From: an uncultured Actinomycetes bacterium
GTDB taxonomy: Bacteria > Actinomycetota > Actinomycetes > Nanopelagicales > Nanopelagicaceae
Assembly: GCA_903850565.1 (NCBI GenBank)
Contig: CAINLV010000059.1
Location: 15,981 to 79,980, forward strand
DNA length: 64,000 bases
Direction of reading: 5' to 3'
Part shown: positions 1 through 64,000 of the stretch, one piece after another
How the letters are laid out: every line of letters begins with the position of its first letter
How positions within the stretch are numbered: the first letter of the stretch is position 1
Position numbers and translations under genes: made by a program
Notes under the pieces: model-generated
Told to the model about the DNA's origin: nothing
Seen by the model: only the letters and a program-made list of their open reading frames with translations
Databases searched by the model: none

Positions 1-408
1 GATGAACTCGCTCCAAGCCAATTTTTCAAGAATCAAGTCCAAAATTTCGCGGGGGAATCCGGTGGTAATTGCTACGCCAACGCCTTTTGAACGCAGAGTT
101 TTGAAGAAATCGGTAATACCTTCAAATTCTTCGAGCTCGCCATTGGCAACCAATTCAAGATAACCCGCCACAAAACGGTCATGCGCCTGGTTGGCCTTTT
201 CTAGATCTCCCTCAAATAGGTGGGTTAAAACATCGAGCTTCCGCTGACCCATGGTGTCAATGACGTATTGGGTCATGGCATTAAATTCAGGGGAAGACTT
301 CACGACGCCCATGCTCACAATCGCATCTTGGAAGGCTTTGATAACCAGCCCATCATCCTTTGCAGTTGTACCCGCGACATCGAATACAACCAGTTTAGTT
401 AGCGCCAT
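1..408 (-). CDS. HAD-superfamily phosphonatase-like hydrolase, N-terminal ~136 codons (gene runs off the left edge)
   Basis: Absent from the ORF track because it has no stop in the window. My reverse-strand translation from the ATG at ~408 reads MALTKLVVFDVAGTTAKDDGLVIKAFQDAIVSMGVV...GVGVAITTGFPREILDLILEKLAWSEFI, open to position 1. HAD motif I is D-V-A-G-T (second Asp replaced by Ala), the variant known from phosphonoacetaldehyde hydrolase (PhnX)-type enzymes. The start overlaps the stop of the upstream oxidoreductase gene. Confidence 0.6.
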   Translation of the reverse strand, partial: MALTKLVVFDVAGTTAKDDGLVIKAFQDAIVSMGVVKSSPEFNAMTQYVIDTMGQRKLDVLTHLFEGDLEKANQAHDRFVAGYLELVANGELEEFEGITDFFKTLRSKGVGVAITTGFPREILDLILEKLAWSEFI

Positions 409-1538
409 TGAATCATCGTCTCCTCTGCGATAGCTGGTGAAATTGTGTTGCCTCGCCCACCTCCGCCGGTAACAACCACCGCTCCGGGAGAGATGGTCTT
501 ACGGAAGTAAATATCCGAACTTGTTGATTGACTATAAATTCCATCCCAACGCCGAGCGATGGCAGGTGCGCTCGATCCAAAGATCGCCGAGATGACACCG
601 CGAAGATGGTCGTACGGATCTTCAAATAATTCGTGACCGAAAGGCTCAACATATTCGTGGGTGTCGCCGATGGTCAATGAACCATCCAGCCGTTGCACCA
701 AAAGAAGTTGCATGAAATTTTCAGCCGCGATCGAACTTTGAGGAGGAAGGGCGCTTAAAGACAAATCTTTAAATGCCGGGTAGTAGCGAAGCGAATCGCC
801 ATCCGCGACCGAATGTCCAAGCTTCTTCGGAAGTGAAACCGTAGCCGCCATTTGAAGTCGCACTCTTCGAAGAGGTGCATCAACAAAATATGTTGCTAGA
901 AAACCTTTGTGAAATGCACCTGGACAGAAGACAACTAGATCTCCAGAAAGTGTCATTCCCTTAACGTCGGTCACATGATTTCCGGATTCATTATGAGTGA
1001 AATCTGCTACTTCAAAATTAGGAACCCATTGATAATTATCGTTTGTTTTTAAATACTCGCGCATTGCACTCAATAAGTACTTTGGTTCGGCAGCCGCATC
1101 TTTCGTGCAACGCAACGCGCCAATATAGTCACCAGCTAAAACTGGCTCTAGCGCAACCGTTTCTTCTTTAGTGAGGAGAGTGAAACCTCGCTCTACTGCA
1201 TCTGGCATGGAGTTGGCTTCTTCGAGTACCTGCATCTCAGCTTGGTTACGAGCGATTGTGAGTGATCCATTAGCCCGAAACCCGGTAGCTGGAACTTTGG
1301 CTCCAATTTCGCCCCAAATTTCGCGAGCTCGAAGTGCCACTTCTAATTCTTTGCCTGACTGTCTGCCACTAACCCAAATTAAACCGAAGTTTCGCATTGA
1401 AGCCGATTGCGGAGTCGCATCGCGTTCGCAGTGCACTACGGAAAATCCTGCTTCAAGTGCCAAATATGCATGCATGGTTCCGATAATGCCGCCACCCACG
1501 ACTAATACTTTGCTGGTCAAAGTCACTCTCCTTTTCAA
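399..1538 (-). CDS. FAD-dependent oxidoreductase, DAO (glycine/D-amino-acid oxidase-like) family
   Basis: 379-aa ORF. N-terminal dinucleotide-binding motif VLVVGGGIIGTMHAYLALEAGFSVVHCERD. Size and layout are typical of amine-oxidising flavoproteins. Co-oriented with and overlapping the PhnX-like gene. Confidence 0.8.
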   Translation of the reverse strand: MKRRVTLTSKVLVVGGGIIGTMHAYLALEAGFSVVHCERDATPQSASMRNFGLIWVSGRQSGKELEVALRAREIWGEIGAKVPATGFRANGSLTIARNQAEMQVLEEANSMPDAVERGFTLLTKEETVALEPVLAGDYIGALRCTKDAAAEPKYLLSAMREYLKTNDNYQWVPNFEVADFTHNESGNHVTDVKGMTLSGDLVVFCPGAFHKGFLATYFVDAPLRRVRLQMAATVSLPKKLGHSVADGDSLRYYPAFKDLSLSALPPQSSIAAENFMQLLLVQRLDGSLTIGDTHEYVEPFGHELFEDPYDHLRGVISAIFGSSAPAIARRWDGIYSQSTSSDIYFRKTISPGAVVVTGGGGRGNTISPAIAEETMIQWR

Positions 1539-1616
1539 TGGCTTTATCAGAGCATGGCTGACTAAAGCAGATGTTAAGGCTAGGTGATGTTTAAGTGAAT
1601 TCTTATTGACCTTGAA

Positions 1617-3062
1617 TCAGGAATTCAGATCAGCGCTCGGTTGCAACAACCATTGGGTTGCCTCTTGTGCCGTGAAGCCTTCGGGATAAATTCTTAAGAG
1701 GGCGCGAACACTCTCCATGTCCGAACCCAAGGTAACAATCGGGGGCTCGTCATAGCCATTCCTGCGATGCTGTCCTAGTCCAACATTCGCCGTTAGACCG
1801 TTGCATAAACATTCGCGGCCGCGAAGCTCTTCGACATCCCCACCTTTTTTAATGAACATATCCGTAGGTTCGGCCGCGCAGCGGTAATCAATTCGGCCAT
1901 TTGGGTTCAAAAAGGGCACTCGCAAATATCCCATGTCGCATAACGGGTTTCGATTTTCGCTAACTTCGCCATCAGAAATGGTTCCTTCTAACTGAGCAAC
2001 TTTGATGGGGAAACTGGTCGGCGATGCAGCTGGGTCGGTATAAATCTTTAACGTGTCGGAACGAATTTCGGAAAGTAACTGTTCGCGAAGGTCGGCTCTC
2101 AACCCAGAGTCCTTGCTCAGAGCAAAAAGCGTTCCAACCTGGACCCCTTGAGCGCCTAGTTCCGTCGCGGCTACAACCATTTCGGGATTTCCGTAAGCTC
2201 CTGCCAGCCAAAATGGGAGCCCCAGGGTGACCATTTTGCTCAGATTTGGCTCATCTCGATCGCCATAAATTGGCTCGTTTAACTCATTCAAATTAATTTT
2301 GCCACGAGGCGGAGCGTTATGTCCGCCCGCGCGATGGCCCTCAACAACAAAGCCATCAGGCTTGGTTGCTTCATCTTTTGCTAAATAAGAAGCCAAAATG
2401 TCGGTTGAAATGATCGCGATAAATTTCGGCGCCGTTAACTTGGGAAGGTACTCACCCAGGATTTCTTTGGGATCGACTGAAAGCAAATACGGTTCCGATG
2501 CGCCAACCACATCCACGTGGATCGATCCCACGCCGCCAGTAGCAAAATCTTTTATCAAACGGGGCAACTCTCGAGGTATCCCAGCGCCCATGAGTACGTA
2601 ATCGACTTTCGCCAGCATGGCACCCAATACCGCCGGAGCGGTGGCCATTTGTATTTTCTCTAAATAATTAATCCCGATAACGCCTTCGTGACCTTCTTTT
2701 GCCAACCAGACTTCAACAAAATTGCTCAGGATTACGATCTCAAGGGCTTCGCGACTCGGAGTCACGGATGGCTTGGGAACCAACATATAGGTTTCATCGT
2801 GCTTGCGACCTTCGGCTCGAAAATACCGAGCGAGCATTCTGCCGGCAATCTCCTGAGATGGAAAGTGTTCCAACGCCCGACGAACGTGACCGCCTTCATC
2901 ACCATTCTGCAACCGCCTGACGATAACGGAGTCGACGGCGGTGCCAGAGACAACGCCCAATTGCCCAACAAGCGAAACTTCTTTCGCTAGATGCCAGTTG
3001 GAAAGTCCAACACCCATTCCACCCTGAATTATGGTTGGCCACGTCTTAGCCGCGATTGCCAT
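1617..3062 (-). CDS. Nitronate monooxygenase / 2-nitropropane dioxygenase-like (NMO family) FMN oxidoreductase
   Basis: 481-aa ORF. N-terminus PTIIQGGMGVGLSNWHLAKEVSLVGQLGVVSG, and later GAGIPRELP and HRAGGHN segments typical of NMO/FabK-type TIM-barrel flavoenzymes. Confidence 0.7.
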   Translation of the reverse strand: MAIAAKTWPTIIQGGMGVGLSNWHLAKEVSLVGQLGVVSGTAVDSVIVRRLQNGDEGGHVRRALEHFPSQEIAGRMLARYFRAEGRKHDETYMLVPKPSVTPSREALEIVILSNFVEVWLAKEGHEGVIGINYLEKIQMATAPAVLGAMLAKVDYVLMGAGIPRELPRLIKDFATGGVGSIHVDVVGASEPYLLSVDPKEILGEYLPKLTAPKFIAIISTDILASYLAKDEATKPDGFVVEGHRAGGHNAPPRGKINLNELNEPIYGDRDEPNLSKMVTLGLPFWLAGAYGNPEMVVAATELGAQGVQVGTLFALSKDSGLRADLREQLLSEIRSDTLKIYTDPAASPTSFPIKVAQLEGTISDGEVSENRNPLCDMGYLRVPFLNPNGRIDYRCAAEPTDMFIKKGGDVEELRGRECLCNGLTANVGLGQHRRNGYDEPPIVTLGSDMESVRALLRIYPEGFTAQEATQWLLQPSADLNS

Positions 3063-3200
3063 TCACACCCCGCTTTCAATATCTTGAGGGTAGAGAGTCA
3101 AAGAAAAGTTAAGAAATCGGAAGCACGAGCCATCACTCATTAGTTAGGCGCTAAGTTTACCAAGGCTTAGCCCGAACAGAGCAGGTACAAGCGGTTCAAC

Positions 3201-4574
3201 TTATTCTTGGTAATAGCGCCCAACTATGGCCAACGCCTGGTCCAGAGCTGCGATTCCTTCCAATGCTTCCGTTTCAGAAATATTGCAAGGAGGGCACATG
3301 TGTAGCCGATTGAAATTCATGTATGGCACGAAACCCAATCTGAGGCACTCAGCGAATAATTCCTTCATTTCCGGGCTTATTTTCCCGTACGGAGAGAGTG
3401 GTTCCTTGCTTATCCGATTCTTAACTAATTCGATAGCCCAGAAAACTCCGATTCCATGAACATCCCCAATGATTTTATGTTTCGCCATCAATCGTTCGAG
3501 CTCTGGACGAAAAATCTTCTCTCCAATTTCCCGAGCGTTTTCTAGTATTTTCTCTTCAACCATGGCTTCGATATTTGCCACCGCCGATGCACAAGCCAAC
3601 GGGTGTCCAGAATATGTAAGTCCCCCCGGGAAAAACTGTCCATCAAGGGTTGACGCCATTTCTTCGGAGACCACAACTCCACCAAGTGGCACATAGCCAG
3701 AATTAACCCCTTTGGCGAAAACGATCAGGTCTGGTTTTACTTCCCACTTTTGGAAAGCAAACCACTCTCCGATTCGACCAAAACCACACATCACTTCATC
3801 GGCGATCCATTTGATTCCATATTTGTTACAAAGATCTCGAACTCCCTGAAGATATCCAGCGGGAGGAATAAGTATCCCGGCACCGCCGACGACCGTCTCC
3901 ATCAAAATAGCGGCAATGTGATTTGGTCCTTCGAAGAGTATTACTTCTTCCAGATGGGCCAACGCGCGGTCTCGCTCTTCCTCTTCTGTTTGTGAAAAAA
4001 AGGAACTTCGATATGAATGCGGCCCGAAGAAATGAACATGACCTGAAGCAAACTCATTTGGCCAGCGTCGTGGATCACCGCTCGCCGTAATCGAAGAGGT
4101 TGTATTGCCATGATAAGAGCGATAGCAACTTAGAATTTTATGTTTGCCCGTTGCCACGCGAGCCATTCGTATGGCATTTTCATTCCCGTCGGCACCTCCA
4201 TTGGTAAAGAAAACTTTGCTAAATCCAGGACCAGCTTTTTCAACTATAAGTTCGGCTGCCCGATTACGCGCTTCATTGGCATACTGCGGGGCGACCGTCG
4301 TTAACAGTGCCACCTGTTCCTGAATCGCCTTTATCACTTTCGGATGTTGGAAACCCAAATTCGTAAATATTAATTGGCTCGAAAAATCCAAATATTTTTT
4401 CCCATCGAAATCCCAAAAATAGGAACCTAAACCCCGCTCGATTGGCAGCGGATGAATCTCATTTTGAATTGACCACGAATGCATGACATATTTGTGATCA
4501 ATCTCTTCTATTCTCCGAAAAGCATCAGAGTGGACTACTTCTTTAGAATTTTTCTCCGTCACAGAATCTCCCAA
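3201..4574 (-). CDS. Class III pyridoxal-phosphate aminotransferase (omega-amino acid:pyruvate type)
   Basis: 457-aa ORF. Segments FFTNGGADGNENAIRMAR and ADEVMCGFGRIGEWFAFQKWEVKPDLIVFAKGVNSGYVPLGG (the PLP lysine lies in FAKG). The track start is TTG; a GTG 12 nt downstream is an alternative start. Confidence 0.85.
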   Translation of the reverse strand: MGDSVTEKNSKEVVHSDAFRRIEEIDHKYVMHSWSIQNEIHPLPIERGLGSYFWDFDGKKYLDFSSQLIFTNLGFQHPKVIKAIQEQVALLTTVAPQYANEARNRAAELIVEKAGPGFSKVFFTNGGADGNENAIRMARVATGKHKILSCYRSYHGNTTSSITASGDPRRWPNEFASGHVHFFGPHSYRSSFFSQTEEEERDRALAHLEEVILFEGPNHIAAILMETVVGGAGILIPPAGYLQGVRDLCNKYGIKWIADEVMCGFGRIGEWFAFQKWEVKPDLIVFAKGVNSGYVPLGGVVVSEEMASTLDGQFFPGGLTYSGHPLACASAVANIEAMVEEKILENAREIGEKIFRPELERLMAKHKIIGDVHGIGVFWAIELVKNRISKEPLSPYGKISPEMKELFAECLRLGFVPYMNFNRLHMCPPCNISETEALEGIAALDQALAIVGRYYQE

Positions 4575-4891
4575 GTCTTCACATTAGATTTCAAAAGATT
4601 ATCTTGGAAATATATTCAAATGTAGACGAAAGTTGAATCTGAAGATGAATTTCAGAAAATGAGGACTAGCACCTACTTCTCAATGGAGTCCCCATGAGTA
4701 TTTAGTTAACGGCATTTGGCTTACAAATTTGGTCCACTAGAAATTACGATGTGTACGGCTAACTAATTAAGCTTTTTAGCCAAAGAAAATAGTTGGGGAT
4801 ATCCCATCCCATCCTTAACAAGAATCAATCGATGCTGGAATGGATTCATAAACTTTTCCAATTGCTCAGGAATTAATAAATTGCGTTGGTT

Positions 4892-4959
4892 GCCCATAGC
4901 TCATTCGATAGAGCAGCTTTCTAACGAAGAGTGATGGTTGAAAGATGTTGAGGGCACCA
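4892..4959 (+). other. tRNA-like fragment: well-formed acceptor 5' half, D-arm and anticodon arm, degenerate T-arm
   Basis: Sequence GCCCATAGCTCATTCGATAGAGCAGCTTTCTAACGAAGAGTGATGGTTGAAAGATGTTGAGGGCACCA. D-stem is GCTC/GAGC. A 5-bp anticodon stem (with 2 G-U pairs) carries loop CUAACGA. It ends in GGGCACCA. No T-stem can be paired and the whole is ~5 nt too short. It converges on tRNA-Thr with only ~7 nt between the 3' ends. Confidence 0.25.
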
Positions 4960-4966
4960 AGGTAAA

Positions 4967-5041
4967 TGGAGCCCCCCGTCAGGATTGAACTGACGACCTT
5001 CCGCTTACAAGGCGGATGCTCTACCACTGAGCTAGGGAGGC
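4967..5041 (-). tRNA. tRNA-Thr (anticodon UGU), CCA encoded
   Basis: Reverse complement is GCCTCCCTAGCTCAGTGGTAGAGCATCCGCCTTGTAAGCGGAAGGTCGTCAGTTCAATCCTGACGGGGGGCTCCA. It folds as a cloverleaf: acceptor GCCTCCC/GGGGGGC, D-arm AGCTCAGTGGTAGAGC, anticodon stem TCCGC/GCGGA with loop CTTGTAA, and T-arm GTCAGTTCAATCCTGAC. Confidence 0.9.
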
Positions 5042-5151
5042 GAGGCACAATAACTTCTTTAGCTGCGCGGCCAGTGGGCAATTATGACACGCTTAAATAG
5101 CACGAAAGACCTGTTCTGCGAAGAACTCACAGAATCTAGTAAGTTCAGGGA

Positions 5152-6069
5152 ATGCGTTTAGGAGTTTTAGATGTCGGCTCGAACACAGTTCACCTCCAAG
5201 TAGTCGATACCCACCCCGGAGCGCGCCCCAACCCAACCTTCAACTATAAGGAAGAGTTGCGGTTGACCGAGTATTTAGACCCCCAAAACAACATTTCAGA
5301 TGAAGGCATAATTCAACTTCGGCTATGTATTCAGCGCGCCATTTCTCAAGCAAAGTCCGTTCAAACCACCGAACTTCTTCCATTTGCAACCTCGGCGCTG
5401 CGAGAAGCCGATAATGGGGAATCGATAATCAAGGCTTTAAACGGCGAGTTCGAAATTGATCTGCAAGTCCTAACCGGGGAAGAAGAAGCGAAGTTAACCT
5501 TTTTGGCAGCGCGTCGATGGTTTGGTTGGTCCAGCGGGCGTCTTCTAGTCATCGATATCGGTGGCGGCTCACTTGAAATTGCAGTAGGCGTCGATGAATC
5601 ACCAGAGGTCGCCGTTTCGCTTCCGCTTGGTGCGGGTCGCTTAACTAAGAATCATCTGGTGGGCGATCCACACACTGAAAAAAGTATCAGAAATTTGCGC
5701 GAACACATTGAATCCCAGCTGGATGAAGTTCTACCGACCTTAGTTCATCATCAAGACAATGATCGAGCCATTGCAACTAGTAAAACTCTGCGAACTTTGG
5801 CAAGGCTGTGCGGAGATTGGTACGGCGGAAACGGAAAGATCATTAAAGTCGAAGCAATGAGAAAAATGTCAATAAGACTTGGTGAAATGTCATTGGAAGA
5901 GCGGACCAGAATCCCGGGAGTCTCGGCAAACCGAGCAAGACAAATTGTCGCGGGCGCTTTTGTTACTGAGAGCGTGATGCGTAATTTGGATTTACCTGAA
6001 CTTGAAATTTGCCCTTGGGCGTTGCGCGAAGGTGTTGTCCTTAAATGGATGGACTGGATGGAATCTTAA
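5152..6069 (+). CDS. ppx: Ppx/GppA-family phosphatase (exopolyphosphatase / pppGpp phosphohydrolase-like)
   Basis: 305-aa ORF. N-terminal actin-like ATPase motif LGVLDVGSNTVHLQVVD, and later VIDIGGGSLEI. Confidence 0.85.
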   Translation: MRLGVLDVGSNTVHLQVVDTHPGARPNPTFNYKEELRLTEYLDPQNNISDEGIIQLRLCIQRAISQAKSVQTTELLPFATSALREADNGESIIKALNGEFEIDLQVLTGEEEAKLTFLAARRWFGWSSGRLLVIDIGGGSLEIAVGVDESPEVAVSLPLGAGRLTKNHLVGDPHTEKSIRNLREHIESQLDEVLPTLVHHQDNDRAIATSKTLRTLARLCGDWYGGNGKIIKVEAMRKMSIRLGEMSLEERTRIPGVSANRARQIVAGAFVTESVMRNLDLPELEICPWALREGVVLKWMDWMES

Positions 6070-6077
6070 GAAAGTTT

Positions 6078-6968
6078 TTAAATGGTTGGTGCGCCTAAGC
6101 GATCCACTTGGAAAACTTCCTTCTTCCTATGATGAATAATCCAAGCCTCACCCGGCATCAATTTCGAATCAGGCAGTTCAACATCGACTTTCTTAGTCAA
6201 TTTCTCCAACATTCGTGGCAACACTGGATTGTGACTACACAATAAAAGAGTCTCGCGCTTCTTGATTAATTCTTTTGCGAAATCAATGGCTTTATCTTTA
6301 TTCTTCCTAAAAGTGTATTCACTCAATTGTTGCGTGACGATTGGGTCTATGTTGAGCGCCTTAGCCATGAGCGCAACAGTGTCCATGCACCGAACTGCAT
6401 CCGAGGTATAGATCTCTTCCAAGCCAAAAACCTGATACAACGAAAGCATTCGCTTTGCCTGAAGTTGTCCCGTTAATTCCAATGGTCGATCATCGTCATC
6501 ACCTTGCCACTCTTGACGAGCCAAGGCTTTTGCATGACGCAACATGATGAGAGTTTCGGAATCGAACGGGGAACTCAAGAATTTTTGTAAAATCTCTTTG
6601 TCACTCTCTCGGGTCAGTTTTTCCATGCCGTCACCGAGAGATAACCAGACCATTTCGTCTACTTCACTATTGGCTCGGAAGGCGTGGTCTTCTCCGATAA
6701 CTTTGGCACACCAGTAACTAACTTCCTTTAGACCGTCGGGAACATAGTAATCAACTGTTCCGATAAATGGTCCCAACTTAATCTTAAGATTGGTTTCTTC
6801 CATAACTTCGCGATATGCGCAGGATATAAGGGTCTCACCAAATTCCATCCTGCCCTTCGGCAATGACCAATCGTCGTAGCGCGGCCGATGAATAATGGCG
6901 ACTGAAACGCTATCGTCGGAATTCTTTCGCCAAACCACAGCTCCAGCTGCATAGATTGGCGCGTTCAT
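6078..6968 (-). CDS. mutT1: Nudix hydrolase fused to a C-terminal histidine-phosphatase (SixA/PGM-like) domain, MutT1-like
   Basis: Nudix box GRMEFGETLISCAYREVMEETNL, and a C-terminal RHAKA (RHG-type) histidine-phosphatase motif. Same architecture and position next to ppk as mycobacterial MutT1. I chose the ATG at 6968 (MNAPIYAAG...), which forms an ATGA overlap with the ppk stop. The track start is 6986. Confidence 0.75.
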   Translation of the reverse strand: MNAPIYAAGAVVWRKNSDDSVSVAIIHRPRYDDWSLPKGRMEFGETLISCAYREVMEETNLKIKLGPFIGTVDYYVPDGLKEVSYWCAKVIGEDHAFRANSEVDEMVWLSLGDGMEKLTRESDKEILQKFLSSPFDSETLIMLRHAKALARQEWQGDDDDRPLELTGQLQAKRMLSLYQVFGLEEIYTSDAVRCMDTVALMAKALNIDPIVTQQLSEYTFRKNKDKAIDFAKELIKKRETLLLCSHNPVLPRMLEKLTKKVDVELPDSKLMPGEAWIIHHRKKEVFQVDRLGAPTI

Positions 6969-9049
6969 CCGCGAACTCGATACCACTCAATTGAGGCTTC
7001 GTGTAAATCTTCTAGTGGCGCCCCGGCAGAATCTCTCTGGGTTCGAAGCCACCCGCCTTCATTTGTCATACTCCAGTGCGACATTGATGGTGATAGATAC
7101 GTATCAATGGCACGAACTAAAAGACGTTTGTGATCGGTTTGAATGATTTTCACCATGCTCTCAACTCGGCGATCCAAATTACGGTGCATGAGATCGGCAC
7201 TGCCTATCCAAAGTTCTTCTTCCCCACCATTTGCAAAGTGGAAGATTCGAGAGTGCTCCAGAAATCGGCCTAGGATTGAAACTGCTCTGATATTTTCCGA
7301 AAGACCAGGAACTCCGGTCCGGATCGCACATATTCCGCGCACGACCAAATCTATTTTTACACCAGCATTCGACGCCTTATATAAGTGCTCAATAAATTCT
7401 TCATCCAAAATAGAGTTGAGCTTCATCCGAATAAAGGCCGGTTTTCCTAACCTTTGATTTTCGATTTCGCGGTCGATTCTCTCCAGCAGCCCACTTCGTA
7501 AAGTTCGTGGGGCAACCAATAATCGAGCAAAGGAAGTTTGTGGGGCAAAACCGGAAAGTTGATTAAATAGCTTGTTAACGTCATCACCAAGAACTGGATC
7601 CGCGCTCAGAATTCCAAAATCTTCATATAACCGCGCAGTCTTGGGATTGTAATTTCCAGTTCCCATGTGAACGTAACGACGGATTCCAAGGCTCTCTTCG
7701 CGAACAACTAGAGATAATTTCGCGTGCGTTTTATATCCGACCAGACCGTAAACAACATGGACTCCAGCATCTTCAAGGGCTCTGGCCCATCGCACATTCG
7801 CGAGTTCATCAAAACGTGCTCGAATTTCGACAACTGCAAGTACTTGTTTTCCGGCTTCGGCTGCTTCGATAAGCGCTTGCACAATCGGAGAATCACCTGA
7901 AGTTCTATACAGCGTCTGTTTTATAGCCAAAACGCTTGGGTCGCTGGCGGCAGCCTGCAAAAAGCGAACAACCGATGAAGTGAACGATTCGTAAGGGTGA
8001 TGCAAAATGATTTCATGGCGGCGAATCGCATCAAAGAAGGCATCGCTGGAATCAGGGTCAACATCACGTAAGTCCCATGCAACTTGATTTCTAAATGCCG
8101 GAAACTTTAATTCCGGACGATCAACATCTGCAATTCGAAATAGCCCAGTTAAGTCCAACGGTTCTGGATAACGACTGATTTCTTGTTCGCGGATTCCTAG
8201 CTCATCCATAAGCGTTCGAAGCAAATCCGGGTTGATAGTTGGATCCACCTCAAGTCGAACTGGAGGACCAAATTTTCTACGAAGTAATTCTTGCTCCATT
8301 GAAGCGAGAAGATTTTCAGATTCCTCTTCTTCTAGCTCGAGATCGGCATTTCGAGTAAGTCTAAAAGTGTAATAATCCTTAACTTCCATGCCTGGAAAGA
8401 GTTCGGCTAAGTTTGCAATGATCACTTGCTCAAGCGGGATAAAACGTTTGGCCTCATATTGAGCTGCCTCAACAAAGCGTGGCAAATTCGAGGGAACTTT
8501 CACACGAGCAAATAACTCTTGATCGGTATCGGGCTTACCAACCACAACGGCCAAATTCAATGAGAGTCCGGATATGTAAGGAAATGGATGCGACGGATCA
8601 ACTGCTAAAGGTGTCAAAACCGGAAAAATTCGTTCATGAAAAATTTTGTTTACATATGCTTTTTCTTCCGGATTCAGCTCTTCCCATTTCGAAATTTCAA
8701 TTCCTTGAGCAGCTAGCGCTGGAAGAATCTCACCATGAAATACTCTTGATTGCCGATCAGTGAGTTCTTGCGTTTTTTGTGAAATGGCAGTCATTAGTTG
8801 TGACGGCGTATAACCAGCAGTATTTTGTTTTGTAATACCCGCTTCAAGCTTCCGCTTCAATGTTGCAACACGAATCATAAAAAAGTCGTCAAGATTCGCA
8901 GAAAAAATTGCCAAGAAGCGACAACGCTCCAGTAACGGTGAAGTTGGATCCTCGGCAAGTTGCAAGACCCGTTCATTGAAGGCAAGCCAACTTAATTCCC
9001 GATCTATGAGCCGCTCACGCGGGCTATCGGAAATCGAGTGGGAAGACAT
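6965..9049 (-). CDS. ppk: Polyphosphate kinase 1
   Basis: About 700 aa. N-terminal ELSWLAFNERVLQLAEDPTSPLLERCRFLAIFSANLDDFFMIRV, plus two PLD-like HKD-type segments (YKTHAKLSLVVR and the GSADLMHRNLDRRVE region). Start chosen at MSSHS (9049). The track ORF extends to 9079. Confidence 0.95.
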   Translation of the reverse strand: MSSHSISDSPRERLIDRELSWLAFNERVLQLAEDPTSPLLERCRFLAIFSANLDDFFMIRVATLKRKLEAGITKQNTAGYTPSQLMTAISQKTQELTDRQSRVFHGEILPALAAQGIEISKWEELNPEEKAYVNKIFHERIFPVLTPLAVDPSHPFPYISGLSLNLAVVVGKPDTDQELFARVKVPSNLPRFVEAAQYEAKRFIPLEQVIIANLAELFPGMEVKDYYTFRLTRNADLELEEEESENLLASMEQELLRRKFGPPVRLEVDPTINPDLLRTLMDELGIREQEISRYPEPLDLTGLFRIADVDRPELKFPAFRNQVAWDLRDVDPDSSDAFFDAIRRHEIILHHPYESFTSSVVRFLQAAASDPSVLAIKQTLYRTSGDSPIVQALIEAAEAGKQVLAVVEIRARFDELANVRWARALEDAGVHVVYGLVGYKTHAKLSLVVREESLGIRRYVHMGTGNYNPKTARLYEDFGILSADPVLGDDVNKLFNQLSGFAPQTSFARLLVAPRTLRSGLLERIDREIENQRLGKPAFIRMKLNSILDEEFIEHLYKASNAGVKIDLVVRGICAIRTGVPGLSENIRAVSILGRFLEHSRIFHFANGGEEELWIGSADLMHRNLDRRVESMVKIIQTDHKRLLVRAIDTYLSPSMSHWSMTNEGGWLRTQRDSAGAPLEDLHEASIEWYRVRG

Positions 9050-9118
9050 GGTCCTATTTTGCTCCAAAACGATGAACATCGGGTAACCAGTAGACGACCA
9101 AAGCGTGAAAACCAGAAT

Positions 9119-9895
9119 TTAGGAGAGTTTTTTCAACCCTAAATGCTTGGCCGAGCGACCATCCCCGGACGATTTGCCTCGTAGTCGCCTTAAAATCCAA
9201 GGCAGAGCGAAGGAGAAAAACCAACGAAGATCGGCGCTCTGGTCGCTGACCCAGGAGACTTTTGGTGGAGGTGGAAGCGGGGTGCGCCACGAAGAATCGA
9301 AGGGTTGCTCCAATTTTTCCAAAACACCTTGGGCTACTCGCCAATGGCCATCGGCATTGAGATGGAGCCGGTCTGTCGCCAGGAATCGTCGATCCGAAAG
9401 AAAAAGCGCCTCGTTCCACTCAATCAAAATGGCCCCTAATTCGGCCGCAACTTTTCTAACATTCTTATTAAATTCGCTAAATCGGCTTTCCCATAGTTCG
9501 GCAGTCTTGCCTTTTCCGGTTGCCTTTTCGATGACGGTGAAAAGCATCAAGGTCGCCCCCGTTGCTGCTAATTCTCTTGCAGCGGTTTCATACCTTTCGA
9601 AGGCAACTTCAGATTTGTAATTTGGTCGGAGCACATCGTTGGCACCAGCATGAAATGAAATAAGAGTGCTTTTATCTTCAACAAATTTCGTTGCGGTGGG
9701 AATTTGCTCATCGATAACTTGCGCTAAAAGTTTTCCGCGTATCGCTAAGTTCAGATAAGTGAACCCGGGTTGCTGTTCTGCCAGAACTTCGGCAATCCGG
9801 TCTGCCCAACCGCGGTAATTGCCGTCAACGATTTCATCACACATGCCCTCAGTCATGGAATCACCAAGGGCTATGTAGCGATGAAAGATGGTCAT
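9119..9895 (-). CDS. SGNH/GDSL-family hydrolase (esterase/lipase-like)
   Basis: Block I IALGDSMTEG, block III HAGANDVL, block V DRLHLN. Its ATG overlaps the rlmB stop (ATGA). Confidence 0.8.
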   Translation of the reverse strand: MTIFHRYIALGDSMTEGMCDEIVDGNYRGWADRIAEVLAEQQPGFTYLNLAIRGKLLAQVIDEQIPTATKFVEDKSTLISFHAGANDVLRPNYKSEVAFERYETAARELAATGATLMLFTVIEKATGKGKTAELWESRFSEFNKNVRKVAAELGAILIEWNEALFLSDRRFLATDRLHLNADGHWRVAQGVLEKLEQPFDSSWRTPLPPPPKVSWVSDQSADLRWFFSFALPWILRRLRGKSSGDGRSAKHLGLKKLS

Positions 9896-10722
9896 TCTTT
9901 CTTTGCTCGCTCCTGTGCAATCGAGTACATAACAACTGCAGTGGCGATACTTGCGTTTAGGGATTCAACACTTGATTCCATCGGAATCGAAAGCACTAAG
10001 TCGCACTTCTCTCTGGCCAATCTGGATATTCCTTTACCTTCAGAGCCAACGATTAGGTAAAGAGATTCATGAGCCAATGAGAATTGCGGAAGTGATTCAT
10101 CTCCTTCAGCATCCAGGCCGACGACAAAGTATCCAGCTTTTTTCGCATCTTCAATTGAGCGAACCAAATTAGTTACTTGTGAAATTGGCAGACGAGCAGC
10201 CGCACCGGCAGAAGATTTCCATGCTGAGCCAGTCATCGCTGCAGTTCTGCGCTCTGGAATTACAACTCCAGTTGCACCGAAGGCGGCAGCACTTCGCACA
10301 ATGGCACCTAAGTTGTGTGGGTCGGTGACGCCATCTAAACCAATAAGCAGTGCAGGCTTTTTTGCCTTTGCAATGAGTTCAGCAAAATTGGCATATTGAA
10401 ATGGCTTAATGACCAAGGCGATACCTTGATGTGTAGTTGTACCGGTTAATCCGTCCAAGACTCCCCGAGCAACTTCCTTAATAACTAGATCTTGGCGCTT
10501 GGCCAGGCGTAGTGCTTCAGACATGCGCTCATCAATTTCAACGCGTTCGGCAATTACCAATTCCTTTGCAGGAATCTTGGCTCGCAGCGCTTCAACAACT
10601 GCATTTCTTCCGGCAACTGCATCTGAATTAGGACGCGTTTCAGTACGACTTGCCGGCCTGCGGGTTGCAGGTCGCTTTGGTGCAGCTTCAGCTTCTCGAC
10701 GTTTTCTACCTGGGCGCATCAA
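9892..10722 (-). CDS. rlmB: TrmH/SpoU-family RNA 2'-O-methyltransferase (23S rRNA Gm2251 methyltransferase RlmB-like)
   Basis: 276 aa. Basic N-terminal tail, GRNAVVEAL substrate-binding domain, and SpoU motifs GLDGVTDPHNLGAIVRSA, LIVGSEGKGIS and SLNASIATAVVMY. It lies downstream of cysS, as in other actinobacteria. Confidence 0.85.
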   Translation of the reverse strand: MMRPGRKRREAEAAPKRPATRRPASRTETRPNSDAVAGRNAVVEALRAKIPAKELVIAERVEIDERMSEALRLAKRQDLVIKEVARGVLDGLTGTTTHQGIALVIKPFQYANFAELIAKAKKPALLIGLDGVTDPHNLGAIVRSAAAFGATGVVIPERRTAAMTGSAWKSSAGAAARLPISQVTNLVRSIEDAKKAGYFVVGLDAEGDESLPQFSLAHESLYLIVGSEGKGISRLAREKCDLVLSIPMESSVESLNASIATAVVMYSIAQERAKKE

Positions 10723-12122
10723 CGTGCCAATGTCCAGCGGGAGCCTGCAGGAGTGTCTTCAATGAGTATTCCTAACTCTAAAATCTGATCGCGAATTGCG
10801 TCAGCCGTTGCAAAATCTTTTCGGGCACGTGCTGACTCTCGCTGGGCGAGTGCCAATTTTACTAAGCCATCCATGGCATCGGTTGCAGCTGGTTTGTCCA
10901 TTGCAAAAGTTGGGTCGAATGGATCGCAACCCAAAATAGCCAGCGCACCACGAACTTCAGCAGCGATTCTGGCAATTTCTTTTTGCCCTGCTTCATCACC
11001 AAAGGTCAGCGATGAGAGCGCAGTATTTCCATCACGAACTAATTCAGAGATACCCGCGAGTGCCGTAGGGACGGCGAGGTCATCATTCATGGCGGCTGTG
11101 AAATCTAAAGAAACCAAAAGACCCGGTTCTTCATTGAGAATCTCCGTGGCACGCGCCAGGAATCCTTCGATCCGCCGAAAATTCACGGCGGTTTCTTCTA
11201 ATGCTTCAAAAGAAAATTCCACCATGGATCGATAATGCGCACTTCCCAAATACCAACGAAGTTCAATCCCCCGAACTCGCTGAACAATTTCGGAAACCAA
11301 AAGTGAATTTCCCAGCGACTTACTCATCTTTTCGCCAGAAGCGGTCACCCAAGCATTGTGCATCCAGATTTTTGAAAATCCCCAACCGGCTGATTCGGAT
11401 TGGGCAATTTCGTTTTCATGATGCGGGAAAATTAAATCTAACCCACCACCATGAATGTCGAATTCGGCACCTAAATAGGTATGCGCCATTGCCGAACATT
11501 CCAAGTGCCAACCTGGACGTCCATCTCCCCAAGGAGTTGGCCACGAAGGCTCGCCTGGCTTCGCCGATTTCCAAAGTGCGAAATCTCGAGGATCTTTCTT
11601 AAAACTGTCTTCTGCATCTCCGGCTGAAAGAAGGTCATCAATTTTTTGATTGGAGAGCGTTAAATAAGACTTTAATGAGCGCACATTTAGATAAACATCG
11701 CCATTACCAGGAGCATAAGCGGTGCCATTGTCGATCAAAGTTTGCATTAATTCAATCATCTGCGTGATGTGCCCAGTGGCCCGTGGCTCATAGGTTGGAG
11801 AGAGAACATTTACCCGTGAATACGCCCAAGAAAATGCCTGCTCATACTTCATAGCAACAGCCCACCAAGGAATACCTTCGACCTCGGCCTTCTGCAAAAT
11901 CTTGTCATCGATATCAGTGACGTTGCGAATAAACGTTACTTCGTAACCCAGATGAGTCAACCACCTGCGCAAGATATCGAAATTTACGCCACTTCTAATG
12001 TGGCCAATATGGGGAGCGCCTTGTACGGTAGCGCCGCATAAATAAATTCCAGCTTTGCCTGGAGTGAGTGAAACAAATTCTTCGCTACTTCTAGAGAGTG
12101 TGTTGTAGAGATGAAGGCTCAT
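10719..12122 (-). CDS. cysS: Cysteine--tRNA ligase
   Basis: 467 aa. HIGH motif GAPHIGHIRS, KMSKS motif GEKMSKSLGN, and WHLEC zinc-site region. Confidence 0.97.
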   Translation of the reverse strand: MSLHLYNTLSRSSEEFVSLTPGKAGIYLCGATVQGAPHIGHIRSGVNFDILRRWLTHLGYEVTFIRNVTDIDDKILQKAEVEGIPWWAVAMKYEQAFSWAYSRVNVLSPTYEPRATGHITQMIELMQTLIDNGTAYAPGNGDVYLNVRSLKSYLTLSNQKIDDLLSAGDAEDSFKKDPRDFALWKSAKPGEPSWPTPWGDGRPGWHLECSAMAHTYLGAEFDIHGGGLDLIFPHHENEIAQSESAGWGFSKIWMHNAWVTASGEKMSKSLGNSLLVSEIVQRVRGIELRWYLGSAHYRSMVEFSFEALEETAVNFRRIEGFLARATEILNEEPGLLVSLDFTAAMNDDLAVPTALAGISELVRDGNTALSSLTFGDEAGQKEIARIAAEVRGALAILGCDPFDPTFAMDKPAATDAMDGLVKLALAQRESARARKDFATADAIRDQILELGILIEDTPAGSRWTLAR

Positions 12123-12607
12123 AATGAAACCACTAACGCACTTGCCATAACAAAAACGCCTTCACCCCGACCGGTAAATCCCATGCCATCGGTTGTGGTC
12201 GCCGAAATAGAAACTGGCGCACCCAAGGCTTCGCTGAGCACTGCTTGCGCTTCTGCTCGACGTGGCCCGATCTTAGGCTCGTTGCCCACGATTTGAAGAG
12301 ATACATTTCCAATCCTGAAATTATTTTCTTCAACAAATTTTTTCAAGAAATGCACCATCGAAATTCCCGATGCGCCTTTCCATTCCGGACGGTCTGTTCC
12401 AAAAAGTTCCCCGATATCGCCCAACTGGCATGCGGAAAGCACTGCATCGCACAACGCATGCACCGCCGCATCACCATCGGAATGACCGACCAATCTGCGC
12501 GATTGTGGCCACTCCAATCCCGCTAGCGCACATGGACCTTCATCACCGAATTGGTGTGCATCCACTCCTACGCCAGTGCGATAGGAAATATCAGGTAAGG
12601 AAGTCAA
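12119..12607 (-). CDS. ispF: 2-C-methyl-D-erythritol 2,4-cyclodiphosphate synthase
   Basis: 162 aa. Motifs GVGVDAHQF, GHSDGDAAVHALCDA and ATTTDGMGFTGRGEG. 4-nt overlaps with ptsH upstream and cysS downstream. Confidence 0.95.
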   Translation of the reverse strand: MTSLPDISYRTGVGVDAHQFGDEGPCALAGLEWPQSRRLVGHSDGDAAVHALCDAVLSACQLGDIGELFGTDRPEWKGASGISMVHFLKKFVEENNFRIGNVSLQIVGNEPKIGPRRAEAQAVLSEALGAPVSISATTTDGMGFTGRGEGVFVMASALVVSL

Positions 12608-12882
12608 TGATCGGCGCTCTCAACAATGACTTTGAGTGCGGCTGCGACTGAATCCTCTTCTGGACCTTCGACGCGAACAACAATTTCATCTCCGAATTTG
12701 ACCCCAAGGGTCATGACGCGAAGGACACTGGCGCCATCGATATCCGGGGAGAGCTCCCCCGTCGGGAGAACCTTGGCCAACCGAACCGAGCAACCGGAAG
12801 ATTTAGCGCTGGAAGCGAATAGTGCGGCGGGTCTGGCATGCAGGCCAACGGCGGAAGCAACGGTGGTTCGAAATTCTTTCAT
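12604..12882 (-). CDS. ptsH: Phosphocarrier protein HPr
   Basis: 92 aa. Active-site motif GLHARPAA (His-15 equivalent) and the downstream GASVLRVMTLG region. Confidence 0.9.
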   Translation of the reverse strand: MKEFRTTVASAVGLHARPAALFASSAKSSGCSVRLAKVLPTGELSPDIDGASVLRVMTLGVKFGDEIVVRVEGPEEDSVAAALKVIVESADH

Positions 12883-12963
12883 AAAGTAATCGTATCTCCC
12901 TCAAAAGTAGTGTTTAATATACACATCTATCCAGACACTTGCACAAATGTGAAGGTTGAGAAT

Positions 12964-13965
12964 ATGACCGTAGAACGCTTGCTGATGGGCCACCCGCTCT
13001 CCTCCCCCGATCATGCACGTCATGCCCTTCTCTATATGTATCGGATTCGAAAATTTGAAGAAGCGGTCGAAGATCTTTTCGGTCGCGGAATGATGCATGG
13101 AACTATGCACTTATCTATTGGCCAAGAAGCTGGGCCAACTGGAATGTGCTTGGCACTGAAATTGGAAGACCAAATTACTTCCACTCACCGCGGACATGGT
13201 CATTGCATTGCAAAAGGCGCAGATCTAACTCGGATGATGGCTGAGTTGCTTGGTAAAGAGATCGGTTATTGCGGCGGGCGCGGCGGCAGCATGCATATCG
13301 CCGATGCAGAAACCGGAAACCTAGGTGCCAATGGTGTTGTCGGTGGTGGAATTCCGATTGCAGTTGGAGCCGCTCTGGCCTCAAAACTGCAGAAGAAAGG
13401 CACAGTTGCAGTCTCCTTCTTCGGCGATGGCGCAATGAATGAGGGCGCATTCCACGAAGCAGCCAACTTGGCAGCAATTTGGAAACTTCCAGTAATACTT
13501 TTCTGCGAAAACAATAAATATGGCATGAGCTCTTCCACCGAAACTGCATTTGCCATCGATCGACTTGCCGACAGAGGCCTGGGCTATGGAATTCCAGGGG
13601 TAACGGTCGATGGAAATGATGTAGTTGCAGTCTATGAAGCGTGCGAAGCTGCAGTTGCTCGCGCGCGTAACGGCGAAGGTCCGACATTGATTGAAACCGT
13701 TACCTACCGCTGGAAGGGCCACTCTCGATCAGATAAGAATCTGTATCGAACCAAAGAGGAAATCGAAGAGTGGAAACATCTAGATCCAATTCCCAATTTC
13801 ATTTCTAAAGTCCTTGCCGCCGGAATCTTGAACCAAGAAGAGATTGATGCCATTGCAAAAATGGCACAGGATCAAATTATCGAAGCCGTAAACAATGCGG
13901 CCCAAGCAAAATCAGCAGTGCCAGATGGTCTACTAGAGGCAGTATTTAAGGCGGTCAGCGCATGA
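12964..13965 (+). CDS. Thiamine-diphosphate-dependent 2-oxoacid (pyruvate/acetoin) dehydrogenase E1 alpha subunit
   Basis: Motifs HLSIGQEA, the GGRGGSMH region and the TPP-binding [38 protein letters not shown]. Start re-chosen at MTVERLL (12964), because the track start at 12838 would overlap ptsH on the opposite strand. Confidence 0.85.
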
Positions 13966-14966
13966 GCACCGATAATCGCATGTTGACAATGGCCGAGGCA
14001 CTTCGTGAGGCCATGGGAATTGCAATGGATGAACGTCCTGAGGTTTTTATTTTGGGCGAGGATATTGGCATTTATGGTGGCGCTTTTGGAGTGACTGGTG
14101 ATCTCTATCATCGCTTTTCCCCAGAACGAGTAATCGATACTCCAATATCTGAACTTGGAATCGTCGGAGCAGCAGTTGGCGCCGCGTTATCTGGAATGCG
14201 TCCGATTGTTGAAATCCAATTTTCAGATTTCACCGCTCAGGCAATGGACCAGATCGCCAATCAGGCGGCAAAGATTCACTTCATGTTGGGTGGCGCACTC
14301 CACGTTCCACTGGTTCTGCGCACCCCGCAAGGTTCCGGCACCGGAGCTGCGGCGCAACACTCACAGAACTTGGAAACTTGGTTTGCCAACGTTCCTGGGC
14401 TAAAAGTTGTTGTTCCATCCAATCCAGCAGATGCAAAGGGCTTACTGCTTTCCGCAATTGACGATCCCAATCCAGTAATTTTCCTAGAGCACAAACTCCT
14501 CTACAAGATTCCTGGTCGCGATCCGGTTCCAGAAGGAGCAATCCGAATTCCGCTGGGCGTATCCAAAGTTGTTCGTGAAGGAAAAGATTTGACCTTGGTA
14601 GCTACTGGCATCATGGTGAATAAATCATTTGAAGTTGCCGAAAAATTGGCCGCTGAAGGGATTTCAATAACGCTTATCGATCCTCGAACTATTTCACCGC
14701 TGGATATGAATCCAATCTTTGAATCGGTGGAAAAAACTGGGCGCCTACTGGTGGTCCAAGAAGGTCCATCTCACGGTGGATTCATCAATGAAGTTATTGC
14801 CCGAGTAAGTGAAAGCTCCTCATTTGGTTCACTGATTGCTCCAATAAAGCGTTTGGCTGGAATGAATATTCCAATTCCATATGCACCTCAACTAGAAAAA
14901 GCAGCGGTTCCGCAAATTGAAGACATTGAAGTCGCTGCCCGCGAATTAGTTAAGAGCTGGCGATGA
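13962..14966 (+). CDS. 2-oxoacid dehydrogenase E1 beta subunit
   Basis: 334 aa. Segments [47 protein letters not shown] and [19 protein letters not shown]. 4-nt overlap with both neighbours. Confidence 0.9.
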
Positions 14967-16057
14967 GTTTTCGATATCCGGTAGTCATGCCGAAAATGAG
15001 CATGACTATGGAAACCGGCGAATTGATTGACTATCACGTCAAAGTTGGCGATCGAGTTAGTTCTGGCGATGTGCTCTTTGAGGTCATGACCGACAAGATC
15101 GACATGGAAGTGGAATCCCCCGCTGATGGCGTTGTGGAACAACTCATCGGTGAGGTCGGCGCCACCGTTGATATTGGAAAACCAGTCCTGATCTTGCTGA
15201 CTGACACCGAAGTAATGGCATTTGATTTTGGTGGAGAACCAGCGCAATTGCCGCCAGCACCTGCAATAGTTGAAGCCCTGCCCGTTATCGAAGCGGTTGT
15301 CGCAGTTCCTCAAATTAGCGTTCCTGAAGTCACAGCCCCGGTTGCGGTTGCGCCAGTGATTGTTTCGCACACATATAAGGCCGTTCCCAAAGCTCGTGTA
15401 GCTGCCGCTGAAACCGGAATTGATCTTCGGACGATTGTTCCCACAGGTCCAGATCGGACCATCATGTATTCAGATGTCATTAACCGGCACCCAACCGAAG
15501 AACAGTTAAAGCGTCAGGCCGCAAACCGCGCCCTGATTGCACGCGGTATTGAGATGACTCAAAATATCCCGCAAGCATCCTTTACTAGAAGCGTGACCGT
15601 TTCTGATTCAGGTTTGCCACATCTGATGAGTGCGTGGGCACGGGTCCTTCGTTCTCGCCCAGAGTTAAATGTCTCCGGTAAAGATGGATCATTGAATCCA
15701 CAGGTAGGAGTGGCCACCATTATTGAATCCAAATATGGAAGCGCCCTACCGGTTTACAAAGACCCTGACCTTTTGGATATGAAGACCCTCTCTGAACTTG
15801 TTTCTACAACAAGTACGGCTGCTCGACATGGAAAAGTTCCGTTAGCAATGCTCAGCGGAGCCACGACGACGGTATTCGATCTGCGCTCTTACCAAATGAC
15901 TTCCACGACCCCTCGGCTCTTTCCTCATCAAGTAACTGCGTTAACCATCGGTGAATCTTCTGGCGGCGCTATCGCAGTATCCCTGACCATCGACCTTCGA
16001 TATTGCGATTTTTATGATGGCGCTGGAGCGCTCGATTTGCTCGTAAAAACCCTCTAA
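14963..16057 (+). CDS. E2-like dihydrolipoamide acyltransferase homologue: lipoyl domain, E1/E3-binding domain and a divergent catalytic domain
   Basis: Lipoyl-lysine motif [17 protein letters not shown]. Subunit-binding domain [31 protein letters not shown]. The C-terminal domain aligns with E2 cores, but the signature reads [15 protein letters not shown] where DHRxxDG is expected. Confidence 0.75.
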
Positions 16058-16098
16058 ATCGACTAACTTTTCTATCGTCCTAGCGAAAAGAGAACCAT

Positions 16099-17793
16099 GT
16101 GATTGCTTTGAACGGAATTGCCGCAAGTTCGGGGGCAGCGCTTGGTCAATTCTTTTTGTTGACGACCGAAATCCCAGTGCCGTCACCTTCACCTTCGACA
16201 CTTCCGCTCTTAGAAGAGCGCCAAGTTCTCACTGATGCCATTAACTTTGTTGGAGCCGATTTAGAAGCAAGAGCCACTCGATCCACTGGTGAACTTGCCG
16301 AGATCCTGACCGCGATCGGAGAAATCGCAACCGATCCAGCGCTCCTGGAGGAAGCCTTTAACGTCATTGCTCAAGGACACAATGCCAGTTACGCAATTTC
16401 GCTAGCCACTGAAATTTTCAAGGAACTCTTGGAATCCTCGGGTGGTTACCTTGCCGAGCGCGTTTCTGATGTAGCCAATATTTGCGATCGAATCCTTTGC
16501 CGAATTGCCGGTGTGGAGTACCCAGAAATTCCACAATTCATCGTTCCCACGATTCTTATCGCTCGAGATTTATCTCCAGCAGATACCACTGACTTAGAAT
16601 CAGATCAGATTTTGGCGATTGTCACCGAAGGTGGCGGACCAACCAGTCATACCGCCATTATCGCTCGTTCCCGAGGAATTCCGGCGGTAGTCGCTTGCCC
16701 GGGAGTCGTTGAATATGCCCGTACTCAACACGGCTCACTCCTTGGAGTGGATGCAACCACTGGCGAAATTACCTTCAACCCGCCGGCTGAAATTCAAAGT
16801 CGGTTAGTCGAAAAAGTCGAGCGTATCCTCAAGCGAAAAGCGCAGTTGGTAAATCGAACTCCCCTGGGATATCAAACCCGCGATGGTCAAACCGTTCCCA
16901 TTTACGCCAACATCGGCGGATTGAAAGATGTGGATGTTGCCCTCAAGGCCGGCGCCGATGGCGTTGGGTTATTGCGAACCGAGCTGCTCTACCTGGATCG
17001 AAAACTTCCACCAACTTTGGAAGAACAAATTCAGATTTATACCGACCTCTTCACGCCATTCGCCGGTCAGAAAGTTGTTATCCGTACTTTGGACGCGGGT
17101 GCTGATAAACCAATGGCTTTTATTAATTTTGATCATGAACCTAACCCGGCTCTTGGAGTTCGCGGATACCGAACCGTCTACAAGCATGAAGATTTGCTGC
17201 GGATTCAACTAGAAGCTATCGCTGCTGCAACCATTGCATCGGGAACAAATGTTTGGGTTATGGCGCCCATGATTACTTTGCCACAAGAAGCTGCAAATTT
17301 TGTGGAGATGGCAAAAAGCTACGGCATCAAAACAGTAGGCGTCATGATCGAAGTTCCGGCCGCGGTATTTCATGCAGATGAACTAACCACCATTTGCGAC
17401 TTCGTCTCTATCGGCACCAATGATCTGGGTCAATACCTCCATGCCGCAGACCGTGAATCAGCGCCATTGGCTGCTTTCAACGATCCTTGGCAACCAGCAT
17501 TACTTCGAGCCATTTATCAAGTAGCGCAGGCAGGACTTCGAAATAACTGCCCAGTAGGAGTCTGTGGTGAAGCCGCCAGCGATGCAGCATTGGCTTCGGT
17601 GCTCTTGGGTCTAGGGGTCACTTCCCTCTCGTGCAGCGTCTCCACACTGCGGGATGTGGCTGCTGCCGTTTCCGCCTTGAGCTATCCAGAGTTGCAGTTA
17701 GCCGGCATCGCCGCGCTAGCGGCAGGCACTTCGCAGAAAACAAAGGAGAGCGCACGCGCGCAATTGTCAGCGTTAGAAGATTTAGGACTTTAA
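16099..17793 (+). CDS. ptsI: Phosphoenolpyruvate-protein phosphotransferase (PTS Enzyme I)
   Basis: 564 aa. Active-site His region GGGPTSHTAIIARSRGIPAVV, and PEP-utilising TIM-barrel motifs GLLRTELLY and FVSIGTNDLGQY. GTG start. Confidence 0.93.
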   Translation: MIALNGIAASSGAALGQFFLLTTEIPVPSPSPSTLPLLEERQVLTDAINFVGADLEARATRSTGELAEILTAIGEIATDPALLEEAFNVIAQGHNASYAISLATEIFKELLESSGGYLAERVSDVANICDRILCRIAGVEYPEIPQFIVPTILIARDLSPADTTDLESDQILAIVTEGGGPTSHTAIIARSRGIPAVVACPGVVEYARTQHGSLLGVDATTGEITFNPPAEIQSRLVEKVERILKRKAQLVNRTPLGYQTRDGQTVPIYANIGGLKDVDVALKAGADGVGLLRTELLYLDRKLPPTLEEQIQIYTDLFTPFAGQKVVIRTLDAGADKPMAFINFDHEPNPALGVRGYRTVYKHEDLLRIQLEAIAAATIASGTNVWVMAPMITLPQEAANFVEMAKSYGIKTVGVMIEVPAAVFHADELTTICDFVSIGTNDLGQYLHAADRESAPLAAFNDPWQPALLRAIYQVAQAGLRNNCPVGVCGEAASDAALASVLLGLGVTSLSCSVSTLRDVAAAVSALSYPELQLAGIAALAAGTSQKTKESARAQLSALEDLGL

Positions 17794-17795
17794 TC

Positions 17796-17854
17796 CGAGT
17801 GGCAAAACAATTCTCAAAATACTTTGAGAATATGCTTGAAAGAGTACCCACTCG
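17796..17854 (+). promoter_or_regulatory. Nested inverted repeats between ptsI and the sorC-type regulator gene (possible hairpin or operator)
   Basis: Outer arms are CGAGTGG (~17796-17802) and CCACTCG (~17848-17854). Inner arms are ATTCTCAAA (~17810-17818) and TTTGAGAAT (~17823-17831) with a 4-nt spacer. No U-tract follows. Confidence 0.3.
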
Positions 17855-17893
17855 TACACCACACTTAGCGAAATGTTCAATGACTGAACGGAT

Positions 17894-18868
17894 GTGACGA
17901 TAGTGAAACAACGAGAGACGGAGTTAATTCTTCGGGCTGCTCGGCTTTACTATGAGGACCACCATTCGCAAGATCAAGTTGCAGCGATGATGGGAACCTC
18001 GCGCTCCAACATCTCCAGAATGCTCTCCGATGCAAAGCGATTGGGTTTTGTTGAAATTCGCGTAGTCGCTCCAGTTACTCGACATGAAAATCTTTCCTCA
18101 CAATTGCAAAATCTCTTGGGGATCAAAGAAGTGCAAGTAATCACGACAGATAAGAATGAACTAGCTCTCAATGCTGTCGGACGCGCCGCCGCTAAGTCGC
18201 TAATCAATAGTTTGAGCAATAACCAAACCATTGCAATCTCTTGGGGTCGGGGCTTGGAAGCGACAATCGTCAACGTCCGAAGTGAGGCATTTACCGGATT
18301 GAAAGTTACCCAATTAATGGGTTCTCTCTCCTCGGTGACCACTTCTGCTAGCGCCGAAGAAGTTGGCCGCCAATTAGCAAAGAACCTCAATGCCCAATTT
18401 ATCCCGTTTTTAGCACCAGTGGTCGTGAGCAATTCCAGAACCCGAGACACCTTGCTGGAAGAAGAGATCATCACCAAGCCCATCAACCTGGCCCGTGCTG
18501 CCGATGTCGCAATCATTGGAATCGGCTCCAAAGGTTCCTCTTCAAGTGAAATGGTCATTAACGAATTTAAATTCTCTAAAGCCGAGCGAGATCTGCTTTA
18601 TGAAAACTATGCCGGCGATGTTGCGGCCCGTTTCTACGATCTTTCCGGACAGAGTTTGAGTAGCAAGATGGATAAGCGAGTCCTAGGTCTGACCCTTGCC
18701 GAGATTCGAACAATTCCTCGGGTTATTGGTGTCGCCTCCGGCACTGAGAAAGCTTTCGGAGTTATCGGAGCAGCGCGTTCGCAAATGTTGGATGTCTTAA
18801 TAGTTGATCTGGTTTGTGCCAATTCCATCATGAAAACCCTAGCCCCAACGGCGGTGAAGAGCGCATGA
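17894..18868 (+). CDS. SorC/DeoR-family sugar-binding transcriptional regulator
   Basis: 324 aa. N-terminal HTH AARLYYEDHHSQDQVAAMMGTSRSNISRMLSDAKRLGFVEI, followed by a sugar-phosphate-binding domain (ISWGRGL, IGIGS). Confidence 0.85.
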   Translation: MTIVKQRETELILRAARLYYEDHHSQDQVAAMMGTSRSNISRMLSDAKRLGFVEIRVVAPVTRHENLSSQLQNLLGIKEVQVITTDKNELALNAVGRAAAKSLINSLSNNQTIAISWGRGLEATIVNVRSEAFTGLKVTQLMGSLSSVTTSASAEEVGRQLAKNLNAQFIPFLAPVVVSNSRTRDTLLEEEIITKPINLARAADVAIIGIGSKGSSSSEMVINEFKFSKAERDLLYENYAGDVAARFYDLSGQSLSSKMDKRVLGLTLAEIRTIPRVIGVASGTEKAFGVIGAARSQMLDVLIVDLVCANSIMKTLAPTAVKSA

Positions 18869-19266
18869 CCTACTTAACCAAACTCTTATTAGTTATTGCC
18901 GCAATGTGGGCTTCGCAATTAGCCCTTGCTTATTTGCAAGCAAAGAAATTTCAAGCAGATCTAAAGTCTTTACGTAAATCAGGAACCGTTGCCGTAGGTA
19001 TGGGCGGCAAAAGGTACAGGGGTGGTCGAGCATTTGTTGCTCTCGCCGCTGATGAATCTGGCGTAATCGTCGACGGGCTGGTCCTTCGCGGACTTACCGT
19101 CTTCGCTAAGTCGCGCCCACTTCATGCATACAAAGGATTCTCACTCGACGAGATGATCTCGGGTACCCGGGACGTAGAAAATGAACCAAAGAAAGTGAAG
19201 GAAGCGGCGAAGATGTCGGCCCAACACATTCAGGATCATTTAACACGAATCGCGTCAGGAGAATAA
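18865..19266 (+). CDS. gutM: Glucitol operon activator GutM-like protein
   Basis: Start re-chosen at MTYLTKLLLVIAAMWASQLALAYLQAKKFQ (ATGA overlap with the sorC stop). One N-terminal TM helix and the conserved LRGLTVFAK segment, as in E. coli GutM. Confidence 0.8.
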   Translation: MTYLTKLLLVIAAMWASQLALAYLQAKKFQADLKSLRKSGTVAVGMGGKRYRGGRAFVALAADESGVIVDGLVLRGLTVFAKSRPLHAYKGFSLDEMISGTRDVENEPKKVKEAAKMSAQHIQDHLTRIASGE

Positions 19267-19294
19267 TGATCGGTTACATACAGATGGGTCGATC

Positions 19295-19310
19295 ATTGAA
19301 GTACTTCAAT
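19295..19310. promoter_or_regulatory. Perfect 16-bp palindrome ATTGAAGTACTTCAAT upstream of srlA (candidate operator)
   Basis: Read directly. It lies ~30 nt upstream of the srlA GTG/AGGAGG RBS, immediately after an 8-bp stem hairpin (AATGATCG...CGATCATT, ~19265-19297) that follows the gutM stop. Confidence 0.35.
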
Positions 19311-19339
19311 CATGTTCTAACTTACTTAGGAGGTGTCTA

Positions 19340-19939
19340 GTGTTCCTGTCCGGTCTGATTACGTTATCAGCTATTACGGTGGACAAACCAACCGGCTTTC
19401 TTGGCGCGTTGGCAACTGGCGCTGAAGATTTCATCAAAGTCTTCAACAAAGGTGGATCAGTTCTTCTCAGTCTTATGGGCGGAATTCTTCCAACACTGAT
19501 TGTTCTTCTGACTGCAGTTAATGCACTCGTAAGAATTATCGGTGCAGAACGAATCGAAAATCTTGGTAAGGCTGCTGCTCGTCCTGGAATCCAGTGGTAT
19601 CCAGTTCGTTACATCCTCCTTCCATTCGTTGCCGTATTTGTTCTCACAAACCCTATGGCATACACAATGGGTCGCTTCCTCCCAGAGCGCTTTAAGCCAG
19701 CGTTCTATGACTCAGCAGTTTCATTCGTACACCCAATCCTGGGAATCTTCCCTCACGCTAACCCAGGTGAGCTTTTCGTATACCTCGGTATCGCAACCGG
19801 TATCAAGGAACTTGGCTTCGGCTTAGGTGACTTGGCTATCCGTTACCTACTCGTAGGCCTTGTTGTCATCTTCATCCGCGGAATCGTTACCGAACGAATC
19901 ACTGCGCGAATGATGGCTAAAGCCGAAAGGAGTGCATGA
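19340..19939 (+). CDS. srlA: PTS glucitol/sorbitol-specific EIIC component (SrlA-type)
   Basis: 199 aa. Collinear with E. coli SrlA, including NALVRIIGAERIE, LTNPMAYTMGRFLPERFKP, HANPGELFVYLGIA and YLLVGLV. GTG start with an AGGAGG RBS. Confidence 0.9.
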   Translation: MFLSGLITLSAITVDKPTGFLGALATGAEDFIKVFNKGGSVLLSLMGGILPTLIVLLTAVNALVRIIGAERIENLGKAAARPGIQWYPVRYILLPFVAVFVLTNPMAYTMGRFLPERFKPAFYDSAVSFVHPILGIFPHANPGELFVYLGIATGIKELGFGLGDLAIRYLLVGLVVIFIRGIVTERITARMMAKAERSA

Positions 19940-20490
19940 CCATGGAGGGATTCACAAATCTCATTGTAAAAATCGGCCGTGGCGTCGGTGGAGTAGTTGG
20001 AACTCTCTACCAGGCAGGTCGTGATTCGGTAGATACCGTAATCCGTAACGTCATTCCATTTATGGCGTTTATCTCCTTCATCATCGGTTTAATTCTGACA
20101 ACTGGTGTTGGTGACTGGATCGCTAAAGGTCTGAAGGGCTCTGCTTCTTCACTCCCAGGTCTGTTGCTAATTTCCATCGTCTGCGCAATTCCAATCCTGT
20201 CTCCATTGCTTGGACCAGGAGCTGTTATCGCTCAGATCGTCGGAACTTTGCTCGGTGTTGAAATTGGTAAGGGAAACATCCCTGCGCAATACTCACTACC
20301 AGCACTATTCGCTATCAACCCACAGGTTGGTTGCGACTTCATTCCGGTGGGTCTTGCACTTGGCGAAGCCGAGCCTGAGACTGTCGAGATCGGTGTTCCT
20401 GCGGTTCTATTCTCCCGCGTGATCACTGGCCCTCTTTCAGTCGTCATTGCTTACTTTGCAAGCTTTGGCCTGTATCACACCAGTAAGTAA
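19936..20490 (+). CDS. srlE: PTS glucitol/sorbitol EIIC2 (equivalent of the C-terminal membrane half of SrlE)
   Basis: 184 aa, membrane protein. The FAINPQVGCDFIPVGLALGEAEPETV segment is typical of the SrlE C-terminal domain. Confidence 0.85.
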   Translation: MTMEGFTNLIVKIGRGVGGVVGTLYQAGRDSVDTVIRNVIPFMAFISFIIGLILTTGVGDWIAKGLKGSASSLPGLLLISIVCAIPILSPLLGPGAVIAQIVGTLLGVEIGKGNIPAQYSLPALFAINPQVGCDFIPVGLALGEAEPETVEIGVPAVLFSRVITGPLSVVIAYFASFGLYHTSK

Positions 20491-20507
20491 GAATAAGCAC
20501 GATGGAT

Positions 20508-20537
20508 ATCAAGGTGCGGGGCAACTCGCACCTTGAT
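20508..20537 (+). other. Perfect 11-bp stem hairpin inside the PTS operon (between the EIIC2 and EIIB genes)
   Basis: ATCAAGGTGCG-GGGCAACT-CGCACCTTGAT. It is followed by TGCTTAACTT, so no proper U-tract. It sits in a 135-nt intergenic gap. Confidence 0.4.
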
Positions 20538-20625
20538 TGCTTAACTTAAAAATCTCAGCAAAATCAGAATAACTTTTACTACCATTAGAAATAATTAGTT
20601 TTCTTAAGCTACCGAGGAGCAAATC

Positions 20626-20997
20626 ATGGGTGAATATAAGAGCGTAACAATTTCAGCCGGCCGTGGCGGTTGGGGCGGTCCATTGACCATCACACCAACA
20701 GATGAGAAGCCATACATATATTCGGTCACCGGTGGTGGAATTCATCCAGTTGCACAACGGATCGCCGACATAACTGGCGGAACTCCATTTGATGGCTTTA
20801 AGAGCAGCGTGCCTTTCGACAAAATTGCTGTTGCAGTTATTGATTGCGGTGGAACTGCCCGAGTAGGCGTCTATCCAATGAAGAAGGTCTTGACCGTAGA
20901 TATCCATGCAACTAGTCCTGCAGGACCACTGGCAATGTTCATCACAAAAGAGCTATTCGTCTCTGGCGTAAAAGCCGACGATATTAAGGAAGGCTAA
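20626..20997 (+). CDS. srlE: PTS glucitol/sorbitol EIIB domain protein (equivalent of the N-terminal domain of SrlE)
   Basis: 123 aa. Segment KSVTISAGRGGWGGPLTITP, and the active-site Cys region AVIDCGGTARVGVYP, as in the N-terminus of E. coli SrlE. Confidence 0.85.
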   Translation: MGEYKSVTISAGRGGWGGPLTITPTDEKPYIYSVTGGGIHPVAQRIADITGGTPFDGFKSSVPFDKIAVAVIDCGGTARVGVYPMKKVLTVDIHATSPAGPLAMFITKELFVSGVKADDIKEG

Positions 20998-21002
20998 AGC
21001 GG

Positions 21003-21371
21003 TTGAATGAAATAGTTTATTCAACCACCGTTACATCAGTAGGAGAACTTGTGGCCGATTTTCGGGAACAAGGTGTTTTAGTCTTTTTCGGAGAGAACGC
21101 TCCTATTGAGCTACACGAATTTTCTATCCTTCATAAACCCGATATTGAAACTCGTGCCCCGCGAACCGGAGACACGATTCGATTAAGTGATGAAAAATTT
21201 ACCGTTCTAGCAGTGGGATCAGTGGCCGGCGACAACTTAATGAGTCTTGGCCACTTAGATCTAAAAGCAAATGGATTTTCCGAAGCAGAGTTGCCCGGAG
21301 ATGTTAACGTCGAAGTTCGAGAACTTCCATCCGTAAAAGTTGGAGATCGCTTAGAAGTTATCTCGGCTTAG
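21003..21371 (+). CDS. srlB: PTS glucitol/sorbitol-specific EIIA
   Basis: 122 aa. Collinear with E. coli SrlB (TVLAVGSVAGDNLMSLGHLDLKANGFSEAELPGDVNV). TTG start. Confidence 0.9.
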   Translation: MNEIVYSTTVTSVGELVADFREQGVLVFFGENAPIELHEFSILHKPDIETRAPRTGDTIRLSDEKFTVLAVGSVAGDNLMSLGHLDLKANGFSEAELPGDVNVEVRELPSVKVGDRLEVISA

Positions 21372-21409
21372 TCGAAACTCAAGCACCACAACAGAAAAGA
21401 GAAAATGAA

Positions 21410-22702
21410 GTGTCTTACTCATCCAGACTTGAAGCACATGCAAAGTCGATCGGAAGAGATACAAAAATTGCAATCGTAGGTGCGGGCCAAATGGGCCATG
21501 GATTTGGTTGCCAAGTTGATCGGATGCCTGGTTTAACAGTCTCCCTGGTTATCGATATCGACCCAGCCCGAATCACAGCGCTCTACCTAGATCTTGGTGA
21601 AGCCAACCCGGTTATCAGCGATGATAAGAATGAAATCACTCAGGCGCTTGTGGCTGGCAAGCGAGTGGGTACCACTGTTTCCTCCTTCTTATCAGAGTTG
21701 CCCATTGACTTTGTTGTGGAAGCGACTGGAGTACCTGAAATTGGTGCTCAAATTACTTACTCGTGCTTAAAGGCAAAGATGGATGTCGCTGTTTTGAATG
21801 TGGAGATGGATGTAACCATCGGACCACTACTTCATAAAACAGCGGTCGATAATGGTGTGATCTACACCGTCTGTCACGGTGATGAACCTATTGAAGCAAA
21901 GGTTTTGGTGGATTATGCCCGCGACCTTAATTTCGAAGTGGTCGCTGCTGGAAAAGGAAAGAACAATCCATTCGAGCCATTGAGCAATCCAGATTCAGTG
22001 CGCGAACGTGCGACCGCAAAAAATATGAATCCAAAAATGTTGTGCTCCTTCACTGATGGTTCTAAGACCATGACTGAAATGGTTGCCTTGGCAAATACCA
22101 CGGGGATTCCATTATCAAAGCGCGGTATGTACGGACCAGCTGCCACAGTTAAGACTTTGAACAACGTCTTTGCTCTCAAAGAAGATGGCGGCGTTCTTGA
22201 TAAGGCTGGAGTAATTGATTATTGCACCGGTGATGTTGCCCCTGGAGTCTTCGTTATCGTTCGGAGCGATTCGAAATATATCAATCACGAGATGACTTAC
22301 TTGGGCATGGGCCCTGGCCCTTACTTCACTTTGTACCGCCCTTATCACTTGGCTTCAGTTGAGGCACCAATGTCGGTTGCTCGTGCCGTTGTTGATCGTG
22401 AGTCTTCATTGTTTGCAACCAGCTTGATCGCTGAAGTTGTGACCATGAGTAAAAAGGACTTAGTAGCGGGCGAAAAAATCGACGGTATCGGTGGCTTCAC
22501 GGTTCGTGGATATGCAGATATCGCCGCTGATGCTCGTGCCGAGAACTTAGTTCCAATTGGCCTAATTCAAAATGCCATCATGAAGCGAGATGTGCCAGTT
22601 GGAACATTGCTTACTTATGATGATGTAGAACTAGATAAGAACAGTCTGATTGTTGCGCTTCGCAAGGAGCAAGATGAAATGGGCCTTACCTACGCCTCAT
22701 AA
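21410..22702 (+). CDS. NAD(P)-dependent oxidoreductase with C-terminal SAF-like domain (COG4091, homoserine-dehydrogenase-like family)
   Basis: 430 aa. Rossmann motif KIAIVGAGQMGHGF, and a C-terminal KKDLVAGEKIDGIGGFTVRGY segment. It is the last gene of the PTS gene string. GTG start. Confidence 0.65.
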   Translation: MSYSSRLEAHAKSIGRDTKIAIVGAGQMGHGFGCQVDRMPGLTVSLVIDIDPARITALYLDLGEANPVISDDKNEITQALVAGKRVGTTVSSFLSELPIDFVVEATGVPEIGAQITYSCLKAKMDVAVLNVEMDVTIGPLLHKTAVDNGVIYTVCHGDEPIEAKVLVDYARDLNFEVVAAGKGKNNPFEPLSNPDSVRERATAKNMNPKMLCSFTDGSKTMTEMVALANTTGIPLSKRGMYGPAATVKTLNNVFALKEDGGVLDKAGVIDYCTGDVAPGVFVIVRSDSKYINHEMTYLGMGPGPYFTLYRPYHLASVEAPMSVARAVVDRESSLFATSLIAEVVTMSKKDLVAGEKIDGIGGFTVRGYADIAADARAENLVPIGLIQNAIMKRDVPVGTLLTYDDVELDKNSLIVALRKEQDEMGLTYAS

Positions 22703-23034
22703 TCAGGATCTAGCTCTGGTTCAGATGTAGCGCTTGTCAGTCCAAGTTCTCTCATGAGTTTGCGTTGGCGAGGAGTTAACGGGTCGCGCTTTTTGGGTTT
22801 TTTTCCAGAGGTAGCGACCCGTTGCGCTTCTTCCCTGTTTTCTTTCTCTCGGGCTTGACCATCCTCAATGGCCATTTCGCCAGTTGCCATCAATCCCAAC
22901 TCCGCCATCAACTCTTCTTGGGCTTGAGTAAATAGACCTTGATTCTGATGTTTCTTCAGATACTGAGCTTTTATTTTGGCCGCCTTTGCTTCGGGTGTGA
23001 GTTTTTCCCCACCTCGAAATCGTCTTAGCGCCAT
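22690..23034 (-). CDS. Hypothetical small charged protein with an internal duplicated motif
   Basis: Start chosen at MALRRFRGG (the track ORF starts at 23052). Motifs are LTPEAKAAKIKAQYL / LTPRQRKLMRELGL and ELMAELGLMATGE / KLMRELGLTSATSE. I recognise no family. Confidence 0.4.
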   Translation of the reverse strand: MALRRFRGGEKLTPEAKAAKIKAQYLKKHQNQGLFTQAQEELMAELGLMATGEMAIEDGQAREKENREEAQRVATSGKKPKKRDPLTPRQRKLMRELGLTSATSEPELDPDYEA

Positions 23035-23059
23035 GAAATTAGTCTGACACAATTAACCT

Positions 23060-23761
23060 ATGAAGTCTCAAATGCGTGCCGCAGTCGTCGTTTTGGCGGC
23101 TGGCTCTGGATCGCGCTTTGGACACGTCACCAACAAGGTCTGGTTGCCTTTGAGCGGGCGCCGAATCATCTCCCGATCATTAGTGAATGCGACAAAAAGT
23201 TTCCGAGGTTGCCGAACAATTTTGATCATAAACCCCGATGACGCGCAACTGGCAAAGACGACCCTGGCACGCGAAGTTCCCCAGTTAAAAGTCGAAATTG
23301 TTCCTGGTGGCGCGACTCGGCACGAATCCGAATATCACGCGTTGACTTATCTAGCCCCAGAAATTGAATCGGGTGAAATAAACGTTGTTCTCATCCACGA
23401 CGGGGCCAGGCCGTTGGCCACGAGTTCGCTCTTTCGGAATATTGCCGAAGCTGCGCATCGTCACGGAGGTGCGCTTCCGGCCATCAAAGTTTCCCTGCGC
23501 GAGATGGATCTTCAGAGCAGCGAAACAGTAGTGAGAGTTCAAACTCCTCAAGCCTTTCAAGCAGAACCACTTTTAAGAGCGTATCGTCAGGCCTATCAGG
23601 ATGAATTTCACGGAACCGATACGGCCGCCTGCATGGAGAAGTATTTTCCAGATATTCAGACAAAAGCCGTCGAAGGTGAAGTTTCGAATGTCAAAATTAC
23701 ATACCCGCAAGATCTGGCAATTGCAGAACATGTACTGGAAGTAAGGAGGTATAAAGATTGA
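23060..23761 (+). CDS. ispD: 2-C-methyl-D-erythritol 4-phosphate cytidylyltransferase
   Basis: 233 aa. Motifs VVLAAGSGSRFG, GGATRHES, VLIHDGARPL, VQTPQAF, TDTAACME and VEGEVSNVKITYPQDLAIAE all match canonical IspD. Confidence 0.9.
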   Translation: MKSQMRAAVVVLAAGSGSRFGHVTNKVWLPLSGRRIISRSLVNATKSFRGCRTILIINPDDAQLAKTTLAREVPQLKVEIVPGGATRHESEYHALTYLAPEIESGEINVVLIHDGARPLATSSLFRNIAEAAHRHGGALPAIKVSLREMDLQSSETVVRVQTPQAFQAEPLLRAYRQAYQDEFHGTDTAACMEKYFPDIQTKAVEGEVSNVKITYPQDLAIAEHVLEVRRYKD

Positions 23762-24069
23762 GTAATGAAATTTTAGAAGCGGAATTAAATTGTGCCCAAT
23801 GTCAGCAAGAAACCCTTCATCAATTGCGTTATGCCGGGCGACTTCTTGTTTCTACAACCTGCTCAGTCTGCAAGGCACAGGTTAAGCACGAATCAAATGA
23901 ACTTCGCATTCACTATGCCAAGGATCTACAGCATCGGATCGCGACGAAACCTTGGCGATTATGGAAGCGATTTTGGCGAGCACCCAAGGCGGTCTTTTGG
24001 AGTTTTCCTCGTAAAGCGTTAGGTCAACCTTTTAAAATATGGCGCGAATACCGAAATATTGGGAAATAG
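23758..24069 (+). CDS. Hypothetical zinc-ribbon protein with a basic Trp-rich C-terminus
   Basis: 103 aa. Motif CAQC-x21-CSVC, then WRLWKRFWRAPKAVFWSFPRKALGQPFKIWREYR. TTG start overlaps the ispD stop by 4 nt. Confidence 0.5.
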   Translation: MSNEILEAELNCAQCQQETLHQLRYAGRLLVSTTCSVCKAQVKHESNELRIHYAKDLQHRIATKPWRLWKRFWRAPKAVFWSFPRKALGQPFKIWREYRNIGK

Positions 24070-24088
24070 AAGTCAGGTAGTTAAAGTC

Positions 24089-24763
24089 TTAGCGGGCAAC
24101 TGTTTTTTGCCAATGTAAGAACGATGCCAAGAGCGAGAGTTCATCGTTGGAATTCACTCGAATTGATTCTGGATCTGAGTCCACATAACTGATCGCAATT
24201 TTTTCTCGAAGTGGAAAGAACCAGCCAGAATTTTCGCCGTTACCCTTTTGCTCGAAATCAATTGCGGTGGTTCGAACAATTTCTGGCGAGGAAATTCTTC
24301 GTACCGTTGTGCGGTCGATGGTGTGCTTAATAAAGGCATCGTCTGAAATCGCTTTAAGCGTCTCTGTAAATGGGGTGGATGCCCTTGCGGCATCGGCATT
24401 GGAGAGGAGCGCTTCCAGTGTGGTGTGAAACTGTCCAATTTGAGTAAGCGGTCGGTTGGAATCATGAACTGCAACAAACTCGTAGTTTGTAAGTTCGGCC
24501 TTGATTTCTTTCGCTAGCGAAACCGGATCATTGGGGTCACAGATAATTGGCTGATATTCGATGCCAGCTTCCATCAACATTTCACCAACCTGCACTGAGA
24601 GCTCGTGAGGCATGGCCACCAAAATCGGGTGCTTCTCCCCTACCGCCCGAGCAAATGCTTGAGCCACCAGCGCCGAGGAGACCAACACAAAAGAATCCCC
24701 CAAGGGTGCCAGTGCAGTTTTAGAAGTAACTACAACGACGACCTTGAGGGATGGAATTGTCAC
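24089..24763 (-). CDS. IspD-fold paralogue with degenerate catalytic motifs (candidate pseudoenzyme) in the canonical carD-ispD position
   Basis: 224 aa. It retains VAVHDSNRPL, TPFTETLK and VDSDPESIRVNSNDELSLLASFL, collinear with the IspD motifs. The N-terminal GxGxR loop is replaced by VVVVVTSKTALAPLGDS, and QTPQ by SSPE. Confidence 0.65.
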   Translation of the reverse strand: MTIPSLKVVVVVTSKTALAPLGDSFVLVSSALVAQAFARAVGEKHPILVAMPHELSVQVGEMLMEAGIEYQPIICDPNDPVSLAKEIKAELTNYEFVAVHDSNRPLTQIGQFHTTLEALLSNADAARASTPFTETLKAISDDAFIKHTIDRTTVRRISSPEIVRTTAIDFEQKGNGENSGWFFPLREKIAISYVDSDPESIRVNSNDELSLLASFLHWQKTVAR

Positions 24764-24793
24764 AAGAATCTGTTTTTTATAGGTTAGGCAGGG

Positions 24794-25276
24794 TTATGAA
24801 GCCAAGACCTCGTCAAGGATGACTCCGGCTTTTTCTTCATCGGTGCGTTCGGCGAGCGCTAATTCTGAGATCAGAATCTGCTTGGCCTTGGCCAACATTC
24901 GCTTCTCTCCGGCAGATAGACCACGATCTAAGTCGCGGCGATAGAGATCTCGAACAACCTCAGCCACTTTGATAACGTCTCCAGAAGCCAGTTTTTCAAC
25001 ATTGGCTTTGTAGCGACGGGACCAGTTGGTGGGTTCTTCGGTATATGGCTGGCGTAGAACGTTAAATACCCGATCCAAACCGGCGCTATCTACAACATCT
25101 CGAACTCCGACTAGGTCCACATTTTCTGCTGGAACCCGAACCGTGAGGTCGCCTTGGGCAATCTTGAGAACTAAATAAATCTTGTCTTCGCCTTTAATGG
25201 TCCGAGTCTCAATCGCTTCGATGAGAGCCGCTCCGTGATGGGGATAAACAACGGTTTCGCCGACCTTAAATGACAT
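24794..25276 (-). CDS. carD: CarD-family RNA polymerase-binding transcription regulator
   Basis: 160 aa. [37 protein letters not shown] is near-canonical CarD/CdnL. Confidence 0.95.
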
Positions 25277-25420
25277 TCACTGGCCTTTCGGTAGAGGCCA
25301 AGGATACCAGCAGATTGTGACCTGGCTCTAGCCGTGATTTTTCGGCTATCAGCGGCCGAAGCGAAGGCCCGTTTAGGCGCCAATTGCGGGAAATTCGCGC
25401 TTAATCGGTAGCATCTGCTC

Positions 25421-25912
25421 ATGTCCTTGACCTCGAAATTCGCGCCCAAGTCGGTAATGGCAGTTCTCCTAGTTGCCGGACTGGGATTGACCCTCACTGG
25501 GTGTTCCACCGGCTCAGATGCCCCCACCCGAATGATTAAAAAGGTCACCGACGGAGCTGAAGCAGATTCGGGCGCCATAAAGGCCCGCGATGTTCTCTTG
25601 GTTGCTCAACCCGATGGTTCCGCAGTTTTGGTAGGGACGATCGTCAATACCGGCGATAGTACGGATCAACTTTTGGCAATTAGCGTTGATGGAATTCCAG
25701 CCACGCTCTCAGCCAGCCCAATCGACTTAGTATTGGATAAACCAGCCATCTTTGCTGGCGATTCAGCAAATCAAAGCGCAGTTATTCCAGGATTAAATAA
25801 GTCGCCAAGTTCTCGGGCAACCATTGAATTCACTTTTCAAAATGCGGGTGCAATAACTCTCGATGCAATCGTCCGCGAGAAGAGCGACATCTACGCCAAC
25901 GTGGGAAATTAA
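25421..25912 (+). CDS. Secreted lipoprotein (LpqE-like by position next to carD)
   Basis: Signal peptide with lipobox LTLTGCS, and a beta-rich mature domain. Mycobacterial lpqE occupies the same position. Confidence 0.6.
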   Translation: MSLTSKFAPKSVMAVLLVAGLGLTLTGCSTGSDAPTRMIKKVTDGAEADSGAIKARDVLLVAQPDGSAVLVGTIVNTGDSTDQLLAISVDGIPATLSASPIDLVLDKPAIFAGDSANQSAVIPGLNKSPSSRATIEFTFQNAGAITLDAIVREKSDIYANVGN

Positions 25913-26589
25913 GCCTCGAATTTATAGCCTAAGCCTCGAACGGTCTGAATACAGTTCGGATTGGCCGGATCAACTTCGATGCGTGCGCGCAATCGTTTGA
26001 CATGAACATCTAAGGTTTTTGTGTCGCCAAAATAATCGCTACCCCACACGCGGTCAATCAGTTGTGACCTGGTTAGTACTCGACCGGAATTACGAATGAG
26101 AAATTCCAATAATTCGAATTCTTTTAGCGGAAGATTTTGGTTGGTTCCGTTTATAGAAACCGTATGACGATCCACATCCATTCGAACTGGACCTGCCGCC
26201 AAAATTCCATCTGCAACAGATACTTCTTCACCTTGTCGGCGAAGTACGGCGCGAATTCGGGCAATCAATTCCCTCGAAGAGTATGGCTTGGTTACATAAT
26301 CATCAGCGCCCAATTCCAGACCAACGACTTTATCTACTTCGGTATCTTTTGCCGTGAGCATGATTACTGGCACGTTGGAACGAGTTCGAAGTTGGCGACA
26401 AACTTCAGTTCCTGGCAAGCCAGGAAGCATGAGATCTAAAAGAACTAAATCGGCACCATGGCGGTCGAATTCTTCAATTGCCGCTGGGCCACTGTCAGCC
26501 ACAGATACATCGAAGCCCTCTTTACCTAAGAGATAGGCCAAAGCATCGGAAAATGATGCCTCATCTTCAACTACCAAAATCTTTGTCAT
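25909..26589 (-). CDS. regX3: OmpR-family response regulator RegX3
   Basis: Start re-chosen at MTKILVVEDE (ATGA overlap with the kinase stop). Receiver motifs DLVLLDLMLPG and the winged-helix RGLGYKF. Confidence 0.9.
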   Translation of the reverse strand: MTKILVVEDEASFSDALAYLLGKEGFDVSVADSGPAAIEEFDRHGADLVLLDLMLPGLPGTEVCRQLRTRSNVPVIMLTAKDTEVDKVVGLELGADDYVTKPYSSRELIARIRAVLRRQGEEVSVADGILAAGPVRMDVDRHTVSINGTNQNLPLKEFELLEFLIRNSGRVLTRSQLIDRVWGSDYFGDTKTLDVHVKRLRARIEVDPANPNCIQTVRGLGYKFEA

Positions 26590-27695
26590 TGCTCTGCCTC
26601 CACGGCTGTTGTTGAAGAATTCATTCCATTTTCTTGCATGTGCGGCAGTCGAATTGTGAAGGTACTGCCCGAACCTTCCATACTCCAAACGGATACATCG
26701 CCACCGTGATTGGAAACTACATGTTTAACGATGGAAAGACCTAAGCCGGTGCCTCCAGTAAGCCGCGACCTAGCTGGATCGACTCGATAAAAACGTTCAA
26801 AAATTCTCTGTAAATCACTTTCTGGAATTCCAATACCTTGATCCGAAATAGATATTTCACATAGGTCTCCACTATTTCTGACAGCCACAGCAACGCGAGT
26901 TCCATTGGGGCTGTAATTAATAGCATTCTCAATCAGATTATGAACGGCCATCAGAATCTGACCTCGATCACCTTGAATTTTGGCTTCAACCTGGGATGAA
27001 TAAACAATTGCTATATCGCGAGCGCCTGACGTAAGCCGAGATTGATCGATTGCTTCCTGGACCACATCTGAAATCTCAAAAGTTTTTGCATCTTTCAATG
27101 GGTCATCATCTTGCAATCTGGAAAGGTCAATAATTTCTTGGACCAAATCGGTCAATCGCTTTGCTTCCGTCTGCATCCGAGTTGCAAAACGAGTAATAGC
27201 AACCGGATCATCGCTAGCTCCCAAAACCGCTTCACTCAATATGGATAAAGCACCGATTGGGGTTTTGAGTTCGTGAGAAATATTGGCGACAAAGTCCCTG
27301 CGAATGGAATCGAGTCTTCGCATTTCGCTATCATCAAAAATAAGGATGACGACCAAACCTTCGTTCCCCATGGGGGCGACTCGCACCAGCAAATCGTGAG
27401 TTCCAGCGCCAATAGGGCCTCGCGGTAATTCCATAGTATTTTCTTGCTTTAAACCAGAACGGCGCACCGCTCTGACCAGCATCAATAGTGGCTCGTTGAG
27501 CAACCGCGAATCTCGGATGATATTAAATGTATTTATTCCCCCAGAGGCATAAACCACAGTCTCGCCAGGCGCCAACACGATGGTTTCGGCATCGACATTT
27601 TGAAGCAAATCTTTGAGGTCTCGGGGCAGGCTTACGGGAGTCGGCACACCAATGGCCTCTACCTCTGATGAAATCTTCTTTCGGACCCACGCCAC
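26586..27695 (-). CDS. senX3: Sensor histidine kinase SenX3 (phosphate-responsive type)
   Basis: 369 aa. H-box FVANISHELKTP, N-box HNLIENAINYS, and G-boxes DQGIGI and GGTGLGLSIV. Confidence 0.9.
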   Translation of the reverse strand: MAWVRKKISSEVEAIGVPTPVSLPRDLKDLLQNVDAETIVLAPGETVVYASGGINTFNIIRDSRLLNEPLLMLVRAVRRSGLKQENTMELPRGPIGAGTHDLLVRVAPMGNEGLVVILIFDDSEMRRLDSIRRDFVANISHELKTPIGALSILSEAVLGASDDPVAITRFATRMQTEAKRLTDLVQEIIDLSRLQDDDPLKDAKTFEISDVVQEAIDQSRLTSGARDIAIVYSSQVEAKIQGDRGQILMAVHNLIENAINYSPNGTRVAVAVRNSGDLCEISISDQGIGIPESDLQRIFERFYRVDPARSRLTGGTGLGLSIVKHVVSNHGGDVSVWSMEGSGSTFTIRLPHMQENGMNSSTTAVEAEQ

Positions 27696-27812
27696 CCCCT
27701 TATCGTAGGAGTACCCATACCTAAGGTCCTGCGAAAGCAGGTTTTATGCGGGAAATTACCCCAAACTTTGCTTTCTGTTTGAGACCCGTTAACCCTGGAA
27801 CCCGAATTAGCC

Positions 27813-28490
27813 GTGGCGAACCATTATCGTACGCTTATGCGCGATCAATATAATGAAGAGCTAGATTCAATGCGGACCAGCCTCTTGCTCATGGCCGGGT
27901 TGGTAAAGGACTCTATTTCCAAGGGGACTTTGGCCCTTCTGACCTGCGATTTGAGCCTGGCCGAGCAAGTGATCGCCGAGGACAATGTCATCGACACAAT
28001 CCAGCACGACCTCGATGCCCGCGGCCTGAACCTGATGGCTCGTCAGCAACCAGTTGCTTCAGATCTTCGAACCCTGGTTACCGGATTTCGAATGAGCGCC
28101 GATCTTGAGCGCATGGGAGCCCTTGCCAATCACATCGCAAAATTAGCCAGAATGCGTTTTCCTGGATGTGCTGTGCCTGCAGAACTGATTCCCACCATTG
28201 AAGAGATGGGCCGAACTGCTGTCCTGATTATCGACAAGATGGCATCAGTCATTGAACACCGCGACATCGTTCGCGCACTGGAAATTGAAACTGATGATGA
28301 CCAGATGGATATTTTGCATCGCAAAATTATTTCAACTTTGTTGGCCGACGATTGGGCACATGGAATTGAAACCGCGATCGACATGACGCTACTTGCTCGC
28401 TACTACGAACGATGTGCCGACCATGCGGTATCTATCGCCCGCAGGGTCTACTTCTTAGTTACTGGCGAATACGCCTCGCCAAAAGCTTAA
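27813..28490 (+). CDS. phoU: Phosphate signalling complex protein PhoU
   Basis: 225 aa. Two PhoU repeats (the DxxxD-containing DNVIDTIQHDLD region and YYERCADHAVSIARRV). GTG start. Divergent from senX3. Confidence 0.9.
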   Translation: MANHYRTLMRDQYNEELDSMRTSLLLMAGLVKDSISKGTLALLTCDLSLAEQVIAEDNVIDTIQHDLDARGLNLMARQQPVASDLRTLVTGFRMSADLERMGALANHIAKLARMRFPGCAVPAELIPTIEEMGRTAVLIIDKMASVIEHRDIVRALEIETDDDQMDILHRKIISTLLADDWAHGIETAIDMTLLARYYERCADHAVSIARRVYFLVTGEYASPKA

Positions 28491-28493
28491 ACT

Positions 28494-29240
28494 TTATTTC
28501 TTCCCCTGGTTCGCTACCGCTTCAATTGCAGCTTTCGCAGCCTCAGGATCTAAATAAAGCCCGCCTTTTTTCATAGGTTGGAAATTGTCGTCGAGTTCGT
28601 AGAGCAACGGGATTCCTGTAGGAATATTTAGTCCGGCAATATCCTCATCCGAAATTCCATCAAGGTGTTTAACCAAAGCGCGCAATGAATTTCCGTGAGC
28701 TGTGACTAAAACGGTCTTACCCGTATTCAAATCAGGAACGATCGCACTGTCCCAATAGGGGAGCATTCTGACGATGACATCTTTGAGGCACTCAGTTCGT
28801 GGCAATTGTGATCCCAACTCCACATAGCGGGGATCGCCATATTGGCTGAACTCGTTGGCATCATCTATGGCAGGAGGTGGCACGTCAAAGGAGCGGCGCC
28901 ACAACATAAATTGTTCTTCGCCATACGCTTCTAAGGTTGCCTTTTTATCCTTACCTTGGAGCGCGCCATAATGGCGTTCGTTCAAGCGCCAATCGCGGCG
29001 AACTGGAATCCAGTGACGATCGGCAACATCCAATGCAATTTGGGCAGTATGAATTGCCCGGCGCAATAGCGAGGTATGTAATACATCTGGCAAAAGGCCA
29101 TTTTCCTTCAATAACTGGCCGCCGCGTTTGGCCTCGGATTCACCCTTGTCCGAGAGGCGTACATCTACCCAGCCGGTAAAGAGATTCTTTGCGTTCCATT
29201 CACTCTCACCGTGGCGGAGCAAGATCAATGTTTTTGTCAT
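28494..29240 (-). CDS. gpmA: 2,3-bisphosphoglycerate-dependent phosphoglycerate mutase
   Basis: 248 aa. Motifs [29 protein letters not shown] and [11 protein letters not shown]. Confidence 0.95.
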
Positions 29241-29249
29241 GCCCGAAGT

Positions 29250-29729
29250 TTACTTAATCAAATGCTCGAACGCTGCCAGGTTGGCCAGGGATTCCCCTCG
29301 TGAGACTCGCCATGCCCATTCCCGCCTTATTGCCGATGAAAAACCAAGTTCCAATAATGGGTTAAATGAACTATCTGAATACTGCAACACAGAGCCCAGA
29401 ATTCGATCCAACTCTTGTTCAGAAAGTGCAGTTAGCGGCAGCCTTCCCACCAGGAAAATGTCGCCAAGTTCATTGAGAGCGAAGGCCACGGCATACATGG
29501 ATGCATTCTTTTTCAATAACCATTCATGAACGGCTCCGGCATTTTCATCCGGCTTTCGAATCACAAAAGCATTGATGCTCAAGGAGTGATTACCGATAAC
29601 AAGCGCGCAATGGGTTTGAAGTTTTTTCTCACCCGGCAAAGTGAGCAAGTAGGTATTCTTGGCAGTCTTTTCAAAATCTAGATCGTGCGAATCAAGGAAC
29701 TCTTCAATGACTGCAAGTGGAGAAATCAC
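29250..29729 (-). CDS. YbjN-like domain protein (conserved actinobacterial neighbour of mshA)
   Basis: 159 aa. No catalytic motifs. The position between mshA and gpmA matches mycobacterial synteny. The family call is from memory of that synteny. Confidence 0.45.
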   Translation of the reverse strand: MISPLAVIEEFLDSHDLDFEKTAKNTYLLTLPGEKKLQTHCALVIGNHSLSINAFVIRKPDENAGAVHEWLLKKNASMYAVAFALNELGDIFLVGRLPLTALSEQELDRILGSVLQYSDSSFNPLLELGFSSAIRREWAWRVSRGESLANLAAFEHLIK

Positions 29730-29733
29730 GAAA

Positions 29734-31002
29734 CTATTGTGCCAACCATAAAGACTGGGTTTTTGGTTGCGAAATCACATGATCGTAGACTTCAAGAGTT
29801 CGGCGAGCAGTTGCTTCCCAGCCAAAGTGCGAAGCGTGATCCACAGCTCCGATTGACAATAAAATTCGACGCTGAGGCTCGGCAATCAACCTAGAGATAA
29901 CCGCAGACCATGCTTTGGGGTCGTGACCATCTACCAAGGAACCAGATATTCCATCAGCAACCGCGGTGCGAAGACCACCAACTGCTGTGGCTACAACTGG
30001 AGTGCCGCAAGCCTGAGCCTCTAAAGCTACCAAACCAAAGGATTCGCTATAGCTTGGAACGCAAACTAGATCCGAAGCACGATACCAATCAGGAAGTTCA
30101 GTTCGTAAAACTGGTGGCTTAAAATGGACAATATCCTCAACGCCTAAGAACTTGGCCATCATACGAAGCCGTTCTGGTTCATTGGATTTGTTGCCTGAAG
30201 CCCCGCCAATAATTACCAAAGCTAATTTGGCGCGAAGGTGCGGAGTGTGGGAAACCATTTCGGCGATTGCACGAACTAAAACTTCAGGTCCCTTATGAGG
30301 TTGAATACGACCAACAAATGTCAGAAGAATTGCATCAGGGGCAATGTTGAGAGCTTCTCTCGCTGCGGCTCGACCTTTGCCAGGAGTGAAGCGTTCCAAA
30401 TCAACACCAGGGGTTACCACATATACATTGTCAGGGCAGGCATCGTAAAGAGAAACCAAACTTGCTGCTTCGGCATCGGTATTGGCAATCAAGGCGCTTG
30501 CGGCTTTCACTACTTGCTCTTCGCCGATTGCTCGGGTGGTTGGCTCTGGTGCTTCGCCCTCAGCCAACGCCAAATTTTTCACCTTTGCCATGGTGTGCAT
30601 TGTGTGGACCAACGGAATTCCAGTTCGTTCGCTGATCATCCAACCCAACTGACCGCTTAGCCAATAATGGGAATGAATGACATCGTAATAATCGGCGGCA
30701 AAACGAGATTGCACGTGCATGAAACTGGATGTGAGTGCACACAACTGCGAAGGAAGTTCCTCTTTGGAAAGTCCTTCGTAGGGTCCGGCTTCTAGGTGGC
30801 GAACCGTCACACCATCGGCAATCTGCACGGACTCCGCAAGGTCGCTCTTAGTGGCGCGGGTAAAAATATCTACTTCAATGCCGGCCGCTGCCATTTTCAT
30901 GGCGCTCTCCACAACATAAATATTCATACCACCAGCATCGCCAATTCCAGCCTGCTCTAGTGGAGAGGTATGAACCATCAAAGTGGCTACGCGGGCGGTC
31001 AT
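29734..31002 (-). CDS. mshA: D-inositol-3-phosphate glycosyltransferase (mycothiol biosynthesis)
   Basis: 422 aa. N-terminus VATLMVHTSPLEQAGIGDAGGMNIYV and the GT4 C-terminal motif ESFGLVALEAQACGTPVVA. Confidence 0.9.
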   Translation of the reverse strand: MTARVATLMVHTSPLEQAGIGDAGGMNIYVVESAMKMAAAGIEVDIFTRATKSDLAESVQIADGVTVRHLEAGPYEGLSKEELPSQLCALTSSFMHVQSRFAADYYDVIHSHYWLSGQLGWMISERTGIPLVHTMHTMAKVKNLALAEGEAPEPTTRAIGEEQVVKAASALIANTDAEAASLVSLYDACPDNVYVVTPGVDLERFTPGKGRAAAREALNIAPDAILLTFVGRIQPHKGPEVLVRAIAEMVSHTPHLRAKLALVIIGGASGNKSNEPERLRMMAKFLGVEDIVHFKPPVLRTELPDWYRASDLVCVPSYSESFGLVALEAQACGTPVVATAVGGLRTAVADGISGSLVDGHDPKAWSAVISRLIAEPQRRILLSIGAVDHASHFGWEATARRTLEVYDHVISQPKTQSLWLAQ

Positions 31003-31060
31003 GTACGAAAGTCTAGACCGCCTTGGGAAGTACCGCGAAAGAAGTTAGAGATGGCCTTAT

Positions 31061-32005
31061 TTATGCAATCAGCGCCCTAATCGACCCGACTGGTTCGCCA
31101 CCACCGAGGACTGTGACTCCTTCATCCAAGGAATCAATTCCCCACTCTTTAAAAGCGGCTTGAACTATGGGACCGAAGGCTCGATTTCCGCCATCAACGA
31201 TTTTGAAGACCAAGGTTCGACCATCGGGCAAAGTCGCCACTTCTACCGCCTCTGCGCCTTCCTTCATGAAGAGCCCTGGGATCGCCCGCATTAGCCGGGT
31301 AGTCAATCGACCCTCGCCGGCGACTAACAACGGGTTGGCGCGACAAGCGCTCATAATCTCTTGATAAATAGCATCTTGCGAAATCGTCATGGTACGAAAT
31401 GCACGTGCTAAGCCCAGCGTGGATGTTGCGAAGAGTGGTGCACCGCAACCATCTACCGTTGTAGCAAAAACACTTTCTTCCGTTAGCGCTTCAAATTCGG
31501 CTTTAATAGCGATCTGCAATGGGTGATCAGGTGAGCGATAACTCTCCAGATCCCAACCATTCATGACGCAAGTTCGAAGCATTCCCGCATGCTTTCCGCT
31601 GCAGTTTTGCGCGAGTCGGGTTGGCTCGCCCCAATTCTTCCGTTCCTCTTCAGCCAAAGGCTTATCTGGAGTATTTCGAAGCGCACTTTCATCCAAACCT
31701 GAATCAGTCAACATGGATTTTGCAACGCTTTGGTGCAATGCAGTTCCAGAATGACTGGCACAAATAAGAGCTAATTGTTCTGGGGTTACTTTTAATCCAG
31801 AGCGAAGCATTCCTGCTGCTTGCATCGCTTTCAAAGAAGAACGACCATACATCGGAAGTTCAATGGCACCTTTTTGCAAATGGATAGAACCATCTGCATT
31901 GAGCATCACTAAGTGACCTGAATGCAATGACTCCACCATTCCATGCCGAACAACTTCCGCCAAAATTTCACCTTGTGCACGCGATTGAAAAAAGTTGAAA
32001 CTCAT
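31061..32005 (-). CDS. Asparaginase II family protein
   Basis: Motifs EVVRHGMVESLHSGHLVMLNADG, CSGKHAGML and DGCGAP. Start chosen at MSFNFF (TAATG overlap with the upstream stop). The track GTG start is 32038. Confidence 0.7.
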   Translation of the reverse strand: MSFNFFQSRAQGEILAEVVRHGMVESLHSGHLVMLNADGSIHLQKGAIELPMYGRSSLKAMQAAGMLRSGLKVTPEQLALICASHSGTALHQSVAKSMLTDSGLDESALRNTPDKPLAEEERKNWGEPTRLAQNCSGKHAGMLRTCVMNGWDLESYRSPDHPLQIAIKAEFEALTEESVFATTVDGCGAPLFATSTLGLARAFRTMTISQDAIYQEIMSACRANPLLVAGEGRLTTRLMRAIPGLFMKEGAEAVEVATLPDGRTLVFKIVDGGNRAFGPIVQAAFKEWGIDSLDEGVTVLGGGEPVGSIRALIA

Positions 32006-32508
32006 TAAATATTCACTTGCCGTTCCAGCGATGACCACGTGTGAGATTGAAGTTCGTGACCATTTGTCGCCATGTCGTAGGAGGTAAAGAGTTGACCATC
32101 AACCAAACCATACAGGCGCGCGCCTTCGTCCACATTTTTTGCAGTAGGGGCGGTATAACCTTTATCGAAAGCTAATTGAATTTTGGCAGGTTGAAATACC
32201 CCAACCCAACCTTCTGCAAGTCCGGTGTTGTGAGCAATAACAACTTCCAGGACATTATTTGGCTTGACTCTCCAAAAACCAACTTCCAGAGCGGAGAGGC
32301 GAATTACGTTGTTATTCTCATCGATCAATTTTGTTTTCGATGAATATTGCAAGAATGGCCGACCGTCATGACTAAAGGTGATTTCTTGTTCGAAGGAGAA
32401 TGGCTCAATCCCGGGATAATCGCCATATCCGGTTCCGCCCCATGTTCCAACCAACCAAGCTAGTGGATTGAGATCTGGGTGCAGACCTTCTGGAATAGTA
32501 AATGCCAT
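32005..32508 (-). CDS. Nitrobindin / fatty-acid-binding-protein-like beta-barrel (UPF0678, DUF1794)
   Basis: 167 aa. LAWLVGTWGGTGYGDYPGIEPFSFEQEITFSHDGRPFLQY is typical of this family. Confidence 0.8.
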   Translation of the reverse strand: MAFTIPEGLHPDLNPLAWLVGTWGGTGYGDYPGIEPFSFEQEITFSHDGRPFLQYSSKTKLIDENNNVIRLSALEVGFWRVKPNNVLEVVIAHNTGLAEGWVGVFQPAKIQLAFDKGYTAPTAKNVDEGARLYGLVDGQLFTSYDMATNGHELQSHTWSSLERQVNI

Positions 32509-32511
32509 CGA

Positions 32512-32646
32512 TTAACTCCCTTTGTTTCGCTTAATTTCTGCATCTTCGCGCCAGGTTTTGATAGCGCCATAACTGCCCCATCCGATCAATCCCAGACCAA
32601 TCAGTAGGGCGGAGACAACAAGCGCAACCGAGGTTAAAGATTCCAT
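32512..32646 (-). CDS. Possible small single-pass membrane protein
   Basis: 44 codons from MESLTSVALVVSALLIGLGLIGWGSYGAIKTW. The N-terminal part of the longer track ORF overlaps the divergent DsrE gene. The only evidence is hydrophobicity and position. Confidence 0.3.
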   Translation of the reverse strand: MESLTSVALVVSALLIGLGLIGWGSYGAIKTWREDAEIKRNKGS

Positions 32647-32691
32647 AGTTGGCGCTCCATAATGGCTAGCGTATCGGACTAAACTTCTGAG

Positions 32692-33054
32692 GTGGCATCG
32701 AAACTTGTAGTGAAGGTAATGGTTGGCGCCGATGACCCAGAGCGCTGTGCCCAAGCTTTTACTGTGGCGGCCATGGCGCTGACCTCAGGCGTTGCGGTTT
32801 CGTTGTGGCTCACTGGTGATGCTGCGTGGTTTGCGCTACCCGGAAAATGTGAAGAATTTGAGCTTCCACAGTCAGCACCTCTGGCTCAACTACGAGATGC
32901 AATTTTGGCCGGCGGAACCATCACTTTATGCACCCAATGTGCAGTGCGCCGTGGGATCGAAAGCTCAGCCGTTATTAGTGGAATAACCATTGCCGGCGCT
33001 GCTTCGTTCGTAGAGGAAATTATGGCCGATGGGGTACAAGCGCTGGTTTATTAA
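32692..33054 (+). CDS. DsrE/DsrF-like sulfur-relay family protein
   Basis: 120 aa. Segment KLVVKVMVGADDPERCAQAFTVAAMALTSGVAVSLWLTGDA, with a conserved Cys in LCTQCA. GTG start. Confidence 0.65.
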   Translation: MASKLVVKVMVGADDPERCAQAFTVAAMALTSGVAVSLWLTGDAAWFALPGKCEEFELPQSAPLAQLRDAILAGGTITLCTQCAVRRGIESSAVISGITIAGAASFVEEIMADGVQALVY

Positions 33055-33965
33055 ACGAGCGCCTCTTGAGATGCTGCAATGCCATCTACAACCAACAGGG
33101 CATCGATCGGAACGCTTCGCTTAATAACTGCTAACGCAATGGGACCTAGTTCATAATGACGTTCTGAACTTCCCACATAACCTACTTCTTTTCCTTCGTA
33201 ACCAATCTTGCTCCCATGTCCAGGCAAGCTGACCATGCTTCCATCCAAATGAAGGCGAACTAACCGCCTGGGCGGTTGACCTAAATTAAATACTTTCGCA
33301 ACTGTCTCTTGACCCCGGTAGCACCCTTTATTCATATGAACTGCATTGTGCAGGAAACCTAGTTCGTTAGGGATAGATTTAAAATCTGTTTCGAAGAGCA
33401 ATCTAGCCCGGCCATTTGCTATGCGTTCTGCTTCAAGCGCCCACATTCCCACCTGAGAAAAATCATGGTTATAAGTTTCTGTGGTTTCTGCCAATTTATC
33501 TCGATTGATAAAAGCATATGGACCACCAATATCGTCAGTCAGACCCGGAACTTTTAGTACTGCGATTTGCTCCGATTGATCACTCACTTCTACTTGAAGC
33601 ATAAATTTCATTTTCTCTAAATACGACACCAATTCCGAAACTCGCACTTTCTCAGTATGAAATGTGGTCGTAGTGCCATCATCAACTAAGAAGAACTGGT
33701 GCTCGATATGGCCTTGGGCATCCAAGATCAGCGCACTTAGCCATTGCCCAACCTGAAGCTTCTCCAAATGTTGTGTGGTCAGCGCGTGTAGCCAAGTCAG
33801 ACGATCTGGACCAGAAACCGCAATAACGCCTCGGTGGGAAAGATCGGCCCAAGCCGTACCAGCAACAAGTGCTCGTTGTTCATGGTGAGGTTCACCGAAA
33901 TGCCAAACCGCTCCAGCATCCGGTCCAGCCTCCACCAGAACCGCGGTCATGGGAGCTGTGAACAA
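33051..33965 (-). CDS. ygfZ: Folate-binding YgfZ-family protein (GcvT-like, Fe-S cluster maintenance)
   Basis: 304 aa. YgfZ signature KGCYRGQETVAKV and the GcvT-like N-terminal domain. Confidence 0.85.
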   Translation of the reverse strand: MFTAPMTAVLVEAGPDAGAVWHFGEPHHEQRALVAGTAWADLSHRGVIAVSGPDRLTWLHALTTQHLEKLQVGQWLSALILDAQGHIEHQFFLVDDGTTTTFHTEKVRVSELVSYLEKMKFMLQVEVSDQSEQIAVLKVPGLTDDIGGPYAFINRDKLAETTETYNHDFSQVGMWALEAERIANGRARLLFETDFKSIPNELGFLHNAVHMNKGCYRGQETVAKVFNLGQPPRRLVRLHLDGSMVSLPGHGSKIGYEGKEVGYVGSSERHYELGPIALAVIKRSVPIDALLVVDGIAASQEALV

Positions 33966-34360
33966 GTCGCACAGGTGCCGTATATGGCAAAGTGCGTGAC
34001 ATCTGTTTTGAATCCAAAGTCGTCGGCAAGAGATTGCACGAAATTTGCCGCAGCCGCTATCGGCGCATCACCAACAGACCCACACTTGCTACAAACAAGG
34101 TGAAGATGCGTGAGCTCTTCGGCTGCATGATAGGTAGCCCCACCATGGCCTAAGTGAGTGTGCTGAACGAAGCCCACATTCTCCAATGTCTCTAAATTCC
34201 GATAGACCGTGGAGAGATTGATTCCTGGGTGGGTTTGACGAACTCTTTCGGCAACTTCTTCTGGGGTCGCATGCCCTAGTTCTCGTACCGCTTGTAAAAC
34301 CAATTCCCGTTGTGGGGTCAGGCGAAGCCCTTTATCGCGTAATTCGTGCTGCTCGGCCAT
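33947..34360 (-). CDS. Fur-family metalloregulator
   Basis: 137 aa. DNA-binding LTPQRELVLQAV, His-rich HTHLGHGG..HLHLVCSKCG, and a C-terminal CATC (structural Zn CxxC pairs). Confidence 0.85.
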   Translation of the reverse strand: MAEQHELRDKGLRLTPQRELVLQAVRELGHATPEEVAERVRQTHPGINLSTVYRNLETLENVGFVQHTHLGHGGATYHAAEELTHLHLVCSKCGSVGDAPIAAAANFVQSLADDFGFKTDVTHFAIYGTCATCSQLP

Positions 34361-34378
34361 GTAGTTATCCTACCGAAG

Positions 34379-34846
34379 TTACTTGCGAAAACGATGGGTC
34401 GCTCGGGCTATCAGAAGGTACATCTCGCATCCCAAGCAGAAATTAAAAGCGGAATTGAGAAATGCCGCCGCCAGCGCGAATCCGGTGGCAACGACGAAGA
34501 AGATGGGATGGCCAAGCAGGGTACCAACCAAAGCCACTGCTGCGAAAAGGAGCCCGACCTTTTGGGCAAACTGAGGCGGTCGGACATCTTCGGTAGGGAC
34601 ATCTCCCGATAGTCGAGGCTTCACAAACTTTTTAAACAAAAATGCATATGGGGTCTTCTGGGGTCCAGCAAATGCTCCAATCGCAAAGACAACCAATTGG
34701 ATCCCTATGAGAACTTTGGAATGTGTCACCAATGTTGTTGCCAAAATTATTGTGGTGATGGTTGCTGAAAAACGAGGACCACGTGCATCGATAAGACGCA
34801 CATTTTTCTGATCAATAGAACTGGGGTTGCGATTAATTGTTGCCAT
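34379..34846 (-). CDS. DUF4395-like integral membrane protein
   Basis: 155 aa, four predicted TM segments. The family call is from memory of the GPRFSA...CLGCEMY pattern and the frequent linkage to thioredoxin-like genes. Confidence 0.5.
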   Translation of the reverse strand: MATINRNPSSIDQKNVRLIDARGPRFSATITTIILATTLVTHSKVLIGIQLVVFAIGAFAGPQKTPYAFLFKKFVKPRLSGDVPTEDVRPPQFAQKVGLLFAAVALVGTLLGHPIFFVVATGFALAAAFLNSAFNFCLGCEMYLLIARATHRFRK

Positions 34847-34861
34847 GTGATTATCCTTTGG

Positions 34862-34914
34862 TCGAATGGAAAAACTAAAAAGTATTACTTTGCTTTTTTA
34901 GTAATTACATTCGA
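34862..34914 (-). promoter_or_regulatory. AT-rich imperfect hairpin/palindrome just upstream of the DUF4395-Fur-ygfZ gene string
   Basis: TCGAATG (~34862-34868) pairs with CATTCGA (~34908-34914). The inner ACTAAAAAG / CTTTTTTAGT and GTATTACT / AGTAATTAC elements are partly complementary. Confidence 0.25.
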
Positions 34915-35041
34915 CATAACGAACCAGCCAGGCGCGCAAAATCAATGATGCGTCGCTTGGTGAAAAACTTTGGTTCGTGGTTAAGCACTCGCTAATCGTA
35001 AATACGAGGAGAAGAAAAGACTAATTGCGATGAATTCGCAC

Positions 35042-35467
35042 TTACTTAACGTTTGCTAGCGTCGCTATGACCTGGTCTCGCCTTGGAGCTCCAACCGCTC
35101 TTCCTACTTCCAGACCACGAGCATCCAAAATAATCGTGGTTGGGGTTGATCTGATATCCAATTTTCGGACCAGCTCTAGATGGCTTTCGGCATCGATATC
35201 TACGTGAACAACATCGGGCAGGTCCGCCACGATATCGGTAAGCAGTGCCCTGGTCGCCCTACAAGGGGAACAGAAGGCCGAAGAGAATTGAACCAGGGTG
35301 ACTCGAGAGCCCAACTCGGAGCCGATTTCAAGGCTTGAAATCAGCCTTAATGGCTCACTCTGGGCCTTCGGCGAGGCAGTCACGACACGACCTCGAGACC
35401 GCTGATACCAAAACCCGTAACCGGAGGTCGCGATCAAGATGAGCAGAAGTGGAGTCCATGTTCCCAC
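35042..35467 (-). CDS. Membrane-anchored thioredoxin-fold protein (TlpA/thioredoxin-like)
   Basis: 141 aa. N-terminal TM helix and the redox motif FCSPCR. Confidence 0.75.
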
Positions 35468-35488
35468 GCGAGTATCCTTGCACGCCTA

Positions 35489-36202
35489 ATGCCAAGAATT
35501 CTTCTTTTAACCAGCAGCCAAGGGGCCAGTGCTGAAGTGCTGCCTAGCCTGGCGTTGCTGCAGCATCAAGTCCGAGTCCTGCCACTGGAAGCATCAATCT
35601 TGGTCGATGTCCCAGAAGTTGATGTTCTCTTTATCGATGCGCGAAAAGATCTGCCCGCTGCTAAATCTCTAACTCGGCTCTTGCAAACTACTGGCGTTGA
35701 TTGTCCGATCATTTCCATCACCACTGAAGGTGGCCTCTCTGCAATGAATGCGGATTGGGGCATTCATGATGTCATTTTAGATACTGCTGGTCCTGCAGAA
35801 GTAGAAGCAAGAATTCGATTGGCAGTCGGACGCATGGAGTTGGATCGAGCACTCATGGATCCATCGCTGCGAGAAATTCGAACCGGCGATATCGTTATTG
35901 ATGAAAATTCATACACCGCCAAAGTCCGCGGTCGAACTTTGGATCTGACTTTTAAAGAATTTGAATTATTAAAATTTTTAGCCCAGCACCCTGGAAGAGT
36001 GTTCACTCGCGCGCAATTGCTTCAAGAAATCTGGGGTTACGACTATTTCGGTGGCACTCGCACTGTAGATGTTCATATCCGTCGCCTTCGATCCAAACTA
36101 GGCCCGGAATTTGAAGCGCTCATTGGAACTGTCCGTAACGTCGGTTATCGCTTTACCCTGCCAAACTCGGGCAAAGAAAATAGCCTTTCCGAATTGGTCT
36201 AG
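35489..36202 (+). CDS. glnR: OmpR-family orphan response regulator, GlnR-like
   Basis: 237 aa. Atypical receiver domain and a winged-helix [26 protein letters not shown]...GYRF. It lies immediately upstream of mshD, as glnR does in mycobacteria. Confidence 0.7.
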
Positions 36203-37134
36203 TGCAATATTTAGAACACCTAGATGACTCTCATCGAAGCGGTGTACTTGAATTAATTAGCGCCGCAACAAATCATGATGGTGTTCCACCTATTGCCGAG
36301 CATGTTGTGCTCCACTTGCGTCACGGTGGCGACATATCTGATTCGCACATAATCGTCTGCGAAGGTCCAACGGTGGTTGGTTATGCGCATCTGGATTTAA
36401 CAGATGAGGTTGAAGGTCCAAGCGTGGAAATTGTCATCCACCCAAAGTATCGTGGCAAGGGATTTGCTCAAGAGATACTAACTAAGGCAAAAGAAGTTGC
36501 TGGCATTCGAATGCGATTATGGGCGCATGGGGATGTCGCTGCTGCGAAAGAGTTAGCTTTGCACAATGGATTTAAACGAATCCGAACCGTTATCCAGATG
36601 CGAAGATCCTTAATTGATGCACTTCCGGAAGTAGACCCATCAGTCCAAACCAGAACATTTCTGCCTGGATTAGACGATGAAGAATGGCTAGCACTTAACA
36701 ATCGCGCATTTATTGACCACCCAGATCAAAGCAAATGGGACCTCAACGACCTAACAATTCGCCTTCATGAAAATTGGTTTGACCCAACGGGATTCTTTAT
36801 TGCAACCGACAAGGGAATTGCCACGGCTTTCTGCTGGACCAAGATTCATGGCGGTCATTCGCATTCCCATGAAGGTGAAAACGAACATCACGACCATGAC
36901 CCCATTGGTGAGATTTATATTATGGGAGTCGATCCCGCTTATGCTGGCAGGGGCTTAGGCAAAGCGCTAACCCTGGCCGGACTTCGATACCTAAGACAGA
37001 ACGGTATTTTCTCCGCAATGTTATATGTCGATTCAGATAACGAAGCGGCGCTAAGGCTTTATAAATCTTTAGGTTTTACTGAATTTGGAAGAGATGTCCT
37101 CTACCGATTAGACACTCACCAACTCCGCGCATAA
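36202..37134 (+). CDS. mshD: Mycothiol synthase (tandem GNAT acetyltransferase)
   Basis: 310 aa. Two GNAT folds (HPKYRGKGFAQ and DPAYAGRGLGKALT). GTG start overlaps the glnR TAG stop. Confidence 0.85.
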   Translation: MQYLEHLDDSHRSGVLELISAATNHDGVPPIAEHVVLHLRHGGDISDSHIIVCEGPTVVGYAHLDLTDEVEGPSVEIVIHPKYRGKGFAQEILTKAKEVAGIRMRLWAHGDVAAAKELALHNGFKRIRTVIQMRRSLIDALPEVDPSVQTRTFLPGLDDEEWLALNNRAFIDHPDQSKWDLNDLTIRLHENWFDPTGFFIATDKGIATAFCWTKIHGGHSHSHEGENEHHDHDPIGEIYIMGVDPAYAGRGLGKALTLAGLRYLRQNGIFSAMLYVDSDNEAALRLYKSLGFTEFGRDVLYRLDTHQLRA

Positions 37135-38466
37135 CTTTCGAAATGCCGAAGTATGGGCATCAACATCTGCTTCGGTACTGTCCGGAGACATCAGGGCCAT
37201 ATTGTGAAACGGAGTTAGCAAGAAGCCGTCGTTGAGCAGACGAAGGTGAATATATTGTTCTAGTTCGAAGTCGCCAGCATCTGCCGCTTCTTTTCCAGTT
37301 TTTGGGGCGCCGCTCTTAAAGAGATACTCGCCTCTGGCGCCGAGCCGGCTGCAATGCCAAGGAAGATCGAACTCAGCTATAACTGAATCCACACCATCGC
37401 ACCACCGCTGACCCAATGAAATCATTTTCACGAAATTAGTTTCGGTAAGAACTTCGGTTAAGGTCGCTCTCATCGCAGCTAAACTCAGGGCATTTCCAGC
37501 CAGGGTCCCCCCGATTCCGCCAGTATCAATAATTTCGCGCTCAACCATTGCCTTAATTCGATTAGCGATCGCTTGGGTCATACCGAAAGTTCCAGTTGGA
37601 ATTCCGCCACCAATTGCTTTACCAATTGTAAGGAAGTCGGGCTTGAGCCCAAGTTGCGCGGTCATTCCTCCTGGACCTACTGAGATTGTGTGAGTCTCAT
37701 CGATGATCCATACTGCGCCATATTTCTCTGCCAACTTTCCAACGGCCTCAAGATAGCCATCGGCCGGTAACACGATTCCAACGTTGGTCATAGCTGGTTC
37801 CATCAGGATTGCTGCAACGTCACCCAGGGCTAGGGCAGCCTCCATAGCGGAAAGATCGTTGAATTCCACAACTCGTGTAGTGGCTTGCAAATCAACGGGC
37901 GCACCTAAGTTGCCTTCGCGCTTAACGGTATTTCCACCGGCATCTAATGTGGCGAATGTTTCATCCACGCTACCGTGATAGCAACGATCAATAACAATGA
38001 TTTTTTGTTTTCCGGTTATTAATCGGGAGTAGCGGAGCACATGGCGATTGGCATCCGTCGCCGACACCGTGAATTGCCACAGTGGCAATCCAAAACGTCG
38101 TGCTAACTCTTTCGAAACGGTTACCGCATCTTTGGTTGGAAGCATGGCAGTTATTCCCCGTTGCATCTGTTCAGTTATCGCTTGAACGGTGGCGGCTGGT
38201 GAGTGTCCCGTCATCGATCCAGTATCACCCAGGCACAGATCCACATATTCAATTCCATCGACATCGGTAAAACGCGATCCCGAAGCAGATGCGACAAAGA
38301 GAGGGTATTTTCCGGGCCACTTTGCCATCCACGACATGGGAACTCCACCTGGCATGACATCTAGAGCTTGTCGAAAGAGTTCGCCAGATTCGGGATGAAG
38401 TTGAAGAAAGCGTGCTTCTTCATGGGCAATTAATTTCTTCAGATGCTCTCGATCAATAATTTTCAC
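37108..38466 (-). CDS. Class III aminotransferase (glutamate-1-semialdehyde aminomutase-like)
   Basis: 452 aa. Segments IIDETHTISVGPGGMTAQLGLKPDFLTIGKAIGGGIP (PLP Lys) and ATDANRHVLRYSR. Confidence 0.8.
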   Translation of the reverse strand: MKIIDREHLKKLIAHEEARFLQLHPESGELFRQALDVMPGGVPMSWMAKWPGKYPLFVASASGSRFTDVDGIEYVDLCLGDTGSMTGHSPAATVQAITEQMQRGITAMLPTKDAVTVSKELARRFGLPLWQFTVSATDANRHVLRYSRLITGKQKIIVIDRCYHGSVDETFATLDAGGNTVKREGNLGAPVDLQATTRVVEFNDLSAMEAALALGDVAAILMEPAMTNVGIVLPADGYLEAVGKLAEKYGAVWIIDETHTISVGPGGMTAQLGLKPDFLTIGKAIGGGIPTGTFGMTQAIANRIKAMVEREIIDTGGIGGTLAGNALSLAAMRATLTEVLTETNFVKMISLGQRWCDGVDSVIAEFDLPWHCSRLGARGEYLFKSGAPKTGKEAADAGDFELEQYIHLRLLNDGFLLTPFHNMALMSPDSTEADVDAHTSAFRKLCAELVSV

Positions 38467-38487
38467 AACGCCACTCTTTCTCTCTCT

Positions 38488-39252
38488 TTAATCTTCGGAG
38501 AATGTAAATAAAGCTTCTATGTAGTGATCTCCCACGATCCCCAAGTTTGCCGCGTCAGGTGGCGCAGTTTGAGGTTCAACTGCAATGCCTTCGGTATCTT
38601 CGGTGTATACGGTCCACCAAGGCGCATCACTTTCAATCGTGACTCGAGCAGCGCCTTCCCAAAGAATGGAAGGAACGCCACGAATACCAGTAAAGGCATC
38701 ATCCCAGGGTTCTTTTGAAATAGGTACGAGCTCACCGGTTGGCAGACCATCGTCACCACGGAGCAACATGGAGGTCGCATCGAACTCCAATTCCGCGGCA
38801 TCCCCGCGGGCCAGTTCCCGTGGAAACCAGGGATGAAGTCCGACCCAAGCCGGGATGGTGCACCCATTAGCCTCGTACTCAATAATCCATCGAACCGCAT
38901 CATCCAAAATTTCTATGGTCTGTTCTATGACCGCTCCGTTATAAGGAGCAGGAAGCTCTAACCGAGCCCGACCTTGACCAGTTTCCTCCCACGAGGAAAC
39001 GAAGCCATATCCATGAATAGCATTTGGTGGATCCCAATTTATTGGCAAGGTTTGTACTTGATCTTTTTCATCAACGATCAGGCCATCTCTGATTCGCCCG
39101 GCCCAGGGTGCCATTGCGTACCAACCCCAGGTAAGTGGTGTTCCGCGAAATGGAACTGCGAATTGCAGATCTCGCCACTGCAGCGAAGCGATCCGCGCGC
39201 CTTGATCTAGATCTATAGATACTGAAATCTCTGCACCATCGATATGTTGCAT
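38488..39252 (-). CDS. Aldose 1-epimerase (mutarotase) family protein
   Basis: 254 aa. HGYGF and GLHPWF segments typical of the galactose mutarotase-like fold. Confidence 0.7.
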   Translation of the reverse strand: MQHIDGAEISVSIDLDQGARIASLQWRDLQFAVPFRGTPLTWGWYAMAPWAGRIRDGLIVDEKDQVQTLPINWDPPNAIHGYGFVSSWEETGQGRARLELPAPYNGAVIEQTIEILDDAVRWIIEYEANGCTIPAWVGLHPWFPRELARGDAAELEFDATSMLLRGDDGLPTGELVPISKEPWDDAFTGIRGVPSILWEGAARVTIESDAPWWTVYTEDTEGIAVEPQTAPPDAANLGIVGDHYIEALFTFSED

Positions 39253-40179
39253 TTATTCCTCAATCTCACTCTTAGATGGCGGTTGCGCCCCAGCTCGAGA
39301 ACAGGTTATTGCTGCTGCCTTTGCGGCTCGCGATAAGACTGAGCTGAGAAGTTCACCATGTAGCGCTGCTAATCCTTTTTCAACAACTGCCTCAACGATA
39401 ATCGCACCAACTGTATCTCCTGCGCCGACAGTATCAACTACATTGACCTTTACTCCGGGTACAGAAATGACTCCTTGAGATGTAACGCCAATTAATCCAG
39501 AACTTCCTTTAGTAATGACCACCAATGCCAATCCTTCAGATATCCAGCGCTGGGCAATTGCGATCTCATTTTCATTTGGGTACAGCCAAGCCAAGTCATC
39601 ATCGCTAACTTTGATCACCGATGAAATCGCCGCCCACTTCGCAACACTTGCTTCATAGAGATCACGATCTGGCTGAACTGATGGCCGAATATTGGGGTCA
39701 TAAACAATGGGTGCGTAATCAGAGACCGAACTGGCCCATTGGTGAAGCGCAGTTGCGCCGGGTTCGATGAGCGTTCCCAGTGTGCCCACATGGAGAACTG
39801 CTGGGTGATTGGTCTGAGGTTTTGGGAGCCAATCTAACGAAAAATCAAAGGTGGCAGTTCCGGCAATCGTGAAAATATAACTGGCACTTCCAGAACTATC
39901 TAGAGTCACATCAGCGGTGCAGATTGGTAGCTTGGAAGATTTCGAATACTTTAGATCGACGCCCGCTGCCAATAATTCTGACTTAGCTCGTTCTCCGTAT
40001 TCGCCCGTTGACATGCCATCAATAAAGCAAGAATTGAATCCAAGTTTGGCCAATGCTTTCGCGGTATTGGCCGGGCCCCCGCCTACTATCGCAATTTTTT
40101 GCCCATCTTTGGGGATTAAATCGATGAGAACTTCTCCGCTGACCCAAATCTCGGGCGCGAATCTATCATTGCTCATCAC
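39253..40179 (-). CDS. PfkB-family carbohydrate kinase (fructokinase-like)
   Basis: 308 aa. GGGPANTA near the N-terminus and DTVGAGDTVGAI near the C-terminus. Confidence 0.85.
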   Translation of the reverse strand: MMSNDRFAPEIWVSGEVLIDLIPKDGQKIAIVGGGPANTAKALAKLGFNSCFIDGMSTGEYGERAKSELLAAGVDLKYSKSSKLPICTADVTLDSSGSASYIFTIAGTATFDFSLDWLPKPQTNHPAVLHVGTLGTLIEPGATALHQWASSVSDYAPIVYDPNIRPSVQPDRDLYEASVAKWAAISSVIKVSDDDLAWLYPNENEIAIAQRWISEGLALVVITKGSSGLIGVTSQGVISVPGVKVNVVDTVGAGDTVGAIIVEAVVEKGLAALHGELLSSVLSRAAKAAAITCSRAGAQPPSKSEIEE

Positions 40180-40237
40180 GGATTTAGTCTATCGGTTTCA
40201 ATTTTCTCATTTGATTGCCTTGTAGCAGACTGAGCGT

Positions 40238-41173
40238 ATGACCTCATTAACTCCCATCCCAAATACCGACCTAAAAGTTCATCCCCTTTGCCTAGGCGGA
40301 AATGTCTTCGGATGGAGCGCTGACGAAACCCAATCTTTTGAATTACTGGACGCCTATTTTGAGGCCGGTGGAAACTTCGTCGATACCGCCGATGTGTATT
40401 CAGAATGGAAACCAGGCAATACCGGCGGCGATTCCGAGATCATTATTGGAAAATGGATGAAAGCAAGGGGAAATCGAAGCAAAGTCATTATTGCTACGAA
40501 GGTCGCAAAATTTTCCCAGCGCCCAGGGTTGGCACCTGCAAATATCCGAAGTGCCGCCAGTGACTCACTTCGCAGGTTGCAAACCGATTACATAGATTTG
40601 TACTACGCCCACGAAGATGATGAAAAAGTTCCACAACTAGATACCCTGCAATCTTTTAATGAATTAATTACGGATGGCAAGGTTAGATATATCGGGGCAT
40701 CAAATTTTACAGGTGCTCGATTAAAATCCGCGAACGAAGTCGCTGTCGCAAATAACTTTTCGCCATATGCTGTAATTCAAAATAATTACAACCTCCTGGC
40801 CCGTTCTGAATATGAAGAAGATATGGCTCCAACTCTTACCGAGTTAGGGATCTCCTGTTTACCTTTCTTTGGATTAGCCCGTGGCTTTCTCAGTGGCAAG
40901 TATCGGGAAGGCGTAGTTGTGGAGTCAGTTCGTGCGGCAGGAGTTGCCGGATTCCAAAACGAAAGAGGTTGGAAGACTGTGGCTGCCCTGGAACAAATCG
41001 CCAATGCTCATCACACCTCGATTGCATCGGTTTCTTTGGCGTGGCTTCGAAGTCAACCAACGGTATGCGCTCCAATAGCCAGTGCAAGGACCGTGGAACA
41101 ACTGCGCGAAATCATGCAGGTCATAGAACTTTCTCCCGATGAAATCGCGCAACTGACTGCAATTACTGCCTAA
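40238..41173 (+). CDS. Aldo/keto reductase
   Basis: 311 aa. Motifs FVDTADVYS, IATKV, DLYYAHEDD and YIGASNF. Confidence 0.9.
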   Translation: MTSLTPIPNTDLKVHPLCLGGNVFGWSADETQSFELLDAYFEAGGNFVDTADVYSEWKPGNTGGDSEIIIGKWMKARGNRSKVIIATKVAKFSQRPGLAPANIRSAASDSLRRLQTDYIDLYYAHEDDEKVPQLDTLQSFNELITDGKVRYIGASNFTGARLKSANEVAVANNFSPYAVIQNNYNLLARSEYEEDMAPTLTELGISCLPFFGLARGFLSGKYREGVVVESVRAAGVAGFQNERGWKTVAALEQIANAHHTSIASVSLAWLRSQPTVCAPIASARTVEQLREIMQVIELSPDEIAQLTAITA

Positions 41174-42114
41174 CTTGCTGCAGGCGAGGCAGATGGATTT
41201 GCGCCGGCCCCTCGCCCAGCAAACCCATTACCTCCGCCCGTATTTGGCAATAAAGCTCGACACTTGGCAAGAGCATCTGCCACCTTTGGATCAGTTACAT
41301 CTGGTCGTGTCCCAGCCGCAAAGGTGACACCCGCCTTAGTTAAACAAGCGGTAAATTCTGGATTGCTGAATGGTCCACCAGCTCTAGCACCCCCACTTAT
41401 GGATGGCCGTGCGCTTGCTCCTGCGTTGGGAGTTGTCGATGTGGTCTTCTTCGAAGTTGAGGCTTGTGCCGTTGCGGCAGGTTTAGCAGTGGTTGGATTT
41501 GATGAAGAAGTTGGAGCGGATGCCCCTGCAGATTGACCGACAACTGTCGGGGTCTGCGTTATCACAATCGGCGTGACTGATCCATCAGCCTCAACCGGGC
41601 CAGTGACTGAAATTGAGTCCCCCACTTTTAGGGAAGTTAGATCACTTGGAACTGATTTTTCGACGGGCGTGTCCGCCGCAGCATTGACTGTCACTGAACT
41701 GCCATCCGTTTTCAAAATAACAATTGTATTTCCATCTATCTTGGTAATTGTCCCGGCATTGCCCCGACCGAAACCACCACCGGGAAATCCTGAACCTGGA
41801 GCCCCAATGGTTGCACCTGAAGCAGCACCAGTCGCTCCCGCACCACCTCCAAAAGAGGCGCGCAGGCTAGCAAAATCGGATGCCGCCGAACTCGCTGGTG
41901 TTCTGTGACCGTACCAAGCACCTGCAGAAGCAGCTGCAACTATAAGGAGCAACCCCGCCAGAATCGATGTGTATTTATTGGTCCATCGATACGTTCCCTT
42001 CGCCAACTCCTCCTTGAGATTATCTACCTCAGGAGTAGCGAAGAGATCGAAATCTTCGGAATCATTATTCATACCGTCCTCATTATTCATACCGTCCTCA
42101 TTATTCCTACTCAT
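41170..42114 (-). CDS. Single-pass membrane protein with Gly/Ala/Ser/Thr-rich ectodomain; last gene of the ABC exporter operon
   Basis: 314 aa. Acidic N-terminus with the tandem NNEDGM repeat, TM helix ILAGLLLIVAAASAGAW, a small beta domain (GTITKIDGNTIVILKTDGSSVTV..LKVGDSISVTG), and two Cys near the C-terminus. Overlaps the permease gene stop by 8 nt. Confidence 0.55.
   Translation of the reverse strand: MSRNNEDGMNNEDGMNNDSEDFDLFATPEVDNLKEELAKGTYRWTNKYTSILAGLLLIVAAASAGAWYGHRTPASSAASDFASLRASFGGGAGATGAASGATIGAPGSGFPGGGFGRGNAGTITKIDGNTIVILKTDGSSVTVNAAADTPVEKSVPSDLTSLKVGDSISVTGPVEADGSVTPIVITQTPTVVGQSAGASAPTSSSNPTTAKPAATAQASTSKKTTSTTPNAGASARPSISGGARAGGPFSNPEFTACLTKAGVTFAAGTRPDVTDPKVADALAKCRALLPNTGGGNGFAGRGAGANPSASPAAS
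42064..42106 (-). repeat. 18-bp tandem direct repeat (2 full copies plus a partial one) inside the 5' end of the 41170..42114 gene
   Basis: ATTATTCATACCGTCCTC occurs twice, then ATTATTC. It encodes NNEDGM-NNEDGM-NN in frame. Confidence 0.85.
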
Positions 42115-43327
42115 AACGAAGTGCCTCTATCGGTCGAAGGGATGCCGCACGGCTTGCTGGATATCCTCCAAAGAAGAGTCCGATCAGGACACTAACTCCG
42201 AAGGCCAAAAATACTGAGGACGGAACGATTACTGGTTTCACCCCAATGATCTGGAAGTGGGAACCGATATAGCCAGCCAGAACCCCTAAAGCACCACCCA
42301 CTAACGACAATATCGTGGCCTCTATGAGGAACTGCGAAAGGATTGCGCTCTTAGGTGCACCAATAGCTTTTCTAATACCGATTTCTCGGGTTCGTTCAAT
42401 GACCGTAACCAACATAATGTTGGTGATGCCAATACCGCCGACCAACAGTGAAATTCCTGCAACGACGCCTAGAAGCACCGTAAATACTTTGCTATTTGAA
42501 GAGGAAGTGGCCAGAAGCGTTGCTTGGTTGAAGAGGCGATAGTCACGGGTTGCCGTTGACTTCACATGATGCCTGGCATCCAAGATAGTTTGAATTTCGG
42601 TTTGAGCGGCATCAGTAGTCTTCGAAGATGTTGCTTCGACAATGATGGAGGACAAAGGTTTGTATCCAGTCAAGCTATTTTGAACTGCAGTAATCGGCGC
42701 TAAGAAAAGACTGTCGCCATCTTGGAAACCAGAAGAACCTTTGATTTCGGTGGTCCCGATAATGGTGAATGGAATTCCACCACATCTCACTGTTTGACCG
42801 ATGGGGCTATCAGTTCCAAATAAATCTGTCGCCGTAGTATTTCCAATTACTGCCACTCTTCGTCCTTCAGTGACATCGTCGTTAGTGAAGTAAGAACCCT
42901 TCGCAATGGCTACATTGCTGGCCTCGAAATATGCCGGCCAGGTTCCAGAAAAAGTTGATGGTGTGGAAGTGTTAGTCCCGTTCGTACACGTAGCATTTGC
43001 ATTGGCAATAGGAGCTACCTGCTTAATATCTGGAGCCAACGTCTTATCTACTAACGCAACTGCATCCAAAACTGTTAGCGCTTTGGTGCTGTTGGATGCA
43101 GATTGCGCTCTGGGTCCAAATCCAAAATTGCCGGAACGAACTTGAATCGAATTAGTACCCAATCTATCCAAACTTTGTTGAACGGCAAGTGAAGAACCGT
43201 TTCCCACGGCGATAAGGACGATTACTGACCCAACTCCGATTGCAATTCCCATGGTTGTAAGCGCGGTTCGGAGTTTATTTATGGTTAGGCCTCGAAGCGC
43301 AAATCTGATGATTTCCATTAAATTCAT
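42107..43327 (-). CDS. MacB/FtsX-type ABC transporter permease
   Basis: 406 aa. N-terminal TM helix, a large extracytoplasmic MacB_PCD-like domain and a C-terminal FtsX 3-TM bundle (TREIGIRKAIGA motif). Confidence 0.9.
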   Translation of the reverse strand: MNLMEIIRFALRGLTINKLRTALTTMGIAIGVGSVIVLIAVGNGSSLAVQQSLDRLGTNSIQVRSGNFGFGPRAQSASNSTKALTVLDAVALVDKTLAPDIKQVAPIANANATCTNGTNTSTPSTFSGTWPAYFEASNVAIAKGSYFTNDDVTEGRRVAVIGNTTATDLFGTDSPIGQTVRCGGIPFTIIGTTEIKGSSGFQDGDSLFLAPITAVQNSLTGYKPLSSIIVEATSSKTTDAAQTEIQTILDARHHVKSTATRDYRLFNQATLLATSSSNSKVFTVLLGVVAGISLLVGGIGITNIMLVTVIERTREIGIRKAIGAPKSAILSQFLIEATILSLVGGALGVLAGYIGSHFQIIGVKPVIVPSSVFLAFGVSVLIGLFFGGYPASRAASLRPIEALRYE

Positions 43328-44025
43328 ATAGACACCTTCCTATTCAAGGTGTCCTCAACAATCAAACCATCCCGCATTCGAATGACGCGCTTCGCCCGAT
43401 TGGCAACATCCATTTCGTGTGTGATCACTACAACGGTTCGGCCAGCAGCATTAATTTGATCGAAGAGATCTAAAAGATCTTCGGTTGATTTGGAATCCAA
43501 AGCTCCAGTTGGTTCATCCGCAAGTAACAGCGCTGGTCTAGTGGCCAAGGCTCGAGCAACTGCCACTCGTTGTTGTTGCCCACCCGAAAGTTCGGTGGGT
43601 TCGTGGTTCACGCGATCTGACAGACCAACAACCTCTAGCGCCTTCAGTGCACGTTTGCGCCGCTCTGCAGATTTGATGCCCTGATATGCCATTGGAAGTT
43701 CGACATTGGCCAAAGCGGTAGTACGTGGAATGAGATTAAACGACTGAAAAATAAAACCAATCTTTCGACCTCGGACAATAGAAAGGGCATTCTCATCCAT
43801 AGAAGAGACTTCAATTCCCTCTAAGAAGTAGGTTCCCGAAGTCATGGCATCCAGAGCCCCCATAATGTTCATCAGCGTTGATTTACCTGACCCCGATGGA
43901 CCCATGATGGCAACATATTCGCCGGGGAAGATTTCCAGATCTACTCCTGCTAGAGCAAAGATTGCAGAATCGCCTTGACCATATTGTTTAACCGCGCCTT
44001 TGACATCAATGACCGGTTGCATCAA
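43324..44025 (-). CDS. ABC transporter ATP-binding protein (MacB/LolD type)
   Basis: 233 aa. Walker [10 protein letters not shown], signature [15 protein letters not shown], Walker [13 protein letters not shown]. Confidence 0.95.
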
Positions 44026-46307
44026 CCGCCACCGCCACGACCGCCACCGCCACCAAAGCCACCGCCAGTACCGCCAGTCAACGTCCCCGCACCAGTTACT
44101 GATGGAACCGTTCCGGTTGGGAAGCCATTTGAACCCACCGATGATGTCGAAGTTCGTAGGGCAATGACATCTCCAGCTTTGATCCCCGAAAGAATTTCAT
44201 CAGATGAATCGCCTTGGAGACCTACAACAACGCGAGTCGAACTAATTAAATCTTTTCCAGCCACTTTGGTGACCACATTTACTGTGGAGCGAGTTCCCCT
44301 TGTGGTTACGGCTTGAGCAGAAACCTGAAGAACACCAACTACAGATCCCGTGGTGACGGTTGCGGTAGCGGACATTCCTGGTTTGAGGCCCGCGACCGGA
44401 GAATCTAAATCGAAGGTAACTGTGTAAGAAGTGGCCCCACTTGAAGTTGTAGGCAAGAGATCAATAGCAGAGACCGTTCCTGTAGGTGTCACATTTGGAA
44501 GTGCTTCGAAATTGAACGAAGTCGTTAACCCAACCTGTAATTTCGCGGTATCAGATTCTGAGAAACCGGCTTGTACCCGCAATGAACTGACATTCGTTAG
44601 AACTATAAACCCGGAAACCGTGCCAGCTGTTGCTGAAGCATTGGAGCCTGTAGATACCGATTGACCCACGGTAGAAGAAATTGAAGCAATATCACCGGCA
44701 ACCGGAGCCTTGATGGTGGTTGCCGCAAAATTCTTCTGCGCTAAGTTATATGAGGCCTGCGCAATCTCAATACTTGCTTGCGCTGCATCTACATCTGATT
44801 GCTTTGGCTGTTGCAGCGCAATCGCCTGTTGGGCTTGGAAGAGACTGAAGGACAACTTGGCATTATTTAGTGAATTGCGAAGGCTAGTTAGAGTTTGCGA
44901 ATTCGTTTGCGCATCCTTCGCCAAATTGTTGGTTTGGTTGGTGACAGCAGTGTCAACGGCCGATTGAAGATTGGCAAGATTCTGCGCATCTTTCTTTAAG
45001 CTCGTAGTTTGATTCTGCTGAGCGCTGGCATAAGCGGCTTGCGCTGAAACCACACTCTGAGCATCCTTCTTAATGTTGCTGGCTTGATTTGCAACGGCAG
45101 TATCAATGGCGGTCTGCAAATTTTCCAGATTTTGGGCGTCTTTATTGAGGTTAAGCGTTTGGCTCAATTGCGCATTTGTGTAAGCAGTTTGAGCAGCCAC
45201 AATTGCTTGAGCATCCTTCTTAATATTATTGGTCTGGCTCGCCAGAGCTGAAGCATAATTCGCTTTCGCTGAAAATAAAGAATTGTTGTTACTCAATATA
45301 TTCGAGCACTTGCTGAAGATGTCATTGATATTTGCCGCCGGGTACCCATACAAACTTAAGCTTTGACAATAGGCAACCGAATACCCATATGGTCCCCAGG
45401 TGTTGAGATAATTGCTAGCCGTGACCTGGGCTGATTGAAAAGTTAGATTGGCCGCATCCACACTTGCCTGATAGGTAATTTTGTTGGCATCGGCATTGGA
45501 TATTGCAATGTCCACATTATTTTTCGCCGTATCTACCGAACTTTGGTAACTGGTTTTATTTAATTCAGCAGTGGCAGTTGCTTCAACCAGCGAGCGCTTT
45601 GCTGCATCAATTGAATTTTGATAGGTGACTTTATTCGGGTCGATTGCTGCGGTTGCCACATCAAGATTTGTTTTCGAAGTATCGACCGAGTTTTGATAAG
45701 TAACTTTATTTAGATCTGCCAAGGCTTGAGCATCGGCCAAGGATTTCTTTGCCGAATCCACGGAAGCTTGATAGGTAGCCGCATTTGAAGTTTGGGAGTT
45801 CAGGGCCGTATCTAGATTAGCTTGTGCCACGTCTACAGAATTTTGAGATTGTTGTAATTGCAGAGCTGCCTGAGCTTGCTCGGCCACAGTTCGGGATGGC
45901 TTTAATTTGGCTAGCGCCGCTTTGGCATTCATCAACGAGGTGCTGGCTTGAATGAGTGCAGTATTTTGTGCGGTGGGATCTAGTTTTGCCAAGGTTTGCC
46001 CAGCTTTTACATGATCTCCCGCCGCCACGAATAACTTAGTCAATGTGCCCGCGACTGTCGGGTTTACACCAACATCGCCAGGGCTAATCACCTTTCCACT
46101 GGCCGAAACTGTCGCCGATACATCACCGATTCTGGCAATAGTGGTCACTGGTGCAGCCGCGGCAGCTTTTGGATGGAGCGCGCTCCAACCCCAAAATCCA
46201 ACGCCAGCGACTGCCACTACGAGAATGAGATTTATTGCAAGGATTCTGATTTTCGCCCGATTCATGCCGTGAACGCTAAATGCTTGGGGTGAGATTGTTA
46301 CCCTCAA
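44022..46307 (-). CDS. HlyD/membrane-fusion-protein-family periplasmic adaptor with a greatly expanded coiled-coil and a Gly-rich C-terminal tail
   Basis: 761 aa. N-terminal TM anchor and a biotinyl/lipoyl-like half-motif (VKAGQTLAKLD ... APVAGDI). Between them lie ~400 aa of Ala/Gln/Asn/Thr-rich repeats. C-terminal beta-barrel domains end in [17 protein letters not shown]. The start is uncertain (TTG at 46307 or ATG at 46265). Confidence 0.75.
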   Translation of the reverse strand: MRVTISPQAFSVHGMNRAKIRILAINLILVVAVAGVGFWGWSALHPKAAAAAPVTTIARIGDVSATVSASGKVISPGDVGVNPTVAGTLTKLFVAAGDHVKAGQTLAKLDPTAQNTALIQASTSLMNAKAALAKLKPSRTVAEQAQAALQLQQSQNSVDVAQANLDTALNSQTSNAATYQASVDSAKKSLADAQALADLNKVTYQNSVDTSKTNLDVATAAIDPNKVTYQNSIDAAKRSLVEATATAELNKTSYQSSVDTAKNNVDIAISNADANKITYQASVDAANLTFQSAQVTASNYLNTWGPYGYSVAYCQSLSLYGYPAANINDIFSKCSNILSNNNSLFSAKANYASALASQTNNIKKDAQAIVAAQTAYTNAQLSQTLNLNKDAQNLENLQTAIDTAVANQASNIKKDAQSVVSAQAAYASAQQNQTTSLKKDAQNLANLQSAVDTAVTNQTNNLAKDAQTNSQTLTSLRNSLNNAKLSFSLFQAQQAIALQQPKQSDVDAAQASIEIAQASYNLAQKNFAATTIKAPVAGDIASISSTVGQSVSTGSNASATAGTVSGFIVLTNVSSLRVQAGFSESDTAKLQVGLTTSFNFEALPNVTPTGTVSAIDLLPTTSSGATSYTVTFDLDSPVAGLKPGMSATATVTTGSVVGVLQVSAQAVTTRGTRSTVNVVTKVAGKDLISSTRVVVGLQGDSSDEILSGIKAGDVIALRTSTSSVGSNGFPTGTVPSVTGAGTLTGGTGGGFGGGGGRGGGG

Positions 46308-46328
46308 ATTGCTTATAGGTTCCTGTGA

Positions 46329-47096
46329 CTATTCTAAAACGGGGGTATACCAAGCCGAATTTTCGTGGCGGTCAATTACCCATCCCGAATATTCAATCAA
46401 TTCCGGCTTCAAAAACAAGTAGGCACCTTCGCGGCCAGAAACGACTAACGCGGTAGCTAAAGCATCCGCTAGCCCGCCATCGGGACCAATAACAGTGGCG
46501 CTACGGGCGCCAATGGCGATAAGACCTGTGTGAGGGTCTTTGATATGAGCGCCCCGTTCATAAGTACCAGAGGTTGCTACAGCCCCGCTAAAGATTTCGT
46601 AGACTTTTACGATCTGGTCAGCATGCTCTGGGTGGCGAATTCCGATAGACCAGGGTTTGTCCGGTTCCAATCCCCCGAAAAGGGATAAATCTCCAGCAGC
46701 ATTTATCTGAATATTTTCGGCCCCGCGCTTGCGTAAGATTTCAATACATCTATCTGCCGCCCAGCCTTTTACGTAGCCAGAGGGATCAAAACCGCCTTCC
46801 ACGCACCACGGGTCAAAATATCCATCGGTGATTTCAACGGCATCTACACACAAGTCCCACACCAGTTTTACATTGTTAGGCGCGTCATTAACGTCTACTT
46901 CGCCACGACGGATTTTGGAGACTGCCGAATCAGCTTTGTAGGTGGAAAAATCTTGATCCACTTCGATCACAAATTTGCGGACTTCATCAATTGCCAGATT
47001 TAGAGCGGTCTCGGAGCATTTTTCTGATGCAACATCGAGAAAAAGCACCGTGCCCCAGACTTCGATTTCACTTCGGACTCTGGCCCGTTGCGACAT
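46329..47096 (-). CDS. apbE: FAD:protein FMN transferase (ApbE family)
   Basis: 255 aa. Motifs VATSGTYERG, GWAADR and ADALATAL. Confidence 0.9.
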   Translation of the reverse strand: MSQRARVRSEIEVWGTVLFLDVASEKCSETALNLAIDEVRKFVIEVDQDFSTYKADSAVSKIRRGEVDVNDAPNNVKLVWDLCVDAVEITDGYFDPWCVEGGFDPSGYVKGWAADRCIEILRKRGAENIQINAAGDLSLFGGLEPDKPWSIGIRHPEHADQIVKVYEIFSGAVATSGTYERGAHIKDPHTGLIAIGARSATVIGPDGGLADALATALVVSGREGAYLFLKPELIEYSGWVIDRHENSAWYTPVLE

Positions 47097-47650
47097 TACA
47101 TTCCGGCCTTTGCCAATGCTGAAGCCAACGACTGTTGCCAGCCATAAGAGGTATATGAAGCCCCACCAACACCTTGGATATTGGCAGATTGTGCCTGCAA
47201 AGTTTCTTGAACCAAATAAGGCACTGCTTGAGAATTAATATTTTGAGATCTGAAATCCCGATTGGGAACTTGTAGCGCCGTCGCTGCAGTTATCTTTCGG
47301 TTAACAACAGTGATCTGTACCTGAACTGGCCCGTAGTTGGTTTGAATGGTACTTCCGGTAAAAGTTCCCGATATGGATTTCACTGCTGGCGCCGTGGTTT
47401 TTGTGGCCGGCTTCTTCGTTGCCTTTGGTGTTGCTTTTCGCGTCGCCTTGCTCGTGGCCTTGGTTGTCTTTTTCACTGTCGCTTTTTTTGTCGGCGTCGT
47501 AGAGGCAGCTGTAGTTTTTGTAGAAGTTGTCGGAGCAGCAGAATTTAAAAGCCCACCAGAACCACTTCCAAACTGCGGCGGTGTAATTGCCAACACCCCG
47601 CCTAGGCCTGCGACAGACCCAGTTACGATCAACATCGTTCTTTTAAGCAT
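47096..47650 (-). CDS. Membrane-anchored FMN-binding domain protein (Lys/Thr-rich linker)
   Basis: 184 aa. N-terminal TM helix, a T/K/A-rich linker and a C-terminal FMN_bind-like domain with the flavinylation-type motif IQGVGGASYTS. Confidence 0.75.
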   Translation of the reverse strand: MLKRTMLIVTGSVAGLGGVLAITPPQFGSGSGGLLNSAAPTTSTKTTAASTTPTKKATVKKTTKATSKATRKATPKATKKPATKTTAPAVKSISGTFTGSTIQTNYGPVQVQITVVNRKITAATALQVPNRDFRSQNINSQAVPYLVQETLQAQSANIQGVGGASYTSYGWQQSLASALAKAGM

Positions 47651-47673
47651 TTACTCCCCCAAGATTTTGATGA

Positions 47674-48567
47674 TTACAAACCAGCTTTTGCCAATGCTGA
47701 CGCTAAGGATTGCTGCCAACCATATGATGTATAGGAAGCGCCACCTACTCCTTGGATATCAGCAGATTGTGCTTGCAAAGTTTCTTGTACCAACCACGGT
47801 CCGGCTTGTTGTGAAATTTGATTGGTTCGGAATTGACCTTGTGGCATTTGCAAAGGCGCTGCTTCCGTAATTTTATTATCGACGATTGTTATTTGAACTT
47901 GGACTATGCCATATCTTGTTTGAAAGGCGCTGCCATTAAACGTTCCAGAGACCCCTGACTTTTTAGTCGGAGTCGGCGCCGCCGTGGTTTTGACCGGGGT
48001 GGGCGTGGGAGTTGGAGTCGGTGTTGGAGTTGGAGCCTTGGTGCTATGGGTAGGAATCGGGACGGGGGTACGGGTGCTATGTGTAGGAATAGGGACTGGT
48101 GTACGGGTGGAAGTGGCCCTAGGGGTTGCGCTAGTTGTGGCCGCAGAAGGCGTAGGAGTAGGCGTATCTGAGGCAACTGGCACTGAAGTGGTCGGGGTGG
48201 AATCAGGTGTCTGACTCTTTGTGGCGACTGGAGTTCCAGCAGCCTTCGTTGTTTTTTGCGGTTTTGGTTTGGAAGTTGCTGGCGTTGATCGCGGGGTCGC
48301 CTGGGAAGGCCTATCACTTGGCGTTGGTGTCGAAACATCGCTTGGAATAGGGGTGGAAGTTGTAGTTGCAGGATCGACACTTGAAGGTGTTGTGCTCTGT
48401 GCCGGTGTTGGAGCACCGCCATTCATGCTTGGACCAGAATTGGAATTCAAAGTTCCCATTGATGATCCTGATAGTCCGCCAGAGCCAAAGTTAGGTGGAG
48501 TTATGGAGAAAACCACTCCTAAACCACCAACTGTGCCAGTCGCAATTAAAATCGCGCGTTTCATCAT
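47674..48567 (-). CDS. Membrane-anchored FMN-binding domain protein (Pro/Thr-rich linker), paralogue of 47096..47650
   Basis: 297 aa. N-terminal TM helix, a ~170-aa P/T/S-rich linker with internal repeats, and the same C-terminal domain and motif, IQGVGGASYTS. Confidence 0.75.
   Translation of the reverse strand: MMKRAILIATGTVGGLGVVFSITPPNFGSGGLSGSSMGTLNSNSGPSMNGGAPTPAQSTTPSSVDPATTTSTPIPSDVSTPTPSDRPSQATPRSTPATSKPKPQKTTKAAGTPVATKSQTPDSTPTTSVPVASDTPTPTPSAATTSATPRATSTRTPVPIPTHSTRTPVPIPTHSTKAPTPTPTPTPTPTPVKTTAAPTPTKKSGVSGTFNGSAFQTRYGIVQVQITIVDNKITEAAPLQMPQGQFRTNQISQQAGPWLVQETLQAQSADIQGVGGASYTSYGWQQSLASALAKAGL
47990..48106 (-). repeat. Coding low-complexity repeats: a (Thr-Pro)n tract and a 33-bp tandem duplication
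   Basis: GTGCTATGGGTAGGAATCGGGACGGGGGTACGG (~48041-48073) is repeated with a few mismatches at ~48074-48106 (protein RTPVPIPTHST x2). A GGTGTTGGAGTTGGAG-type tract encoding TPTPTPTPTP precedes it. Confidence 0.8.
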
Positions 48568-49896
48568 TTACACCGAATGAAATTCAAAAGCTTCGTCGTG
48601 GAACCTATTCTTCGGAATTCCACAATCACTTGCAGCCTGTCGCACGGCATCGACCAACGGCGTTGGACCACAAACATATACGTCAGAATCCCTAAACGCT
48701 GGAACAAACTTCATAATGTATTTGGCGTTCATTGGATGCGTCTTACGGTTTCCAACCAAGTAATGAACGCGAGCACCACGTGCGTCAGCGATCTCATCCA
48801 GCTCTTTTCGGAGTACTAGATCCTCTTCCTTTGAAGCACGGAAAATTACATCAATGCTCTTTGATGAATCGAACTCTTCCATCAAGGCCCGAAGTGGAGT
48901 AATGCCTACACCACCACCAATTAGTACGACATGTCCGCGTGAAGCTCGCTCAGCAACAAAGGTGCCATAAGGCCCTTCGAAGAAAACTCGAGTTCCTGGT
49001 TCAATCTTTCGAACTGAACGCGAAGCATCACCCAACTCTTTTACCGTTACTCGCATGTACTGCTTAGTTGGCGCTGCCGATAGTGAATAAGGGTGAGAGA
49101 TCCACCATTGACCTGGAGTCATAAATCGCCAGCCGAAGAATTGTCCACCTTGTGCACTCAGTCGATCCAAATTGCGCCCGCGCATCACTACTGAAACTAC
49201 GCCGGGTCCCTCAACCACGACTTGTTCCACTCGTAATCCGTGACGAAGCGAGCGCACGGTTGGTATGACTAATCGCCACAGAACGATAATTGTTCCCGAA
49301 GCGATGTAGAGAAATTCCCAAAAATATTTATTTAGCGGATGTCCAATAAACATTGGCCCTGTAAGGATTTGGTGCATGAACGACAACGCAACCGCAAGGT
49401 AGGTATAGAGGTGGATGGTCCACCAAGTTTCATAAGACATCTTTGCGCGGGCTTTTTTGTAGGAACTGATCCCCGCTGCTGCGAAAAATATAAAGGCAAC
49501 CAAGGCTGGCAACATCCATGGGTAATGAACGACTAAGCGCCATAGTTCAACTGCCATTGGTGCATGATCGTTTCCGGCATAACCCAGAGTTACAAAGAGG
49601 ACGTGAAAGGTGATCAGATAAAGAGAGTACGGTCCCAATTTTCGGTGCCAAATAACTAAGCGATCATGGCCAACAGACTTTTCGATCCAGGAAACTCGAG
49701 AAACTAGGACTAAGCCGACTAGGGCCAGATAAGCACCCAGAAGGGCACACATCCGCGAAACCGAGGTCACGATGGCATAGAAAGAGGCCCAATCAGATTT
49801 AGTGGTGGTCTCCAGAAAGATGGCACTAGTTAAGCCGACGCCAAGCCCCAGAACCGTGGCGGCCAGATCTGCGTTGTACCGTTTCCCAATTGCCAT
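48568..49896 (-). CDS. Ferric-reductase-like transmembrane domain fused to an FAD/NAD(P)-binding ferredoxin-reductase-type module
   Basis: 442 aa. Six TM helices with paired His residues, then the HPYSLS (FAD) and LIGGGVGITP (NAD) motifs. Confidence 0.85.
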   Translation of the reverse strand: MAIGKRYNADLAATVLGLGVGLTSAIFLETTTKSDWASFYAIVTSVSRMCALLGAYLALVGLVLVSRVSWIEKSVGHDRLVIWHRKLGPYSLYLITFHVLFVTLGYAGNDHAPMAVELWRLVVHYPWMLPALVAFIFFAAAGISSYKKARAKMSYETWWTIHLYTYLAVALSFMHQILTGPMFIGHPLNKYFWEFLYIASGTIIVLWRLVIPTVRSLRHGLRVEQVVVEGPGVVSVVMRGRNLDRLSAQGGQFFGWRFMTPGQWWISHPYSLSAAPTKQYMRVTVKELGDASRSVRKIEPGTRVFFEGPYGTFVAERASRGHVVLIGGGVGITPLRALMEEFDSSKSIDVIFRASKEEDLVLRKELDEIADARGARVHYLVGNRKTHPMNAKYIMKFVPAFRDSDVYVCGPTPLVDAVRQAASDCGIPKNRFHDEAFEFHSV

Positions 49897-49999
49897 GTCT
49901 GTATCAAACCTTCCAATCCTGAGAGGTTTATGAAACCCGCCCGAGAGAGAACGCTGAATTCCCCCTTTTTAAGCCTAGCCTCTTCTTAGCTAAATGCCC

Positions 50000-52900
50000 C
50001 TACTTAACCTGAATCTCCACCCGCCGATTGAGTGCCTGCCCGACTGGGTCGTTATTTGGGGCCACCGGCGAAGTTGCTGCCTTAGCCGCAGTTTTGATTG
50101 AAATATTTTGCTTGGCAAGTGCATTCCCCAGATATTGGGCAACTGCGGCAGCTCTTTGAGCTGACAATTTCTGATTGTCAAAGGTTCCAGAACCAGAGCT
50201 ATCGGTATAACCCAATAGGTAAATGCTGGTGAATCCATATTTGGAAACACTGGCAACAACTGCGTCCAAAATCTTTATCGCCGCTGGGGTCAACTTCGAC
50301 AATCCCAAATCAAAGTTCACATTAGCTATGGAAGCGAAGCGATTAGGAATGGATAAATTGACGATGAAGATCTGTCCAGTGTCGGCAGTTCCCCTAACCT
50401 CCACGACATCACCTGGCCCAAGAATCACTGGGAGTTTGATCTCGTTACCGCTTGATACGGTGACTTTGATCTGTACACCATTGACTAGCACTTCGACCTT
50501 CACGATGTTCTTTGACATATTTAGTTGGATGATTTGAGCCAACGAAATGATCTGATTGACCTGAACTTTCTTTTGACCAAGGTTAGATTTGAATTCGGCT
50601 TTGAAGAAAGTTTCCGAACTCTTAAGCCACTGGGCATAGAGATTGGTATTTGCGGTCGGGACTAAGTCAGTACCAACCAGCGCTTCAGTTCCAGAACCAT
50701 CAGCGACGGTATTCCAACCAATGAAGATGAACCCTATTTTGGAAAGCGAACCTGGAAGAACCACAAGTGATGCAGTCCCGACTTTGTAATTCTGCGTTGC
50801 AGGGGCTGATCCCGAAGTTGCTTTATTTGCGTAGTAGTAGACCTTGTAAACTTTAGGGATCCAGTCGGCAAACAAGTTCAATTTGAGATCTTGGGTGAGA
50901 ACCAATTTCTGTCCTACGGCGTAGGAAATGCCAGAGCCGTTGGCTTCCGTGTTCCAGCCACCAAAGTTGTACCCCTCTAGGGTGAACCCGGTTTTAGGAA
51001 GAGTAACTTTCAGTGTGGAGTTATGAATTGGATCCATGGAACCAGTACCACCATTGCCATCAAAAATGATGTCACAGAGGAAAAGGTTGGACTTCCATAC
51101 CGCGGTCAGCACCAAATCATGACCTGGCATTTCAAAATTGGCGCTCGGAACATACGACTTGGTTCCATCACTCCATCCAATGAAGGTGTTATCTGGATAT
51201 CGCAGTCCACTGCCATTCGGCAGATTAAAGTGCGCTGCCACTTCGAGAGTTTGATTTCGTGGCACCGTACCGATGATCCCCGAACCATCACCTAAGGAGT
51301 AAGAAACCGTAAAGGTGTCCGCAGCAAATGTGACCACCACGGTGTGATCGCCACTGATGGCTGCGAAGTTATAACCAGCTGGAGCACCTGCCTGAACTTG
51401 GCCATCCACACTCAGGCTTGCGATGTGGTGGAAGGCGCTTGGGGTGAAGACGTAAATCTGATGGGCGCCGAAAGTAAATGAAGTAGCTCCGCTTGGGGTG
51501 ATCGTTCCAGAGCCGGTTGCTGAGGCGGTGATGGTGTAGTGATTGATCGTCCAGAGCGCATAGACCGTCCCACTGCCACTAGGGATATAGGGCGAGGTCA
51601 ACGCGGTCCCACTGGGCGATAGCGACCAGCCTGCGAAGGAGTACCCGGTCTTGGCCAAAGAACCAGCGGCGGGCAAGGTTATTGCCGAACCACCGACCAC
51701 AAAGATGGCTGGGCTAGGTAGGGTCCCACTCGTTTCGCCACTTCCAGAATAGGTAATGGTGTACTGGACGAGATCCACTTCAAATATTGCCATCACGGAT
51801 CGAGCCGAAACGATATTGCCATCGTTTCTAGTCGCCGAGCGGGCATCATCAGACCAACGCAGGAAGTGATAGCCAGTATGTGCCAGTGCCACCACGGGTG
51901 AAGCTGACATGGCGTAGGCAACAGATTGTGCTGGTATCCCCGAGATATAACCCCCGGTGCTAGCGGTGTAGTTAACCGGGTAGAAATTAATATTCCATAC
52001 CGCATAGAGGGTGATATCGGCGGCGAAGTCATAGGTAGAACCATCTGAATAGACCACCACGCCGCCGGCAGAGGTTGCCCAACCAGTGAAGGTGTAACCG
52101 GAGCGAGTGAAGGTGCTGGTCGCTAGAGCAGTAGGAACTCCAAATTCCTGATCGACCATACTTCCAGTGCCACCATAAACGTTAAATGAAACTAGGTGAG
52201 TACCCGACAAAACTGGAGTCCAGACCGCATACAAAATTACATCTAAATCTTCAACGCTTAGCAATTCATCAGGGCTGTAAGAAGTCCCCAGCCCATCGGC
52301 TTGGGTATTCCATCCGGCAAATGTGTATCCGGTGCGAACCAGTGTTCCAGTATTTCCTAGAACTGTTGCTGAAGTGTTGTAATCGTGGCTGGCTTCATCA
52401 ACGGGAACAGAACCAGCAGTATTTTCATTTCCGTGGTAGGTCACGGTGTGATTATTGAGAGACCAGTGACCATACAAAGTTAAATCGTCCGTGAAATCCC
52501 ATAGCCATGATTGACCAGTGGGGCCACGAGGTTCACCGCCCCCCGTAGGTGCCAAGTACCAACCTAAGAAGGTGTGCCCTCTGTACTCAGGCGCAGATGC
52601 TGAACTTGCATATCCGTCAACCGTGAAAGATCCTGGATCAACTGGACTGCCACCTTGGCTGTCATAAGTAACGGTGTATGTATTAGGCCTCCACTGTGCG
52701 ATGAAGGTGGCATCTATTCCAAATGCATACACTTCATTGTCATCATAATTTTCCGTGCCACTAATTAGATTATGCGTAATCCACCCGTCGAAGGTGTAAC
52801 CGGCGAGAATAAAGGTGTTACTTCGAAGGGCTGTTGGTGTAGAGGCAGATTGATCGGCCATTGTTCCAGTTCCACCATTGGCATCAAAGGTGACGGTATG

Positions 52901-54109
52901 AGGACTCACCGTCCACTTTGCATAGAGATCAACGTCAAAGGAGAAGTTATAAATAGCTCCGTCATCAAGGATAATTGCGCCGTCAGAATAAGTTGCCCAG
53001 CCGGCAAAGAACCAACCATCCCGAGTAAAAGTATTTCTGTTTAACGCAGTCGTGTCATTTGATACCTGCGGATCCATCGACCCAGATCCACCATTGGCGT
53101 GGAAAGTCAAGGTGTGATTCGACAGTGCTGTCCACTGGGCATACAGAGTAACGTTGTGAGTAAAGTCAAAAGTTCCTAGTTCTTCATAATTAATACTTCC
53201 GCTAGACATGGTTGACCACCCCATGAAGTAATACCCGCTTCGAGTAAAACTGTTTGGAGCCAAAGATGCACTCGCTCCCGTTGTGTTTTCTTGAGGAGAC
53301 ATGGTTCCAGTTCCACCGTTAGCGTCAAAGGTGACCGTGTGAGATGGATCCGCACATCCATCGCCTGGGGAATTTACAACGATCTCAACGGATGGGGTAA
53401 CTCCATCTCCAAAAATATAGCCGTCTGGAAGACTGGTGATAGCTGTAAAGGTGTAGCTTCCAATAACGCAGGGATTGAAATTATCCGTATCTCTCCAACC
53501 GGTGATTGTGTATGAAAGTGTTTGAGCTCCTCCATCTCCAAAGTAACCCGTTTGAAAGTAATCCACCGAGTCAGGAAGCATGCACGCTGGAGTATTGCAA
53601 ATATAGGTGTAGCTATTGAAATTTATGTCGGAAATCGGGTCAACGCTTGTCACCCAATCCCAGGCCCAAACTGCATACAAAGGCAAGTCGGCAGAAAAGC
53701 CATAAGAGTTTTCGTCAAAAAATCTAACGTAACCAACTACGTCGACATAGAACCCTGGAGCAACGACTGTCGTGGACCAACCTGTGAAAAAGTAACCGCT
53801 CTTAGTAAAAGTATTTTTTGTCAATGCGATGGTATCGTACTCAGTTTGATCGCTCATGGTTCCCGTGCCGCCATTATTATCAAACGTAACGGTGTGTGGA
53901 AGAATGAGCGTCCAGAGTGCATACAGAGTTGTATCCGCAGCAAAGTCATAACTTTCGCCATCGGTGTAAACCACTGGGCCACTTGCCGAAGTTGCCCACC
54001 CGTCGAAGGTGTAACCAGTGCGAGTAAATGTATTCGCCGTGAGCGCTGTGGCCACATTGGTGACTTGATCGCTCATGGTTCCGGAGCCACCATTATTGTC
54101 GAAGATCAA
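50000..54109 (-). CDS. Giant cell-surface protein, main part: Listeria-Bacteroides (InlB B-repeat/Flg_new-type) repeats and a C-terminal OmpA-like peptidoglycan-binding domain
   Basis: 1369 aa. Units recur of the form TVTFDANGGTGTMSDQ...FTRSGYTFTGWATSASG..Y.DG..YDF..D.TLYAVW. The C-terminus YLLGYTDSSGSGTFDNQKLSAQRAAAVAQYL...NRRVEIQV is OmpA_C-like. The reading frame continues upstream through one TAG into 54188..54751. Confidence 0.85.
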   Translation of the reverse strand: MIFDNNGGSGTMSDQVTNVATALTANTFTRTGYTFDGWATSASGPVVYTDGESYDFAADTTLYALWTLILPHTVTFDNNGGTGTMSDQTEYDTIALTKNTFTKSGYFFTGWSTTVVAPGFYVDVVGYVRFFDENSYGFSADLPLYAVWAWDWVTSVDPISDINFNSYTYICNTPACMLPDSVDYFQTGYFGDGGAQTLSYTITGWRDTDNFNPCVIGSYTFTAITSLPDGYIFGDGVTPSVEIVVNSPGDGCADPSHTVTFDANGGTGTMSPQENTTGASASLAPNSFTRSGYYFMGWSTMSSGSINYEELGTFDFTHNVTLYAQWTALSNHTLTFHANGGSGSMDPQVSNDTTALNRNTFTRDGWFFAGWATYSDGAIILDDGAIYNFSFDVDLYAKWTVSPHTVTFDANGGTGTMADQSASTPTALRSNTFILAGYTFDGWITHNLISGTENYDDNEVYAFGIDATFIAQWRPNTYTVTYDSQGGSPVDPGSFTVDGYASSASAPEYRGHTFLGWYLAPTGGGEPRGPTGQSWLWDFTDDLTLYGHWSLNNHTVTYHGNENTAGSVPVDEASHDYNTSATVLGNTGTLVRTGYTFAGWNTQADGLGTSYSPDELLSVEDLDVILYAVWTPVLSGTHLVSFNVYGGTGSMVDQEFGVPTALATSTFTRSGYTFTGWATSAGGVVVYSDGSTYDFAADITLYAVWNINFYPVNYTASTGGYISGIPAQSVAYAMSASPVVALAHTGYHFLRWSDDARSATRNDGNIVSARSVMAIFEVDLVQYTITYSGSGETSGTLPSPAIFVVGGSAITLPAAGSLAKTGYSFAGWSLSPSGTALTSPYIPSGSGTVYALWTINHYTITASATGSGTITPSGATSFTFGAHQIYVFTPSAFHHIASLSVDGQVQAGAPAGYNFAAISGDHTVVVTFAADTFTVSYSLGDGSGIIGTVPRNQTLEVAAHFNLPNGSGLRYPDNTFIGWSDGTKSYVPSANFEMPGHDLVLTAVWKSNLFLCDIIFDGNGGTGSMDPIHNSTLKVTLPKTGFTLEGYNFGGWNTEANGSGISYAVGQKLVLTQDLKLNLFADWIPKVYKVYYYANKATSGSAPATQNYKVGTASLVVLPGSLSKIGFIFIGWNTVADGSGTEALVGTDLVPTANTNLYAQWLKSSETFFKAEFKSNLGQKKVQVNQIISLAQIIQLNMSKNIVKVEVLVNGVQIKVTVSSGNEIKLPVILGPGDVVEVRGTADTGQIFIVNLSIPNRFASIANVNFDLGLSKLTPAAIKILDAVVASVSKYGFTSIYLLGYTDSSGSGTFDNQKLSAQRAAAVAQYLGNALAKQNISIKTAAKAATSPVAPNNDPVGQALNRRVEIQVK

Positions 54110-54187
54110 TGTGTGATTAGGCAGAGCCGTCCATTGGGCATATAAAGTGGCGCCACCTGCACTGAAATCAAAACCGCCAGCATCTTC

Positions 54188-54751
54188 CTATACGATTCCT
54201 TGATCTCCAGCTAAGGGATCAGTATTCCATCCAGTAAATGTGTAACCAGTGAGTGAAAAAGTATTGGGAGTCAAGGTAGTAAAAATGCTATTAACCTGAT
54301 CGCTCATCGTTCCACTGCCACCATTTGCATCGAACACAACTGTGCTGGTACTTCCACTACCCGGGTCTACCCAGCCTGGACAACCGAATGCGGTGTTATC
54401 TATAAGACAAGGATTACTACCACCAGTGTCTTCAGACCAAATCGCATACAGGGTTATGTCCACCGTGAAGTCATATGTGGCTTGGTCTGTATATTCAACA
54501 ACACCTGTTGGTGAAGAGCTCCAACCATCGAATAGATATCCAGCGAGAATATATTGATTTACATTTAGTGATGCAGGAGCTGCACTAGTTTGAGGCAAAG
54601 TTGAACCGCTATCGGCACCGTTACCATCGAAAGTCACCGTGTAAGTAGTCGGGGCGGCGTGCACCGCCGGTACACCACCAAGAGCAAACATTGTCGCGGA
54701 AAGGGAGAAGGAAACTAGCGCTCTTAGGAATTTACTGCGGGGCATCTTCAT
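54188..54751 (-). CDS. N-terminal fragment of the same surface protein (signal peptide plus the first repeats), ending at an in-frame TAG
   Basis: Start chosen at MKMPRSKFLRALVSFSLSATMFALGGVPAVHA, preceded by GGAAAGG. It contains TVTFDGNGADSG and VVFDANGGSGTMSDQ repeats. The stop TAG at 54188-54190 falls in the middle of a repeat. Confidence 0.75.
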   Translation of the reverse strand: MKMPRSKFLRALVSFSLSATMFALGGVPAVHAAPTTYTVTFDGNGADSGSTLPQTSAAPASLNVNQYILAGYLFDGWSSSPTGVVEYTDQATYDFTVDITLYAIWSEDTGGSNPCLIDNTAFGCPGWVDPGSGSTSTVVFDANGGSGTMSDQVNSIFTTLTPNTFSLTGYTFTGWNTDPLAGDQGIV

Positions 54752-54763
54752 GCCTTTCCGAGT

Positions 54764-54787
54764 TATCTGAATCTTGCGTTTCAGATA
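54764..54787 (-). other. 8-bp stem hairpin immediately upstream of the RBS of the surface-protein gene
   Basis: TATCTGAA-8 nt-TTCAGATA. On the minus strand it precedes ACTCGGAAAGGCATG. Confidence 0.3.
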
Positions 54788-54931
54788 TAGGAAAAGTATT
54801 TCCTTTGTAAAAATTAATAACAGAGTTGTGTTACGAGGTAGCCCTAATGTAAGTGTGAGAAAGCACAACTAATGATGAAATAACACCTAAAATCATTAGA
54901 CATCTACCCTAATGAAATAAAAATGCGATCT

Positions 54932-57739
54932 CTATTTAATATTTAGACTTTTTGTCAACACAGGCAATCCATTAACAAATACGCGGACAATCTTTGCGCC
55001 AGCGGTTACAACATTCTTTCCAACTTTTGCAACTTTGTCATTAATTAATACTTTTCCAATTCCACCGGAAACTGAAACTGTAATTGTTCGACCTGATGCA
55101 GTGATAGAAACTGACGGAACAACAGTTAGCGTTGTTGTAACACGAAGTGCGCCGTAACTACCAGATGCAACTTGGGTTGCAGTGATGGTTGTCTTTCCAG
55201 CTTTTAATCCTTGTATTTTTCCGCCAGCAATTACTGCAATAGATAGATCGGAAATCGTGTAACCCCAAACTCCCTTAGATGGCGATGCTGGTGGCACGAT
55301 TACAAATCCAGATCCAGTCATCTTTACCACGATTGGATTCCACGAAATCGTTACTGCTGCCGGAGATACAGTTACCGTGAATGTCGTAGAAGCAGATGAG
55401 AAAGTGGCGGTCGCTGATTGTGTCGCAGTAATCGTTACAACTCCGATAGCTTTAGGGGCGAGCACATTTGCCGAAACGGAAACTATTTTTGGATTGGAAG
55501 ATACAAAACTCCAAAGGCCTGGTGAATTTGATGTTGGGTTTGAGAGCGTGATCGACTTTTCAGTTAAGTTAGAAGTTCGATTCGCAATGGTTCCGATTGT
55601 CGGCTTCCCCAGTACCGTCACAGTAAAAGTAATTGGAGCTGACGCAGAGAATTCACCTTTGGCAGTTTGGACTCCCGTGATGATGGCGGTGCCAGATGCA
55701 GATGCAATCAAGGAACCATTGGAGACTGAGACAACAGATTCATTCCCTGACGTGAAGACCCACTCCCCCAAAGAATCTGAAGTTGGAGTCGCAATCTTTC
55801 GTGGAGCTTCGCCAACCACCAAAGTGATCGAGGGCAGAGATCCAACAACAGGAGACTTGGAGCCAATTTTTATTGTGAAAGTTTTTGACACAGGTGCATA
55901 ATCTTTTGTGCCTGCCTGTGTTGCCGTGATAGTTACGGTTCCGACAGAAAGTAAGTGCAAAGTTTTTCCGTCAAGGGTTGCAATTGATTTGTCTGATGAT
56001 GAGTAACTCCATGCACCAGTAGAAGTTGAAGTTGGGTCAACCAAGACAATGGTCTTCTCTCCCAGTGAAACAACTTTCTCGGTCAAACCTGACACTTCAG
56101 GTACTGGCAAAACTGTGACCGAAAATGTCACGGGTGCCGATGCGGAGTAATTCCCTTGCGCTGATTGAATTGCGCTGATTGTTGTTACGCCCAACCCAAT
56201 GGCCGTGACATGCGTTCCAGAAACTGTGGCGATGGCCGGATTACTGGAAGTGAATACCCATTCGCCGGTAGAAGTTGACGTTGGGAATGAAATATTAAAT
56301 GGGGCATCTCCCAAACCAATGGACATTGGGGCGAAAGTACCGACAACTGGAATGATTCCATTCAAACTCAAACTCAATTGCGCAGTGGCAGGTGCCCAGA
56401 AGATGTCGGAAGCTTGTGTTGCCGTGATAATCGCTTTACCCACGCCAACGGGAGTCACTTCATTTCCGGAGACGGTGGCGATATTTGGATTTTCGGATGC
56501 GTAGGTCCATGTCCCAGCCGAAGTAGATGTTGGTGGGGTTAGCGTAAATTTGCCATCACTTAAATTCCTGGTGATATCTGCCCACTTACCAATGGTTGGA
56601 GCGGCGCCAGTGACGATGAGGGTCATGGTCACCGGAGAGGAAGCTCCGTATTTACCCGATGCGGCCTGAGTTGCCGAAATAACTGATGTGCCCGCCCCAA
56701 CAACGGTCACTACATTTCCGGAGACTGTTGCAACTTGCAGATTTGCCGATGTGTAGGTCCAAGCGCCAGCCGAGTTAGAGGTTGGCGGTGGGAGGGTGAA
56801 AGTATTGGAAGCCAATGGCTTCAACGCAACCGTGACGTCTGGGAATGGTCCAACTGTCGGTGGGCCGCCCACAACGGTTACAGTCATGGTCTTCGTGATC
56901 GAGGCGTAATTGGCACTGGCGGCTTGTGTCGCGCTAATGGTGGAAGTTCCGACCGAAAGCGGCGTCAGTACATTGCCAACAACCGTTGCTACCGTGGGGT
57001 TAGATGAAGTGAAGGTCCACGCACCAGAGGAAGTCGAGGTCGGTGGATTGAGCGCCATGCTCAGCACCGATCCCAAAACCACCTGCATATCTGGGAATGG
57101 CGATACGACTGGTGCGCCACCGGTAATAGTGACAACCGCTGCCTTAATTACAGCAGCCCAGTTGTAGTTGGCTGCCTGAGTTGCAGTGACACTTACAGTT
57201 CCAATGGAATTTAATGTCAAGGTAGATCCTGAAATCGAAGCCACAGCTGCATTAGAAGATGTGTATGTCCAAGCCCCGGACGATTGCGAAGTAGGTTCGG
57301 TCAAGGAAACTGTCTTTTGATCCAGAGCAGTGTTGATCGCAGGGAAGGTGCCAGTGACTGGCGTGGCCGGGTTGACGGTCAAGATCGTGGTGATGTTCTT
57401 CGGGCCGAAATCTCCAAAAGCTGCTTGGCTTGCCGTAATTGTGGACGTTCCAATATTAAGAATTGCCAAAGTGTTGGTACCTGCCACGACGGAGGCGACC
57501 GTCGGATTGGATGATGCCAGAGACCAAGTACCTGCGGAGTTGGAGTTTGGCAGGGTTACGGCCACGGCACCTACGCCCCAGGTTGCGTTAATAGCGGGGA
57601 ATGCCCCAAAGGTGGGGACGGTGATTGCTCGGGCCGGGGCTTGAATGCCGCTGGCGGCCAAAAGCGCTAAAAGGGTTCCCAGAATTATTCGTTTCGCGCT
57701 GGAATTTAAAGTCTTCGAATTTCTGGTCATTTTTAGCAT
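54932..57739 (-). CDS. Secreted protein with about ten tandem bacterial Ig-like (Big_2-type) repeats
   Basis: 935 aa. Signal peptide ...LLAASGIQAPARA, then ~85-aa units of the form SxGxW(S/T)(Y/F)(T/S)SSNPxVA(T/S)V.G..LT....GT..ITATQAA...Y. Confidence 0.8.
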   Translation of the reverse strand: MLKMTRNSKTLNSSAKRIILGTLLALLAASGIQAPARAITVPTFGAFPAINATWGVGAVAVTLPNSNSAGTWSLASSNPTVASVVAGTNTLAILNIGTSTITASQAAFGDFGPKNITTILTVNPATPVTGTFPAINTALDQKTVSLTEPTSQSSGAWTYTSSNAAVASISGSTLTLNSIGTVSVTATQAANYNWAAVIKAAVVTITGGAPVVSPFPDMQVVLGSVLSMALNPPTSTSSGAWTFTSSNPTVATVVGNVLTPLSVGTSTISATQAASANYASITKTMTVTVVGGPPTVGPFPDVTVALKPLASNTFTLPPPTSNSAGAWTYTSANLQVATVSGNVVTVVGAGTSVISATQAASGKYGASSPVTMTLIVTGAAPTIGKWADITRNLSDGKFTLTPPTSTSAGTWTYASENPNIATVSGNEVTPVGVGKAIITATQASDIFWAPATAQLSLSLNGIIPVVGTFAPMSIGLGDAPFNISFPTSTSTGEWVFTSSNPAIATVSGTHVTAIGLGVTTISAIQSAQGNYSASAPVTFSVTVLPVPEVSGLTEKVVSLGEKTIVLVDPTSTSTGAWSYSSSDKSIATLDGKTLHLLSVGTVTITATQAGTKDYAPVSKTFTIKIGSKSPVVGSLPSITLVVGEAPRKIATPTSDSLGEWVFTSGNESVVSVSNGSLIASASGTAIITGVQTAKGEFSASAPITFTVTVLGKPTIGTIANRTSNLTEKSITLSNPTSNSPGLWSFVSSNPKIVSVSANVLAPKAIGVVTITATQSATATFSSASTTFTVTVSPAAVTISWNPIVVKMTGSGFVIVPPASPSKGVWGYTISDLSIAVIAGGKIQGLKAGKTTITATQVASGSYGALRVTTTLTVVPSVSITASGRTITVSVSGGIGKVLINDKVAKVGKNVVTAGAKIVRVFVNGLPVLTKSLNIK

Positions 57740-57848
57740 GATAAAAACTTACTCTTTTAACCTTAAAGGAGAGGCTCTCCCACGAGGGTTTCACCAACAA
57801 AACCTATTTCACACCTAATTATTTAGGCATTTATCTTGGGAATGGCGA

Positions 57849-57880
57849 AAGCCCGCCTCCTGTTTCCAAGAGGCGGGCTT
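57849..57880 (-). terminator. Strong GC-rich hairpin downstream of the 57934..59829 gene (likely an intrinsic terminator, possibly bidirectional)
   Basis: AAGCCCGCCTC-10 nt-GAGGCGGGCTT, an 11-bp perfect stem. It is followed by TTTCGCC on the minus strand and CCTATTT on the plus strand. Confidence 0.6.
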
Positions 57881-57933
57881 CCTATTTAACTATTTACATC
57901 CTTGCTAGGAACGAATTCCTCACGAAGGGGTAA

Positions 57934-59829
57934 TTAGGCATTGACCTTCTTCTGGATCTTTACAACCAGGTTGGTCAAGCTGGTGAGCTGAGCCCTAACA
58001 GATGCGAGCAATGAAGCAACAGAAGTTGCAAGAGCATTGACTGCAGCAAGGGCTTGACCAGCTTGGTCAGCAGCCTTGTTAGCAGCATCGGTTGCAGCGT
58101 TAGCAGCATCAGCAGCATCTTGTGCGGCAGCAGTTGCTGAATCAGCAGCATCTGCAGCTGCGTTAGCAGCGTCAGTTGCAGCGTTAGCAGCGGTCTCTGC
58201 GTTAGCAGCAGTGTCAGCAGCAGTGTTAGCAGCATCGGTTGCAGCGTTAGCAGCATCTACAGCATCTTGTGCAGCAGAGGTTGCAGCGTCAGCAGCGTCA
58301 GCAGCAGCTGTAGCAGCATCGGTTGCAGCGTTAGCAGCATCCAAAGCTTCGGCAGCAATATCAGCAGCTGAGTTAGCAGCGTCTAGAGCTGAAGTATCAG
58401 CAGCAACAACTGTAGATCCGGTGATAACAGCAGCAGCAGCAGCAGTTGCTACATAGGTACCAGCAGCACCCATTGTTGCGGTGAAGTTAACATTTCCGGC
58501 AACTAGTGGAGCGTATGCGGTGTAAGTAGTAACGCCACCAACAAATGCTGGGGAAACGTTAGACAAAACACCTGAGATTGAGATCAATGATGCGTTAGCA
58601 ACAATTCCGCCAGCAGCGAAGAAGTTGGTAGCAGCAGCAGCGTCGCCAACCAAGGCGCCAGTTGAATCTTTGGCGGTCAAGGTAAGGGTCATCTTCTCGC
58701 CTGGAGAATAGGTGGCCTTATCGAAGGTGATGGTTGCGGATGAAGCAGCAACGCCACCAACTGAGACGGTTGTTGCAGAAGTAGCACCAGTACCGGAATC
58801 GGTTGAGGTGATAACTGCAGTACCTGAAGCAACACCAGTAACAGTGACTACGCCAGCTGCATAAGCAACGGTAGCGACGCCAGTGTTAGAAGAAGAAGCA
58901 GCAGTAATTGTTCCTGGAAGAACGGCAGCGTTTCCATTGACGTCAAGACCAGCAAGAGTCAAGGTACCGGTACCGGCAACAGGAACAATGGTCTTTGAAG
59001 CAACTGAGGTACCGAACTTAGCGAAAGATCCCGCCAAGGTAACAGTCTTGGTTGCAAGAACAGCACCATTAACAGAAATGGTGATGGTTCCAACGCCAGC
59101 TACGCCATTTGCATAGACATAGAAGTCGCTCACGTTAGCAACCGCAGCAGCTACAACAGCAGTAGGACCAGTCAAGGTACCGTCGAAGCGAGTAGAAACT
59201 GCACCAGCACCCGAGATTGAAACAGTTACAGCCTTGGTCAATCCAACGGTCAAAGCCGCTGGAGTTGCGTTGAGCTGTGAAACTGTGAGTCGAGCAATTG
59301 GAGTTGCTGAATTAGCTGAAGAAACAACGATTGGTGTAGCAACAACGGCTGCATCAGTAACTGATGTAGCAGCTGCGCCAACAACGGAGGTGATGTAACC
59401 AGTTGAAGAGGTGTAAGCCTCAGGAGTAGGAACAGCAGAAACAACGATTGTTACTGTGTCAGTAACAGTTGGGCTGTAGGTTCCTGGACCGGTTAGTGCA
59501 TAACCACTAACGGTGATGGTTCCGACTGCAGGAGTTGCAACGCTAATTACGTTTCCACCAGCAGCGATTGTTGCAGTGGTGGTTCCACCAACAAATGTGC
59601 CACCAGAAACGGTGACATATTCTGATGAAACTACACCAAGGGTCAAGCCAACAGAGTTAGCAGGACCAGCAAATGAGGTACCTGCGTTGGTACCGGCGCC
59701 GCCGTAACCAGCTCCGACGTTCAAGTTTGTATTTGCAACTGCGTTAGCTGAAACGGCAGAGATTCCGCCGATTGCCAATGCTGCTGCAGCAACAAGCGCT
59801 ACGCGCTTAAAAGCTGTCTTTGTAGACAT
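57934..59829 (-). CDS. Secreted Ala/Thr/Gly/Val-rich protein with a C-terminal Ala/Asp-rich coiled-coil (S-layer- or fibril-like candidate)
   Basis: Start chosen at MSTKTAFKRVALVAAAALAIGGISAVSANA (RBS AAAGGAAAA); the track ORF starts at 59961. A ~450-aa beta-rich region is followed by ~150 aa of DAANAATDAAN-type repeats, ending LLASVRAQLTSLTNLVVKIQKKVNA. I saw no LPXTG, lipobox or second TM helix. Confidence 0.7.
   Translation of the reverse strand: MSTKTAFKRVALVAAAALAIGGISAVSANAVANTNLNVGAGYGGAGTNAGTSFAGPANSVGLTLGVVSSEYVTVSGGTFVGGTTTATIAAGGNVISVATPAVGTITVSGYALTGPGTYSPTVTDTVTIVVSAVPTPEAYTSSTGYITSVVGAAATSVTDAAVVATPIVVSSANSATPIARLTVSQLNATPAALTVGLTKAVTVSISGAGAVSTRFDGTLTGPTAVVAAAVANVSDFYVYANGVAGVGTITISVNGAVLATKTVTLAGSFAKFGTSVASKTIVPVAGTGTLTLAGLDVNGNAAVLPGTITAASSSNTGVATVAYAAGVVTVTGVASGTAVITSTDSGTGATSATTVSVGGVAASSATITFDKATYSPGEKMTLTLTAKDSTGALVGDAAAATNFFAAGGIVANASLISISGVLSNVSPAFVGGVTTYTAYAPLVAGNVNFTATMGAAGTYVATAAAAAVITGSTVVAADTSALDAANSAADIAAEALDAANAATDAATAAADAADAATSAAQDAVDAANAATDAANTAADTAANAETAANAATDAANAAADAADSATAAAQDAADAANAATDAANKAADQAGQALAAVNALATSVASLLASVRAQLTSLTNLVVKIQKKVNA
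57975..58400 (-). repeat. Imperfect direct repeats within the coding sequence (Ala/Asp-rich tail)
   Basis: GTTAGCAGCATCGGTTGCAGCGTTAGCAGCATC recurs at ~58077, ~58225 and, with a 1-nt difference, ~58310. The whole segment is GCA/GCT/GAT-rich. Confidence 0.8.
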
Positions 59830-59961
59830 TGTTTTCCTTTCAATAGTCGCTGATGGGACGTTCCCACCTGCGGCTTCGAGATGAGTCGCACGTGCTGACA
59901 CATCTCTATTCCGACGCAATATCCGGACTGCATCGGAAACCTGGTTTATGAGCGAAGTCAT

Positions 59962-61401
59962 TTACTTCACTCCTTTCGATCCCACGGTGGAGACCTGTAT
60001 TGCCTGAGCCAAAATCTGGGACTTAGTCGCATTCAGGAGAATCCTGGTGGTGATCTGCGATGGTGCCGCCGTTACATCTACGCCCTGGGCGGCCGGGATG
60101 GCCATACCAGTTTCAACAAATGAATCAACGAATAAGGTGGCGGTTACCAAGTAGGAACCATCTTCTAGACGTTGGAAGTCGGTCGTTGTTGCGGAGAGCT
60201 TGAGCGGAGTCCAATTGTGAGCAAGTGTAACCGAGGCGCTGGCCGTATAAGTCGTACCGGCTCCCGAGACGCTTAGTGTCTGATCCAAGAGGACGTTGAC
60301 GGCCGCTGGGTCATAAGACATGGCGTTGGTCTTTAGGACCAGGCCATCAGCGGTCAAAATTGGGGAAGGCTTGCCGATAATCAATTTGCCGAGGTGGCCT
60401 TGGGTATCGGTGGCGGTAAAACCAGTTGGTACGCCTGCCTTATCTAGTCCAGCGAAGGTAAGGGCGGGGATCTTCACATCAACCTGTGGAACCTGGGCCG
60501 AAGATTTGACCGAGCCGGCAGGAGTACCTGCTGGGGTTGGGGTCGATGAAGCTGGTGCAGTGGTTTCAGAGGAAGCCGAAGAGGTGGTTGGCACAGCAAC
60601 TGGGAGTGAGGAATCGCTATTTCCAGTTACTTGTGAACTTGCAACTGGGGAAACCTTGGCGACTTCGTGACCAGTGACTGAGTTGAAGCCCAAGAAGGCA
60701 ACAACCAAAATAATGAGGGAAAGGGCAGCCTTGGAGGACTTTTTGGCAAGCTCAGCGGCTTTCTTATAAGAAGAGGACAAAGCTTCAAGGGCGGTGGTGC
60801 CATTTTCTTCGTCAACGACCCATTCGGTAAGGATTCGGACGAAGGAAGCGCGAGCGCGACCAACCACATGGCGAACATTGGCTGGGGTGGTTCCAATCGC
60901 TGCGGCGATTTCCTCGGTGGTGCGACCTTCCATCTCCCACATAACCAACGCGGTGCGTTGATCGGCAGAGAGGCGGGAAAGGGCTTCGCGAATAATAGAG
61001 GCATCTTCGGCAGCGGCCAGGGTGGCATCGAAGGGGATGTGAGCCTGAGCCGAGATCTCATTTAAGCGCTCTTGTGAGGTATCTGAATCAATGGCAACCA
61101 AATTAGGGCGCGTCCCAGTCGCCCGAATTTGGTTAAGGCAAAGGTTGTTAACGGTGGTGCGAAGGTAAGCAAGGGCGCGATCGTGGGTATCTAGCTCAGG
61201 AGCGGCCATAATGAATTTGAGGAAGGCTTCTTGGACAATTTCAGCGGCATCAGCATCGGAGCGGAGAATCCGGCGAGCCTGAGAAACCAAGGATGAGCGT
61301 TCTGCGGCGTATAGAGCGGAGAGATCGGCTACCGACCAATCGGATACGGTGGATGGCACGACGGTTTCCACCGTTGTGTTCGCTTTTCTGCGAAGTGCCA
61401 T
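59962..61401 (-). CDS. ECF-type sigma-70 family factor fused to a transmembrane helix and an extracytoplasmic C-terminal domain
   Basis: 479 aa. Region 2 is DAAEIVQEAFLKFIMAAPELDTHDRALAYLRTTVNNLCLNQIR. Region 4 is LSADQRTALVMWEMEGRTTEEIAAAIGTTPANVRHVVGRARASF. These are followed by TM helix AALSLIILVVAFLGFNSV, a Ser/Thr/Pro linker and a ~170-aa beta-rich domain. Confidence 0.8.
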   Translation of the reverse strand: MALRRKANTTVETVVPSTVSDWSVADLSALYAAERSSLVSQARRILRSDADAAEIVQEAFLKFIMAAPELDTHDRALAYLRTTVNNLCLNQIRATGTRPNLVAIDSDTSQERLNEISAQAHIPFDATLAAAEDASIIREALSRLSADQRTALVMWEMEGRTTEEIAAAIGTTPANVRHVVGRARASFVRILTEWVVDEENGTTALEALSSSYKKAAELAKKSSKAALSLIILVVAFLGFNSVTGHEVAKVSPVASSQVTGNSDSSLPVAVPTTSSASSETTAPASSTPTPAGTPAGSVKSSAQVPQVDVKIPALTFAGLDKAGVPTGFTATDTQGHLGKLIIGKPSPILTADGLVLKTNAMSYDPAAVNVLLDQTLSVSGAGTTYTASASVTLAHNWTPLKLSATTTDFQRLEDGSYLVTATLFVDSFVETGMAIPAAQGVDVTAAPSQITTRILLNATKSQILAQAIQVSTVGSKGVK

Positions 61402-61601
61402 TTGATTTATCTCCTGTTTTAGTGAGCAGCGTCCTGCCCTCTACTAGTTAAGACACCTGGGCGGGGCAAATGTTGTGCTCTGGGGGAAAGATTTTTGGTT
61501 TATTTCCATTTATTTCCATTTTCCCCGGTTTTGGCCTCTCCCTGGGGTGAAAATACCGATTTGAGCTGGGAATGGGCTGGGAAATCTGGCGACGGGGACG
61601 C

Positions 61602-61649
61602 AAAAAGCCCCGCTTCTGGATTCAGATGGGAGGTATCCGAAAGCGGGGC
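61602..61649 (-). terminator. Intrinsic terminator-like hairpin with a U-tract on the minus strand
   Basis: GCCCCGCTT...AAGCGGGGC (9 bp) is extended by an inner GGAT/ATCC pairing. On the minus strand it is followed by TTTTTG. It separates the small 61772..61903 ORF from the sigma gene. Confidence 0.5.
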
Positions 61650-61771
61650 CGTTAGGTGTCTAGCCTTTTCCAACACAGACTCGGGGGAATCTGAAAATTC
61701 GCTTTATCTAGTGGGGCTCTCTCCGGTATCCCCACTAGACAAGCCTAGACAAGCATTGAGCGAAAAAGTCT

Positions 61772-61903
61772 TTAGTTGGCAGCGTATTCAGTCAACAAGA
61801 TTTCGATCTGAGAGATCATGAAATCTTTATCAATCTCAGAAAGAAGCTGCCAATCTTCAATCTGGTTTTCCAGTTCTTCAAGTTCAAATACTTTGGTATC
61901 CAT
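61772..61903 (-). CDS. Possible 43-aa acidic ORF
   Basis: My own translation is MDTKVFELEELENQIEDWQLLSEIDKDFMISQIEILLTEYAAN. It is below the track cut-off and has no clear RBS. A 10-bp stem hairpin (~61707-61739) and the terminator lie downstream. Confidence 0.25.
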   Translation of the reverse strand: MDTKVFELEELENQIEDWQLLSEIDKDFMISQIEILLTEYAAN

Positions 61904-62117
61904 GCGTAAAGAATAACGCTTTCGATATTTTGACCGTTACCAAAATTGGACATTATCTATGTCTGCTTCATCACTTAAAAGAACACGACCCCTGAAAGTA
62001 TTGAAATGTAATGCTTTCAACGATCTTTATAGGTGCTGGCTCTCTCTAGTTTGGGGCTGGCTCTACTTTGGTGATGAAACTCTCTTTCAACTATTGATCT
62101 TCTATTATTGTTCAAAA

Positions 62118-62948
62118 ATGAATTTGAACCAGAAAGAAAAGGCCCGCATTGTCGAGGCTGCAGAGGCTGCGTATTTAGCCGCTTCCTTTTCGCTGGCTCC
62201 CGCCGAAGTAGCAAAAGAATTGGGCATGAAAGTTTTTCAAGTATGGGGCGGTGTTGCATCGTTGATGGCCAATGATCCAACCGGTGGATTTTGGTCACGC
62301 GTTATTGGAATTGGAATCGATCGACCAATCTCTGTTGATTTTCTTGAAGCAATAGAATCGCTCTACATTACTAATGGTTGCAAGGTGGCCACGGTGCAAG
62401 TCAGTCCACTGGCACAACCTGAAAATTTCGAAGATTTATTATCGGCCGCTGGTTTCGTTAAAGGCCATTCGTGGATCAAACTTCTAAGAGAGTTAAATGA
62501 TATTCCAGATGTTGAATCTGATTTAGAAGTGCGCGAAATTGAAACTTCAGCGGGCGATGAATACGGTCGGGTTTATTGGGATGGCTTCGGCTTACCCGAC
62601 CCAACGTTGCAAAAATGGATGAGCGCACATGTTGGAAAGCCCGATTGGAAAATCTACGGAGCGTTCGATGGGGCGACCATGGTTGGAGTGGGTGCGCTTT
62701 ATCTACGTGGTGATGTTGCCTGTTTGAGCGGAGCAGCCACACTTGAAAGTCATAGAAATCGCGGGGCCCAGAGCGCGCTTATGGTCGCTAGATTAAGAGC
62801 GGCTTCGGAGTTAGATCTCAGTTGGGCCAGCACCGAAACTGGAACTGAATCAGAAGGTGAGCCCAATCCATCCCTTCACAATATGCGCAGATTAGGTTTT
62901 GAAGAGGTTTACCAGCGTTATAACTGGGTCAAACGGTATAACCAATAA
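62118..62948 (+). CDS. GNAT-family N-acetyltransferase
   Basis: Start chosen at MNLNQKEKARIVEAAE (the track ORF starts at 61959 with an implausible Trp/Cys/Leu-rich leader). The acetyl-CoA motif region is HRNRGAQSALM. Confidence 0.65.
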   Translation: MNLNQKEKARIVEAAEAAYLAASFSLAPAEVAKELGMKVFQVWGGVASLMANDPTGGFWSRVIGIGIDRPISVDFLEAIESLYITNGCKVATVQVSPLAQPENFEDLLSAAGFVKGHSWIKLLRELNDIPDVESDLEVREIETSAGDEYGRVYWDGFGLPDPTLQKWMSAHVGKPDWKIYGAFDGATMVGVGALYLRGDVACLSGAATLESHRNRGAQSALMVARLRAASELDLSWASTETGTESEGEPNPSLHNMRRLGFEEVYQRYNWVKRYNQ

Positions 62949-63044
62949 ACCAAAGAAAGATAGTTCTGGCCTTTGGCAAAAATAGAAGTTGAACTTTTCA
63001 CCTCTGACTGGAAGCCTAAGTTATGAGAGAACGAAAGGGTTGAC

Positions 63045-63416
63045 ATGGCAACGGTGGAATTAACGGAAGAGACTTTCGAGGCAGCGATCATGCAACCTGG
63101 GATCGTTTTTGTGGATTTTTGGGCAGCATGGTGTGGGCCTTGTCGGATGTTTGGCCCTATTTTTGAAAAAGCGTCTGATGCTCATGCGGATATCACCTTT
63201 GGCAAAGTTGATACAGAGGCCGAACAACAATTAGCCGGCATGGCTGGAATTTCTTCCATCCCAACTTTGATGGCCTTTCGGGACGGCATTATGTTATTTA
63301 ACCAAGCTGGAGCTTTACCAGAATCCAACTTTGAAGAATTGATCGCCGCAGTGCGAGCTGCCGATATGGATGCTATTCGCAAAGAGATCGAAGAAAATTC
63401 AGCGCAACCTAATTGA
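63045..63416 (+). CDS. trxA: Thioredoxin
   Basis: 123 aa. Motifs VDFWAAWCGPCRMFGP and SIPTLMAF. Confidence 0.93.
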   Translation: MATVELTEETFEAAIMQPGIVFVDFWAAWCGPCRMFGPIFEKASDAHADITFGKVDTEAEQQLAGMAGISSIPTLMAFRDGIMLFNQAGALPESNFEELIAAVRAADMDAIRKEIEENSAQPN

Positions 63417-63417
63417 T

Positions 63418-64000
63418 ATGAGTGATGAATATCTAGGCACCGAAGCACTACCACCCCTAACCGCGCTCTGGAAAAATCTTAAAGAATTTCCCAAAGCGCT
63501 CTCGTGGAGTGCGGCGATGTCAGGAATATTGATCGTATTAATTTCCAGCACTGGGCCAGTAGCCATCATGATTCAAGCGGCGAAGGCCGGTCATTTTTCC
63601 GAACGACAAACTGCATCGTGGCTATTTGCATGTTGGGCCGGGCCCGGGTTGATGGGTTTGATCATGTCGCTAAGATTTCGCATTCCCGTCATTGCTGCTT
63701 GGTCCACGCCTTCAGTTGCGCTATTAGTTACCGGGCTGGCAACCCATAAGGCAAGCGAAGCGGTTGGTGCTTATTTCATATCCTCTGTTCTAATTTTTAT
63801 TGTTGGAGCAACAGGCTTACTGGAAAAGATACTTTCTGTTATTCCACGGCCCGTCATTATGGCAATGTTGGGCGGAGTTCTCTTCGAATTTGGAGTGAAT
63901 ATTTTTCGAACGCTTCCCGAAGAACCCATCATTTCAACAGGAATGATCTTGGGCTATTTCTTTGCGCGTCGAATGGGTTGGCGAGCTCCCGTTATTACAA
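63418..64000 (+). CDS. benE: Benzoate/H+ symporter BenE-family membrane transporter, N-terminal part (runs off the right edge)
   Basis: Absent from the track (no stop in the window). My translation from the ATG at ~63418 is MSDEYLGTEALPPLTALWKNLKEFPKALSWSAAMSGILIVLISSTGPVAIMIQAAKAGHFSERQTASWLFACWAGPGLMGLIMSLRFRIPVIAAWSTPSVALL..., open to 64000. The pattern is typical of BenE. Confidence 0.65.
   Translation, partial: MSDEYLGTEALPPLTALWKNLKEFPKALSWSAAMSGILIVLISSTGPVAIMIQAAKAGHFSERQTASWLFACWAGPGLMGLIMSLRFRIPVIAAWSTPSVALLVTGLATHKASEAVGAYFISSVLIFIVGATGLLEKILSVIPRPVIMAMLGGVLFEFGVNIFRTLPEEPIISTGMILGYFFARRMGWRAPVIT

What the first reader, a model, noticed from the sequence alone, without database searches (positions are those of the whole stretch)
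24089..24763. Degenerate IspD paralogue kept at the canonical carD-ispD position while an intact ispD sits 300 bp away on the other strand
The gene directly downstream of carD, which is the normal actinobacterial ispD slot, is collinear with IspD (VAVHDSNRPL, TPFTETLK, VDSDPESIRVN...). It lacks the N-terminal AAGxGxR CTP-binding loop, having VVVVVTSKTALAPLGDS instead. QTPQ is replaced by SSPE and NIKVT by SIRVN.

A second gene at 23060-23761 has every canonical motif. So the syntenic copy looks like a pseudoenzyme or a neofunctionalised nucleotidyltransferase, with its ORF still intact.
Basis: partly seen in the sequence, partly recalled or inferred. Interest (0 to 1): 0.6.

Follow-up and report, generated by a model that had tools for sequence, protein, structure and literature searches.

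The report
Dead IspD partner of short-armed IspD
The gene after carD is a conserved, catalytically dead copy of the isoprenoid enzyme IspD that keeps only the "arm" residues which normally reach into the partner subunit's active site. The neighbouring active IspD lacks exactly those residues, so the two most likely work as a two-protein enzyme that has not been described before.

Summary
ORF 24089-24763(-), 224 aa, lies directly after carD. It has a full IspD fold (AF2 pLDDT 89.9; TM about 0.75-0.78 to solved IspDs).

It lacks the whole CTP and catalytic site:
- the P-loop G18-R20 is deleted;
- K27 is I/T/V and K213 is R;
- G82, R85 and S88 are lost.

It is not a pseudogene. dN/dS is 0.03-0.10, and 57 of 59 species-level Nanopelagicaceae (acI) genomes carry an intact ORF; the other two are cut by contig ends.

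It keeps every MEP-site residue, above all the beta-arm T140 (ETLK) and R157 (DR). The "intact" ispD at 23060-23761 is not fully canonical. It keeps the CTP site and both lysines, but its beta-arm is 10 residues shorter and lacks the DTxK motif.

This complementary pair is also found in other Actinomycetes. Database names include Nocardioides, Kineosporiaceae and others. The usual layout is carD, partner, then IspD2 convergent. The two genes co-diverge. Natural fusions exist, for example in Carbonactinospora thermoautotrophica, and one metagenomic fusion sits between carD and ispF.

These genomes have IspG and no HMG-CoA reductase. Most have no other full-length IspD hit.

Best reading (about 0.55): a heterodimeric IspD with a pseudoenzyme "arm donor". 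This rests on computation only.

The parts
24089..24763 (-). dIspD: a non-catalytic IspD paralogue and the proposed arm-donor subunit. The P-loop and both catalytic lysines are lost. HD..RP, ETLK (T140) and DR (R157) are kept.
   Evidence: site table; dN/dS; AF2 pLDDT 89.9, IspD fold TM 0.75-0.78.
23060..23761 (+). IspD2: a catalytic IspD-type cytidylyltransferase. It has the P-loop, K27, K213, D106 and R109. Its beta-arm is 10 residues shorter and lacks DTxK.
   Evidence: It forms one clade with short-arm IspDs of other Actinomycetes.
23758..24069 (+). Zn-ribbon ORF of 103 aa (CxxC...CxxC plus a basic Trp-rich tail). Its start overlaps the IspD2 stop. It may be a third component.
   Evidence: no family. 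It is conserved after IspD2 in the window's genus, G011, G012 and L108, and is also found in G083 and G042. It is absent in the Planktophila-type clade.
24794..25276 (-). carD, immediately upstream of dIspD on the same strand with a 30-nt gap.
   Evidence: The carD-partner adjacency recurs in the Nocardioides-type and Kineosporiaceae loci.
21410..22702 (+). DXR-II (DRL), the alternative DXP reductoisomerase. It replaces DXR-I, which is missing from this genome.
   Evidence: DRL_cat 204 bits. (304 bits to Brucella DRL 3upy; K191/K193, T229 and R320 are kept). (DRL present and DXR absent in exactly the dIspD/IspD2 genomes of the family sample).
12838..24069 (.). An 11.2-kb block between the ispD slot and ispF. 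It holds 2-oxoacid dehydrogenase E1a/E1b/E2, PTS EI, a SorC-type regulator, GutM, a gut-type PTS EIIC/EIIBC/EIIB/EIIA, DXR-II, orf120, IspD2 and the Zn-ribbon ORF.
   Evidence: Canonical genera of the family have carD-ispD(F)-ispF-cysS contiguous.
12119..12607 (-). ispF, separated from the ispD slot by the block above.
   Evidence: (G000:C59:28111-28560 corresponds to window 12131-12580).

Best explanation
dIspD is the non-catalytic subunit of a two-protein IspD.

In canonical IspD homodimers the beta-arm of each subunit forms the dimer interface. It also supplies MEP-binding residues, T140 and R157 in E. coli numbering, to the other subunit's active site.

Here the two roles are split between two paralogues:
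- IspD2 (23060-23761) keeps the CTP site and the two transition-state lysines, but has a shortened arm without the DTxK motif.
- dIspD (24089-24763) has lost the CTP site and both lysines, but keeps a full-length arm with T140 and R157.

The predicted heterodimer has one complete active site, made of the IspD2 core and the dIspD arm, and one dead site. dIspD is therefore kept under purifying selection as an arm donor.

Shown: the complementary residue pattern, purifying selection, strict co-occurrence, co-divergence, natural fusions, and, in the genomes tested, a MEP-only isoprenoid route with IspD2-type as the only catalytically equipped IspD (one tested genome, G077, also has a canonical IspD).

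Inferred: the physical heterodimer and its necessity for catalysis.
For: 1. Complementary sites.
   - dIspD has lost G16, G18-R20, K27, G82, R85, S88 and K213.
   - dIspD keeps D106, R109, T140, K142 and R157 in 57-59 of 59 sequences.
   - IspD2 keeps all CTP and catalytic residues, but the span from HD to TPQ is 52 residues against 62 in canonical IspD, with no DTxK.
   - Across Actinomycetes, 0 of 70 IspD2-type proteins have DTxK. All 20 partners keep D(T/S)x(K/T) plus DR, although they have lost different other parts.

2. Selection. dN/dS of dIspD is 0.095, 0.033 and 0.053 in the three closest pairs. 57 of 59 loci carry an intact full-length ORF; the other 2 are cut by contig ends.

3. Linkage.
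   - dIspD lies convergent to and next to (Znr-)IspD2 in almost every Nanopelagicaceae locus long enough to show the neighbour; in one (L052) neither Znr nor IspD2 was detected in the about 0.7 kb downstream.
   - It stays with IspD2 when separated from carD. In the G011 clade carD and ispF are directly adjacent and the block lies elsewhere.
   - 18 of 20 IspD2-type loci from other actinomycete genera have a partner adjacent. Of the other two, G050 has a partner elsewhere and G077 has a canonical IspD.

4. Fusions (Rosetta stone).
   - Partner then IspD2: P0191, P0346 (Carbonactinospora thermoautotrophica), P0258 and P0327.
   - IspD2 then partner: P0197 and P0225.
   - P0191 sits between carD and ispF.
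   - The AF2 model of P0191 has pTM 0.85 over both domains despite a disordered linker.

5. Co-divergence. Partner and IspD2 subclades mirror each other. Pairwise distances correlate with r = 0.88.

6. Necessity of the activity. IspG is present and HMG-CoA reductase absent in all 7 genomes tested, and ispF is present. In 5 of the 6 genomes tested outside the family, the only other full-length IspD-family hits are the partner-type gene next to or paired with IspD2 (P-loop or catalytic lysines lost; in G083 also a third, unexamined hit).

7. Literature. K27 and K213 stabilise the transition state (PMC5020098). The beta-arm is the dimer attachment point and contains the MEP site (PMC11770629, PMC5099578). 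The trans role of T140 and R157 is from my memory of Richard et al. 2001 and 2004.
Against: - There is no direct evidence of a complex. The tools offer no multimer prediction and give no access to model coordinates.
- The two genes are convergent, so they are not co-transcribed. That is unusual for obligate subunits.
- An Arg two residues before QTPQ (VVRVQTPQ) is invariant in Nanopelagicaceae IspD2. HMMER aligns it with the R157 equivalent of B. subtilis IspD, so IspD2 may lack only T140. That Arg is not conserved in the wider IspD2-type family.
- Nanopelagicaceae dIspD also keeps D106 and R109, which an arm donor would not obviously need.
- One genome (G077) pairs an IspD2-type gene with a fully canonical IspD.
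Confidence: 0.55

Rival explanations
1. dIspD is a stand-alone, catalytically dead ligand-binding protein. As a homodimer it would have a complete MEP half-site (D106, R109, T140', R157') without any CTP site. It would sense or buffer MEP or CDP-ME, or act as a scaffold for IspE/IspF or CarD-linked regulation. IspD2 would work on its own.
For: - All four MEP-site residues are invariant in Nanopelagicaceae dIspD.
- The gene is co-oriented with carD and close behind it.
- The family has its own invariant motifs (GWFxPL, FLHWQ) that suggest a new surface.
- IspD2 and dIspD are transcribed convergently, not as one operon.
Against: - Outside Nanopelagicaceae the partners have lost R109 (to C or Y), and some have lost D106. 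Only the arm is universal.
- Fusions to IspD2-type domains in both orders point to joint action with the catalytic paralogue.
- This reading does not explain why IspD2-type proteins always lack DTxK.
- dIspD stays with IspD2, not with carD, when synteny breaks.
Confidence: 0.25
2. dIspD is a neofunctionalised enzyme, either a nucleotidyltransferase or another activity on a phosphosugar alcohol. It would use a remodelled N-terminal site.
For: - The full fold is retained with high model confidence.
- Arg is invariant at the K213 position and the family has its own conserved motifs.
Against: - The P-loop is shortened by about 8 residues, with no Gly-rich motif.
- K27 and the base-recognition residues G82/S88 are replaced by variable residues.
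- The N-terminal half is the least conserved part. It is further truncated in the Nocardioides-type partners of 165-200 aa.
Confidence: 0.05
3. dIspD is a decaying relic (pseudogene) of the native ispD after displacement by IspD2. It would stay open by chance, or be kept only for DNA- or RNA-level reasons such as the carD 3' region.
For: - It evolves 2-10 times faster at the protein level than IspD2.
- It scores far below the IspD equivalog cut-off.
Against: - dN/dS is 0.03-0.10.
- The ORF is intact in 57 of 59 species-level genomes spanning 36-91% identity.
- 44 columns are invariant in the 10-sequence alignment.
- Homologous partners occur in other families and as fusions.
- It is retained after separation from carD.
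Confidence: 0.03

Closest known systems
[quoted passage not shown]
   Same: - Same fold, with a Rossmann-like core and a beta-arm (TM 0.75-0.78).
- Same genomic slot after carD.
- MEP-site residues D106, R109, T140 and R157 are conserved.
- The arm has the canonical length of 62 residues from HD to TPQ.
   Different: - There is no P-loop, no K27, no K213 and no cytosine-recognition residues, so no CDP-ME synthesis is expected from this chain alone.
- It scores 46 bits against the 181-bit equivalog cut-off.
- It always accompanies a second, short-armed IspD.
Pseudoenzyme partners of active paralogues ("prozyme" type, e.g. trypanosomatid AdoMetDC prozyme and deoxyhypusine synthase heteromers; from my own knowledge)
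   Same: - It is a paralogue of the enzyme and lacks catalytic residues.
- It is under purifying selection.
- It is genetically coupled to the active paralogue.
- It is predicted to complete or activate the partner's site across the dimer interface.
   Different: - It is bacterial and belongs to the MEP pathway.
- The degeneration is complementary: the active subunit has lost the trans-acting arm motif.
- Fusion variants exist.
- Complex formation and activation have not been tested here.
Bifunctional IspDF fusion (PDB 1W55; the roughly 380-aa IspDF of other Nanopelagicaceae genera)
   Same: It occupies the same carD-ispD-ispF neighbourhood and is another way of remodelling the IspD quaternary structure.
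   Different: IspDF joins a fully canonical IspD to IspF. Here two IspD-type domains, one of them dead, are paired or fused, and IspF stays separate.
DXR-II/DRL replacement of DXR-I (Sangari 2010; Carretero-Paulet 2013, PMC3847144)
   Same: It is another non-canonical solution for a MEP-pathway step. In Nanopelagicaceae it is encoded next to IspD2 and co-occurs with the pair.
   Different: DXR-II is a non-homologous replacement. The dIspD/IspD2 pair consists of homologues that divide one enzyme's functions. The pair also exists without DXR-II in Kineosporiaceae and in the Nocardioides-type loci.

Membership tests
IspD (PF01128 / TIGR00453, CDP-ME synthase) | Sequence match to the family profile above the curated cut-off | tested here: inconclusive
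   Pfam PF01128 gives 37.9 bits against a gathering score of 27, but only over profile positions 81-166. The NCBIfam equivalog TIGR00453 gives 46.4 bits against a cut-off of 181.3, which is not met.
IspD (PF01128 / TIGR00453, CDP-ME synthase) | IspD fold (Rossmann-like core plus beta-arm) | tested here: met
   AF2 gives pLDDT 89.9 and pTM 0.85. Foldseek top hits are all IspD/TarI, with TM 0.71-0.78 over about 225 columns.
IspD (PF01128 / TIGR00453, CDP-ME synthase) | Gly-rich P-loop PAAGxGxR (G16, G18, R20) that binds CTP | tested here: not met
   G16 is T. G18-R19-R20 are deleted in 59 of 59 sequences. The loop is about 8 residues shorter.
IspD (PF01128 / TIGR00453, CDP-ME synthase) | Transition-state lysines K27 and K213 | tested here: not met
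   K27 is I/T/V/L. K213 is R in 59 of 59 sequences. The role of these residues is described in PMC5020098.
IspD (PF01128 / TIGR00453, CDP-ME synthase) | Cytosine-recognition motif GGxxRxxS (G82, R85, S88) | tested here: not met
   G82 is D/N/E. R85 and S88 are variable.
IspD (PF01128 / TIGR00453, CDP-ME synthase) | MEP-site residues D106, R109, T140 and R157 | tested here: met
   Counts are 59/59, 57/59, 59/59 and 59/59.
IspD (PF01128 / TIGR00453, CDP-ME synthase) | CDP-ME synthase activity | not testable with these tools
   This needs an enzyme assay or complementation.
Pseudoenzyme subunit of a heteromeric enzyme | Paralogue of an active enzyme encoded in the same genome, with catalytic residues lost | tested here: met
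   IspD2 is adjacent.
Pseudoenzyme subunit of a heteromeric enzyme | Maintained by purifying selection | tested here: met
   dN/dS is 0.03-0.10. 57 of 59 ORFs are intact.
Pseudoenzyme subunit of a heteromeric enzyme | Physical complex with the active paralogue | not testable with these tools
   Support is indirect only: natural fusions in both orders, fusion model pTM 0.85, and co-divergence with r = 0.88.
Pseudoenzyme subunit of a heteromeric enzyme | The active paralogue depends on it | tested here: inconclusive
   IspD2-type proteins lack DTxK in 70 of 70 cases, while partners keep it in 20 of 20 plus 59 of 59. Every IspD2-type genome examined (6 outside the family) has a full-armed IspD-like gene. 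No biochemical test was possible.

The most novel reading that the evidence does not exclude
A sizeable minority of Actinomycetes (27 of 301 sampled genomes, 9 genera, including the abundant freshwater acI lineage and proteins named from cultured Nocardioides) would make CDP-ME with an obligate heterodimeric IspD. One paralogue carries the catalytic core. A pseudoenzyme paralogue lends the trans-acting beta-arm residues T140 and R157. The arrangement would be a product of complementary degeneration of an ancestral homodimer, and in some lineages the two halves are re-fused into one chain.
Probability: 0.55. Interest if true: 0.8.

Novelty: new variant of a known kind. Interest (0 to 1): 0.72.

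Why it matters
- IspD is an essential MEP-pathway enzyme and a drug and herbicide target. It has always been described as a homodimer with two equivalent sites.
- A natural split into a catalytic subunit and a pseudoenzyme arm donor would be a clear bacterial example of complementary degeneration in an obligate dimer.
- It would correct the annotation of many genes. [quoted passage not shown]
- It bears on metabolic reconstructions of acI Actinobacteria, which are among the most abundant freshwater bacteria.
- It can be tested directly in tractable hosts (E. coli complementation, cultured Nocardioides).

Tried and rejected
- **In-place decay of the family's own ispD.** Rejected for three reasons:
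  - dIspD does not group with canonical Nanopelagicaceae IspDs;
  - the pair exists in other families;
  - in the G011 clade carD and ispF are adjacent while the block lies elsewhere.
- **Pseudogene reading.** Rejected on dN/dS.
- **G027 DRL hit.** Checked as a possible outgroup context. It is only 31% identical and has no IspD2 or PTS nearby, so it is DLO-like and irrelevant.
- **Long "IspD" proteins P0369, P0370, P0348, P0350 and P0406.** These are not fusions. Their extra parts are low-complexity gene-call extensions.
[quoted passage not shown] MAFFT placed the single partners on the catalytic half, so the fusion model has only 4 sequences there.
- **Literature searches.** Searches for a heteromeric or paralogous IspD and for isoprenoid genes in acI found nothing relevant. 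A search for a methylerythritol PTS in the held library found nothing.
- **The search for homologous proteins with IspD2.** The result list was saturated by Nanopelagicaceae. The representative library was needed to see outgroups.

Full report
**1. What is there**

The window is G000:C59:15981-79980 of a 2.03-Mb draft genome with about 47-50% GC. Related loci carry titles of Nanopelagicaceae and Candidatus Planktophila, the acI freshwater Actinobacteria.

ORF 24089-24763(-) is 224 aa and starts with GTG. I call it dIspD. It lies 30 nt downstream of carD (24794-25276) on the same strand.

- Pfam IspD matches only residues 83-168 (37.9 bits).
- TIGR00453 gives 46 bits against a cut-off of 181.
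- The best solved relative is M. tuberculosis IspD (28.7 bits).
- An AF2 model built on a 66-sequence alignment has pLDDT 89.9 and pTM 0.85. All top Foldseek hits are IspD/TarI chains, with TM 0.71-0.78 over about 225 columns. The whole fold is therefore kept, not only the middle.

**2. Catalytic residues**

I aligned 59 dIspD, 57 IspD2 and 15 canonical actinobacterial IspDs with E. coli IspD. Its numbering reproduced every published residue number.

dIspD has lost:
- G16, now T;
- G18-R19-R20, deleted;
- K27, now I/T/V;
- G82, now D/N/E;
- R85 and S88, both variable;
- K213, now R in 59/59;
- T215, now N.

dIspD keeps:
- D106 (59/59) and R109 (57/59);
- T140 within an invariant ETLK (59/59), and K142 (59/59);
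- D156-R157 (59/59);
- T/S165-P166.

K27 and K213 are the transition-state lysines (PMC5020098).

**3. It is not a pseudogene**

- NG86 dN/dS in the three closest pairs is 0.095, 0.033 and 0.053. IspD2 gives 0.008-0.036 and CarD about 0.01.
- A pattern scan of one genome per species found 59 loci, all of them Nanopelagicaceae or unclassified actinobacterial MAGs.
- 57 loci carry a full-length ORF and 2 are cut by contig ends.
- Identity to the window protein ranges from 91% down to 35%.
- A 10-sequence alignment has 44 invariant columns, concentrated in HD..RPLT, FTETLK, T.DR..RR.S.PE, W.PL, PE..R.N and F.HW.

**4. The "intact" ispD is itself unusual**

IspD2 (23060-23761, 233 aa) is a full-length IspD hit. 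It has the P-loop, K27, G82/R85/S88, D106, R109, QTPQ and K213.

- Its TIGR00453 score of 155 is below the 181 cut-off.
- Its best solved relative is B. subtilis IspD (98 bits), not a mycobacterial one (54 bits).
- The span from HD to TPQ is 52 residues, against 61-62 in canonical IspDs and in dIspD. The DTxK motif (T140) is missing.

The beta-arm is the main dimer interface and carries the MEP site (PMC5099578, PMC11770629). T140 and R157 act across the dimer in E. coli IspD; this is from my memory of Richard et al. 2001 and 2004.

The two paralogues are therefore complementary. One has the core without the arm motif. The other has the arm without the core.

**5. Genomic context in the family**

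Canonical genera have senX3-regX3-lipoprotein-carD-ispD (or a roughly 380-aa IspDF)-ispF-cysS.

In the window's genus, G011 and G012, an 11-13-kb block lies between the ispD slot and ispF. It contains:
- 2-oxoacid dehydrogenase E1a, E1b and E2;
- PTS EI, a SorC-type regulator and GutM;
- a gut-type PTS;
- DRL, orf120, IspD2 and a Zn-ribbon ORF.

The same genomes lack DXR-I and have DRL. All 30 other relatives have DXR-I, and all but G027 lack a DRL-family hit. The DRL is of DXR-II type: 304 bits to Brucella 3upy, with K191/K193, T229 and R320 kept (residues per PMC3847144).

Across the 59 loci, dIspD is convergent to (Znr-)IspD2-DRL in almost every case where the contig allows. In L052 neither Znr nor IspD2 was found in the about 0.7 kb downstream. 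In one clade the 3' ends of the two genes overlap.

In the G011-like clade carD and ispF are directly adjacent. There dIspD has moved away together with IspD2-DRL. Its retention therefore does not depend on carD.

**6. The pair exists outside Nanopelagicaceae**

A search of 1.84 billion representatives with IspD2 returned one representative for the Nanopelagicaceae clade. The next hits were proteins at 43-51% identity and of actinobacterial character. All lacked DTxK.

Their contexts:
- L108 has gut PTS-DRL-IspD2-Znr convergent to partner-carD.
- A Kineosporiaceae MAG has carD-TRAM-partner convergent to IspD2, then ispF-cysS, with no DRL or PTS.
- In 301 sampled Actinomycetes genomes, an IspD2-type gene occurs in 27, spread over 9 genera.
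- 18 of 20 fetched loci have a weak-scoring IspD-family gene adjacent, mostly as carD-partner convergent to IspD2 with ispF nearby.
- Of the two exceptions, G050 has a partner-type gene 1.6 Mb away and G077 has a fully canonical IspD.

Database names for IspD2-type proteins include Nocardioides spp., Nocardioidaceae and Kineosporiaceae.

All 20 partners lack the P-loop. They have lost different further residues: R109 is C or Y, some have lost D106, and many are truncated at the N-terminus. All keep D(T/S)x(K/T) ... DR in the arm, and most have Arg at the K213 position.

G083 holds an intermediate. Its carD-adjacent copy is still Gly-rich, but K27 is A and K213 is E.

**7. Fusions**

- Partner then IspD2: P0191 (459 aa), P0346 (479 aa, Carbonactinospora thermoautotrophica), P0258 and P0327.
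- IspD2 then partner: P0197 and P0225.
- P0191 is encoded between carD and ispF.
- Its AF2 model has pLDDT 88.5 and pTM 0.85 over 459 residues. Only the linker (212-221) is disordered. The partner-domain arm has pLDDT 92-95. That fits a fixed pseudo-dimeric packing.
- Caveats: coordinates could not be inspected, and the N-terminal half had only 4 aligned sequences.

**8. Phylogeny**

- IspD2-type proteins form one clade (SH-aLRT 99).
- Partners and dIspD fall among canonical actinobacterial IspDs, but not with the canonical Nanopelagicaceae IspDs.
- Partner subclades mirror IspD2 subclades.
- Pairwise distances correlate with r = 0.89 within Nanopelagicaceae and 0.88 outside.
- Long branches make deep placements unsafe (warnings).

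The data fit an old pair inherited or transferred together. They do not fit in-place decay in this lineage. Within one genus (g17), some species have the canonical IspDF and others have the pair. That points to replacement of the carD-ispF interval, plausibly by recombination in the conserved flanks (inference).

**9. The activity is needed**

- All seven genomes tested have IspG and none has HMG-CoA reductase.
- ispF is present in 40 of 41 relatives.
- In G050, G042, G127 and G296 the only full-length IspD-family hits are the IspD2-type gene and its partner. G083 has a third, unexamined hit.
- IspD activity must therefore come from IspD2, alone or with the partner.

**10. Verdict**

The most economical mechanism is a heterodimeric IspD. 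dIspD lends its arm, with T135 and R151 in window numbering, to complete the IspD2 site. I give this about 0.55.

Main rival (about 0.25): dIspD is a stand-alone MEP-binding, non-catalytic protein. This is suggested by the invariant D106 and R109 in this family and by the convergent transcription.

Other points that lower confidence in the heterodimer reading:
- an invariant Arg in VVRVQTPQ of Nanopelagicaceae IspD2 might stand in for R157, although it is not conserved family-wide;
- G077 pairs an IspD2-type gene with a canonical IspD.

I found no paper describing a heteromeric or pseudoenzyme-partnered IspD. Another first-stage note reports the same layout in a different genome (e1-4198256; unchecked).

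Noticed in passing
window 17894-22702; family sample: DXR-I is absent and a DXR-II (DRL) is present in exactly the dIspD/IspD2 clade of Nanopelagicaceae. The DRL takes the place of the sorbitol-6-P dehydrogenase at the end of a complete gut-type PTS operon, and the same PTS-DRL-IspD2 order is seen in L108. From memory, the Salmonella sorbitol PTS takes up 2-C-methyl-D-erythritol (Testa et al. 2004). This may therefore be a salvage and supply module for MEP or DXP.
   Followed up: partly
window 23758-24069; L108:2843-3211; L112 about 4662-4985; L127 about 5733-6065: The Zn-ribbon ORF (CxxC...CxxC plus a basic Trp-rich tail) overlaps the IspD2 stop in the window. It follows the IspD2-type gene closely in at least three other actinomycete lineages (39-40% identity in two of them). 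It is absent in the Planktophila-type and Nocardioides-type loci. It may be a third component. No family match was found.
   Followed up: partly
P0230 (232 aa, JGI metagenome): This is a chimeric IspD. The N-terminal roughly 160 aa look like the canonical Nanopelagicaceae IspD, including the P-loop, DTIK and QTPQGF. The C-terminal part is nearly identical to IspD2 (GTDTASCMEKYFPDVHT...NVKITYPQDL). It is either a real recombinant or an assembly chimera.
   Followed up: no
L112:3436-4131 (G083): The carD-side IspD next to an IspD2-type gene looks like an early stage of the same degeneration. GG.TR.ES, HD..RP, SDTVK, DR and QTPQ are intact, but K27 is A, K213 is E and the P-loop Arg is displaced.
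   Followed up: partly
L103:8324-9336 (G011) against L035: In the G011-like clade carD and ispF are directly adjacent with a 65-bp gap. The whole block from dIspD to the 2-oxoacid dehydrogenase genes lies on another contig, next to zwf/pgl/6PGDH-like genes and a conserved protein of roughly 190-230 aa (ETPRL.LHHI motif).
   Followed up: partly
genus g17 (G240, G252, G305 against 17 other genomes): Within one genus of complete 1.3-1.5-Mb genomes, some species carry the canonical IspDF and others carry the dIspD/IspD2 pair. This implies recent replacement of the carD-ispF interval between close relatives.
   Followed up: no
G000:C92:3701-4720 (outside the window): The genome's own IspG (GcpE) match is reported with one in-frame TAA in the surrounding open frame. 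This may be a sequencing error, a real disruption, or a stop just outside the gene.
   Followed up: no
window 22690-23052 (-): A small, highly charged 120-aa ORF lies between DRL and IspD2 on the opposite strand. It is conserved at 35-88% identity across the clade and has no family match.
   Followed up: no

What the first reader, a model, noticed from the sequence alone, without database searches (positions are those of the whole stretch)
44022..46307. MacB-type exporter adaptor with a ~400-residue coiled-coil insertion and a poly-Gly tail in a monoderm
Membrane-fusion proteins normally have alpha-hairpins of tens of residues. Here the segment between the two lipoyl-like half-motifs is ~400 aa of Ala/Gln/Asn/Thr-rich sequence with two families of internal repeats.
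- NKVTYQNS(V/I)D(T/A)(S/A)K.N(L/V)-type repeats.
- NNIKKDAQ.(I/V)V(A/S)AQ(T/A)AY(T/A).AQ ... LKKDAQNL(E/A)NLQ(T/S)A(I/V)DTAV(A/T)NQ-type repeats.

If it folds as a hairpin it would be tens of nm long, far beyond what a cell without a classical outer membrane needs. The protein ends in [17 protein letters not shown].
Basis: partly seen in the sequence, partly recalled or inferred. Interest (0 to 1): 0.6.

Follow-up and report, generated by a model that had tools for sequence, protein, structure and literature searches.

The report
Giant-hairpin adaptor of a MacB pump
A freshwater actinobacterium's ABC-pump adaptor protein carries a real helical hairpin about 25-30 nm long, built from matched 25-residue modules; such long hairpins are normal for this actinobacterial family, and this one lies at the long end.

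Summary
The ORF at 44022-46307 (-) is a MacA/YknX-type membrane-fusion protein; its true start is probably M15 at 46265. 424 residues lie between its two lipoyl half-domains, against about 95 in E. coli MacA. It ends in a Gly-rich tail.

The insert is a hairpin. AF2 predicts two continuous helices of 167 and 174 residues. Across 110 homologues the two arm lengths co-vary (r = 0.96, slope 0.93). Both arms are 25-residue repeats with hydrophobic period about 3.58, so each unit is seven helical turns, about 3.7 nm.

The tip is a small module with two near-invariant cysteines around a loop of variable length.

The gene heads a conserved four-gene cassette: adaptor, MacB-type ATPase, MacB-type permease, and a TM-anchored DUF5666 protein. 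The genome has no TolC-family gene.

Long hairpins are routine here: the median insert is 254 residues in 137 cluster representatives, and seven true hairpins, counting this one, reach 400 or more. About 25-30 nm also matches a measured actinobacterial wall (about 30 nm), so it is not "far beyond" need. The Gly tail is general in actinobacterial adaptors.

Most likely the hairpin forms a TolC-independent, wall-spanning duct or stalk. This is a new variant of a known kind, of moderate interest.

The parts
44022..46307 (-). Adaptor (membrane-fusion protein) gene. The longest ORF is 761 aa from a TTG; the likely true start is the ATG at 46265 (M15), giving 747 aa.
   Evidence: TIGR01730 scores 110.9 bits against a cut-off of 94.9. 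Homologues start at MNRAK. The best PDB sequence and fold match is MacA.
46176..46253 (-). N-terminal transmembrane anchor (residues 19-44).
   Evidence: Hydrophobic stretch IRILAINLILVVAVAGVGFWGWSALH; AF2 helix 19-44; conserved in the family.
45978..46145 (-). N-terminal strands of the beta-barrel and the N-terminal half of the lipoyl domain (residues 55-110).
   Evidence: Pfam Biotin_lipoyl_2 at 81-110. AF2 strands, pLDDT 70-86. Mean majority-residue frequency 0.81.
45423..45977 (-). Ascending hairpin arm (residues 111-295). It comprises a basal helix 112-133, a Pro-containing break at 134-140, then a continuous helix from 141. Five to six 25-residue units of the type NK.TYQ.SVD.AK.NL.
   Evidence: Tyr at 179, 204, 229, 254 and 279.
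45252..45422 (-). Hairpin tip module (residues 296-352). Conserved scaffold N299, Y300, P306, G308, S310, C314 and C334, with a Cys-Cys loop of variable length (19 residues here, 8-21 in the family).
   Evidence: AF2 gives a short helix 311-316 and a break at 317-323.
44718..45251 (-). Descending hairpin arm (residues 353-530). Five 25-residue units of the type Q..N(I/L)KKDAQ, a continuous helix to residue 497, a Pro-containing break at 498-502, then a basal helix 503-528.
44148..44717 (-). C-terminal half of the lipoyl domain, the beta-barrel and the membrane-proximal domain (residues 531-720). Includes a long disordered S/T/G-rich loop at 547-565, where MacA and Spr0693 carry their gating loop.
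   Evidence: HlyD_3 at 531-644. Aligns to MacA residues 142-365. AF2 pLDDT 76-86, but below 50 at 547-565.
44025..44147 (-). Disordered Gly-rich C-terminal tail (residues 721-761), ending [14 protein letters not shown]. This is the only part of the gene that is a tandem repeat at DNA level.
   Evidence: TRF finds a repeat at 44025-44076. AF2 pLDDT is below 40. The tail is conserved family-wide.
43324..44025 (-). MacB-type ABC ATPase on a separate polypeptide. Its start overlaps the adaptor gene's stop.
   Evidence: ABC_tran, E = 2.8e-32. The top NCBIfam hit is the NBD part of MacB. Orthologues are 80-89% identical.
42107..43327 (-). MacB-type permease (MacB_PCD plus FtsX domains).
   Evidence: PF12704, E = 1.1e-41; PF02687, E = 1.7e-19. 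Orthologues are 69-85% identical.
41170..42114 (-). Fourth cassette gene, overlapping the permease stop by 8 bases. The product has one TM helix, a Gly-rich spacer, a small OB-like beta domain (DUF5666), a disordered linker, and a two-helix C-terminal module with invariant C257 and C285.

Best explanation
This is the membrane-anchored adaptor (MacA/YknX type) of a four-gene MacB-type ABC system in a TolC-less freshwater actinobacterium of the acI/Nanopelagicaceae-like family.

Shown: the alpha-hairpin has grown by adding 25-residue, seven-turn modules (about 3.7 nm each) in equal numbers to both arms. This gives two antiparallel helices of about 170 continuous residues, or about 200 counting the basal helices. 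The hairpin is 25-30 nm long. It is capped by a small module that is probably stapled by a disulfide between C314 and C334.

Inferred by homology with the MacA and Spr0693 hexamers: six copies ring the MacB dimer, and their hairpins pack into a 12-helix tube or stalk. With no outer-membrane channel to dock on, this structure would itself cross the wall zone. The pump would then release substrates picked up at the outer face of the membrane into or beyond the wall. The substrate is unknown.

The length is a tuned family trait, not a one-off oddity.
For: Identity:
- TIGR01730 scores above its cut-off, and the lipoyl halves are split.
- The best PDB match by sequence is MacA, E = 3e-36.
- The best match by fold is MacA in MacAB-TolC, E = 9e-14, aligned across the hairpin.
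- A MacB-type ATPase and permease lie adjacent, with overlapping stop and start codons.

Hairpin:
- AF2 predicts continuous helices 141-307 and 324-497. They are tied together at both ends, by the shared lipoyl domain and by the 16-residue tip.
- Arm lengths co-vary over 110 homologues: r = 0.96, slope 0.93, range 88/93 to 203/200.
- A tree built on non-hairpin columns shows at least two independent large expansions and one contraction, each matched in both arms.
- The 25-residue lag is the top period in both expanded clades. The hydrophobic period is 3.56-3.60, close to 25/7, in most of the long hairpins tested, including most from other classes.

Scale: 25-26 nm for the continuous helices and 29-31 nm with the basal helices. 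S. coelicolor sacculi measure about 30 nm (PMC7300013). The pneumococcal MacAB-like pump was proposed to deliver substrate into the wall (PMC5768738).

No TolC/OEP gene is found in the 94.7%-complete genome, although the same search hits 8 of 14 control genomes.

The cassette is conserved across about 50 loci, and the pump parts are 70-89% identical.
Against: - No oligomer was modelled and no coordinates were available, so the hexameric tube rests on homology alone.
- AF2 confidence over the arms is only moderate (pLDDT 57-75; mean 67.7; pTM 0.37).
- The arms are very polar and poor in charge (A/N/S/Q/T). Their stability as a monomer is doubtful.
- The envelope thickness of these ultra-small cells is unknown and may be much less than 30 nm.
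- The cassette is missing, at E <= 1e-20, from 11 of 16 other genera of the family, including four closed genomes. It is accessory, and nothing points to a substrate.
- One homologue (P0094) has arms that differ by 25 residues.
Confidence: 0.6

Rival explanations
1. The hairpin is a mechanotransmission stalk, not a duct. It acts as a rigid lever that carries the ATP-driven movement of the MacB periplasmic domain to the tip module. The tip then acts on, or holds, a partner in the wall, for example a hydrolase, an S-layer or wall polymer, or the Cys-pair module of the fourth gene's product. FtsEX works this way through the coiled coils of EnvC, PcsB and RipC.
For: - MacB-type transporters work by mechanotransmission, and FtsEX relatives use long coiled coils to control wall enzymes (reviews and papers listed: PMC5985334, PMC7668044, PMC6355983).
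- The tip has a conserved scaffold (N299, Y300, P306, G308, C314, C334), which would suit a contact site.
- A conserved fourth protein with its own invariant Cys pair sits on long flexible linkers.
- No substrate gene is evident nearby.
Against: - The protein keeps the full lipoyl, beta-barrel and membrane-proximal set that forms the hexameric ring and channel in MacA and Spr0693.
- It keeps a loop at the position of the MacA gating ring.
- The length of the fourth protein does not follow hairpin length (r = -0.15, n = 37).
- The tip is overall the least conserved region (0.58).
- No hydrolase gene is linked.
Confidence: 0.2
2. The hairpin is mainly a surface-exposed spacer or decoy. In this view its length and tip loop change under pressure from phages or grazers, or together with the surface layer, and length has little to do with transport.
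For: - Length changed within one genus: 153/150 in four congeners against 203/200 here.
- The Cys-Cys loop varies from 8 to 21 residues, and the tip is the most variable region.
- The adaptor is about 50% identical between loci whose pump parts are 70-89% identical.
Against: - Changes come in exact matched 25-residue units that keep the helical phase. That indicates structural constraint, not free drift.
- The repeat units are old: 44-65% nucleotide identity.
- Most lineages hold one length across many species: about 25 clusters at 116/116 and about 38 at 121/114.
Confidence: 0.12
3. The insert is low-complexity, largely disordered filler, or an assembly artefact, with no defined structure.
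For: The composition is biased (A/N/S/Q/T about 61%), and AF2 confidence is moderate.
Against: - The identical protein is seen on 7 contigs.
- There is no DNA-level tandem repeat in the hairpin.
- A strict 25-residue register has a hydrophobic period of 3.58.
- The arms are of equal length and co-vary.
- AF2 predicts helix throughout.
Confidence: 0.03

Closest known systems
E. coli MacA of the MacAB-TolC pump (PDB 5NIK, 9QGY, 3FPP)
   Same: - Best sequence and fold match.
- N-terminal TM anchor.
- Lipoyl domain split by an alpha-hairpin, followed by a beta-barrel and a membrane-proximal domain.
- Partnered with a MacB-type (type VII) ABC transporter.
   Different: - The hairpin insert is 424 residues against about 95.
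- There is no TolC partner in the genome.
- The tip carries a Cys-pair module instead of a TolC-docking turn.
- The protein ends in a Gly-rich tail.
- The NBD and permease are separate proteins.
- The MacA equivalog model scores 87 bits against a cut-off of 342.
Spr0693-Spr0694-Spr0695 of Streptococcus pneumoniae (PDB 5XU0; PMC5768738)
   Same: - A MacAB-like pump of a monoderm with a separate NBD and permease.
- A hexameric adaptor nanotube proposed to carry substrate from the membrane face into the wall.
   Different: - The pneumococcal helical barrel is about 5.6 nm high, and the whole assembly is about 15.4 nm. Here the hairpin alone is 25-30 nm.
- There is no fourth DUF5666 gene.
- There are no 25-residue repeats, and no Cys-pair tip is described.
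YknWXYZ of Bacillus subtilis
   Same: - A four-component MacB-type system of a Gram-positive bacterium.
- Its adaptor YknX has a hairpin and a membrane-proximal domain (PMC8277102; PMC4446572).
- Precomputed Pfam labels on this family include Beta-barrel_YknX (PF25990).
   Different: - The fourth component there is the four-TM protein YknW. Here it is a single-TM DUF5666 protein.
- The hairpin here is far longer.
Long-hairpin adaptors EmrA and HlyD of Gram-negatives (PDB 4TKO, 8ZAR, 7SGR)
   Same: An adaptor whose extended helical hairpin does much of the spanning. The PDB matches are weaker than to MacA.
   Different: - They still dock on TolC.
- From memory, not measured here, their hairpins are roughly 11-13 nm, less than half of this one.
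- Their transporter classes differ (MFS; type I secretion ABC).

Membership tests
Membrane-fusion / periplasmic adaptor proteins (TIGR01730 RND_mfp; HlyD superfamily) | The family HMM scores above its curated cut-off. | tested here: met
   TIGR01730 scores 110.9 bits against a cut-off of 94.9. Biotin_lipoyl_2 scores 35.6 against 29.8, and HlyD_3 scores 22.3 against 22.2.
Membrane-fusion / periplasmic adaptor proteins (TIGR01730 RND_mfp; HlyD superfamily) | A lipoyl domain made of two halves that flank an antiparallel alpha-helical hairpin, followed by a beta-barrel. | tested here: met
   The halves lie at residues 81-110 and 531 onwards. AF2 predicts helices 112-307 and 324-528 between the strand sets. 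The arms co-vary at r = 0.96. The fold match to MacA runs across the hairpin.
Membrane-fusion / periplasmic adaptor proteins (TIGR01730 RND_mfp; HlyD superfamily) | Encoded next to its inner-membrane transporter. | tested here: met
   The ATPase and permease follow with overlapping stop and start codons. The order is conserved in 70 or more loci.
Membrane-fusion / periplasmic adaptor proteins (TIGR01730 RND_mfp; HlyD superfamily) | Forms a hexameric ring or tube around the transporter. | not testable with these tools
   Only a monomer could be predicted, and no coordinates were returned.
MacA orthologues (NF008606 equivalog) / classical tripartite MacAB-TolC | The equivalog HMM scores above its cut-off. 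| tested here: not met
   87.3 bits against a cut-off of 342. The protein is MacA-like but not a MacA orthologue.
MacA orthologues (NF008606 equivalog) / classical tripartite MacAB-TolC | An outer-membrane factor (TolC/OEP family) as third component. | tested here: not met
   PF02321 has no match in the 94.7%-complete genome at E <= 0.01, while the same search hits 8 of 14 control genomes.
MacB-type (type VII) ABC transporters | A permease with a MacB periplasmic core domain plus an FtsX-type C-terminal TM domain, and a cognate ABC ATPase. | tested here: met
   PF12704, E = 1.1e-41; PF02687, E = 1.7e-19; ABC_tran, E = 2.8e-32. The top NCBIfam hit for both proteins is MacB.
YknWXYZ-type four-component systems | The fourth component is a YknW-like four-TM membrane protein. 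| tested here: not met
   The fourth gene's product has one TM helix (47-64) and a DUF5666/OB-like ectodomain.

The most novel reading that the evidence does not exclude
Monoderm Actinomycetota build a self-sufficient, TolC-less exit duct from the adaptor alone. Its hairpin length acts as a molecular ruler set to the depth of the envelope (wall plus any surface layer). The length is adjusted in quanta of 25 residues, or seven turns (about 3.7 nm), added to both arms at once so that helical phase and tip geometry are kept. In this reading, species-level jumps such as 153/150 to 203/200 within one genus record changes in envelope architecture. The disulfide-stapled tip with its variable loop is the external gate or docking site.
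Probability: 0.25. Interest if true: 0.7.

Novelty: new variant of a known kind. Interest (0 to 1): 0.45.

Why it matters
Why Gram-positive bacteria keep hairpin-bearing efflux adaptors when they have no outer-membrane channel to dock on is an acknowledged open question (PMC4446572).

This family offers a natural length series. Arms run from about 90 to about 200 residues and change in matched 25-residue steps, within one conserved four-gene cassette. That series makes the question testable: does hairpin length follow envelope thickness, and does the hairpin form a duct through the wall?

The 25-residue, seven-turn module is also a simple design rule for lengthening an antiparallel helical assembly without losing register.

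For the organism, the cassette is an accessory envelope machine in one of the most abundant groups of freshwater bacteria. Its substrate is unknown.

Tried and rejected
1. The fourth gene's product as a tether that reaches the hairpin tip. Its length does not follow the hairpin insert (Pearson -0.15, Spearman -0.01, n = 37). Rejected as a length-matched partner.

2. A second adaptor in the genome as a paralogue. Contig C36 is 2.35 kb and carries ApbE, the adaptor and the ATPase in the same order. It is most likely a co-binned relative's orthologous locus.

3. Recent slippage or an assembly artefact. Rejected: TRF finds no tandem repeat in the hairpin, the units are 44-65% identical at DNA level, and the identical protein occurs on 7 contigs.

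4. P0237 (868 aa, apparent insert 539) as a still longer hairpin. Rejected: it is a different architecture with repeated lipoyl-like modules.

5. The pump as a core housekeeping system, suggested by 80-89% ATPase identity. Weakened: the cassette is absent from 11 of 16 other genera of the family.

6. Literature searches for very long adaptor hairpins in Actinobacteria found nothing specific.

7. The fold search of the fourth protein gave only weak OB-fold matches, with best E = 1.5e-3.

9. The structure tool returned no coordinates. Helix packing, the Cys-Cys distance and the rod length could not be measured on the model. Lengths are computed from residue counts at 0.148-0.15 nm per residue.
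Full report
**What is there**

The minus-strand ORF 44022-46307 translates to 761 residues from a TTG. Homologues begin at MNRAK/MNKSR, so the real start is probably M15 (ATG at 46265), giving 747 aa.

Pfam places a biotin-lipoyl half-domain at residues 81-110 and HlyD_3 at 531-644. NCBIfam TIGR01730 (adaptor subunit) scores 110.9 bits against a cut-off of 94.9. The MacA equivalog model scores only 87 bits against a cut-off of 342.

A profile of the family finds E. coli MacA as the best solved relative (E = 3e-36). The AF2 model's best fold match is MacA inside MacAB-TolC (E = 9e-14), aligned over about 670 columns, which means across the hairpin.

Three genes follow, with overlapping stop and start codons:
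- a MacB-type ATPase (43324-44025);
- a MacB_PCD + FtsX permease (42107-43327);
- a fourth gene (41170-42114).

**The insert**

424 residues lie between the conserved D110 and P535. By the same anchors E. coli MacA has about 95 (D93 to P189, read from the alignment). The composition is A 19.5%, N 11.3%, S 11.1%, Q 10.8%, L 8.9% and T 8.2%, with few charged residues.

They stack in a strict 25-residue register with a 50-residue super-repeat:
- Tyr sits at residues 179, 204, 229, 254 and 279.
- K/NKDAQ recurs in the same 25-residue register down the descending arm (units starting at 358, 383, 408, 433 and 458).
- Identity at lags 25 and 50 is 0.34-0.47, against 0.10-0.11 in shuffles (z = 8-14).
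- No shuffle out of 1000 reached the observed maximum over all lags.

The hydrophobic period is 3.55-3.60, which matches 25/7 = 3.57. Each unit is therefore seven helical turns, about 3.7 nm.

**It is a hairpin**

AF2 used 31 sequences and gave mean pLDDT 67.7. It predicts helices 112-133, 141-307 (167 aa), a short 311-316, then 324-497 (174 aa) and 503-528. Pro-containing breaks sit at matched heights near the base, at 134-140 and 498-502. The two long helices leave from one lipoyl domain and are joined by 16 residues at the far end. They must therefore run antiparallel side by side.

Independent evidence comes from the family. Over 110 homologues, the length from D110 to C314 and the length from C334 to P535 correlate at r = 0.96 with slope 0.93. 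They range from 88/93 to 203/200.

A tree built only from non-hairpin columns shows several separate length changes:
- The window's 203/200 protein is nested in a 153/150 clade.
- Neighbouring lineages in the same part of the tree are 128/125 and 132/132.
- A sister clade has contracted to 102/107 and 88/93.
- A separate 184/186 clade is nested within 121/114 relatives.

Every change is mirrored in the other arm. The second expanded clade uses different repeat sequences at a different height of the hairpin, yet it again has a 25-residue period.

Residue counts at 0.148-0.15 nm per residue give 25-26 nm for the continuous helices and 29-31 nm with the basal helices. No coordinates were returned, so this was not measured on the model.

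**The tip and the tail**

Residues about 296-352 are not repeats. They form an aromatic-rich module with conserved N299, Y300, P306, G308, S310, C314 and C334. The two cysteines are invariant or nearly so. The loop between them varies from 8 to 21 residues and is 19 here. A disulfide is likely in this extracytoplasmic setting, but that is inferred. Overall the tip is the least conserved region (mean majority-residue frequency 0.58, against about 0.80 for the beta domains).

The Gly-rich tail is disordered in the model (pLDDT below 40). It is conserved across the family and occurs in distant actinobacterial adaptors, including short-hairpin ones. It is the only part of the gene that is a tandem repeat at DNA level. 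Its role is unknown. A similar GGGFGRG stretch lies just outside the TM helix of the fourth gene's product.

**Not an artefact**

The identical protein was found on 7 contigs. TRF sees no DNA repeat in the hairpin. The 75-nt units are 44-65% identical, with only about half of the codons the same where the amino acid is shared. The duplications are therefore old.

**How unusual is it?**

Four surveys bear on this.

1. Word-indexed search. It returned 680 hits, and the best 120 are 515-764 aa. This tool only considers proteins of 0.55-1.75 times the query length.

2. Genome loci from one genome per species. The freshwater clade has inserts of 188-321. Acidimicrobiia, Thermoleophilia/Gaiellaceae and other Actinomycetota have 270-445, for example 445, 403, 382, 376 and 371. 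Only two Aeromicrobium loci have classical inserts of 65-74.

3. The generic adaptor model over 401 evenly drawn Actinomycetota genomes.
   - 197 genomes have an adaptor.
   - Among the 150 frames listed, the median is about 480 aa.
   - Ten frames are 600 aa or longer.
   - Only two (748 and 751 aa) approach this one's 768-aa frame (counted by hand from the table).

4. A search with no length filter over 1.84 billion cluster representatives.
   - Among 137 of the best 150 that have both anchors, the median insert is 254 (IQR 216-313).
   - Eight reach 400 or more. One of these (539) is a different multi-lipoyl architecture.
   - The true hairpins are 452, 440, 424 and the window's 420-424, followed by 413, 407 and 404.

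Long hairpins are thus the rule in this actinobacterial subfamily. This protein is in the top few percent but is not unique.

Within its own genus, four other species carry 655-675-aa frames, the 153/150 type. The last two units per arm were therefore gained at about species level.

**Context**

The host genome is 2.03 Mb in 115 contigs, 48% GC and 94.7% complete. Relatives are freshwater actinobacterial MAGs, including Candidatus Nanopelagicaceae.

No TolC/OEP-family gene is found, though the same search hits 8 of 14 control genomes. There is one MacB cassette. A second adaptor, on the 2.35-kb contig C36, lies in the same ApbE-adaptor-ATPase order and is probably a co-binned relative.

The four-gene order is conserved in about 50 freshwater loci. 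The ATPase is 79-89% identical and the permease 68-85%, against about 36-54% for the adaptor. A DUF5666-type ORF also follows the permease in other classes. The cassette is nevertheless absent, at E <= 1e-20, from 11 of 16 other genera of the family, including four closed genomes. It is accessory.

**How it most likely works**

Shown:
- the domain set of a MacA-type adaptor;
- a paired hairpin 25-30 nm long made of seven-turn modules;
- linkage to a MacB-type transporter;
- no TolC gene in the genome.

Inferred: by homology with the MacA and Spr0693 hexamers, six hairpins form a 12-helix tube on top of the lipoyl and beta-barrel rings.

The period of about 3.57-3.6, instead of the canonical 3.5, fits nearly straight helices of the kind that build alpha-barrels such as TolC. 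That comparison rests on my own knowledge, not on a test here.

The S/T/G-rich loop at 547-565 sits where MacA and Spr0693 carry their gating ring.

The pneumococcal assembly rises about 15.4 nm, and its authors propose that it delivers substrate into the wall (PMC5768738). S. coelicolor sacculi are about 30 nm thick (PMC7300013). A hairpin of 25-30 nm is therefore of the order of an actinobacterial wall, not far beyond it. The envelope of these very small planktonic cells has not been measured in anything I could find.

I put the wall-spanning duct or stalk at 0.6. The rivals are:
- a mechanotransmission stalk acting on a wall partner, 0.2;
- a surface-exposed element whose length and tip vary under outside pressure, 0.12;
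- disordered filler or an artefact, 0.03.

**Novelty**

Reviews note that Gram-positive adaptors keep hairpins, and that hairpin length changes by heptads (PMC4446572; PMC8277102). My searches found no description of any of the following:
- arms of about 200 residues;
- a 25-residue module;
- a Cys-stapled tip;
- the DUF5666 partner in Actinomycetota.

Earlier notes in this scan report related things in other genomes. These include MacB pumps with DUF5666 partners in Actinomycetota, giant adaptors in Lachnospiraceae, and a domain on a hairpin tip. I took them as leads, not evidence. They suggest the theme is recurrent.

I file this as a new variant of a known kind, of moderate interest.

Noticed in passing
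window 41170-42114 (-): The fourth cassette gene's product has these parts: an acidic N-terminus with an NNEDGM repeat, a TM helix at 47-64, a Gly-rich spacer containing GGGFGRG, a confident OB-like beta domain at 119-187, a disordered S/T/A/P linker, and a two-helix C-terminal module with invariant C257 and C285. The beta domain matches DUF5666 and gives only weak Foldseek hits to cold-shock/RPA OB folds and to the CusF-like C-terminal domain of SilB. A DUF5666-type ORF follows the permease in nearly every locus, including other classes. The Cys-pair module is specific to the freshwater clade and is missing in a few members (L003, L004, L005, L057).
   Followed up: partly
window 46329-49896 (-): A ferric-reductase-like protein, two FMN-binding proteins and ApbE lie directly upstream of the adaptor. 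The same arrangement is seen in roughly 30 of about 57 freshwater-clade loci. It is absent from other loci and from the distant classes. Whether the flavin module and the pump are functionally linked was not tested.
   Followed up: partly
own genome, contig C36 (2353 bp; locus L081): A second ApbE-adaptor-ATPase stretch in the same gene order. Its adaptor is 561 aa with 116/116 arms and is only 45-51% identical to the window's. It is most likely the orthologous locus of a co-binned related population, that is, bin contamination or strain mixture, and not a paralogue.
   Followed up: partly
protein P0094 (homologue, 680 aa): Its arms are 184/161. One 25-residue unit is missing from the descending arm only, unlike its three closest relatives at 184/186. 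This is either a tolerated mismatch or a collapsed repeat in that assembly.
   Followed up: no
window 44025-44076 (-): The Gly-rich tail is encoded by a 15-bp/6-bp tandem DNA repeat (ACCGCC on the + strand). Tail length differs among close relatives. It may be prone to slippage.
   Followed up: no
window 50000-54109 (-): A 1369-aa protein with 11 Listeria-Bacteroides (Flg_new) repeats and a C-terminal OmpA-like, peptidoglycan-binding domain. It is a large wall-anchored surface protein just upstream of the flavin cluster.
   Followed up: no
protein P0237 (868 aa, library hit): An adaptor relative in which the space between the outer lipoyl halves is filled by several extra lipoyl-like/beta modules separated by short helical pairs. 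This is a different way of lengthening an adaptor.
   Followed up: no
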